Positions 1 through 64,000 of a stretch of 64,000 bases of DNA are shown here, in pieces; position 1 is the stretch's first letter, and the number at the start of each line of letters is the position of its first letter. The stretch spans positions 5,123,909 through 5,187,908 of the forward strand of contig CM074804.1 in NCBI GenBank assembly GCA_037447605.1, given 5' to 3'. The DNA is from Zygnema circumcarinatum SAG 698-1b (taxonomy: Eukaryota > Plantae > Zygnematophyceae). Position numbers and translations under genes: made by a program. The notes below the pieces were generated by a model. It saw only the letters and a program-made list of their open reading frames with translations. It searched no databases and had not been told where the DNA came from.

Positions 1-189
1 TTTCTTGCTGAAACCAAGCGCATTGAACGCTTTGCAGAAGACAATGATTTGCACTCTGATCGTGTAAACGTTCGTGCTGAAACGGCATGTACTCAGAAAA
101 CAATAAGTTCACAAAAATCTCTCAGATTTCGGGCTTTGTGATGCTGTGTTTGCGTAACAATGCAAGCTACCAGGCACGCCCGTACGCAC

Positions 190-417
190 TGTGGCGCCTT
201 CCCCGACGCCATGCCGCCGTAGTGCGCTCGCCAGCTGGCGGCATCTGGAAAACGTCTGTGACCAAGTGATGCGCCTGCTGCCATACACTAGCGCGACCCT
301 TTCAGGATACACCTGCGCAGAGCGCTCGATGAAGGAGAGCGGAGTAAGAGCTACATCATTGGCAGCGCAACGCAGCAATCCCTTCTCCCGCTGCGGAGCC
401 TCCCCCATGGCTGCCAT
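190..417 (-). CDS. Acyl-activating enzyme (AMP-binding, plant AAE clade I / acetate-butyrate-CoA ligase-like), first coding exon; gene continues off the left edge
   Basis: Translation MAAMGEAPQREKGLLRCAANDVALTPLSFIERSAQVYPERVALVYGSRRITWSQTFSRCRQLASALRRHGVGEGAT has the plant AAE N-terminal motifs (LTPLSFxERSA, TWxxTxxRCxxLASAL). GT donor (GTGCGT) at 189-188. Confidence 0.85.
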
Positions 418-952
418 TCAGCTACAAGGCTCCCCAACAAGGCCTGCGAGTGGAGGGCCGTCCGACTCTCCTGCAGGCCGGAGGGCGACAGGCGCGGGCC
501 GGTTCCATGCTGCGGCCGTACAGCGCGACGACGCCACAGTTCCAGTTGCCTCTGCCGGTTCCATGCGCGTTTGTCGTAGCTTCTCAATTTCAAAGGTGGC
601 ATGGCTGACCAGGCTGGTCAACCATCCGGCCTGTTCTTGAAGGGCTCTAAAAATGTAAAGAGACCCAAAGGGCCAGTGATGCAGCGCCGCGTGCATGGGA
701 GGGAGCGCCATGGAGCGTCCTCCAGTGGGCTGGCCCTTTCTCGGATCCCTCCGGAGCATAGTACAAAGGCTGTGGGCAAAATGTGATTTTAACAGTTGCT
801 TTTCTTCAGAACGCACAACAGAGCCGTGACTAAATTCCTTATTCTTCTCTAGCCTCCTATAATTGCACAAAAAATGAGTACAGCTTGCACTATATACACT
901 CGCTGAGAACAAATTACACGAATTACGACTCAACTTCTACGACAAAAGAATA

Positions 953-3900
953 TTACCATTGCTGGATGTCCTCTTGAGTTCTTTCATAACCGTCACCTCT
1001 TCTACTTGTCCGCTCGTCATCTTGTGTCTTCTTTGCACTCTCCCCTACAATGTCTGCATCCTCTACCCTTTCAGAAAGTATCCTTCGTCTTGTGTGTGAA
1101 GTATGGCGGTGGTGCCTTCCCGGAATTTCCCGCTCTGCTGAAATAACCAGGCGGCGCAGGGCTAATTCTCCGTCTTCTGGGTAAACGACAGGCTTCAAAG
1201 GTCGCCGCACCTGCACCTCATGCTCTTGCGCCTGCCCCTGCTGCCTCCCTTCACTGCCTCTGTCGTCTGCCATAGCCTCTCCCCCTCTGCTCCTGTTCCG
1301 GCGCGTTGATAACGCCACAAGAGCCTCCCCTGCAACAGCCAGGGACTGTGTAGACTTCAAGTACCGCCGTCGTCGGTGCAACAAGAAGTTCACGCTGGGT
1401 ACTTTCTTTGCAAGGGCCCTCCACACCATGTACGTGGCATCGAAGGATCTGGACGGAAACCGGTACTCAAAGTGCACCTCCACCTGTTTCAGTCGCTCCC
1501 ACATGGCGGTCCATTCATCTGACTTCATGCCACGCAGCAGTGACAGGAGGTGCCCAGGAACTAACGAGTCGTTTCCTCGCACAAATATGCAGAACTCACT
1601 GTACGCCCAACAGCAGAAGCTCGTGGGTAATATAAGTCCACAAAAGCGGCCAAACGTTTCTAGAAGGCGACAAACTTATACCACATCCCCTTGTGTATCC
1701 AGGAACTGGATCTCCCAAGGTCGACTATTATATGACTAATTGACGCGCATTATAGTTAACACCCACTCCATAAAACACAGACTTTACACTTGTTACATGA
1801 GACCTTTATGGAAAGCCATATGCTCAAGCTTGCAACATCACCTTGTTCTACTGACCGGAATAGCTCAATTTTAGTCAAATGGCCGACAATGGGCTGATTG
1901 TAACTGTTCAACTGCTGAGATTCCCAATCCACTGTATACTGCGTGCAAATATCTAGCCTAATGGGCTATCAGGTGGTTTTGAAAATGCCCCAGAGGGTGA
2001 TCGAGTTACAAGCTATTTCAGAATAAAGAAGAATATATAGCGAATGGCAGAACATGGGGAAATACCCGGAATTAGCTCACGCGCACTACATACAGCTCGG
2101 TACAAACTCCTCAAATTTCTACTTGAAGTGCAGAAATCCCACCAGTGCTTGGAATGCATGAAGGTACGGAAGTCGATCCAACATGGGCAAAGGAAAGCTC
2201 ACCTGTAGTCAAGAAAATCTTCGAAGGGCAGCTCAATGTCGTCACTGATGATGACCGGCACGCAATGACTCACTATAGCATCAAAAAGGCGGTTGGATGA
2301 GGGCGTATCGCCAGCAAGATGAAGGCAGAAACGCGAACTTCGCATTCCTTTAGTTGCTGAACGGATCCCTTCTCTCTGCAAACAAAAAATTGCCCCTTCA
2401 AATCCTATCACAAATTCAATGATGACTTTTGGAACGGGGAGGGGGTTGGACAAACAAAACTGACACGTTGTAGAGTCAGTGTGCATGCCATTATATTCAA
2501 ACTCAGACGGGTCACAAGGACATCAGAAGTCCTGTGCTGCCCATGTCTGTTAGAAAAATATGGACTGGCAAGCGTATCGCTCTGCTAAAGTGAGGTGATA
2601 CTCCACAATTTGTCCTGTACAATCCAGTTTATATCGTGGCCTCCGCCAAACTGCTGTTGATGATTGGCTTCCAATTCTATGAAGACTTCAAGACAAGCCA
2701 GGAAGTGTAGGTAGGCTGAACTAGACTATCGGAGCTACTCAAACATCAGGAAAAAAAAAATGAAAGCACGTCCTTTAGCTTTAGTGTTTCTTTCGGCTTC
2801 GTGGAACGAATGTTTCCAGAAAGGGAGGATGGATACAACTCTCTGTTTCAGCTTCACCAGAGTCGTTCCAGCAACATAAGTTCAGTGCAACAGATATTTG
2901 GCCAAAATTGAAGGAGCCCCTCGCCTCCTGAGTCAATGATCAACTGTAATCATGTATTCATGTGGCAGCTCTACCTGAGTGTTTCCATTAACAAAATGGA
3001 CACCCTCCTCGTCCTTGAGAAGCTCATATAGTTGTTGCCTTATAATGCCTCCCTGCCAGAGTGGACCACGCCAGACGTCCAGCCAACGGAAAGCTTAGTC
3101 AGAAAATACTATGCACGGCCTGTCAAAACCACTGTCAAAAAGATGAGTCTGTGCTTGATCAACACTACACCATTGGATTTGCAATAAGCACCCTGTCTAC
3201 CAGTTTTAAGTTGCCGTGCTGCCTGAAGCCAAAAGATCAAGCACATCCCCAATGCACGACCTGTACGTAGCGGCATTAATGCATCATCGCAACATTACAG
3301 TTCATGGAAGCAGTTCTCGAGTATTCCTTCATGCACTGTATTTCAAACTTCCTTTTGTACTACTGTTCAGTTAAAAAGGAGCTCCACAAATGTGAACTGG
3401 AACCTGTATGGCGTGGAAATCCAGCTGCCTGCCTTTGCTCTCCAAAAGGGATCCACGACGATAACTTCAACTGTAACTGCCTGTTCTTGCTTACATAGAA
3501 AATGAAACGCTTCCCTCTAATGCTCAACCGACTTAGTCTACTGGCTGAAGCAGCATCAGTTGCACGCCCTCCAGAGCCACTGGCCTGATGGTGAGGGACG
3601 CCAATATAATAAATGTGGGGTTTAACGGTGCATCACAAGCGGAGATGCTTCCAGAAAATCTACAGAATCCAGTGGTGACGCTCCTCCACACTAACCACGA
3701 TCTAACAAAATGTGCAAGGTCATAAAAAGCTCACCTCTTTGCGCACAATCATTCCTTGGAAAAAGAGCAGTATGTCCCGCTCTTCAAATCCATTCTGGTC
3801 ATCAGCAAAGGTAGGGATAACATGCTTATACGGTGCTATAACGTCCTTTTCAACATTAGCCATAGAGGACCTGTAACGGCCAAAATCAGCCAGCACAAAA

Positions 3901-5899
3901 ATGGCTGAGCCAAGCTGCCCAGCCATGCCAAAACAACAGCAAAACTCGTCAAGTTCTGCATGTACTTACGCCCAAGCTGTTTCTGGCCCTCGCCATATGG
4001 GATAGTCACAGAGAACAGAAGAACGTGAAAACGGAGACAATTAGGGCTGCTTAATGTTACCTCTTCCCGAACAGCATGCAGGCTGTTAGGATGATGAATG
4101 ACTATGACGTGATCACGGCCATTACTCCTGTTCCAAAGTTCCTGCTGTTGCAAAAAATCCACCAGCTTGTACTGCTTGCAGCAATGCCATGCAACCACAA
4201 TTCCCAAATACAATTTACGCTGACGTACAAACTGAAGAGAATCAGAAAAACAGCACATGAGAACTACTTTCATTTATTAGGATAAAGATTCAGCAGCATG
4301 GCAGACAGCCAAGCCAGCCTAAGAAGAAATAAGGTGACTTGCATTATCTAGCCTTCCTTGATGAGCGTTCACTGACTGACCATTTTCTTGACTGAAACCC
4401 ATTCAGCTTCAGCTATTCATTCCATTACTCTCATAGCAAACTGAAAACCACTATTTCTTCAAGAAGCTGGCATTCAACTCATCTTAACCAACTTTGAAAA
4501 AAAAAAAGTGAATAGAATTCTTGAGAAACGTCCATGGGCCCGAAACCTTTTCTCGTAGGTGAGGAATTTCTCTCGTATACATTATTGCAACAAAAATACC
4601 TGTTCTCCTAATTGATAAATCTTTATATTCAAGGACGAGCAGTTTGACAACTGACGTCGCCAAAATCTGCATACTTAATTGCTCGAGGTTTTACAGTGAC
4701 GCCATTCAACATGTCCACATCTATATCTTATGTCTGCCCATAAACTGCTTCTGTAGTCTCACGTTCAACAAACCTACTGCATCATGAGGACTATCAACTG
4801 CGATGGTCAGGTTCAGAATGGAGTAAGGTGTACTTTGGATCAAAAGGTGGCTAATTACCTGTAGTTCTCTGTTGCGGTCGACCATTTCCAATGTGCGATT
4901 TGAGATTCTGCTCATCTCATTGGTATAGCGATTATAAGCAATGGATGCAAAAAAAGGCACCCATATTAAATCAGCCTCATACGGGTCAAGTACTCTAACT
5001 ACGCTACAGGGCCACATCCGATCCTTCATGTTGGAAGTAAGGAGGTCAACTGTCAGCCAGAATTCTGGACTGTGCTGCTGGTACATGCCACCTCTGTATC
5101 GTGGAATGTCAGAGATGTTCTTCGGCAAACGATGCATGTAGTCGTAGTGGAGGAGGCCGAAGTTAAACTCTCCTTCAAGTTCATACATGTAAATGCGAAG
5201 AATTGCATGTCTAGGGTCACACGAGTCTGTCCCGTTGGACCCAAAACGACCCGTATTGAACTCCTCTTCATCTAACTCCAGAAGCATATTGCCTTTTTTC
5301 TTCTTCCGTCGAAGGGAAGGACCTTTTGCCCCATTTTCCGGATTTCCACCGGCAACCGATAGCGTACTAGACCCTCTCCCTAACCAAGAACCAAAGCTTC
5401 CTAAAATGCCGCGTCCACCTGCGGCCTTCATTGCCTGCGCTTGAGTTTCGCTTGAGCCCCTTGACACATCGGATTTCTGGGAAACATTTGTAGGAGAGGC
5501 ATCTGCAAGCAGGTTAACAGCACCACCATCTGCGGAATTAATCGAACCACCCGCTACAAGAGCTCTTGGTCCTGCAAATCGGCGGGAGGTTGAACCGCCA
5601 TTTGGAAACAAGTCTTCTTTCACCGAAAACTGCGAGTCAGTTTTAAGTGGCCTCGGATGCGCTAAGGTGACAACGGCTACAATTGCCAGAAATGAGAGAA
5701 GAGAAACTGTGTAAAGCTGTGTTTTTGAACTCTGTTTCAGGTGAGGATGCTGAAAACCCGGAGAGCCGTGGCGCTTCTCCCCGGCTAACAAACTGCTTTC
5801 TTTGCTCAAGCGGACAGGGCCTGCCCGCCTTTGCCCCTTCATCCCTGCTGCCGCCAGCACAAGCGCCCGCAGGGGAGACAACCCTAAGAGTGTCCGCAT
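953..5899 (-). CDS. Exostosin-family GT47 glycosyltransferase, ARAD-like (putative arabinosyltransferase), 6 exons
   Basis: Exons 5899-4859, 4171-4061, 3914-3735, 3052-2975, 2375-2203, 1598-953, all GT-AG and phase-compatible. N-terminal TM helix ([14 protein letters not shown]). Motifs [103 protein letters not shown]. Start could instead be the Met of MKGQRR. Confidence 0.92.
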
Positions 5900-6238
5900 G
5901 GCGAAACGCAGAGCGCACAGCTACACTCAATAACAGGAGAGCGCCGAAGGATGCCGGAAGTAGCCGACGGAACTCTCAAGTGAAAGCAACATCGAGGAGT
6001 CATAATCGCTTAAGCCATGCCCCGACTTCTGACTCAACTTCTGCCGCATACTATACGGCTCAGCTATGACTCCTCTCCCTTCCCTCCACGTCTCTTTTCC
6101 AAACCCTCAGCTTTGCTGCCCTCTCCCCCTCCCATCATGGGTCGAAGGCGGAGCGTCCAACACCGCTGAAGCCGCTCCTCCCCTGCGCGCTGCAGGCAGG
6201 CAGACAGACAGGCAGGGAGACAGGCCGGCCCCTCGCCA

Positions 6239-6247
6239 AAACCCTAA
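6239..6247 (+). promoter_or_regulatory. Telo-box AAACCCTAA in the GC-rich region upstream of the GT47 gene
   Basis: Exact AAACCCTAA about 340 bp upstream of the GT47 start. Similar motifs occur near 17340, 22050 and 38550 in other GC-rich segments. Confidence 0.4.
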
Positions 6248-6334
6248 AGCTATGCGCGCGCGTCCTTCTCTCCCTCCCTCCCGCTCCGCCTACGACTCGA
6301 GCTCCGTCTCCGTCTCCGTCTCCGGCGCGGACTA

Positions 6335-6909
6335 CCCGTAAAACCGAACAGGTTGAGGAATTGTTAAACGAGTTTACTCAGTTTCTCAATTCTCGATATT
6401 ACTGAATAGGGTTGACCTTTGAACACTCGAGATCGAAACTTTGTCGATTTAAGAGAGCGAAAAGGTTTAAGAAAAAAGTTCAAAGACTCAATGTGTTCGG
6501 TCGCACTTGTGGATTCCAATTTTCGCCACGTTGGTTCCGCGCGATTCGAGGGATCCGGCTAACCCGAGCGCCGTTTTTGCCGTACGACTCTTCAGGTGAG
6601 CAGATCAACAATTTCTGTACAAACCTCCATCCACACACTTTGCGATTCGCTAGAATCTCAGAATCTCATTGTTGATCGGTGGACCCAAGGAAAATTCAAA
6701 CTGAACACGAACGATAATTAATTGTTCGATGTTCAATTGGTTCTCCATAAAAATTGCGAAAAAGAAATAGGAATTCATTTTTCATTTCTCATAATGAATC
6801 GTGTTCACAAATTCAGAGCTTCTTTCTGAGAAACTGGTTTTGAATTTTTTTTTTTTGAGAAGCCAAAATCTTGAATTGCTCTTTTTTCTCAACCTGTTCG
6901 GTTTCACGG
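6335..6909. mobile_element. Non-autonomous Tc1/mariner-type MITE
   Basis: Terminal inverted repeats C(C)CGTAAAACCGAACAGGTTGAG / CTCAACCTGTTCGGTTTCACGG, flanked by TA on both sides (6333-6334, 6910-6911). AT-rich non-coding interior. Confidence 0.75.
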
Positions 6910-7136
6910 TACGGTACGAGCTCGTGCCAACGGCCGCCCGCCCTTGGCGCGCGCGCGGCCATCCTCGCGCCCGCAAGAGGGGAGGAAGGCGGCAGGCGGC
7001 GCGTGCAGCCTTCTTGCTGCCTTTCACCTGCGGCTTAGCTCGCGACCCGCAGAGCGAGGGATGCTAAGGAATGGGCCTCTACTCGAATTCTCTGTCGTCT
7101 CCTGCGGGGTTGTCAGGATTGTTTACTCAGTAATGG

Positions 7137-7234
7137 TCAACTATGTGAACACAAAGGATGCTACGATAGGGAATAAACAGTGCGGTTCAACTGTGTGAAC
7201 ACAAAGGATGCTACGATAGGGAATAAACAGTGCG
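7137..7234. repeat. Two-copy tandem duplication, 50-bp period
   Basis: TCAACT(A/G)TGTGAACACAAAGGATGCTACGATAGGGAATAAACAGTGCG at 7137-7184 and 7187-7234. Confidence 0.9.
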
Positions 7235-7802
7235 CGCGCCTGTGCAAGTAAGCAAACAAAAGCAATGAGAATTGTAGCTCGGGAAAGGTACTTTTTCCCA
7301 TGTTCTACGAAATATTACATCATATCATGTATAAACAGTATCTGAGCTGGTTTCTCTTTCCAAAAAACTAGAAAAATGTACATAAAAACGGAACACTCAA
7401 ACAGACTAACATGACTTCGCAACAAAGAGCACAGGCAAAGGAGCAAAGACCGAATGTTACACGCGACTTCCAAGTGATCGTGTTAGTGGAATATAAAAAA
7501 CAAACACGACAAAATCAACCACTCGTCGGAGCCAAGGGCCTCATTTACAAAACATGGACATCCGTTGCATTGCCTCATTTGTGTCTCAACAACGGTCTTT
7601 CAAAAGCAAAAGCTATCCATTCACAAAACTGACCCTTTAGCCTTTTTAAGGCTGCTGGGTTTGCTGACTATCCTGGTTGTGCTCGCGTACTACCCCCGGC
7701 TAGTAAAGCCGAGCCCACACCCCAAAAAGAAAACTACCAAAAAGAACCGCAAAATCCACTCTCGCAAACTGTTTCGAATTCTCGCCTCAACACTGCTCAC
7801 TT

Positions 7803-10061
7803 TTATGGTTTGGCGAACTTCTGCAAAGAACGGGCAACACAAGCACCAACAGACCCACCATAAGCCGTTTTCAAGTCGTTTCCAAGTTGAAAAACCTGCC
7901 AAGGATCATCCAGAACTGTGACCACGAGAGAAAAAAGCGTGTAGCGAGACTGTCTGCTTTCGACTGCTTACCTCAAAAGCCTTGATGACTTCCTCTGCAC
8001 TCTTGAACCACGTTTCAACATTCCCGTCAACTTGCTCGCGGTGGGGTGGAAAGATCCCTACTTCCTGCCGGCTGCGGCGAGTGCTGTAGAATTTGTCCAG
8101 CAGCTCGTCCTTGACATTCAGACCCTGCTTGAGCACTTCGCGAGGCAGGGCGTGGTACAGGGAATTGTATCCCGCCAAGAACGCGGGAACTTCAAAATGC
8201 GTGTTGCTAATAGACACCCACTCGAGTTCATCGTCATCCGCAGCCATCTGCGAGAAACCATTCAGAAACCATTCAGCAGAAACGCCGACTGTCAAATATT
8301 GTCCCTGGAACATTTCTTAGCAGAGCCGGTCGCCAAAGTCGCATAAGGAAAGAGCCATGAGCAGCAGCGTACCACTGCATGCGGATAGTGTGCAGGCACA
8401 ACGATGGTGTCTCCACCCTTCACTTCCCGCCGGAGCGCATTCCGTCCGTCGTGGCGGACGATTTCGATGTGGCCTTTCCCTCGAGTGAAGTGCATCACTT
8501 GAGCTCCGTTAATGGAGTGCGGCGCAAACAAAGCTCCTTGCTGATGAAGGAAAAACGAAGGGAAAAACGCATTTCAGTAAAACACGAAAACAAATTTCCT
8601 AAGACATGAAACACTGGCAGCAAAAACTGAATCCTTTTACCTTGAGATGTGCCCAGCAAGCCGAAAGGTCCAACTCCCTCAGAATTGGCAGCTTCTGCCC
8701 GTTCACTACCATGGCCGAACCACCTTCCCTCGAGTAGATTTCGGGATCTGCCCATCTGGACCGGAACACGAAGTCTCCAAAAACAGGAGAACTCTGCTGC
8801 CAGTTAAGCCTTTCAGCATCCTGTATCCAGCACACGACACGATAAATGAAGTCACTGTTGGAAAAAATGAGAGGGGATTCTCCTTCCCTTCGCGTTCCTT
8901 TCATTCTTTCCTTCCAGGCATCAAGGAAATGAAGCGGAAGGAACCAAAAAACTCTCAACTCACCTCAGCTTTCACTTTCACGAAACCGGTATTTTTCTGG
9001 CTTTGCAGCAACTCTTCCACATCGTCTCGCTCCACGTCCCAAGCTCGTGCAAGAAGATCCTTGCTATAGCAAAGCAGAAACATGTCAAGGATAGCTATTA
9101 GAATGACGACTGAGAACGCATGAACTAGCAAACTAGTTAACATCCGCAATGTAAAGGGTTGAAAAGGGCGAACCTAAAACCGTTGATTACTCCTCCGGAA
9201 AATTCCTCCTTCCCTCCGATGATGTGGAAAGGCCTCGACCGGTGCTGACGAGTCTCAGTCGCTTTAGGCGTCGTGCGAGCAACACCGACAATCCGTAGCT
9301 GTTCGGTATTGTTATTCCAAATCCAGATGGTCCAGCCTTTCGGAACTGCCAGTATATCACCCTTTTCAATGTGCCTGCGTGAGCACAAACACAGATTTGA
9401 AATCAAGTAGATCAAGAAGTTCATCCGAAGCCTTCAAAGCACCCCAACAAACAAATATTATGCCTTCAATTAAAAAAGGAAGAAAAGCTGAAAGTGAAGA
9501 TATTATTAAAGGAAATTACGTGATCCTCTTAACAGTAAATGTCACAGCAGCAAGCGTCTACCACGGGGGGAAAGCATCATTTGACATACTTCAGGTTTCC
9601 GGCGATGCCCATTGGCGAAACAAGGCCTGCAAGGGCTCTCCCCTGCGTTACATACTTCAACATGTGCGTATTCGAGTACATGGGCAAAGACATAGAATTT
9701 TCTTCGATGGTAATCCTTGCTGCAGCGAGCGAAGCTTCCTGCGCCACATTCAAGATTACTAACAGTCAGTGACAGCTTCACAGCATTTCAAAATCCTCTC
9801 CCCTGGAGTCCCAGAAGGGCAGCCTTCTAGTAATTAAGGAGATCTATTTGCCAGCGAATGTCTAAAGGCTCCAACAAGGCGTACCTGAAGTCGCCAGGAC
9901 CTTTCGCTGTATACTTCAACGCGGCCACCTTCGCTTCTGATGTACTCTTCAGGTTCGGGTAAAACAAACTCGGACTCCTCCTGGGCCCCCATAGCTCCTG
10001 CCCAACTTCCTGCAAGCAGGAGCCAACCAAGCAGCAGCACTACATGTTCCTTCCCCGCCAT
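7803..10061 (-). CDS. Secreted bicupin, 11S/legumin-like globulin
   Basis: Exons about 10061-9885, 9739-9590, 9374-9174, 9063-8964, 8820-8641, 8540-8373, 8247-7972, 7895-7803, GT-AG. Signal peptide MAGKEHVVLLLGWLLLAGSWAGAMG. Cupin 1: EASLAAARITIEENSMSLPMYS...YVTQGRALAGLV...IEKGDILAVPKGWTIWIWN...GFSKDLLARAWDV. Cupin 2: ALFAPH...AQVMHFTRGKGHIEIV...GDTIVVPAHYPH...FLAGYNSLYHALPREVL. Confidence 0.85.
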
Positions 10062-10170
10062 GACTTCGTGCGTGACAGCAGCTGCCGAGCAGGTAGAAAC
10101 GATCGGTCGCACAAATATCCTTCACTTGCTTCGGCTTGGAACACACTGCCAGCTCTGTCTCCACCGCCTC

Positions 10171-10548
10171 TTTTTATAGTAGAACAAGCTTGCTAGGCAT
10201 AACCTGCCGTGAATAGAGTAAGCGGCAAGTCCATTGGTCATGGAAATTTCTCGCCATGCCGCGACTCGCACCTCGTTCTGCCCACACCCATGCAGCCGCC
10301 TTTCCTGCCGCTTTCCAAGCGGCACCATCCACGCCAGCAGAGAATAGCCGGAAAGACACGTGACCTGCGGCAGCAAGCCGCCCACAATTTGCCTTCATGT
10401 TGCTCATCGAGATCTCCAAACACTCGCCAGGACCTCCATTTGGCGCTATTTCATGGCGAAAGAAGGGCCGCTAAAGCACTGCGGAAGAATCCTCTCGGGA
10501 CGGGGAAGCAGCCACGGCGCGCGCGTGCATGGATGTGCATGCATGCAC
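10171..10548 (-). promoter_or_regulatory. Bicupin promoter: TATA box, ABRE/G-box and RY (legumin-box) repeats
   Basis: TATAAAAA on the minus strand at 10178-10171, CATGCA at 10289-10294, GACACGTG at 10355-10362, palindromic GTGCATGCATGCAC at 10535-10548. Confidence 0.65.
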
Positions 10549-10754
10549 GGTCCCAGCACGTTTCTGTGGAACCGTTCACACTTAGCAGGCTCAGTTTGGC
10601 AGTGGAGGTGGCGACTTCAAGACGTTCTTTTAACTAAGTTATTGTTGTGCGCACCATCAGGTCGTATGGGCTTGCTATGTCAAAGGGTGTGTCTGTAGGT
10701 CGAAATCTGTATTGCGGACATATAAAGGAAAAAATATGGCTGTGCTTTCAAAAA

Positions 10755-10971
10755 GGAAAATGATATACCCCCCCCCCTTGGTTACCCCGCCCCTGTTGTT
10801 TCTGAAATCCCACCCTCCCATTTTTCTATGTCGGGAGGAGGTAATCCCTCCCCTGCCCTCCCCTCCCGTCCTCTCCCCTCCTCGTCTCGGTTAAGAACTT
10901 TTTATTCTCATTTTTTTCGGTGGGTGTGAAGCTCTGTGATGATGTAATGGTTGGCTTGCTTGCTTTTCTTT

Positions 10972-11002
<31 letters not shown>

Positions 11003-11325
11003 CCCTCTGCTCTCTCGCGCATCTGCTTCCTTCCCTCTGCTCTCTATCCTCTACTCTCTATGCTTTGCTCTATCTCTCTCCTCTGCTCTCTCTCCTCTGC
11101 TCTCGCTCTACTCTCTTTATCTCCTCTCTGCTCCGCTCTCTCCCTGTGTGCGCTGATGTGTGAGAAGGAGAAAACGGGGGGGGATATCCAAAATGGGGGA
11201 AGGGGGGTGCGTATCCAAAGCAGGGCGGAAAAAAGGGGGAGGGGGAGGGGGGGGTGGGGTGGGTACGGGGTTTCAAAAAGAGGGGGCGGGATAACAAACA
11301 AGGGGGGGGGGGTATATTATTTTCC
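10755..11325. mobile_element. Non-autonomous Mutator-like (foldback) element with a CT-microsatellite core
   Basis: Ends GGAAAATGATATACCCCCCCCC / GGGGGGGGGTATATTATTTTCC. C-rich and G-rich imperfect inverted arms. Identical flanking 8-mer TTCAAAAA at 10747-10754 and 11326-11333. Confidence 0.75.
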
Positions 11326-11763
11326 TTCAAAAAATGTTCGCCATGGATAGGTGTTGTGGTCGACATCAAGTGTCACGATAAAGGAGACTGATAACACGAC
11401 ATGACGCGTGAATTCATGCTTGTTGAGTCCAGTAATTGCGTTAATGTTGACACAGATGTCTACACAGTTGTCACATTCAAGTGCTCATGTCGACACCGTT
11501 CCCTATCAACCACATATGACTTATAATATGAACTAAGCACCGCGCAACAACCAAGTCACTAAACGAATTTCCCTTCACAATATTTCCTGCCCAGAAAGCA
11601 ACATTAAGGATAGACACCATCTGTCTGCTATGGTGTAAACTCCGCACAGCACAGCTGAGTTATAAAAAAGTTGAGGTTCTGAAACAGCTTCTGTACATTT
11701 TTGAACTGTACAACTGACACGTAACCTACAGCACTGCCCGAGTACACAACTGCCCAGACAGTC

Positions 11764-23827: not shown

Positions 23828-24202
23828 TAGGGATGGCTTAATTACGACTATATAATCTATATTATATTATATAACTGTGACGACTAAATAACGGCTGTTA
23901 TATAATACTTTACAACGCCTTTACAACATGTAAGGTCGTACGGTCGTACGACTGTACGGTATTATGCGGTGAAGACAGAGTGAACCAGACGGACGCATTT
24001 CGCAACGCCAACGCCAAAACGACCTAATTTTGGTATGGTACGACCGTACGACCTTACGAGTACGGTCGTACGGTCGTTAATTGTTCAAAACGAGTGGGTA
24101 TAATATATGTAATAAAGTGTTTTACTTTGTACTATATTACTACTTTTAAACCCGTTGTAAAGTATATAATATAGTCGGACTTTATAACGCGGGCCATCCC
24201 TA
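23828..24202 (-). mobile_element. hAT-family MITE, copy 2 (375 bp), inverted relative to copy 1
   Basis: Same TIRs. Perfect 8-bp TSD CACTGGAC (23820-23827, 24203-24210). Body is the near-identical reverse complement of 23036-23400. Confidence 0.92.
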
Positions 24203-25295
24203 CACTGGACATTGCACGGCTAGACAGACCTTAATGCGACAAACGGAGATGGAGTGAAATTGCTTTGATCTCACGATGGCGATGCCACCAAAGGTACATG
24301 GACAGAAACAAGATGAAGAACCACGAGGACTGTCACAAGGGACCTAAGGATGAAAGAAAAAGACCATGAGCTGAGGTCTGCGTCTAGGCTCAACAACGCG
24401 GCTGTAGAACCAGCTTTTAACCTATGCAGCAATTAAAAAAATGCAAATTACGTGTTCCACACGGAGTTTGAACTGTCGCCTACAAGCGCCTTAAAGGTTG
24501 GAATCGACTAAGTCATGGTGGCGTCTGCGACGGCCCTTGCATGCTTGCCCCGCCCCGCCCTGCGGCCCCCGTGTAGCGTAACGGGGCGGCGTTCGACGGA
24601 TTTGCGTCTGTTCGATTGTACTTGACGTATGCATCTTCCGTGATCAACGGAATTCAGAAGCTGCCAACGGAGATTGAGAGACGGCGGCGCCATGCGTTGG
24701 CGGCCCACGGAACGGCACACCATCCAGCAAGGCACACTCGGAAGCGCCGCAAGATGCCGCCGATTATCATCGGTTGACCTATCCGAAGGCTCCACGTAGT
24801 CAGTCAGGCCTCTCAGTGGGCAGTGGGCCAATCAGGGACTGTCACTGCTAGGACTCAATATCTATTGTCAGTGTTAAGTAGATGGGATGTCAGTGATGCT
24901 GTTTTGTCTTTTAGTGCTGGGCTTAGTATTTGTATTTGCTGTGTGGTTTGTTGTCTTGTTCTTCTTTCTTCTTTTTTCCTTGCTCTTCAGTTACAGCAAC
25001 AGATGCTAAGTAAGAGTAAGAGAGAGAGAGAGAGTTCCATGCCATAGATAGTGAGAGAGAGAGAGAGAGAAAGAGTCTTCTTGCTGATCGCATTTAGACG
25101 TCCCATTCAGCCCAGCTAGACAAAGATTTCAGTGAGAGGACAATTTCATTGTAATGACATTCCCCAGCCAACCGCTGGCTGGGGTGAGTTTCCAAAATGC
25201 AACCTTTATCTAAGTTGAGCACTGTTTTCCCTTTGCTGTCACTATGCAAAGCTGCCATCTTGTCCTAATCTGCCCTACGCTTATTCCAATGACCG

Positions 25296-28200
25296 ATGAT
25301 AACTAGAAGCCTGGCTAAGAGACTGGCCAAGGAGAGGATAGGGGAAGAGAGCCCCCAAGGAAGGGCTCTTCGCGCATCGAGTCCAGCCGCCGGTGGGAAC
25401 ATCTTCAGGATCCCTACGTCTTCCGCTGCGCGTACCTCTGAATCCCCCGGATCCTGGCTCTATGCTGCAGGCAGACCCACAGAACCAACCCAACCCTTCA
25501 TTAGTTTCAGCACGGACGCGCGAGTGGCCGTACAGCACCTGCAGCTAGCTCAGCAGTCTTTGTTTAACCCCACTTATCTTGGTATCAGAGCTGAAGGTTT
25601 TGCAGATCCACGTACCTCGATACGTGAGGCTGCCGATCCTGTGACCCGTGTCACAGCCGCCATGGATGAAGAGCTGCAGCAAGAGGGACAAGCAGATCTT
25701 CATGAGTATTCAGAGGAAGACTTGGCACCTCAAGAAGAAGAAGAACAGGCGATCGGAAATCCGAGGACGGATTCAGACTCAGAGGAAGAGGCAGTCAGAG
25801 AGCGAGACTGAAAATGGGCATCACCGAAGAGAACCCTTATCCCGATTAAACACCTTGAAGCGGTCGAGTGATTGAAGAGGCTGGTGGCGACTCCGTCTAG
25901 GCGGCGATAGCCACAAACTCATTTGGCGGTATACGCAGCGCATGATCAAACTGCGGCTTGCGGTCAATATCCGCGACGCCCGTGCCGTGAAGAGAGAGAA
26001 TTACCGTTGAACACAGGGTCCCCGACTGCGAAGCAGAACCCACGGGATCACCGGTCGGATAACTACTTTGCACGGGGAGTCCTTGAAACGCTGCGGCTGG
26101 CAGCATGATTCTGCAGCCGAGCGAGGAATCATCGAGAGGAGCACCCTCACCTCCGGCTTCGACTTACCCATCCGGCAGCCCCAGGCGAGCGGCTTCGGGG
26201 GCAAGGGCAGGACGATCGCAAGGACCCTCCAGCTTTCGCACCAACCTGCAGAGAAGCACACGAGTCAGATCTGAGTTTCCCAGCAAGATGGAAGAGATGA
26301 TGACAAAACTGATAGCCTTGATTCCTGAAAAGAGTGAGGTGAGGGATACCACGGGCATCATCACTAGAGGCTTCACCGGCAAGCAGGAAGATGCAGAGTC
26401 TTGGCTGAGACACCTTGTGAGGAGAAGCGGTATAGCGGAACTGAGGAGGACGATGGATCAAAAGTGGCCCTTATGGGCAATTTGGAAGGAGAGGCCGTCA
26501 GTAGGCTGTCCCGAAGCTGGCACAAGGCGGGATATGCGTCGCCACCACGACAGGGACACATTCAAGCAAGCTTCGGACAACGGCCCGGATTTGAGATCCG
26601 ATCCAGCACATCTTTGGACCGACTTCGTACATAGAATGCCTGATGATGAGAGAATTTTGTTTGAATTCATGGCGCTTTGTCGCGCATAGCAAATCTGATC
26701 GAGAACTTACTTACAAGTTTTCAGTGCTCGATGGTTCAGCAAGGCCATCGGCGAGAAGGATCTCCACCTGGATCGTGAGCTGCGCGACAACCCACCAGCA
26801 GATGCCCAGGCCTTGTTATAGAAAGGGCAGAGCGAATTCAGAAGGATCAAGAGAGAGGCAACCGACATGTACGACCACATTACATGAACGCTACAGATCC
26901 ACGACAAGATCGACTCTACCAGCAGTTCCTGAAGACACAGAATCAACAGTTGTTCGATCCCTACGCTACATCTACTCGGAACAAGCCTTCCTTCTCCGGC
27001 GTCACTGCTCAGGACATCCGGACAGCCCCTGTGGTGCAGCCTCTGGCTATAGCCAACACAACCAAGCCCCTTCCCCTTTCCCCATACCTCAAGGATCCGC
27101 CCATCCCATTGAGCGGGCGGGTGAATCCTCACATACCGTGATGTTTCTCGGCCCAGATATCGGCTCCTTATTCGACGACGCCCGGCGAGTAGAGAGAAGT
27201 CGCTGTGGCCGACCGCTACCGCCGGATGACAGAGGCGGGGTTCCAGAGGGCGCCTCGTCTCTGCCCAGGCCTAACTCACAATCCACCGAGGCTGGGTGCG
27301 GACCATGGACACACCTTGCCCGAATCGCGGCGGGACATGATGCGCGTGTGTGCATGCGAGGAACTCTCAAGTGAGGAAGGCCCGAAAAGGGAAAGAGGCA
27401 GCGGCAGGGAACTCACCTGCCGAGATCACTTTCATGGACATGCTCCCGGCTTCTCCCCCACCCTCAAGAACACCGGCTCCCTTTCGCCCGCCGCCACCTC
27501 CTTCACCCGCTTACACCATCCTGCAACGACCACCTATCCATCTGCACCCCATGGACTCCCCTTCCAGCCGAGCGTGTTGGTCTTTGAGCCGATCTTCTTT
27601 ACCCGATCACGCCTTTGCCGAGGTTGCAGGCATTTCAACCCGGCTTTTATAGATCCCCATGCCGAAGGCGGCTCAAGCCGGATCGCGAGATTGCAGCGCC
27701 CTTGAGCTCCCTGTCAACGGCGATCCTCATTCTCATCCTCTGCCATTCCTCCCTGCCAATGTCACCGGCGCCAGTTCCTCGGGCACGGCTCCATCGGTCG
27801 CCACCCCTGTCCGAAGAACTTCAGTCATCCCTCCCTCCACGGGTCCTCCCTTGGGATCCCTGCCTGAGGAGGACATTGAAGATCTCAATGAAGAGGAGCC
27901 GCCAGCGGCGCAACCAGAGCCGACGCCACCGGCGACCGAAGAGATGCACGTCAACCCTCCCCACCGCCCTCGGGCAGCCCGTTTCTACCCCCAAGCAGCC
28001 GATCGTCGACCACCCCCCCCGACAGACGGCCTATCCCTGATTGAACGCATGGTTCATCAACTCATGGGTGACAAGGCTAAGATCGGCATTACCTTGTCAC
28101 AGTTGATGCAGCTCGTACCAGGTGCTGCCGCCGTAGTTCGAAAGCTGGCCGACAGCGCAGAGGCCACCCTGCGGCCGCCCGCAGCTCCTATGACATCTCC

Positions 28201-31200
28201 TCCGGACGTCCCCTCGCCGGCCGATATCCACCACATGGCTACGGCGCCTCTGCCGGACCCAGGCCGCTCCCCTCGCCATCCTCCTCGACAGATTCAGATC
28301 CTCCCTCTCATCCCAACACCCAATGTGCGGATCATTGTCAATGTATGGCTCAACGGTCATCCCAGCAAAGCCATGATCGACACAGGAGCCATGCGCACAG
28401 TTCTGTCCAAGCCTGTGATGAAGGCTGCAGGGGTTAAGTTGGACAAGACACTTGAGCCAATTCCCGGAGTATGTGGGGGTTGAAGGAAGCTTACATGAAA
28501 GTTAGGCGGCGTAAGTGGTCATGATCTTGTGGCAGGATAAGACCCACGGTGAATCTGATCATCCTGACGTGAACACTATTCTATCCTTGCTGGGCTCAGA
28601 TTGGCTCATCGCGATGGGAGCACAAATCGACTTTGCTACATGTCAACTGCACAAATCTGCTGGCGGGACAGCCTGCTCCTTTCCCATGAGTCCTTACCAC
28701 CTCCGCCTTCCCCAAGCGCCACGCCCGCGGCCTTGAGGAGTCTCTACTGGGAGATCACCATATACCGTGTCGGTCGGCTGACCCCCATTCTTCTCATGGT
28801 CGGCCAATTCATTACCAACTGACCCAGAGACTCCCCCCCTCTGCTCCTCCAGTCCGGCTCTCGATTGCGCCAGCGGACAGCTGACTGCGCCGGTGATACG
28901 CACCGGCTTTCCCCACATGAGACCATCATCGCGGCGAGAGTTGGTTGGAAATGTAGGGCAGATGTATTAGGCCCGCAGCCTTTAATTCATCAAGCATTCT
29001 CAACTACGCCGTTGCCGCCACCGAATCACCTAGTTTCGCGACGGCCATTCACTCTATTACTCCGCAAGACTCACTTGATTGAGCACGCGTCGATACGGGG
29101 GACGCCTTTCCGTGATGATACGACTCCCTGCAAGCTTCTCACGCCCTTACCTGGCGAATGTCCGAACAACGGTCGGCGAAACGTGGTATCAGTTGATGGG
29201 AATTTGGAGAAGGGCGTGGGCGGCCTGGCGGATTCTTTAAGCGGATGCTGGCACACTCCAGCCGTAGGGGCTACCGAGAAATTTGAATGCAACGCGAAAG
29301 TGGGATCTACACATTACGGATGTGGACCTGATTCTCCACGGCGTCTCCCACATTGACCCGGTGGTTCGGCCCAGCAGCGTCACGAGAAGTATCCTTACGG
29401 CGGTCCCCCTTGGCGGGGCCGATCATTTGCAAAGAGCCGGGGGCTTACAGCAGCCCGCAGCGCTTTTGTGCAATGGGCGGTACTTCCATTAGGGCTCAGA
29501 ATTCCAGCCCGAGACTCACCCGGCGCTGGCGAAAGCGAGGTGTTGGCCCACAATGGGTAACTCTGGGCCTTACGTGGATGATGCTTGATCCGCGGCAAAA
29601 GGGCCCGGTCACTCCCACTGCGGCACAGTGACCAAGTCCACGCAGCGGCTCATCGGTCGCGGCGTCACGAAGATTGCACCCAAGAAGTGCAAATGGGGCC
29701 ACCAGGAGATCACTCATCTCGGGCACCGCCTCGGCATCAATGGCCTGAAACCATCACTCGATAAGATTGAAGCGATTGCCCTCATGCCGATTCCACAGAC
29801 CCTCACTCAGCTCAAGTCCTTCTTGGGGCTCACCTCATTCTATCGCCGGTTCATCAAGGGATATGCCCTTATCGCGCGTCCCCTCCATGCCTTGGAGAAG
29901 CACGAGGTCAGTCTGAATGGAGCCCGGCGAGGATTTGGCCTTCCGCGGCGCTCAAGAGTGCCACTCGCCGGGCTCCTTGCACGCATCAGTCCGACCCCAA
30001 CCTTCCCACCATTATTGACGCCGACTGGAGTTAGACAGGCTTTGGGGCAGTGGCCAGCCAAGCATTCTCAGATGGGGAACACCCGGTCAGTTTTGCAAGC
30101 AAGGTCTGTTCAGAAACCGAGACCAAGTATAGCCCTACTGAGGGAGAGGCCGCGGCTATCCTCTGGGCACTCGAGAAGTTCAAGCTCTTCACGGCCTACC
30201 AGCCCGTTATCATCCGGACTGACCACATGCCCCTCACCTGGCTGCACATCATGGCTACCCTACGCCCTAAGTTTGCACGATGGGTGATGAAGTTGGAGGT
30301 ACAATGTACTCAAAAGTCCTCACGTCGGCGTAGTCGCGAAATGCGTGGCCTCGGTCGCGATCCCGACCCGCCTCCTGCGCCCGCGATCGCAGGCCATCCA
30401 CAGGCGCCCATCCCTCCACCCACCCTCTTGAATCCTGAGCATATTCCCATTGAGATTTTTATTGCCGCTCAAGCCCTGCATGATGTCCTCTTGGCAGTGG
30501 GCTGATGCGACATTCGACCACCGCCACACCCTCCATGTTGGGAGGACCACAGGCTTCACCCACGGCCACCCCCATGCGGATCCGTGGGAAATCCTCATGG
30601 ATGACGATGGCGACGCTCCCTTACTTCCTCCCCATTTCCCCAGCTCCAATGACGTCCATTCGGACTCCTCCCTGCTGTGCTACGTTATGACCCGCCGCAG
30701 CGCCCCCTTTATCCACACGGACACCGAGGGCTTCGGCTGCTCCGCGCTCTCCCGGAACTACCGGTTGATGATGGCGGGGCCAGTCATACCTCCCTGGCCC
30801 TACTTTCCTTTCCCAATGAGCATGGAGATTCTGGATGTCGCCCACGATTCTCAGCCCGGCGGATTCCACCTCGGCCAGAAGAAGATGGTGGCGCTGCTAC
30901 AGGAACGCTACTATTGGCCCGGCCTCCATGGCGCGGTGAGCCGCTACATTGAAACCTGCACCCGCTGCCAACGCGGCAAGCGCTCTGCTCCCCCCGACCG
31001 CCAACCCCTTGAGATGGGTGAGATCCCAATACGCGGCGTCGCCGAAGACTGGAACATCGACACCTTTTCTATTCCCCAGCTCGGCACCCCCTCTGGCTAC
31101 ATTCGGGTCTTCCTAGCCGTGGACAGATACACCAAGTGGGTAGAAGTTCATACGACAGAGTCTAAGCATTCCATCCACTCTGCTCGCCTCCTGACGGCCA

Positions 31201-31308
31201 TCATTCACCGCCACTCTATACCCTACTCTGTCCACTCTGACAACGGCACCGAATACAAGGGGGCATTCGCCAAGCTCATGCAGGACTTCCGCATCATTCA
31301 CCACACCT
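25296..31308 (+). pseudogene. gag-pol of gypsy unit 1 (fragmented by frameshifts or sequence errors; truncated at the gap)
   Basis: ORF fragments 25296-25811, 27659-28483 (protease), 29628-30287 (RT end), 30050-30505 (RNase H), 30450-31308 (integrase). Confidence 0.8.
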
Positions 31309-31789
31309 NNNNNNNNNNGGGCCAATCAGGGACTGTCACTGCTAGGACTCAATATCTATTGTCAGTGTTAAGTAGATGGGATGTCAGTGATGCTGTTTTG
31401 TCTTTTAGTGCTGGGCTTAGTATTTGTATTTGCTGTGTGGTTTGTTGTCTTGTTCTTCTTTCTTCTTTTTTCCTTGCTCTTCAGTTACAGCAACAGATGC
31501 TAAGTAAGAGTAAGAGAGAGAGAGAGAGTTCCATGCCATAGATAGTGAGAGAGAGAGAGAGAGAAAGAGTCTTCTTGCTGATCGCATTTAGACGTCCCAT
31601 TCAGCCCAGCTAGACAAAGATTTCAGTGAGAGGACAATTTCATTGTAATGACATTCCCCAGCCAACCGCTGGCTGGGGTGAGTTTCCAAAATGCAACCTT
31701 TATCTAAGTTGAGCACTGTTTTCCCTTTGCTGTCACTATGCAAAGCTGCCATCTTGTCCTAATCTGCCCTACGCTTATTCCAATGACCG

Positions 31790-34700
31790 ATGATAACTAG
31801 AAGCCTAGCTAAGAGACTGGCCAAGGAGAGGATAGGGGAAGAGAGCCCCCAAGGAAGGGCTCTTCGCGCATCGAGTCCAGCCGCCGGTGGGAACATCTTC
31901 AGGATCCCTACGTCTTCCGCTGCGCGTACCTCTGAATCCCCCGGATCCTGGCTCTATGCTGCAGGCAGACCCACAGAACCAACCCAACCCTTCATTAGTT
32001 TCAGCACGGACGCGCGTGTGGCCGTACAGCACCTGCAGCTAGCTCAGCAGTCTTTGTTTAACCCCACTTATCTTGGTATCAGAGCTGAAGGTTTTGCAGA
32101 TCCACGTACCTTGATACGTGAGGCTGCCGATCCTGTGACCCGTGTCACAGCCGCCATGGATGAAGAGCTGCAGCAAGAGGGACAAGCAGATCTTCATCAG
32201 TATTCAGAGGAAGACTTGGCACCTCAAGAAGAAGAAGAACAGGCGATCGGAAATCCGAGGACGGATTCAGACTCAGAGGAAGAGGCAGTCAGAGAGCGAC
32301 TGAAAATGGGCATCACCGAAGAGAACCCTTATCGATCACGGCTTACCTTGAGCGAATCGAGTCGATTGAAGAGCTGCGGCGCGACGCTCGCGTCCCCAAG
32401 CGTGATGGCCTTTAAACTCGGTAGCGGTATACGCGCCCGCATGATCAAAGCTTTGCGGCTTGCCCGATCCCTATTTGTCCGCGACGCCGTGCCGTGAAGA
32501 GAAGGGCCCGTTGAACACGAGGTCCCCCGCGGCCCCGCGAAGCAGAACCAGCGGGATCTCCGGTCCGGATAACTCTTGCACCGAGGAGTCCTTGGCTGCT
32601 ATACGGTACCTGTGATTCTGACGAGCAAGGGAATCATCGAAGACACCCTACGCCTCCGGCTTTCGACTTACCCATCCGGCCCAGGCGGCCGGGGGCAAAG
32701 AGGCGGGGGCGATGCAGGACCCTCGACTTTTAGCACCAACACCGCGCGAAGCACCGCAGTGATTTGAGTTTCAGCCGAGATGGAAGAGATGATGACCAAA
32801 TTGATAGCCTTGATTCACGAAAAGAGTGAGGTGAGGGATACCACGGGCATCATCACTAGAGCTTCACGGCAAGCGAGGAAGATCGCGAGAAGCATGTTTG
32901 AGACACCACCTTGAGGGGAGAAGGCGGTATGGCGAACTTTGAAGGAGGACGATGGATGGTGGCCACTTGGAGCGGAAGGAGGCCGTGTTGGAAATTTTGT
33001 CCAGCTGGCACAAAGGCGGATGTAAATTAAGCCACCACGACAGGGACACATTCAAGCAAGCTTCCGGTTCTTATTTGGATTCCGGATCCGATCAATGTTT
33101 GGACCCGACATTGCGTAGAATCTTTACCGATGATGAGGCGTTTTGAGATTCGAAACGTGGCAGCGTAAGCGAAATCTGATCGAGAACTTGCACGAGTTTT
33201 CGAGAATTATCGATTAGTTCACTTAAGGCCATGGCCGAGAAGGATCTCCACCTGGATCGTGAGCTGCGAGACAACCCACGGCGAGATGCCGGGCATTGTT
33301 AGGCGAGTGAGGCGGTCGGAAAGGATCAAGAGAGGCAACCGGCGTATGCGACCCGCATTACATGAGCGCTCTGAGATCAGCGGCAGGGGATCGGCTCTAC
33401 CAGCCCGATTCTTGAAGGCCAGCGAGAATCAGCGGTTGTTCGATCCTGCCTTCCATCTACTGGAACAAGCCTTCCTTCTCCGGCGTCCTTTGCTTTCCGG
33501 GGCGTCAGGGCCGGCCACGTAGTGCGGCCTGCAGCGTAGCCCGTATGACGAGAAGCCGCTTCCCTTTCCCATTACCCTGCGTGATCAAGCCCGTCCCGTT
33601 GAGCGGCCGGTGAATCACATACCGAGATGTTTCGTCCGGGATATCGGGCTCCTTGTGGTCAGATGCTTGCCTTGCAGAAGAGAAGGCTGCCGGCGGGGGC
33701 GATCTGGCAGGTCGGATAGCCCGGCCGAGGGGAGTTCGGTGCATGCGGCTGTGGCCTAACTCACAATCCGCGGCTGCGTTGCGGACCATGGACCTGCACC
33801 TTCTGCCAGATCACGGGACATGATGCCCGTGTGTGCATGCGGAGACTCTCAAGTGAGAAGGCCCGAAAAGGGAAAGAGGCAGCGGCAGGGAACTCACCTG
33901 CCGAGATCACTTTCATGGACATGCTCGAGCTGCTCCCCACCATCGAACACACCCTTCCCTTTACCGCCCGCCCCGCCCTCCTTGCCCGCTTACACCATCT
34001 GCGACCACCTATCTATGCACTTTGCACCCATGGACTCCCCTTCCCGCAGCCGAGCGTATTGGGTCGCGAGCGATCCTATTTACCCCGATCACGCCGCGCC
34101 CGATTTTAGCGGCATTTCAACCCGGCTTTATCCCGAGAATCCCCCATCACGCCGAGGCGAGGCTCAAGCCGGATCGCCAGTTACGGCGCGCCCGCCCAGC
34201 GAGGCTCCATCCAGCCAGCGATCCTCATTCTCATCCCTGCTGCCATTCCCTCCCACTTCCAATGTCACGGCGCAGTTCTCGAAGACGCGGCTCCATCGGT
34301 CACGCTACCCCCGTCAGAAGAACTTGATCATCCCACTCCCACTCCACGGGTCCTCCCTTGGGATCCCTGCCCGAGGAGGACATTGAAGATCTCAATGAAG
34401 AGGAACCGACAGCGGCGCAACCAGAGCCGACGCCACCGGCGACCGAAGAGATGCACGTCAACCCTCCCCACCGCCCTCGGGCAGCCCGTTTCTACCCCCA
34501 AGCAGCCGATCGTCGACCACCCCCCCCGACAGACGGCCTATCCCTGATTGAACGCATGGTTCATCAACTCATGGGTGACAAGGCTAAGATCGGCATTACC
34601 TTGTCACAGTTGATGCAGCTCGTACCAGGTGCTGCCGCCGTAGTTCGAAAGCTGGCCGACAGTGCAGAGGCCACCCTGCGGCCGCCCACAGCTCCTATGA

Positions 34701-37000
34701 CATCTCCTCCGGACGTCCCCTCGCCGGCCGATATCCACCACATGGCTACGGCGCCTCCGCCAGACCCAGTCCGCTCCCCTCGCCATCCCCCTCGCCAGAT
34801 TCAGATCCTCCCTCTCATCCCAACGCCCAACGTGCGGATCATTGTCAATGTATGGCTCAACGGTCATCCCAGCAAAGCCATGATCGACACATGAGCCATG
34901 CGCACAGTTCTGTCCAAGCCTGTGATGAAGGCTGCAGGGGTTAAGTTGGACAAGACACTTGAGCCCGTTCCCCGATATGTGGGGGTTGAAGGGAGCTTAC
35001 ATGAAGGATTGGGCAGCGCCCAAGTGGTCATCAGTCTTGGCGAGATGGGAGCCACGGTGAATGCGGTCATCACGGCCGCTGAACACTATTCTATCCTGCT
35101 GGGCTCAGATTGGCTCATCGCGATGGGAGCACAAATCGACTTTGCTACATGTCAACTGCACTTATCTGCTGGCGGGACAGCCTGCTCCTTTCCCATCATC
35201 CTCGAGTCCCTTACCACCTCCGCCTTCCCCAAGCGCCACGCCACGGCGCAGGTCTCCTACCCGGAGATCACCATGTACCATTCGGTCGGCAGCCCCCATT
35301 CTTCTTATGGATCGGCCAATTCTGATACCGATGACGAGACTCCCCCTCCTGCTCCTCCGNNNNNNNNNNCTCAAAGTCACTCACCGTCCCGGCCGTAGTC
35401 ACGGAAATGCTGATGGCCTCAGTCGCAATCCCTCGGCTCCCCTCCTCTGCCACGATCCGGCCGTCCCTGAGCCCATCCCTCCACCCACCCTCTTGAATCC
35501 TGAGCATCTTCCCATTGAGATTTTTATTGCCGCTCAAGCCCTGCATGATGTCCTCTTCGCAGATGGGCTGATCGACATTCCGGCCACCGCCACCACCCTC
35601 CATCGCTGGGAGGACCCTGACTTCACCCACGGCCACCCCCATGCGGATCCGTGGGAAATCCTCATGGATGACGATGGCGACGCTCCCTTACTTCCTCCCC
35701 ATTTCCCGGCTCGATAGCGTCCATTGGACCCCACTCCACAGCGTACTTTCACGTTATGACCGCCGCAGCTGCCCCGCTTTATCACTGGACACGAAGGGCT
35801 GGTACGCTCCGCCGCTCTCGAACTTCGGTTGATGATGGCGGACGAATCTTGTACCTCCCCTGGCCTTCTGATTTCCTTTCCCAATGAGCGCATGGAGATT
35901 ACGGATGTAAGCCCACGATTCTCGCGACCCGGCGGATTCCACCTCGGACAGAAGAAGATGGTGGCGCTGCTACAGGAATGCTACTATTGGCCCGGCCTCC
36001 ATGGCCTTGATGAGCGCTACATTGAAACACTTTTAGCGTGGCGCTCTGTGCTCCCCAGGCCGCCAACCCCGCGAGATGGGTGCCAGATCCCAGTATGGCG
36101 TCGCCCGGAAACTCAGAACATCGACACTTGCACCTACATTCCCGGCTTCGGCACCCCCTCGGCTACATTCAGGTCTTCCTAGCGCGTGGGCGGGGCCACA
36201 CCAAGTGGTAGAAGTTCATACGGCCAGTCTAAGCATTCCATCAAAGCTCTGCGCCGCCTCTACGGCCATCATTCACCGCCCATCTATACCACTACTCACA
36301 TCCCACTTCGTGGCACGAATACAAGGGGGCATTGCCCAGCTTCATGCGGGACTTCGCATCATTACGCCCACACCTCGGCCCCCTCTTTCCCCGTGAGAAT
36401 GGCACAGCGAGGCGATACCATTGAGCGGTCCAGGATCTCTTTACGTCGCGTCGCTGCTGGTATTTGGGCCGGGGCTGGCGGGCGAGGTCATCCCTCCCAC
36501 GGGTCTTCGCGTATAACACCTCAGTCGATCCACACTCATCCACGGGCTTCTCTCCCTCACGAGAAACCCTGCATGGTAGGTAAGCCCAGCATTCCCCTTG
36601 ACCTCCTCTCTGTGAGCCCCTCTTCTGATGTAGCGCCTCCCGGTCGGGTCGCCCGACTCCGACTCCGGCCTAAGCTTCCAAACCCTAGATTCATGGCCTC
36701 CACGTCCCACCTCGACCCGGCGCCCCGCAGACGGCAATGCGGCTTTGGGGAGGCGCCCGGCGTCTTTGCTCTCCGCCAATCAGGTGGCGCCATCGGCTCA
36801 TTTGGCTCGGGGAATCTTGCCAAACCGACTCAGCGGGCTTTCCGTGGTTGGGCCCTTTTATTTATTCGGTCCGTGGAGATCCCGATTTGGGCGTCATTTG
36901 GAAGGCCCCGGCTCCCCAGTAAAACGCCAGCGGCTGGCGTTCACGCTGGATCGGCGATGCGTCTGCACCGCGTCGGCTGATCCCCTCCCGATGGTGGCGT
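31790..37000 (+). pseudogene. gag-pol of gypsy unit 2 (RT/RNase H missing at the 35360-35369 gap)
   Basis: Near-identical gag start (MITRSLAKRLAKE). Protease 34358-35398. The gap joins to HRPGRSHGNADGLSR. Integrase fragments from 35829 onward. Confidence 0.75.
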
Positions 37001-38726
37001 TACGACCCGGCGTAGCGGCCTCCCTCCGTACCCCCACGCCGCCAGCGACTCCTCATTGGTCGTTCCTAATTCCGCCACTTTTGCCGCCCAGCATTCGCTG
37101 TAGGCGCGGCTTTTCGACTTCGGCTTTGTCTTCTCCCTCCTCCACCTCGATCCGCCCGATACTCCCGTTTCGAGATATGCAGCGGAAACTTCTCCGAGGC
37201 GACGCCCGGCTCTGGCCCAGCGGTCCACCGTCCGTGTCACTGGCAGTCCACTTCCCGCGCCGCTGTCTCTTCTTCCTTGTCGCGATGCGGCTATTTTCCC
37301 AGGGCATGTGCTACAGTGTAAGCGTATAGCGAAGCCCGGCGTTCAACGGATTTCGCGTCTGTTGATTATGCGGCGTATCTCGTCTTCGATGTCAGCGGAT
37401 CAAGCGGAATGAAGGCGCCAGCGGAGGGTGAAGGCGAAGCCGCTCTGCGTTGTAGCCCGCGAACGACACCATCCGGCCAAGGCACACTTTCGGAGCGCCC
37501 GCCAAGATGCGCCCGATTATCATCGGTTGACCTATCCGAAGGCTCAGCGTAGTCGGTCCGGGGCTTTTCGGTGGAAGCGATTAGATTGTCGGGGAAGCAT
37601 CACTTGCTAGGACTCAATATCTATTGTCAGTGTTAAGTAGATGGGATGTCAGTGATGCTGTTTTTGTCTTTTAGTGCTGGGCTTAGTATTTGTATTTGCT
37701 GTGTGGTTTGTTGTCTTGTTCTTCTTTCTTCTTTTTTCCTTGCTCTTCAGTTACAGCAACAGAGAGAGAGATGCTAAGTAAGAGTAAGAGAGAGAGAGAG
37801 AGTTCCATGCCATAGATAGAGAGAGAGAGAGAGAGAGAAAGAGTCTTCTTGCTGATCGCATTTAGACGTCCCATTCAGCCCAGCTAGACAAAGATTTCAG
37901 TGAGAAGACAATTTCATTGTAATGACATTCCCCAGCCAACCGCTGGCTGGGGTGAGTTTCCAAAATGCAACCTTTATCTAAGTTGAGCACTGTTTTCCCT
38001 TTGCTGTCACTATGCAAAGCTGCCATCTTGTCCTAATCTGCCCTACGCTTATTCCAATGACCGATGATAACTAGAAGCCTAGCTAAGAGACTGGCCAAGG
38101 AGAGGATAGGGGAAGAAAGCCCCCAAGGAAGGGCTCTTCGCGCATCGAGTCCAGCCGCCGGTGGGAACATCTTCAGGATCCCTACGTCTTCCGCTGCGCG
38201 TACCTCTGAATCCCCCGGATCCTGGCTCTATGCTGCAGGCAGACCCACAGAGCCAACCCAACCCTTCATTAGTTTCAGCACGGACGCGCGTGTGGCCGTA
38301 CAGCACCTGCAGCTAGCTCAGCAGTCTTTGTTTAACCCCACTTATCTTGTGCTACACCCGCCCCCCTCCACGCGACGAGCCGGACCGGGCCGGAGAGCCA
38401 AATCGGTCGGCCAAATCTTCAATCGGGCCGGCCCGGCCCGGGCCCCGCCCGGCATGCCTCCACGTGGCGACCTCCCATAGGAGGTAATTGCATATGTCCT
38501 GCCACGTGGCGATCACGAACAGGCTGTTCCATGCCGCACGGAGCCGCGATTAGGGTTCGACGGGGCCGGGCCGGGGGCGGGGCCGGCGGGCGGGCGGGCG
38601 GGCGGGCGGGATCCTGTCCTGTGACTCCTGTCCTCGCCATCAGCGGCCTCTTGCAGCACCTCCCTCCCTCCCCCCCTCCCTACCGGAGAAAGAGAGGAAC
38701 GGGACGCCTCGGCGGAGCAGGGGGGC

Positions 38727-41700
38727 ATGGACGTGCTCAGGGTCCCTCTGGTCGCGCGCGCCGGCCCTCTCTCCCGCCCATTGGCGCCTCCGCGCCTCTG
38801 CTTCGGCCGCTCGACATCGTTGGCATGCCGCCACGTCAGCAAACAAGGGAGTGCGCTTCCAGGCGTACTGTACGCTTCAGCGAAAAAGTCGGTGAGCGAC
38901 GTGGAGGTGGAGGAGAGGGTGGCGGAAAAGGAAGACATTCGTAAGGCAGCAGAGGAGATTTTGGCGGCTGCCACAGCAGCAGTTGAGGCTGCAAGGGGTG
39001 GCGCAGAGCAGCGGGTGGGATTCAGTCCTTTACAAGAATGGCATTGAAGAAGAAATTCAATGCTGAGTGAATGCTGGAAGGGGTTTATTGCTGTGCAAGA
39101 AGGGAAGCTGAGGTGGTACAAAGTTGTTGCAATGCAAGTGTTGTCTAGGACTGGCATTGTCGAAGAGAAACATCTTGAAGGTTTTAATCTGCAGATAATC
39201 GAGCTGGAAAAGGCGAAGAGTCGCCTGGAATTGCGAGTGGTCGAGCTTGAAGCTGCCTTGTATGAATCCCAGCAGCGCGCTGCCAAAAAGGAGGAAAAAT
39301 CTATTTCGTTGCCAGGAAATGTAGTTGTGAAAGGACCTTTGAAGGTGCGGACACTCTTTACATTTTTTTGACTAATGATTATAAGTCCTTGTCTAGTTAC
39401 CTCTCGCAAAATATATTGATGCAGAAAATTACGCTCGTACACTTTGGGAAACGTCGCTTCTTATTTAGTTTGATCACAGATCATCCATCAGTATTTGTGT
39501 GGAACGGAGATGGGTTTGTCGTGCTGGCGGTTGGCCTGAGCTTCCCCCGTGACTTTAGCTGAAGCTGAGAAAGTCCGTAATCGTCTAGCGATTTTTTTCA
39601 TGAGATAATCAGGATCAACAACTAGCTGCATTTTTTAAATGATGTCTGTTTGCACGCAAACTGTCCTGTTTTGGCGAGCACAGCTGACATGCAAATGCAC
39701 AAGGAGTGTCGGAGAAATGAAAGAAGCCCACGCGTTAAAGATTTGTGCTTGCGAGGTTAACTAGCAAGGCATATTTATGAACAAAATCGTAAGCAGGCTC
39801 CGAATAGTTCTGCAGGATATGTAGTGGATGTTGCCGGGAAATTGATACTAGGAAAAAGGGCCATATTGGTCCTTCATTAAAATCTAATAAAACCCGCATG
39901 TGGTTAGCTGCATTTGCTTGCCGGGACATTGATTGCTCACCTTTAACTTCAACTAGGATAGAAACATTGCTTCTTCTAACAGTTCCATGGGACTTCTGAC
40001 GCAGTTGGTGGAACCACCTGACCCCTCACGCGCTCTGCCCTCCTGGGCGGACATCCAGTGGCCCTCGCCAACCGGCGAGTTACCGTTTTGGGTTCGGCTG
40101 CCTCTGTACGGATCCTCCATAGCCTCGAGGGCCGGAACAAAGCCGGCCGAGAAGGATGCAGACGTCCTCCACATCGTCCACGTCACGGCAGAGCTGGCAC
40201 CCATAGCCAAAGTTGGGGGCCTCGGAGATGTGGTGGCAGGTATGCTGCGTCTCACCTATGTTCGTCTGAATGCTTGATTCTCTGTTCTGAACAATCCCTC
40301 GAACGAGATTGATTGCATGTAAGTCTCCAGCTGCTAAGAGAGAAGTTGTTGGCGTGCAGGTCTGTCAAGAGCGTGTTTGGCTCGCGGCCACAATGTGCAG
40401 GTCATGCTGCCCTTCTACGACTGCATGGACACGGACGCCATTGACGACCTCAGCCTGCAGCGCACCTTTGGGTCGTATTTCTCAGGGGACTGGATTGGTG
40501 TGCAGGTGCCCACCTCATAGTCTCTAGTACGTTCAAAGTTCACACAAAAAAAAATGGAAAAGCTCGACTAAGGCAATTCAGTCGAAATTATATCTGATTG
40601 TAAAAAGCTGCATTGAAACGGACTTGTGTTAGCCTATAATTAAGTTCAGTGCTCCAGTCCTATCGAGGATTAGTGAAGCTACAAACCTGGATTACAGGCT
40701 GACATAAAGGAACTGCCCTGAAAGCCCAATAAATGACATATCGCCGATAAAATAACCCTAAAGGAAGAGTTTTGCCCGGGGTCCTCTTATGCCTTAGTAG
40801 TATTCATCTTTAACTGCTTTCACCACTCCTCCATTTTTCTCTTCTCAACCAATTATTGATTATTAGAACCCGGCATATTTACTGATGTATTAGCAAAAAC
40901 GGGGTCTCAAAATATCCCGGAATCGTTAGTCTGTACGACAATCTTGATAAGCATTACCGTGGATCTCCCTTGGGCTGATTTTGGATCAACCGTTCAAAGT
41001 CGATGTGGAAATTTCTGGAGGATATGCGAAGCACCAAACTAACCTGTCGGATGCTGCGCGGCATTGTGGGGATGCAGGCCCATGAAGGCAAAATTGATGG
41101 CATTCCAGTGCTTCTCCTGCGACCAGATAACCATTTTTTCCGAGGACCGCGAATCTATGGGGGATCGTACAGCGAGCTCGATGCGTACTTGTTCTTTGCT
41201 CGCGCCTGCTTGGAGTACTTGCAGGTGAGACCATCCCATGGCCCCTCCTCCACTGCCTTCCTGCTTTGCTCTTCATGGTCTGCCCGTTTGGCCCGTGGAC
41301 TATCGAAAAGACAAACACAAAGTCCACAGAAAGCCAAAATACGTACCTTTGTTCACCCCCCCCACCACTCCACCCTTTGCACGCCTTTTTTACATTCTTC
41401 TTTATGGAAATTTTCAGGTCACAGGAACGCAGCCGCACATCATCCATGCACATGAGTGGCACACGGCGGCCGTTGGGATGCTCTACTGGGACATGTATCA
41501 CCAGTTATCTCTCAAGCGTCCTCGTCTTGCGCTCACAATCCACAACATGGAGCACCACGGAGAGTGCAGGTGAAGGAAATCTACTTCTCTCCTATTAAAT
41601 TTCGGCTTAACTGTGACAAAAATCTGTGCTGCTCATGGTCGACTCAAGCTGGGCCACAGTCAGAGCGTCTTCCTTAGAAATTCAGGGAGGACTGGGCCAT

Positions 41701-44700
41701 GCAGATGGGAGAACCTCGACAAATGTGGTCTTAATGGGCAGTCCTACCTTAGTCTGGATAAGGTGAGTGATAGATTTCTCGCAGAATAGGGGAGAGTACG
41801 CGTGGGTGGATGCACGGTCTGAGTGTGTACCCCATTGAAGGCAATCCAGATTGTCATTCAGGAAGGTAATTTTTCTTTCCTTTCCTTAGAATTGGACCAA
41901 AAGGAGAGAGGAAGGGGGGGGGGGGAGGGGCGAACGGGTGTAGGCAATGGATGACCGTACAATTGGACATAATCCAGAGCGACTCAGCTTGCTCAAGGGC
42001 GGAATTGTTTACAGTAATGTTGTGACGTGAGTGCAGCTATGCCCTTGCTTTGGACTGCTCTCCTCTCAGCTCGCATGTGGTGCAAGGAAGGGATTTTCTG
42101 GACTCGTTTGATAGCGGCTTGCAGGATGATGACATTAACATTGAATCTGATGATTCGACGAAGCTCTCTAGCAGCTGCCTTAGTTGCAGTCTCACTACTA
42201 GTTATGTTCCTTGGTCTGGCAAATCTGACGGTACCTTCAAGAGTAGGATAAGGGTGAAGATGATTTATCTAAAAGCGACAAGGTCGCACTTTTCTCATCA
42301 TTTAAGTGATGCATAATTCTGCTGCACAAGAAGTGCGCACAAAGCATCCTTGTTGGGCGCAGCGGAATCCGAGAGCAGTTTCATTTTGACGTTGTACAAC
42401 ATGCAGTGGGTCATGCAGTGTATGAACGTCTTTCTGTCCAGCATGAGCAAGTACTGTCATGCAGAATACATGTTAGTAGAGTCCGTGCAATTTTGTGCTG
42501 TAGAAGTCCTTCCCTCTCTCGCTCTCGCTCTCATGCTCTCCTTTCAAGCCTCAGCAAGACCTCTTTCTATTGTGCCGCAGGACTGTGAGCCCGACATATG
42601 TGCAGGTCCTTGCTCCGCTTATCCAACGCATTTCTGAGAAAGCCAACTTCAAACCTTCCTCGTCTCTTCTTGTGCACTGCACCTGCCACCTTTCCTCTCC
42701 CATTCTGTGTATGCAACTGCGTCTCTTCTCCTAGTAGGCCTCACAGGGTCCATTGATGATGTGCTTATTGCAGGAGACTCTTTGCAGTGGCTGGCTAGCC
42801 TCTACCCTCCACAACCACCGCCAAAAGTGAGTGCACCATTTTAAGGAAGACCTTTCAAATACAGATGGAACATGTGGTTTTTCTAGGCTGTTTGCTTTCT
42901 TGGTTAACGGATGCAGCCACTAAGGTTGTGGGCGTGAGCCGCCAGTGTGCCATGTGCCCAATGTTGCTGTGACATATTTGCTTGTTTAGCTAATGGGATT
43001 AGCTGCACTCATTTGTTTATGGGCCCTTTCCTCTCCGTCTGCCAGATATGCAGGGGTCCTTAACGGGATTGATACGGAGATTTGGGACCCAGCAACCGAT
43101 CCACATCTCCCAGCGCCATTTTCAGGTATTTTGGAAGCTTTGAAAACAGAGGTCTTGTGCTAGACAGGGTTCTCGACATATTGACTAAAGTACTCACATG
43201 CAAAGCTTAGATGAGAAAGGGGACAGAATGAGGACAGTAACTAACTGCAATGTTTATTCTGAGGTTTAAGGTATGGTTGAACTTATCCTCTTCTTGGCCA
43301 ATGTAACCATACATAGCTCAATGGTCCATTCGTACCATTCCATCCATTCGTAAACCTATGCACTGGAAAACCTTGCCTTCAACCACCTGTCTATTCCTTG
43401 CCGCCTCCTCTCTTCTTGACTTCTCTATCTGTCTCTCCTTCTTTCGTTATAACACTGTATTTTGGAAATGATGGATTCAGGTGACGACTTGCGTGGTAAA
43501 GCAATGTGCAAACATTTCATACAGCGCGGCTTCGGGTTAGACTTGGAGATAGGAGAAGATGGGGAGAACACTGGGAAGCGTATTCCATTGGTGGTCTGCA
43601 TAACGCGGTTGGTGGCACAGAAGGGCATTCATCTCATACGGCATGGCCTCCTCCGCACCTTGGAACAGGCAAGAGAGACCGATGGAGGGGTGGGGGGGGA
43701 GAGTGGGCAGCATAGTGCAGTCCCATGTCTTGTTTTGCAATCGGTTAAGGTCGTTTGGCAGCCAAGTTGGGGGGAAAGTGTGGGGAGGGAGTGGGGAGGC
43801 TGTCTTTGAGCTTCCATGCATTTTCACCGGCCTCACTGAAAGAAATCGTCGGTGGAAAGTTGGATTGCAGGGAGGGCAATTTATCTTGCTTGGTAGTGCT
43901 CCCGATGGGCGTATTCAAGGAGAGTTCGAAGCGCTTGCGCAGCAGGTGGGATGCTCTTGCTGCTGCTTCATAAATTTTGCTTGATAGACCACAAGAGTTT
44001 GTGGAAGCCCAGGCAAGCAGCAGGATCACAGAAATTGATAGCCCTGGTTATGCTCCTCAAACTCGCCACTGTTTCAAAATGACCGGATGTACTTTTCCAT
44101 AGGCCGGTCACGTTGTTTACACTCATCCGAGCAATAGCTGGATTTTGGAGTGGACGCCATTATGCAAAAGCCCGTTCCATACATGTAACGCATTGCTTTT
44201 CACATCACTTTCCCTCTTATAAGAAGAAGCAAGGTGGGAGTACTGAAGTTTCAAGGTCAATACATTAACTATTCTGATTGTCTTTGTTTCTTGCAGTTCT
44301 CGAGTAGCAACAACGCACGGTTGGTGCTCACATACAGGTAGATGCCCTTTTTTCCATGTCAAGGTATGAATGTTCTTTGCAGCAGGACTATCGCCTGTAG
44401 GATGAGGCAAGTTGCTGGTTCTGAGAGGTTTCTCACTAACACTGACTCTGACACCGACTCTGTATGGGAATGGGGAAATGGTGTGATGCAGTGAACCGCT
44501 TTCCCATCTCCTTTATGCTGCGAGTGACATGGTATTGGTGCCCTCAATGTTCGAACCCTGCGGCCTAACACAGATGATCGGCATGCGCTATGGCTCGGTC
44601 AGCTTCTGCTCTCCTCTCAGTTTCACCTGCTGCAAGTGCTGGTTCCCATTTGATTTGCCGCTTTGCTTTTTTTCTCAATATCAGTTGATCGATGGCTGAT

Positions 44701-45507
44701 GGTGGCCTAGCCTACGGATTTGAACAAGTCAGCTGCATGTTCCGCTGGCATGGCACTAAAAGCACAAAAAGTGATAGCAGTAACCGCAGCATTACTAGTA
44801 GTGGTATCTTCTTTTTATCATTGAATTCAACAGAGAAAGAAATCTGTGAAATTGCAGGTTCCGGTGGTTCGCAAAACAGGTGGCCTTGCAGACACAGTTT
44901 TTGATGTGGATAATCCGGCAGCTCAGGGCGGGGGGAACGGGTGAGCTTTTACTGTTATTGAAACTTGTCAGGGGCGACCGTTGTATGGAGTGGTGGGGTA
45001 ATTAGAGCTCAGCCACTACAGGTTGTAGTTTTTGTTGAAGAGAGAGCGAGACGAAAGGGACGATGGAGATGGCGGATTAAAGACGCAAGGACCTGCAGGA
45101 AGGAGAGAGTAGGGATAAGAGGGGAAAATCAGAGGAATAAAGAAAGGGGCGAAGGGAGAGAAGACGTATAAAAGAAGGCAGGTAAGTCCTAACCAGGGCG
45201 TTAGAGGCGTTTTTGGCAGATTTGTGTTTGACGGCATTGACGAACGGAGTCTGGACTCAGCCCTCGACCGCGGCCTCCAGTACTACAAGGAGAGTGAGCC
45301 CTCTCATCCCTGCCCTGTTGTTGCTGCGAATATGGAGAGGGAGAAGTTCCTTGCTTAGGCGTGCTTGCTCTCATGGCTGGGCATGCTGTGCTGGCAGAGC
45401 CGGAGTGGTGGACGGACCTGGCCACCAAAGTGGTCCAGACAGACAACAGCTGGGACAGGTCTGCCAGGCAGTACCTCGACCTGTACAGATCGATCAGGGT
45501 TTATTAG
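38727..45507 (+). CDS. Soluble starch synthase, SS4-related (SS6/SSVI-like), with transit peptide and coiled-coil N-terminus; many exons
   Basis: Transit-peptide-like start [13 protein letters not shown]. Coiled coil ([24 protein letters not shown]). GT5: [99 protein letters not shown]1: [56 protein letters not shown]. Stop TAG 45505-45507. Exon 1-2 junction uncertain. Confidence 0.92.
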
Positions 45508-45799
45508 CGGAGACTGCCGGTCGCTTCTCGTGGGCCTGACAGTTTGTCAAGGTTGAAGCCTCTCACAGTATATGTAGGGAGATTGGTATATCGAAGTTGG
45601 AAGTAGCCTCATTCTTTTTCTTTCTTTCCTTTGGTAAGTCATATATGAGCACAAGCAAAGCTTTTGCTTTATTTAATACGAGCCTGAGTGGTTACAGTAC
45701 CGTCAAAGAGACTGTGGCTTGCACTGTGTAGTAGTTTCTAATGGAAACTAATTTTTTTTTTTTTTGTCAAAGTCGCACTGTGCACGGAGGAAAGGATTT

Positions 45800-48700
45800 C
45801 TCCAGCAGATGATCAGACTATCCAATGCAAGAGCCGCAGGAGGAAGCAAAACATGGCCCAGTGTACGACCATGCCAGCCGTGTGTTTGCACCCTACCCAC
45901 ACGGCACTCATCCCCACTGCAACATCTTCCACATCTCGCAGTGCACAGAGACGGAAAGCATAAAACACTGTTTCACTAGCTGCCGCGGACATACAGTATT
46001 TTGTAACTGGAACCTAGCCAGCAGCCCCACGGCTGGCGGATGCCAGCGCCAACCCTTCCCCACTGTGCAGCCATGGCAGGCCCACCACCTGCGTCATCAG
46101 CGCCACGTGCCCATTATTGTCAGCATACACTGCCATGCAACACTCCTGATCTGCACATCATCGACCTACGGTGCACATGTTTCAGGCCATGCTGCCTTGC
46201 TCCAGCTCCTCACCCCCAGTCCCGGCAGACAGGCATGGCCGGCCTACTCTCCATCTATTCCTCAGTTGCTCGCTCGGCATTTTCCTGCTCACCTGCCGTG
46301 GGCCAGCAGGCGCTGGTCATTGGCGTCCCAAAACTTCCAGCACTGCTTAGAAGACGGCCCGAGGAGACGTTCCAAATGCGCACACGACAATCCTCACCTC
46401 CTGCGACAAACCCACCGTTTCAAGGAACAAGCTGAAATTATTCCCAAGAGATTGAGGAGGCATAAGAATGCCCCACAAATGGACAAGTAATGTCCTTGCT
46501 CTTGTTGCAAGCAGACCCACAAATATGCAAGGACAGCAAGGAAACAGAAGGCAGCAGCAGAACAGCGTGTATGGTACCTGACAGAAGCAAAGTCTCCGAG
46601 GGATCTACAGCCAAAGGGAAGCTGGTAATACTGTTCACATGCCCCTCATACGTCAGCACAGCATCGCGAGACATGCGACGATCCCACCTCTTAAGCTGCA
46701 TACCAGCGAAAGCAGAAACATTTTCATCAGGTGCAAAGGGCTGCTTGCGTATGGACCTGATCATAGTGTTCGCTAAATCTTGCATAAAAATTGTCCAAAA
46801 AACAGAATACAGTCCCTTTCCTGATTCAATAGCTATTTTGCAGTACAGACGATAGCAGGGTCTCGAAAAAATGATTTGCTCAATCTCTGGTAGTCTAACT
46901 CACCGTTCCATCCATGGCGCTGGCCAGAAGGTAGTGTTCATCGGAACGGAGCAGCCGCATGCTGCGCTGAATCAACCCAAATGCCTCCTCAGTGAACTTC
47001 AAGCAATGTAATTAGTCTCATTCTCAGTAGCAAATTTTCCAGCTCCACATTCCCTTACAACTCACTGCCCCCAACCCCCCACCTCGGCCACAGAAAGGAT
47101 AAGGTATTTCAAATTCTTGCCTGCAGACACTGGAAGGCATTTGCAGCACGGGGCTGTGGCTGCAATACATGGAACTCACTCGCTGCTCAGACTGCAAGCC
47201 CACTGACAAACCACCATCCTGTGAGACAGTGAAAGAGACATCAGCAAAGCGACTTGTAAGCAGGCACTAGTGATCCAAAACTCCTACAAGATAGGCAAAG
47301 AGACTCTGGGCCCATCTTAAAAAGAGGTATAGGGGATTCTCTAGTAACAATAAAAGAAGCTATAGAGAAGAAGAAGAAAATAGAGAGCATACCTACAGAG
47401 GGCATACCTGCTGACGAAGCTTCATACGTGGTCTCTCCAGACGACGGTCCTTCTTCACGAAATGATGCCGCATCCCACGAGCAGTCAATCGTTCTGCAGA
47501 CGGAAAGGGTGCAAGGACGCTGCTGCTATGGTAGCTGGTAGAGCGGACGGGCGGAGGCGGAGGAAGGCGGGTGTCAATTGTGGAAATTGCACCATTTCGA
47601 AACCCACAGAAAACGAGCGTACCCTGAAAACAGCAGAGATGGACGTGAGTATCCAATCAAAAGTCCAACCTTCTACGTAGCTGTCAATTCACAATTTTCT
47701 CAGCAATTGATCCAGCCTGCTCTCTCTTCCCATGCTAACCGCCTATAAAATTTCCAATGACAGTAACCTCACCGTGCTCTACCTTTACCAACTCCATCAA
47801 CTTCGGGGATCTGTATAAAAATCTCACCGTCGAGTCAAACTGTTGGGACAAGACATCACTGCGGCTTCGACACAAAGTCCGAATGCTGTTTCGTTCAAGC
47901 TCCAACAGAGAAGCACCCGATGAAGTTCCTGCCCGTCCATAACCGTCCCAGTAGCAGATCGTCATGTACCTTGAGCCTTCTGAAGAACCTTTCATTTTAA
48001 GAAACATAGGGCCCGCTACAATCATCTCTTGTTCTAGTGGAGTTTTTAACATTTGGCAAAACCTGCTTTTGCAGGCACAACCTCCCCACTTCTCCGACCA
48101 TTGTGGGCCCATGTTTCTCACCTAGACTCATATAGTGCCCTTTTGGGCTGCATTCAGCAGTCCATATCGTCCAGCCATTCATAGTGTGTGTGGCTGTGAG
48201 CTGCCAAGGCATGCTCTCCCGCGGGCCTGTCACTGCCCTTCGGTGAAGTTCAAGAACAAATACAGTTCCTCCACTGCCTTCCGCTCCCATAGTTGTCACA
48301 CTGACGGACAGAGGAACAGTTAAGGGCTCTAACTCCATACCAGAGATAAACATGAAGTTCATATTTCATCCTACCTCGAGCAGACACAGGCAGCACACGC
48401 AAGTAATAGATCGATTTCCTCAAGCTGCAAAGGATACGCCACACGCTCTGCTGGCAGAAGGGCCTCCTCTGAAGGGTCCCCACCATTCGGGAGCCGTTGA
48501 ATGGTTCTGATTGAGGAATGAAGGATCATTTGATCAGGAGATTCCCATAGTGTAGGTGCTTTTCCGTAACTCTCGCTTGGTGCAAATTTATCCAACACAT
48601 TAACGCCCATGAGCCCCTCTGGCCACCCACCCTGCTGCGTGCTGTCATCTCCCCATCTTTCTGAGCGGCCGCTTTCTGAGCAAGTTGCATCGACTTCCGT

Positions 48701-50472
48701 CCTCCATACTCTGAAAAGCATCGACATTCATGAGTTTCATCACAAGCGATCAACCACAGTGTACTCGAAACACACTGAAAAAGCATTGAACGGATCTTAC
48801 ATTCTCAACAATAGCGGAAAACGCAAACAATACGGAACATCTCTACCTGGAACCCTTGCATAAACAATACGACCAGTAATAGCACACACCACCATATTGA
48901 AAAATTACGATTTAAGTTAAGGTTTTATTGATGGAAAAATTCATGAAACAGGACCAAACAGGAAGGAGACGGAGGGAACGTTGATAGTGTGAAAATCCTA
49001 CCCTAAACTACCATTGCGGCCACCCACAAAGAGCACCGCCATATCTTCCTCTCCGTGAATGCCTTGTGTGCGAAGCGTCAGCCATTCCAATGCCGCATCT
49101 GCTTTCATCATCACTTTGTATGTATATATCTGCCCCAAAAGAAGTTCACACCTTATCCATCATTCCAGTTGCTATGATCTATAAAATAGCCTAGTGAGGG
49201 ATTGGGACGACAAGCAAGTAGTAATGGCAAATAATTGCTTACACTGGGGTGCGCTGCTTGACCTTCCAGGAGCTTCCGCTGGAACGAAGAGCAATCCAAT
49301 CCGACTTCTCGATCTTGGAGAAGCTTTCGAGTGGTACGAACTCGCTTTTCTGAACATACTTGGATTTTGGGTGTTTTGTCTGATTCTTCGACCTAATCAC
49401 ATTTCACCACATATAGGCTCTGATCACTGCTACAGACGTGTCCACCAGTAAAGCGAATACATGGTGAGGAAAAGACAATGTCAAACGACGAGAATCAATG
49501 AGAGGTGTTCTGTGAGTTGCACTTGGGCGTATGAGACCTGGAGAGGTAAGTAATTCAACCGTTTTAAAAAACTCACACACAATGTAAACAAGAGAGTTTA
49601 CTTTTTTATATTAGGCGGTTTCTCGAAATTAACAGCCTTTCAAGATGACCCTGAAAAAGGGAGTCTTTGAGACGAGCAATAACGATTATCTATCTGCCGT
49701 CTCTACTAATTTCTCATGCCTGCTTGATAGGCAAAAAAGTACATAAACATGGCTAGCAGGTAACCCGGCCAGGAGCCAGCAGGTACCATTACTTTGGCAC
49801 AGCTTGCCTCTCCAACGCATATTCCATTGGATAAGGTACTCACTCTCTCTCCCGAAGGCGGATGTCGTCGTCCGCGACGGCTCTGCGGATCTGGAAAATA
49901 ACGATTGCGCTCCGCGTCGTAGTAAAACCCGGGAAGCTCTGAAGTCCCATCGAGAAAGAAGCCCTCTGGGTCAGCTCACTCCATGGGGAACAATCTCAGG
50001 CAGAGAGAGAGAGAAAGAAAACAGACAGAGAGAGAGAGAGCGAGGGCGAGAGCGAGAGAGGGAGAGAAAGAAAAAGAGAGAGACAGAGAGACACAAAGAG
50101 ACTGAGAAATAAAAAAAACAGACAGAGAAAGACTGTTTTTGGAGAACAGTTTGATTTCATCGGCCGGTCCGTGGCTATGATTTACAAACAACGATGTTCC
50201 AGGCTAACAAAGCCCCCCCATTGCGCAACCTCTAAGAGATAATGATTCTTTGTGTAGCGGGCTGCTGGCGGTCTGTACTCCATATAATGCAGATTTTGAT
50301 TCGTCAATTGATTAAGGGAATAGAGGTAAGAGCGCTTCATGGGTACCTTGTTCAATAAAGCTCTCATTGAGCACCGCACTAGTTTCTTGGATAGAAAGAT
50401 TACTTTTCAGTAAAGAGAGAGACCGAGAGACGAGACACAGAGAGGGAGAGAGGAAGAGAGAGACAGAAAGAA

Positions 50473-50503
<31 letters not shown>

Positions 50504-50535
50504 CAGAGAGACAGAGAGAGCTTACCGGCAGGCAT
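45800..50535 (-). CDS. WD40-repeat protein, DCAF4/WDR21-like (putative CUL4-DDB1 substrate receptor); 3' end approximate
   Basis: 10-nt first coding exon ATGCCTGCCG (50535-50526, GTAAG donor) splices to an exon starting at 49938, giving MPAELPGFYYDAERNRYFP. Later exons: KLLQDREVG, LFVGGRNGSLG, WTIWTAECSPKG, LVFCGFRNGAISTID, LKRWDRRM...YEGHVNSITSFPLAVDPSETLLLSGGEDCRVRIWNV. Confidence 0.85.
49995..50520. repeat. (GA)n-rich microsatellite blocks in the first intron of the WD40 gene
   Basis: GA/GAGAC repeats at about 49997-50130 and 50410-50520. Confidence 0.8.
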
Positions 50536-50592
50536 TTTGAAGGAGAGGGGACGAGAACACTGCTCGGGACTGGCAGAGCGTAGAGGCTCTTG

Positions 50593-50722
50593 CTAGCCCT
50601 AGCCCTAGCCTTAGCCCTAGTCCTAGCCCTAGCCCTATCCCTAGCCATATCCCTAGTCCTAGCCCTAGCCCTATCCCTAGTCCTAGCCCTAGCCCTAGCC
50701 CTAGCCCTAGCCCTAGCCCTAG
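50593..50722. repeat. (CCCTAG)n telomere-like hexamer array, about 21 units
   Basis: GCCCTA tandem units with a few GTCCTA, ATCCCTA and GCCTTA variants. Confidence 0.9.
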
Positions 50723-51108
50723 GCGCTCAACGGAGCAGAACGTTTAAACTGCGGAGCATGGACATGGAGCCTCCCCAACGGTCACTCCTGCAAGTGACGG
50801 TGACGTGGCAGTAGACCCCATGACGTCACCATTCTCAAATCTGTGGGCGCGGAGAGCCGTTGGGGCCGTTACGAGGAGCACGCTGACGTGGTGACGATTG
50901 TGTGACGTGGCGCCACGGGACTGGCCCGTGCGGAACTCGAATTATTTTTTGAAGTCGGCGCTTTTGGCAGCCCGTGCAGAATATGAGCTTGAATTTTGGC
51001 GGTCGCCGGCCACCTTCTGTTCAGCGGGGAGCGGGAGAGGGAGAGGGAGAGGGAGAGGGAGGGAGGCAGAGGTGCTGAGGTTGCCGGATTGGAAGGGGAA
51101 AGGAAGTC

Positions 51109-52587
51109 ATGGCGGGCAAGGTTACGCTCCTCCTTTTTTTCGCGGTGGTTTTATCCGCGTATCCTCTTTCTGGCACGTGTGAAGTTCGCTGGCCGGGTGC
51201 AATGGAGGATTCAGGTTCCATGGCTGCCATGCCACACATTTCTGGAAGAGCACGGGACCAGATTGTTGGGTTTCCTGAAGTTTCTTGGAATGATCATGGA
51301 GCCGATATTGGATTGGAATCAGGAATCAATCAACTCGGGGGAAGGGAGAACAGGGCGAACCGACATCAGCGGAAAGATCACTTTGCACTTTTAAGGGACA
51401 TCAACCCTGAAAATGCAATCAATAAAGATAATGAGTACGAGAATGAACTCAGTCGCCCCTCGCCTGCATTCTGGTTAAAGCCATCTTACTCCTCTCGTTA
51501 TGAAACGTGCAGCCAGTGATCATCATCTCCGTGCTTCGTTCCATGAGTCGGTCCTATTGTTAATTTTCCGATTTCTTTCTATTCATGCCATGCCCTGTCC
51601 TTCTGTTTGCTTATTACTTTATTCTTTCCCATAATCTTCACACGTTGATGAAATCTTCTTGCAGAAATTCCGATTTCCAACTCGGAGAGCAGAAACGCTT
51701 GGCAGAAATTCACTTTCAAGAAGCGGCTGAACATGTGGTAAAAGCACAGCGGCCGTTGTCTAGCAGTGCTTGCAGCCCTGGAACTCTCGACGCTGCCATG
51801 GAGGCCATCACTGTGGCAAGTGAGCACACCAATAAGGAGAATACGGCGCTGGCGTGGGAGATTGCAGGCCTTGCCCAGGAAAAGATTCAAGTATGCTATC
51901 TTAACTTTACTGCTGCAGAGAGGATGTGTTTGCAAAGGCGACGTGAATGCTCGTCATAATTTTCTAAGGTCAAATCTCATTTCGTGGACGCAGGAATGTT
52001 ATGATCTTGTTATGCGGAAGAGGGATTTCAGGACAGGAAACACTTTACTCGCATCTGCGCTACAAAAAAGTGCAACGCATCTTACCATGGCGCTCAGCTA
52101 CCTTCCACAGAGTCTAGAATCTCCTGTCGAGCACTTACACACCGGAAGCGCCAGTCCAAATGGCAGAAATGGTCACGTGAATACTGAAGTGACGAGAAAA
52201 GAGTTCGCAGCTTCGGGCATTGAAAAGCCGACTCACATCCCCGTCCCAACTCCCAATGAGTTGATCATGGAAGATGAAGGCAGATTGTTTCCGAATTCTG
52301 TTTTTTTCGGCAATCCGTTTTCGCATATGCGAGCGAAAGTACATTTGACAAGTATAAGCCAAGAGCCACATCAACCAATGGACAAGAAGGAGCATGCGGT
52401 TTCTTACAACGCACATAACATGCGAGTGGAGGAAGAGGGTGGAACGCTAGCTCCTGTTGACGAGGAAGAACAGCTAGGGGATGAGGAGGATCTGGAAGAG
52501 GTGGAGGAGGAGGAGAGTCCTGCTGCTCAGATAACTCAGCAATTTGCTTCCTGGATCTTGGCTTGGAGCTCCCTCGGCGATATATGA
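51109..52587 (+). CDS. Hypothetical secreted protein, about 405 aa, 3 exons
   Basis: Exons 51109-51506, 51665-51890, 51994-52587, GT-AG and phase-compatible (2, 0). Signal-peptide-like MAGKVTLLLFFAVVLSAYPLSG, helical middle region, acidic tail. No family recognised. Confidence 0.7.
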
Positions 52588-53209
52588 CAAACTAATAACC
52601 TTTAAAAGGTGCAAGCTTTCTTTCCACTCTAAAGGAAGCCTGCAGAACGAAAGTTGCTTGGTTGCTAGGAACCAACCTATATTTTTACAGAATTTGGCGA
52701 TAACAAGCTCAATCGCAGATGCTTTGTTAATTTCGGTTTTTTAGGTACTCACATGTCCTGCAATGTTTGCATGTACAGGGCCTGTCGCTATTGTAAAGTA
52801 TACCCTTAAAGGATATCGAGACGTTTCCTTCTGCACCAATTTCCTCCTCGGAGAGCGAGTTCCATCCAAGTTGGAGCGTGCATGCCGCTTAATTTGAAGC
52901 ATAGCTGCTTGATTCGAGCGGGAGGCATCTGGCGTGAGCAGTATAGTCATCTAAGCCAGCAATTTGGCTATAGATTCACTCCTTAAGTTTACTTAGACTT
53001 TGGACATAGAGGAGCTTTATGTGCACGGATGCTTGTAGTGTTAAAGAGGCGGGCTCCAATTCGTTAAACCCTTGTGACGGAGGAAGGCCAACTCCTCTGT
53101 TATAAATTCACTGTACGACTTAGACTCATTGACAACACAGTATTTTAACAACAGGTTTAGGACACCTTTTGATCTTGTCCTTAGCCTGGTTTACAAATCA
53201 GCTGTTGGG

Positions 53210-53440
53210 GATGCCTGCCAGCCATTGATCGCCAATGCATTCAACCGTTGCCGATTGTCGGAACCATTGGCAATGGTTGGCGACCATTAAGTCCAATAGC
53301 GTCAGTCCTAGCCAACCATTGCCAGTAGTCGGAACCATTGAATTCAATGGTAGCCAACCATTAGCAATGGTTCCGACTATTGCCGTCACGCCCAGCCAAC
53401 AATTGCCAATGGAGCAAACGATTTGATTCAATGGTTGCCA
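53210..53440. repeat. Degenerate palindromic AACCATTG...CAATGGTT array
   Basis: AACCATTGGCAATGGTT, AACCATTGAATTCAATGGT, AACCATTAGCAATGGTT and similar units. Related to 22470-22710. Confidence 0.7.
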
Positions 53441-53996
53441 GCCGGAGACACGCAGCAGCAAAGTCAGAGCAACAACGAGGCTGCCACGTGGCAGCGGCGT
53501 AGGCGTTGAGCGGGCAAGAGGCCACTGGTCCTACAAAATGGTTCATTTGAATAGTGGCAACAGGAAGTGGCATTGAACATGGGTGTTTGAATGGAGGAAA
53601 AAAGAAAGTAATGGAATGGGCACATTTGATGGCATCGCCATCGTGAGCTCCGCGCCAATTCTCTCGCAACAGGGAAAAAACGGAGGTAAATCCATGGCTA
53701 CCGGTAGCTCGTCGGCAGGACTCTCCAAGTGCCCGGCTTAAGATCGACCCGCGTTGAGACTCCCGCCTGCCGCACGGTACCGTGCGCAGGCAGCATAGCA
53801 TCCAGCGATCCCCTCCCCGCGCAGGCAGGCAGGCAGGCAGGCAGGCCGCGGGGGAGAGGCGCAGTTCCGCCCTTTGTGGCCCGCGGCGTGGCTCGGTTGG
53901 TTGGTGTCAACTTTGCTTCATGGAGACAACGCCTTACACGCCATACAAACGGATTGGAAAGCCCCTCATAGCAGCTCTTGATCAGAACTTTTTTAA

Positions 53997-54096
53997 NNNN
54001 NNNNNNNNNNNNNNNNNNNNNNNNNNNNNNNNNNNNNNNNNNNNNNNNNNNNNNNNNNNNNNNNNNNNNNNNNNNNNNNNNNNNNNNNNNNNNNNN
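53997..54096. other. Assembly gap (100 N); further 10-N gaps at 15884, 31309, 35360, 54830, 55195, 63266
   Basis: Direct reading. Confidence 1.
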
Positions 54097-55520
54097 GGCG
54101 AACCACGGAAGGTCATAGCCGCGATGAGACAAGTGGAAAATGGACGCCGTAGCATTGATTAGCGTGAAGCGCTAACCGCCACACAAGGGGATGAGGAGAC
54201 TTCCCCAGCACAGTGGTAGAAGCTCCAATCACCCACCTAAGAAGGGAGAAGCCCTTCTTCCAAAGCTTTACCACTTTCCACTCAGTCTGTGGATATGCCT
54301 TCACTGCCACGTGTTGTGGGAGCAGTACTCGTAAACTGAGTACATGGTCTTTCGACCGCAGCAAGCGCAAGGCATCAAATGCACATTGCACTAAGGCATC
54401 ACTGCCCATGGCATTCAAGATGATGACATGCCATTCTTTCATCAAGACAGCATTCGGAAATGCTGTTGGAGTCACAAGCATAGCAGGTGGCAATGAATAA
54501 TCAGCAGGGAATGCATCGCACACAAACAACAGATTCCCGCTGAAAACTCCCCCAATCACTTTAAGAATGTCATCCGCCCTTGGAATACAACATTCTACAC
54601 TAGTGATGGCAGCTAATGCGCTGCCCCCCCTACTGTCAAGCCCACCAGCAGAGACTCCTAAGCTGCTGGTGGAGAGCCGTTTTCCGCCGGCCCTTTCCCC
54701 TTCCTGTCTTTCTTGAAAGATGGGCAGTCATAAGACCTATGCCCCACTTTCCTGCAACGGAAACACTTGTTTTCCGCGCGCAAAGCCTCCATCTCCTGTG
54801 GAGCAAGTTTTTTCGGCTGTGGCCGTTGGNNNNNNNNNNGAAATTTCCTCTTGCCATTCCCCTTAGGTCGGCCGCCTGGCGCACCAGTTTTGCGCGGCTG
54901 TTCGACCGTGTCCGCACGCGGCGGACGGGAAGGCCCTGCACCATCTGTAGGCGCAACGTCAGTTTGGACTGCAGCTGCAAACATCAGCTCATCATCCATA
55001 GGTCCCCAAGGTTCCAAGGTACGAGGATTCAGCCGAAGCTGTTTCCGAACGTACGGCTTCAATCCATGGCTGAACCGGAAGAAGAACTCTTCGGGTCCAG
55101 GTGGGAACTTGGTAATTGAAGCCCAAGCCGCACGCAATTCCCGTAGGAATTCAGCCACGCTTCCAGTCTGCATGAGCGACTGGAACCTGTCCCGNNNNNN
55201 NNNNCGTCCGTACAGTACGGACGGTACTTGTCAAAAGATGCCGCCGCATCTCGTGGGTCGCGCCGCCGTGCGGCGCGCCGACGTGCGGCGGCGCGCGGCC
55301 AGATCTCTGGCCGCGGGATCCGTAAGTCGGTGCGTCCGTACATCTGTACGGACGACCAGTACGATCCAAAAGAGATCCTTTGCACGCCACAAGGATCGAG
55401 CCCAAGACCTCCTGCGGTCTTGGCAGCGTCCTAACCTATCCGCTAGGCGCTGAGATGAAGGGATAGTCATAGTATCACTATGAGTACGCCTCCAGGGTCA
55501 CGCTGTAGCGTTACGCTACA
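54097..55520 (-). mobile_element. gypsy-like retroelement fragment: short LTR-like 5' end, gag with CCHC knuckle, overlapping -1-frame second ORF
   Basis: 5' end TGTAGCGTAACG at 55520. gag-like QTGSVAEFLRELR...FSHGLKPYVR and knuckle CFRCRKVGHRSYDC. The second ORF is open from about 54685 to 54113. Two 10-N gaps lie inside; a 100-N gap lies at the 3' side. Confidence 0.7.
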
Positions 55521-58500
55521 TCGACTCTGGCGCTTCCACGCACATGTGTGGCGACAAGCGAATGTTCTCTACGCTGGACACCTTGGAGAGGACCAGATCT
55601 GTTCACTCGGCAACCGGAGAGGGAGTGACAGTTACAAAAGGAGGAGTAGTAAAGATGATCCTCGGAGACGGCTCTGTCATCTACGAAGAAGAAAGAGAAG
55701 AGCGGTTGTGCATCGGTGACGTACTTCACACCCCTGACCTGAAACAGAACTTCATGTCTGTTAGTCAAGTATGTAAGAGGGGGTACGAAGTCACCTTTAA
55801 GGAGAAGTCTTGCGTAGCTACTCACTTGGAGTCGGGGAAGCGGCTGTTTGAGGGGTACGAGAAGGGAGGCCTATATTACCTTCATTATAGAGAGAAGAAG
55901 ATGAGGGTGTGGGATGGCCGTGAATCAGGGTGCAGAAATCTCTGCATCGTAGACTTGGACATCTAAACCATAGGGGACTGCAACAGCTTGCTGCAAGGGG
56001 GCTGGTCCGCGGGTTAGACATTGACATAGTTGAGAAAGAGCTAGGCTTTTGCAAAGAGTGTGTAGAGGGGAAGGCGCATCGGAGACCCTTTTCGAGGAGT
56101 GGAGAGGAATCATTTCACGCGCAGGAGAAACTGGAATTGGTACATACCGATTTGTGTGGCCCCGTGACACCGGCAACGAGCGGAGGAGCTCGCTACTTCA
56201 TCACCTTCCTCGACGATTTTTTCGAGGAAAATTTGGGTGAAAATTCTCAAGTACAAGTCAGAAGCTTTCGGAGCTTTCAGAGATTGGCAGACTCAGATGG
56301 AGCGAGAGAGCGGTCAGAAACTGAAGACGCTGCGCTCGGACAACGGAGGGGAATTCAAGTCGAAGGAGTTCGGCGGGTACTTGAAGGCTCGCGGAATAAG
56401 GCATGAATTTTCTGCTCCTTACTCCCCTCAAAGTAATGGAGCTGCTGAGAGGGTCAATAGGACGCTGGGGGACATGGCACGGACCATGCTGATAGATTCC
56501 CCCTTCCCGGCATCTTTTTGGGGAAAGGCGGTGATGACCGCAACTTACCTTAGAAATAGATGCCCATCTTCTGTGCTTAAGGATCAGGTTCCTGAAGAGG
56601 TGTGGAGTGGGAGGAAACCCACGGTGTCCCACCTGAAGACCTTTGAGCGCTACCGCTGGTCGACAAAGGGGCCAAGGCGCAAGGTAAGAGAAAGCCTGAA
56701 TCGAAAGCCAGGAAGGGTACCTTTCTGGCTACAACATGGATGTACGCGACTCTACCGGGAGGTGTGGGAATCCTCGAAAGCAAACGGCGCAGAGTCGAGA
56801 GACGCTACGCTGGACGGCAGAAGGGGGCGTGACTCGGCTAGGTGAGACCCGCACCCCAAAGGCAGGTTTGGAAATTGTGTACGAGGATGTGGAGAGACAA
56901 ATGGTAGCATGGACGCCTCGTGTCCCACCAGAGGAGATCAGCACTGGTGAGCTGAGAGCCGAGTCGCGGAAGCAACGCCAACGGAGGCGCCGTGGGAGAG
57001 TTGAATCCCGAGGAGATGCTAGCTGGGAGCCGCAGAATCATTTTAATTGAGACGGCACCACTACACACTCACCTGTCCGACGAGGAGAACTCGGCCAAAA
57101 CTGTACTTTGCATGGGCAAGAGTCTGAGGATTTGGAGACGGCTGAGAAAGAGGCTATGTTGTCGAGCATGCCTCCCGGGTTTGTCCCGGGATTTTCTTCA
57201 ACACGAGGAGCCGGAGAGCGCAAGGACCTCGGAGGAGCACCCGTGTGGTGAGGAGGCCTGATCACTACAGGCCTTCGCAGACTAACCTAGTACAGGAAAG
57301 AGTGCCTACAGACTCAGCGGACCTCGCGGGAGCTGCCCACTGTTTTATGATCACCGAACCGCAAACCTTTGAGGAGGCGCACGACGGGGTCGATGGAGAG
57401 AAGTGGCGAGCAGCAATCGACAGCGAGTGGGACAGTTTGCTGGAGAACGGCACGTGGCGACTTGAGGAGCTGCCGAGGGGAAGGAGGGCCATTGGATGCA
57501 AGTGGGTGTTCAAGGTGAAGCGAAAGGCGGACGGGAGCGTCGACCGTTACAAAGCGCGTCTGGTGGCGAAGGGCTTCAACCAGGCGTACGGAATCGACTA
57601 CACTGAGACCTTCGCCCCGCAGAAGTTCAACTCCTCCGCGCCCCAATACTTCCATTGCAAATGTCGCAGGGATGCAATCGCGACATCAACCTCTATATCA
57701 AGACCGCGTTTTTGTACGGAGATCTCGCTGAGGAGATCTACATGGTACAGCCCGAAGGGAAAGTTGTCCCGGGGCAGGAGCATCTCGTTTGTCGTCTTGT
57801 GAAAAGTCTGTACGGACTGAAACAGGCGCCCAGGATTTGGTACGAGAAAATTGATGACCTCTTGAGGAGTAACGGATTTGCGCGATTCGAGACGGATCAT
57901 TCCGTCTACCGACAAGGGGAAGAGGCGGATCTCATGTACGTTGGGATCTACGTGGACGACCTCATAATGGTGAGCCTCTCATTGGAGAGAATCAATGATT
58001 TGAAACAGCTTTTGGAAGCTAACTTCAAAATGTCGGATCTAGGGGAGGCACAGTATCTCCTAGGAATGCAGTTGAAGAGGGGGCAGGACGGTAGCTTATT
58101 TCTTTGTCAGAAGAAGTACGCCGCAGATATACTTGCCAGGTTCAAAATGGAGGAGTGCCGTCCTTGTTCGAGTCCGATGGAGATCGGAATGCGATTGTCG
58201 AGAGATATGATGCCGGCGACAGATGCGGAGGTACAGAGAATGTACGGAGTGCCGTACAGATCGGCAATCGGGAGTTTAATGTATCTGATGATAGGTACTC
58301 GTCCTGACTTGGCAAAAGCTGTGAGCTCAGCAAGTCGGTTCATGGAGAATCGGTCACGAACATTGGGAGGCGTGGAGAAGCGGATCTTGGTCGTGAAAGG
58401 ACCTTGGATTCTGACCTCGAGGAGGTTGAGAGGGCCGGCCCAAGTGATGGATCATACGACTTCCAGTTAGGGAGGTGGCGTGGACTAGCGATCCGCGATC

Positions 58501-59528
58501 GGCGTCGGGATTTGTGTTCACGAGCGGAGAGCTGGCGATCTCATGGAGCTCGAAGTTACAAGATTCGGTGGCGCTGTCGAGCACCGAAGGAGAGTACATG
58601 GGAGCGTGCCACGCAGCAAAGGAGGGGATGTGGTTCCAACATTTCTTTGATGAATGTAAGCGACCACAAACACCATTGACTCTTTTTACGGACAACCAGT
58701 CATCTATAGCTCTTATGGAAAACCCTGTGTTCCATAAAAGAACCAAGCACATTAGGGTGCAATATCATTATGTGCGAGAGTTGGTAGAGGAAGGGATGAT
58801 AGTGGTGAAGTTTGTAGGAACAAAAGAGCAGGCTGCAGAACATTGATGAAAAGGGAGTCACCCGCACACTACTGAGTGAAGTGCAAGGTGATGCCTACTG
58901 ACTAGCAGAACTGAGTCCCAAGAGGGGGATTGTTAGTGTTAGTGTATGATAGTTAGACATCAGACGGGCACACACTAACTCATAAGTGCATCGGGCCAGG
59001 AATACGTAGGATCTCAAGTAGGGCGAAGTGCTCTTAGATCTGCGAATGTCGTGCTCGACTTTGGTGAGGCGCCGCCAGCGCGCTTAGGAGTACCTAACGA
59101 GTTTACTGGGATCGTCGCGCGTGACATGCGAGCTGGAGTAACGTAACGCGAATCGCATTGGTCAAGAGGCGCTGCCGCGATTCGCTGAAGTAATGGACGC
59201 GAAGCGACTCGACCGGGTCGCGACGCTGGCGCGAAAACGCTGAGCGCAGTTGCGCGCCGAAACGCATATGGAAGATATTTGGCGGCGAACCGGAATGCGC
59301 CACGCCGACCACTCGCGATGCTGGTCCGCGAGTTCGAAAGGTGGCCGGAGATGTCGGGCGCTAAGATCGGGCAAGGAGCGCCGCTAAACGGCGAAATCGC
59401 ATTTGACGGGATGTACGATCCGACAAGAACTAGGTCGGCGCCGCCGTAGGTTTACGAGGCAGCTAGCTAGTCGCTATTTCTGAGTGCGCCCACTCAGACT
59501 CAGTGCATGGGTTTGCAATGGCGGACGC
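55521..59528 (+). mobile_element. Ty1/copia retrotransposon A (5' part absent; 3' LTR interrupted)
   Basis: Protease (I)DSGASTHMCG at 55521, LHRRLGH, integrase (HTDLCGP, LRSDNGGEF, PQSNGAAER), RT ([30 protein letters not shown]), RNase H (LSSTEGEY, DNQSSI, KRTKHI). PPT AAGAGGGGGAT at 58920-58930. LTR starts TGTTAG at 58931. Confidence 0.92.
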
Positions 59529-62500
59529 TGTTGAGATTGAGGGGTCAAAAACTGAGCCCCCTCTGGTCGTGTCTTCTCCCGTGTTGTTCTCGGCCATGAT
59601 GACTACCGTGAGCCAAGCAAGAACTGAGAGACAGTGTGTAAGAGAAAAGCCCACCGGCCGAAAACCTCTTCTTTATACAATGAAAGATACAACAGGCGCA
59701 GGCAGCAAACTACTCCTGGCTCTGGCTCTATCCTACGCTCTCTACCAAGCGTTGCTTGCGGCTTCCCTTGACTACCGCCCCCATCCTCCAACAGCTACCT
59801 ACACGCGGGAAGCACTGCTCCCAGTGCAGTAGCAGTAGGCATGAGCCTCCCCATAAAGGCTCGGGTGATTCTGGATACTAAGCTTCTCCCCGCGGAGCGG
59901 CTTATGTAGCTCGCCGGGCAGTGACCCGGTCACGGCCGCCTGCATGCACAGGCTGTACAGACCCCTACGTGGGCTCGTGTCCGCCATGGCATTCTCAGTG
60001 CGCCTTAGTGCGCCTCTGTGCAGAGGTCTCTGCACAGGGTGGCATGGCTCAGTGGGAGGGGAGCACACTCAGAGTGAGTGCGCTCTGACGCCGCCGCCTT
60101 CGCGCGAGTTTTCGAAACGCGGCTTTCTCGGTGTGCGCGAAACTTTCCGCGCGCCTAACTGAAACTCGTCCTAAGTTTCAGTTCCGAGTCGCGCGCGAAT
60201 ATTTGTCACGTCGCGCCTCCGTTCACATTCCGATCTCCGCGCTCCTTAGTCGCGTCGCGCTCCGCCGTCGTCCGTACGCCCGAACATTTCGTTTCGGTTC
60301 GTCACGTCACGGTACCATGATTTAACCTCGGACTTTTCGCGTCCGCGCCCGCGCGACCATCCTTGTCGCTTGGCGTCCGCGCCTAAGTCCCAGGTCCTTC
60401 ATGTCCTAGAGAGTCTATGTCCCAAACAGTTGTACGGCCTCTAGCGCTGTACAACAATCCCCCTCTTGGGGCTAGGCACGATAGGGTCCCAATCCGAGGA
60501 GGTGATTGTTCCTCCACATTGTCGGTCCCGAAACTCCCTTCGTCAGCATATCTGCGCCCATGTCAGCCGTCCGTACGAATGACACCGCGATCTCTCCAGC
60601 ATCCACTAACTCTCTCGTGAAGTGGTACTGGATCTTGATATGCTTGCTCTTCCGATGAAATACAGGGTTCTCAATGAGCGCGATCGAAGATTGGTTGTCC
60701 GACAGAATCTGCACCGGGAGTTGTGGTCGGTCACACTCATCAAAGAAGAGCGCGATCCACACGGCCTCCCTGGCTGCGTGACACGCGGCCATATACTCAG
60801 ATTCGGTAGAAGATAACGCCACCGTTTCGTGCAGTTTCGAACTCCAAGAAATGACGCCGCCCGCGTTCAGAAACGCGTATCCAGATGTCGATCTGGCCGT
60901 ATCCGGGTCACCTCCCCAATCAGCGTCGGTGTATCCGTACACTTCGCTGCCGCTCCCCCTCTCGAATCGGATTCCATAATGAAGCGTACCTTTGAGGTAT
61001 CGAAAGATCCTCTTAACCGCTTCCCAATGTTGTACCCCCGGATTCTCCATGTACCGGCTGGCCGTACTCACGGCCTTGGCGAGATCTGGGCGCGTTCCCA
61101 CCATGAGGTACATCAGGCTGCCGATCGCAGACCTGTACGGAATCTTCTCCATCTCCTTTCTCCCCGCTGCCGTCTGCGGGCTCATGTCCGCGCTGAGCTG
61201 CGTGCTCCCGTCCATGGGGGAGGAGCACGGGGTACACTTCTCCATTCTGAAGCATGCTAGCACCTCCCTAGCGTACTTCTCCTGGCTTAAGAACATGCTG
61301 CTATCCTTTCCCCTCTTAAGCTGAATTCCTAAGAGGTACTCCGTAGGTCCAAGATCACTCATCTGAAAGCTCTTTCTCAGCAGGTCCTTGAGGCCCTGAA
61401 TGCTCACCATTGAAGCGCTCACGATGATAAGGTCATCGACGTAGATGCCGACAAACATCTGAGCCGCTCCTTCTCCCGTCTTGTAGACCGAGTGGTCTGC
61501 TTGGAAGCGGGTGAAGCCATTCATCAAGTGCAGGCGGGCATGCCCCCCATACCAGCACCTGCCAGCTTGCTGAGCCCCGCAGAGGCTCTTCACAAGCCTG
61601 CAGCTCAGGTGCTCGGCTCCTGGTTCAACCGTCCCTTCCGGTTGCTTCATGTAGATGCTCTCCTCTAAATCCCCGTAGAGGAAGGCTGTCTTGATGTCCA
61701 GTTGATGGACATACATTCCTTCTTCAGCCGCAATGGAAATCAGAGATCGCAGGGAATTAAACTTGACGACTGGTGCGAACGTTTCCGAGTAATCTATGCC
61801 AAATTTCTGCGCAAATCCCTTCGCCACTAGCCTCGCCTTATATCTGTCTACACTCCCGTCTGATTTCCTCTTGATTTTGAAGACCCACTTACAGCCTATG
61901 GCCTTGCGGCCTGGAGGTAGCGGCTCCAGCCGCCACGTTCCGTTCTCCATGAGGCTGTCGAGTTCACTCTTGATGGCCACCTTCCACTTGGCTGCATCAT
62001 CGCACTCCAACGCTTCGGAGTACGTTTGCGGCTCCCCTTCGTGTGCCATGAGGCAGATCGCCATTCCGCAAAATCGGCGGAGTCAAGGGGAGCTCTCTCT
62101 TCAGGCTCCTCTCTCCTTCTCGTCGGCCTCCTCGTTGGTCCTCCTCTACCGAACCATTTCGGTTGATGCCTATCTCTGTAGGGTGGCTTGTCGCCGTAGT
62201 TCGGAGTGAACCCCTTTGCATTTGCATACAAGGGTGGATCCATACCGTGGCGTGGAATCCAGGTACGTGGTGCCGGTGCCTCAATTGCTTCTTCCTCTGT
62301 GGACTCCTGGTCAAAATCGTCGTCTTCGGGCTCTTCTCCTCCGGGCAGCTCCTCTTGAGGTGTCGGGGAGGGATCATGCGGCGCCTCCGGGCGCTGTGCG
62401 AATTCTTCTTGCGACTCCGATGCCGCTGGAAACAAGGGGGCAGTGGTAGGGGGTGAAGTTGACTCACTCCCAAAGATGTCCCTTACTGGAAGGAACTCAA

Positions 62501-64000
62501 TGTCGGGAGGTGGCTCCACACCTGTTCGCATCTGCTGCTCCCCTTGGAATTCTCGTCGACTTGAAGGTCACGGCTTGACATAACCTTCTGCGTGGAAGGG
62601 TTCCAGACCCTGTAGGTCAAGCTGTCGGCGTTGTAGCCGAGGAAGTAGCCGAACTCGCTTCTCGGGCTAAACTTTGTATCTAACTTGACCTTTGGAACCG
62701 CTATCCAGCACTTCGAGCCCCAGACTCTTAAGTGCTGAACTGTAGGCTTATTGCCACTCCACATTTCCTCGGGTACTTTCTTCTCATCTTTCAGGGCACT
62801 GGAAGGACACCTGTTCCGGATGTAAGCTGCCGTGAGTATTGCTTCTCCCCAAAAATCGAGGGTGAAGGGGGACTCACTCAGCATGGCTCTTGCCATGTCA
62901 CCGAGGGTTCGGTTCACCCTCTCAGCCGCGCCGTTGCTTTGCGGGCTGTAGGGAGCGGTGAACTCGTGTCGAATCCCGAGTGACTTGAGGTGAGCAGAGA
63001 ATTGGAGGGACCTGTATTCACCTCCATTGTCCGTTCGGATCCTCTGCACCTTCTCTCCGGTCTGCCTCTCTACCTCTAACTGCCAGGTCCGAAAGGTCTC
63101 AAACGCCTCACTTTTAAACTTCAGCAGTACTACCCATATCTTCCTGGAATAATCATCAAGGAAGGTGATGAAATACCTTGAACCGCCCTTTGACTCGGGA
63201 GTGATCGGTCCGCATAGATCGCTGTGGACCAACTCCAGCAGCTTGGACGCGCGATGCTTCTCCGCNNNNNNNNNNAGAAGGAAGCCAGTCTAGGAAGTAG
63301 AGTCCATCCCTCTGTGTTCCTCTGCAAAGAACCTTCCTGGTTTTTCTGTGCACTATCTTACAGGACTCCTCCCGGAAGACCCCCTCGTATCCGCCCTTGC
63401 AAATCTGACTAACCGAGAAGAAGTTATTCTTCAGGGTTGGGGTATGAAGCACACTACCAATTCTGAGTTTGGAAGCTGTCCCTTCTCCTGTGGGGGACAG
63501 CTGGACGAACCCACCATGGGTGACGGAGACCTCGTCTCCGGTTGCCGAAGTCACGGCTCGTGACTGGTCAAGCAACGTCATCTCTGTAAAGAGAGACTTA
63601 TCACCACACATATGTTTAGAGGCACCAGAGTCTATGAGCCACGGTGAAAGATTATCTTTATTCATAAAGATTTGATTTACAAATTCCGCTGGCTTGGCAT
63701 CACTTGCCATGTTACTCGCCTCTATCTGAGCCGACCCTGACCCTGGACAGTTCCGGGCCAGATGACCCGGCTTCTGGCACTGAAAACATAACATCTCCTT
63801 GCCTTTCTTCTTGTCACCGTGAGGGACACCGCTGGGTCGTCCTCCACCCTGGGCTGCCTTCTTGGTACGACAATCGGCTTCGAGATGTCCCTTCCGCTTG
63901 CAGTAGTTGCAGAATGTTCCCGGTGCGCCGCCTCTCTTCACGGGGTTTCGTTGTGCGATCACCATGACGTCTTCGGGAGACGACTTCTTTGCTCCCTTTA
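59529..64000 (-). mobile_element. Ty1/copia retrotransposon B (continues off the right edge)
   Basis: 3' LTR 59529-60456 with TG...CA ends, same PPT as element A. RT-RNase H ORF 60472-62064, integrase 62483-63232, gag/protease 63156-63965 (two CCHC knuckles, WLIDSGASKHMCG). Confidence 0.95.

What the first reader, a model, noticed from the sequence alone, without database searches (positions are those of the whole stretch)
24568..38360. Ty3/gypsy element with circularly permuted (split) LTR ends: candidate integration of a 2-LTR circle at an internal palindrome
Seen: the left border is CCCG|TGTAGCG. The LTR ends before both PBSs are ...CTTATCT|TGGTATCAG, with no CA. After the purine-rich PPT remnant (...AGGGCA) the last LTR begins TGTGCTACA-G-TGTA(A)GCG (37307-37324). 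The right border is ...CTTATCT|TGTGCTACA|CCCG (38341-38360). The 9-mer that starts U3 is missing at the left end and appended after U5 at the right end, giving A1-ORFs-B1-A2-B2 with A about 1 kb and B 9 bp. Established: linear cDNA runs from PPT to PBS, DDE integrases need terminal CA, and split direct repeats are known from tyrosine-recombinase retroelements (PAT/TOC1/Ngaro). Inference: the cDNA is end-joined into a 2-LTR circle (junction ATCT|TGTG), then opened at the GCTACA-G-TGTAGC palindrome, which provides CA on both strands, and inserted with a 4-bp TSD. I know of no such route described for a DDE-integrase gypsy.
Basis: partly seen in the sequence, partly recalled or inferred. Interest (0 to 1): 0.9.

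Follow-up and report, generated by a model that had tools for sequence, protein, structure and literature searches.

The report
Gypsy retrotransposon with permuted integrase ends
A young, very abundant gypsy-type retrotransposon of a freshwater alga keeps one of its two integrase cutting sites in the "wrong" place, a layout that seems to need its DNA ends to be joined before insertion, but only one noisy, gap-ridden copy could be examined here.

Summary
The left border reads CCCG|TGTAGCG (24568-24578). Both LTR-PBS junctions read CTTATCT|TGGTATCAGAGC. The stretch 37302-37324 reads GGGCA|TGTGCTACA|G|TGTAAGCG, and the right border reads CTTATCT|TGTGCTACA|CCCG (38341-38360).

The element is a PR-RT-RH-IN gypsy with a DDE integrase. 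There is no room for a tyrosine recombinase and no polypurine tract. Its outer ends form a perfect 6-bp inverted repeat (TGTAGC...GCTACA) with a 4-bp duplication.

Short-read contigs from two studies confirm the right border without a difference. A contig from a third sample breaks exactly after GCTACA, which is probably an empty site.

Weak points:
- The internal 9-mer lies in a raw-read-like patch that no accurate contig matches.
- Each gap hides more than 1 kb, so the LTR-int-LTR-int-LTR tandem may be a scaffolding product.
- No second copy could be fetched, although the family looks very abundant, perhaps hundreds to thousands of copies.

If the layout is typical of the family, the U5 end must be joined to the U3 start before integrase cuts. 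That could happen through a 2-LTR circle or an end-to-end template switch. Neither was tested.

First readers of this scan noted the same layout at five other places in this genome. None of those notes has been checked.

The parts
24568..24571 (+). Left copy of the 4-bp target-site duplication, CCCG
   Evidence: the same four letters stand at 38357-38360
24572..25579 (+). LTR 1 (A1, 1008 nt). It starts TGTAGCG and ends CTTATCT, with no terminal CA.
   Evidence: Loose-end consensus of accurate contigs (CACTCGGAAGCGCCG) matches its 5' part exactly.
25580..25591 (+). Primer binding site TGGTATCAGAGC (12 nt). It is complementary to the 3' end of plant-type initiator tRNA-Met (own knowledge).
25592..31308 (+). 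Internal region, contig A: gag leader, protease, RT (YVDD at 29571), RNase H, integrase zinc finger and the first part of the DDE core. It has many frame breaks between about 25825 and 30000. The contig ends inside the integrase core.
31309..31318 (.). Assembly gap. The sides are not continuous: integrase core on the left, LTR position about 255 on the right. At least about 1.2 kb is missing if the tandem is real.
31319..32073 (+). LTR 2, lacking its first ~254 nt. It is 99-100% identical to LTR 1 and also ends CTTATCT.
32074..32085 (+). Second PBS, TGGTATCAGAGC
32086..35359 (+). Internal region, contig B (gag to protease). The stretch 32317-34330 is a raw-read-like noisy patch: 58-91 matches (mostly 66-80) and 4-31 gap columns per 100 alignment columns against contig A.
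35360..35369 (.). Assembly gap. The sides are not continuous: the equivalent of 28850 on the left, of 30309 on the right. About 1.46 kb (the RT) is missing.
35370..37306 (+). Internal region, contig C: end of RNase H, integrase and the 3' tail. It is noisy (82% identity to contig A, with 100-102 gap columns in about 1050), mostly bare of accurate contigs, and has no purine run of 7 or more in its last 400 nt.
37307..37315 (+). B1: TGTGCTACA, the U5-side integrase end, stored between the internal region and U3. It lies inside the unverified noisy patch.
37316..37316 (+). Spacer x (G) at the centre of the palindrome GCTACA-G-TGTA(A)GC
37317..38347 (+). LTR 3 (A2). Its first ~290 nt are a noisy version of LTR 1. 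From about 37600 it is 98% identical to LTR 2. It ends CTTATCT.
38348..38356 (+). B2: TGTGCTACA, appended after U5. Its last six letters are the exact inverted repeat of the element's first six.
   Evidence: Verified by X1 and X3 contigs with 0 differences; the X6 contig breaks at 38356|38357.
38357..38360 (+). Right copy of the 4-bp target-site duplication, CCCG

Best explanation
This is a recent insertion of a very abundant Ty3/gypsy family of a streptophyte alga, probably polymorphic between samples. The two sequences that its DDE integrase cuts are TGTAGC... on the U3 side and ...GCTACA on the U5 side. Both are stored side by side, as a circle-junction-like palindrome (GCTACA-G-TGTAGC), between the internal region and U3.

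Reverse transcription primed by tRNA-iMet should give LTRs of the form B-x-A, running TGTGCTACA-G-TGTAGCG...CTTATCT. The right end of that cDNA has no CA.

The integrated ends seen here are A at the left and A-B at the right. They can arise only after the U5 end is joined to the B at the start of U3. That joint could form by ligation into a 2-LTR circle, or by the plus strand switching template from the right end to the left end. Integrase then cuts after CA on both strands of the palindrome and inserts the DNA with a 4-bp duplication.

Shown: the layout in this copy, the integrase type, the right border, and the inverted-repeat ends. Inferred: that the layout is typical of the family, the joining step, and the cut.
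For: - The junctions read as described, and the 9-mer occurs only at the two predicted places.
- The element's first six and last six letters are a perfect inverted repeat ending in CA, and they are flanked by CCCG on both sides.
- Both clean LTR-PBS junctions lack the 9-mer and lack CA.
- Pfam finds protease, RT_RNaseH, Integrase_H2C2 and rve. tblastn with distant kin gives the order PR-RT-RH-IN.
- The sequence upstream of B1 is unlike the LTR, so B1 is not the tail of a decayed tandem LTR.
- The right border is verified without a difference in runs from two studies. A contig from a third sample breaks exactly after GCTACA, so B2 belongs to the insert and not to the host.
- The unique X1 contig begins only at 38330. 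The 31-letter words that end inside B2 are therefore shared with other loci. This is a weak inference.
- The insertion is young: the clean parts of the LTRs are 98-100% alike. Two matching 9-10-nt changes arising after insertion are therefore unlikely.
- There is precedent for integrase cutting a junction palindrome: PFV (PMC1180852) and HIV-1 (PMC1905944, PMC4372172).
Against: - Only one copy was read.
- B1 and x lie in 36865-37439, where no accurate contig matches. The local error is about 18%.
- Linear DNA is the established integration precursor of retroviruses, and the circle-junction model was abandoned (PMC11054761).
- The 4-bp duplication lies in C/G-rich flanks, so it could be chance.
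- One X3 contig shows an LTR end CTTATCTT followed by neither the PBS nor B (table 5c).
- No circle, junction read or enzyme activity was observed.
Confidence: 0.5

Rival explanations
1. This is an ordinary gypsy family with identical TG...CA LTRs. The odd inner junctions are private to this locus, or they are products of a poorly polished, scaffolded assembly: raw-read patches, a stray contig B, and repeats polished onto the wrong copy.
For: - There are large raw-read-like patches: 58-91 matches (mostly 66-80) per 100 columns in 32317-34330, and 82% identity in 35370-36375.
- No accurate contig lies on 36865-37439.
- Two gaps hide more than 1 kb each. Contigs A and C overlap by 1 kb in element coordinates, so a single 8.7-kb element plus a misplaced contig B is possible.
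- No second copy was examined.
Against: - Noise does not write an exact 9-mer, identical to the verified right-end 9-mer, one base in front of the LTR start.
- The two LTR-PBS junctions lie in clean sequence that is 99-100% identical between contigs, and both lack the 9-mer.
- Polishing a repeat tends towards the family majority, which would restore an ordinary end rather than delete it.
- The young age of the insertion argues against two matching indels.
Confidence: 0.25
2. The layout is real and typical of the family, but it is made without joining the ends. Plus-strand synthesis would start right after x, with the palindrome region standing in for the missing polypurine tract. The right-end 9-mer would come from an unknown minus-strand primer or primer remnant. 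The linear cDNA would then already be A...A-B.
For: - There is no purine run of 7 or more in the 400 nt before B1, so plus-strand priming must be unusual anyway.
- The left end would then be an ordinary TG end.
Against: - The 9-mer TGTGCTACA does not match the PBS or tRNA sequence TGGTATCAG.
- No template for it lies next to U5 in the RNA.
- The palindrome region does not fold better than shuffled sequence (-5.6 kcal/mol, z = +1.06).
Confidence: 0.13
3. This is a tyrosine-recombinase retroelement of the PAT/Ngaro/DIRS kind, which integrates from a circle by site-specific recombination.
For: The order of the split direct repeats, A1-B1-A2-B2, is that of PAT and Ngaro elements (PMC4157794).
Against: - Pfam finds Integrase_H2C2 and rve, and the domain order is PR-RT-RH-IN.
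- Only about 930 nt lie between the integrase core and B1, which is no room for a recombinase gene.
- A tRNA-type PBS, TG/CA inverted-repeat ends and a 4-bp duplication are all present, and these elements lack them.
Confidence: 0.02

Closest known systems
Cleavage of the palindromic LTR-LTR junction of 2-LTR circles by retroviral integrase (PFV: PMC1180852; HIV-1: PMC1905944, PMC4372172)
   Same: A DDE integrase cuts after CA on both strands of a palindrome made of the two abutted viral ends, giving integration-ready ends from a circle.
   Different: In those viruses the palindrome is the junction itself, cutting merely restores the normal linear ends, and the route is optional and debated. 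Here the palindrome sits 9-10 bp inside U3, away from the predicted joint. A cut there would permute the ends, and the route would be obligatory.
Panganiban and Temin 1984: SNV with a circle junction placed inside the genome (as recounted in PMC11054761)
   Same: An internal copy of the abutted LTR ends is proposed to serve as the site of integration.
   Different: That was an engineered virus, and its interpretation was later abandoned in favour of linear precursors. Here the internal junction-like site is natural and sits in a very abundant family.
Split direct repeats of PAT, Toc, Kangaroo, Ngaro and VIPER retroelements (PMC4157794)
   Same: The repeats have the order A1-ORFs-B1-A2-B2, which implies a circular or end-joined intermediate.
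   Different: Those elements carry a tyrosine recombinase, have no tRNA PBS, make no target duplication, and have far longer B repeats. This one has a DDE integrase, a tRNA-iMet PBS, TG...CA ends, a 4-bp duplication and a B of 9 bp.
Copy-out-paste-in bacterial IS of the IS3/IS911 type (own knowledge, not tested here)
   Same: A DDE enzyme of the same superfamily uses a circle in which the two ends are abutted with a short spacer.
   Different: These are DNA transposons of bacteria, with no reverse transcription and no LTRs.
Canonical Ty3/gypsy LTR retrotransposons
   Same: They share the domain order, tRNA-iMet PBS, about 1-kb LTRs, outer TG...CA inverted repeats and a short target duplication.
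   Different: In canonical elements the two LTRs are identical from TG to CA, a polypurine tract abuts U3, and the PBS follows a CA end. None of these three holds for this copy.

Membership tests
Ty3/gypsy (Metaviridae) LTR retrotransposon | pol domain order protease - RT - RNase H - integrase | tested here: met
   Pfam finds protease, RT_RNaseH, Integrase_H2C2 and rve. YVDD stands at 29571. tblastn with distant kin gives PR 34832-35173, RT/RH 29571-30298 and IN 30780-31307.
Ty3/gypsy (Metaviridae) LTR retrotransposon | Long terminal direct repeats flanked by a short target-site duplication | tested here: met
   The LTRs are 1008 and 1031 nt. CCCG stands on both sides. The X6 contig breaks at 38356|38357.
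Ty3/gypsy (Metaviridae) LTR retrotransposon | tRNA-complementary PBS directly after the 5' LTR | tested here: met
   TGGTATCAGAGC at 25580 and 32074. Its match to tRNA-iMet rests on my own knowledge, since there is no tRNA gene in the window.
Ty3/gypsy (Metaviridae) LTR retrotransposon | Each LTR runs from TG to CA and the two LTRs are identical at both ends | tested here: not met
   The outer ends are TGTAGC...GCTACA. The 5' and middle LTRs end CTTATCT without the 9-mer, and the 3' LTR is preceded by it.
Ty3/gypsy (Metaviridae) LTR retrotransposon | Polypurine tract abutting the 3' LTR | tested here: inconclusive
   There is no purine run of 7 or more in 36900-37306, but that stretch is unverified noisy sequence.
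PAT/Ngaro/DIRS tyrosine-recombinase retroelements | Tyrosine recombinase gene in place of a DDE integrase | tested here: not met
   A DDE integrase is present. No recombinase domain was found in any piece searched. Only about 930 nt lie between the integrase core and B1.
PAT/Ngaro/DIRS tyrosine-recombinase retroelements | Split direct repeats A1-B1-A2-B2 | tested here: met
   The order holds, with A about 1 kb and B 9 bp. B1 lies in noisy sequence.
Integration through a 2-LTR circle junction | Existence of the joint CTTATCT|TGTGCTACAG in extrachromosomal DNA, and integrase cleavage of the palindrome | not testable with these tools
   Only chromosomal assemblies and contigs were available. The chromosomal right border carries the joint's letters, which fits the model but does not prove it.
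Family-wide trait (as opposed to one odd copy) | The same four junction types in many independent insertions | not testable with these tools
   Every route to other copies came back empty. There are only weak hints: where the X1 contig starts, and five unchecked first-reader notes from other places in the genome.

The most novel reading that the evidence does not exclude
Several gypsy families of this streptophyte alga have given up the polypurine tract and precise cDNA ends. They would carry a built-in circle-junction-like pair of integrase sites in front of U3, so that integration by a DDE integrase must pass through joined LTR ends (a 2-LTR circle or its equivalent). That would be a natural, obligatory version of a route long rejected for retroviruses, arrived at independently of the split-repeat layout of tyrosine-recombinase retroelements.
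Probability: 0.35. Interest if true: 0.9.

Novelty: new variant of a known kind. Interest (0 to 1): 0.65.

Why it matters
Every studied LTR retrotransposon and retrovirus is thought to integrate a linear cDNA. The ends of that cDNA are set by the tRNA primer and the polypurine tract, and circles are regarded as dead ends.

A highly successful family whose integrated form can only be made from joined ends would show that a DDE integrase can use a circle-junction-like substrate as its normal route, as bacterial IS3-type elements do. It would also give a natural system for the old circle-junction question. It would explain how an element can do without a polypurine tract. And it would affect LTR-finding software, which assumes two identical LTRs.

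Tried and rejected
Routes to other copies that found nothing:
- An exact scan of metagenome contigs for the LTR end found 0 matches.
- An exact look-up of ten window ORFs in the protein collection found none on record.
- Word-indexed protein searches with the integrase piece and with the ORF that runs across the LTR end into B2 found nothing.
- Viral contigs held no relative.
- HMMER against 1.84 billion representatives gave best integrase hits of only 23-40% identity, so no close kin is on record.
- Loci of four distant kin (L001-L004) were satellite-rich or transcript-like. They gave no readable LTR pairs, so I dropped them.

Readings rejected:
- Tyrosine recombinase: a DDE integrase is present and there is no room for a recombinase gene.
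- B1 as the tail of a decayed tandem LTR: the upstream 900 nt align to the LTR no better than shuffled sequence.
- A fold-back chimeric read: the palindrome arms are only 6 nt long.
- A stable hairpin at the palindrome: one search gives z = +1.06.
- B2 as host sequence: the X6 contig matches only from 38357 on.

Rfam and tRNA scans of the window found nothing. I could not read the first 393 letters of the X6 contig, so the empty site is inferred and not seen.
Full report
WHAT IS THERE

- The element starts after CCCG (24568-24571) with TGTAGCG (24572).
- LTR 1 (24572-25579) and the partial LTR 2 (31319-32073) both end CTTATCT. Both are followed at once by TGGTATCAGAGC (25580, 32074). From my own knowledge, that sequence is the complement of the 3' end of plant-type initiator tRNA-Met.
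- In front of LTR 3 the window reads GGGCA-TGTGCTACA-G-TGTAAGCG (37302-37324).
- After LTR 3 it reads CTTATCT-TGTGCTACA-CCCG (38341-38360).
- TGTGCTACA occurs only at these two places in 64 kb (0.37 expected).
- The first six letters of the element (TGTAGC) and its last six (GCTACA) are a perfect inverted repeat ending in CA. The same four letters, CCCG, flank both sides.

The outer ends are therefore those of an ordinary integrase-made insertion. It is the inner ends that are odd. The LTRs next to the PBS lack the last 9 letters, and the 3' LTR has those 9 letters plus one spacer base in front of it.

WHAT KIND OF ELEMENT

- Pfam finds an aspartic protease, RT_RNaseH, the integrase H2C2 zinc finger and the rve DDE core.
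- YVDD stands at 29571.
- tblastn with distant relatives places protease, RT-RNase H and integrase in the gypsy order.
- Only about 930 nt lie between the integrase core and B1, so there is no room for a tyrosine recombinase, and none was detected.
- There is no purine run of 7 or more in the 400 nt before B1.
- The integrase has no close relative among 1.84 billion representative proteins: best 33% identity at E = 6e-24, and at most 40% among the listed hits.

GAPS AND SEQUENCE QUALITY (tested first, as asked)

Neither gap is continuous.
- Gap 31309-31318 joins the middle of the integrase core to position about 255 of an LTR.
- Gap 35360-35369 joins the equivalent of 28850 to the equivalent of 30309, so about 1.46 kb with the RT is missing.
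- In element coordinates contigs A and C overlap by 1 kb. The scaffold therefore fits a true LTR-internal-LTR-internal-LTR tandem, or equally a single 8.7-kb element with a stray contig B placed inside. I cannot tell which.

Large stretches look like unpolished long-read sequence.
- Contig B, 32317-34330, shows 58-91 matches (mostly 66-80) and 4-31 gap columns per 100 alignment columns against contig A.
- Contig C, 35370-36375, is 82% identical to contig A, with 100-102 gap columns in about 1050.
- The first ~290 nt of LTR 3 are an error-laden version of LTR 1, while the rest is 98% identical to LTR 2.

INDEPENDENT READS (Logan contigs of three runs of the same organism and one of a second organism)

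(a) The family looks very abundant. Summed word depth is 30,000-270,000 in the LTR against 25-115 in the right flank. The tool warns that summed depth is not a copy number, so I take this only as a very rough hint of hundreds to thousands of copies.

(b) No contig lies on 36865-37439 at 85% likeness or more. The letters of B1 and the spacer are therefore unverified.

(c) The right border is verified. An X1 contig (280 nt, single-copy depth) lies on 38330-38556, and an X3 contig on 38339-38556. Both show 0 differences and come from two different studies.

(d) An X6 contig of 646 nt, at single-copy depth, matches only from 38357 on. Its preceding 393 letters lie on nothing in the stretch, LTR included. 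The break falls exactly after GCTACA. The simplest reading is an empty site in that sample. That would make the insertion young and polymorphic, and it would show that B2 belongs to the insert. I could not read those 393 letters.

(e) The unique X1 contig starts only at 38330. If B2 were private to this locus, unique 31-letter words would begin about ten letters earlier. This hints that other copies also end in B2. It is a weak inference, because contig ends also depend on how the assembly graph was cleaned.

IS B1 REAL?

At about 18% error, noise cannot write an exact copy of the verified right-end 9-mer one base in front of the LTR start. Nor is B1 the tail of a decayed tandem LTR: the 900 nt upstream align to the LTR no better than shuffled sequence (score 21 against a shuffled maximum of 31). 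I take B1 as real in substance. Its exact letters, and the length of the spacer, are unconfirmed.

HOW IT MOST LIKELY WORKS

Under textbook reverse transcription, U3 starts where plus-strand synthesis starts and U5 ends at the PBS. B2 lies beyond the R/U5 part that the RNA carries, so each new copy can get its right-end 9-mer only from B1.

With plus-strand synthesis starting before B1, both new LTRs would be B-x-A. The cDNA would then run from TGTGCTACAG... to ...CTTATCT. That right end has no CA.

The observed insertion, A...B-x-A-B, is exactly what results if two things happen. First, the right end becomes joined to the left end, giving the joint CTTATCT|TGTGCTACA-G-TGTAGC. Second, integrase cuts after CA on both strands of the palindrome.

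It could also be made by the polymerase switching from the right end to the left end. The shared TG of TGGTATC and TGTGCTA would help such a switch. The integrated sequence cannot tell these two routes apart.

Shown: the layout, the enzyme type, the right border and the inverted-repeat ends. Inferred: the joining, the cut, and that the family as a whole behaves this way.

COMPARISON WITH WHAT IS KNOWN

- Foamy-virus and HIV-1 integrases cut the palindromic junction of 2-LTR circles (PMC1180852, PMC1905944, PMC4372172). There the palindrome is the joint itself, and the route is optional and debated.
- The idea that retroviruses integrate through an internal or circle junction goes back to Panganiban and Temin (1984). 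It was dropped when linear DNA was shown to be the precursor (PMC11054761).
- The order A1-B1-A2-B2 is known as split direct repeats in PAT, Toc, Kangaroo, Ngaro and VIPER elements (PMC4157794). All of those carry a tyrosine recombinase.
- Full-text searches for a DDE-integrase LTR element with this layout found none. That does not prove there is none.

EARLIER NOTES OF THIS SCAN

First readers flagged the same layout (A...B-GA-A-B, A...B-aa-A-B, 'built-in circle junction in place of a PPT') at five other places in this genome. None has been followed up. I treat them as leads, not as support. A follow-up note elsewhere calls the organism a freshwater green alga related to land plants.

VERDICT

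The key internal 9-mer is plausible but lies in bad sequence. The 13.8-kb structure is a scaffold composite. Family-wide validity, which a simple census of the assembly would settle, could not be tested here.

The mechanism follows from logic, not from observation. I put about 0.5 on the joined-ends reading and 0.25 on a private or assembly oddity. The rest goes to other routes.

Noticed in passing
window 23036-23403 and 23825-24202: Two copies of a ~370-380-bp AT-rich element stand in inverted orientation (96% identical). Each is bounded by CTAGGGATGGC.../...GCCATCCCTA-like inverted ends, so it looks like a MITE. The pair lies about 370 bp upstream of the gypsy insertion. Another first-reader note in this genome speaks of an LTR family with 4-bp duplications found only inside a MITE family.
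   Followed up: no
window 56237-58470 (+) and 60472-63965 (-): Two copia-type retroelement remnants (RVT_2, rve, SH3_retrovirus). They are cut by gaps and by the window end, and no LTR pair is detectable.
   Followed up: partly
window 25825-30000, 32317-34330, 35715-37590: Raw-read-like patches, with dense indels and broken frames, lie inside otherwise clean repeat copies. Polishing appears to have failed in repeats, so any fine-scale reading of transposon ends in this assembly needs a check against accurate reads.
   Followed up: partly
window 38348 -> 37691 (run X3, table 5c): One contig (depth 53) joins the LTR end ...CTTATCTT through 14 other letters (CATCCTACTTGCTA) to LTR position 37691. 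In that copy the LTR end is followed by neither the PBS nor the 9-mer. It is unexplained, and may be a rearranged or nested copy.
   Followed up: no
window 37850-38319 (run X11, the second organism): The second organism's run holds a few LTR pieces at depth 2-4. Some are nearly identical (1 difference in 135 nt). This is either carry-over between samples or a family shared by the two organisms.
   Followed up: no
window 4721-5899 (-): A 392-aa ORF has a weak Exostosin/GT47 domain match (E = 3e-7, below Pfam's cut-off). It is probably one exon of a host glycosyltransferase gene.
   Followed up: no
window 38557-38616: A (GGGC)n-like simple repeat stands 200 bp to the right of the insertion. It breaks the short-read contigs of all runs.
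   Followed up: no
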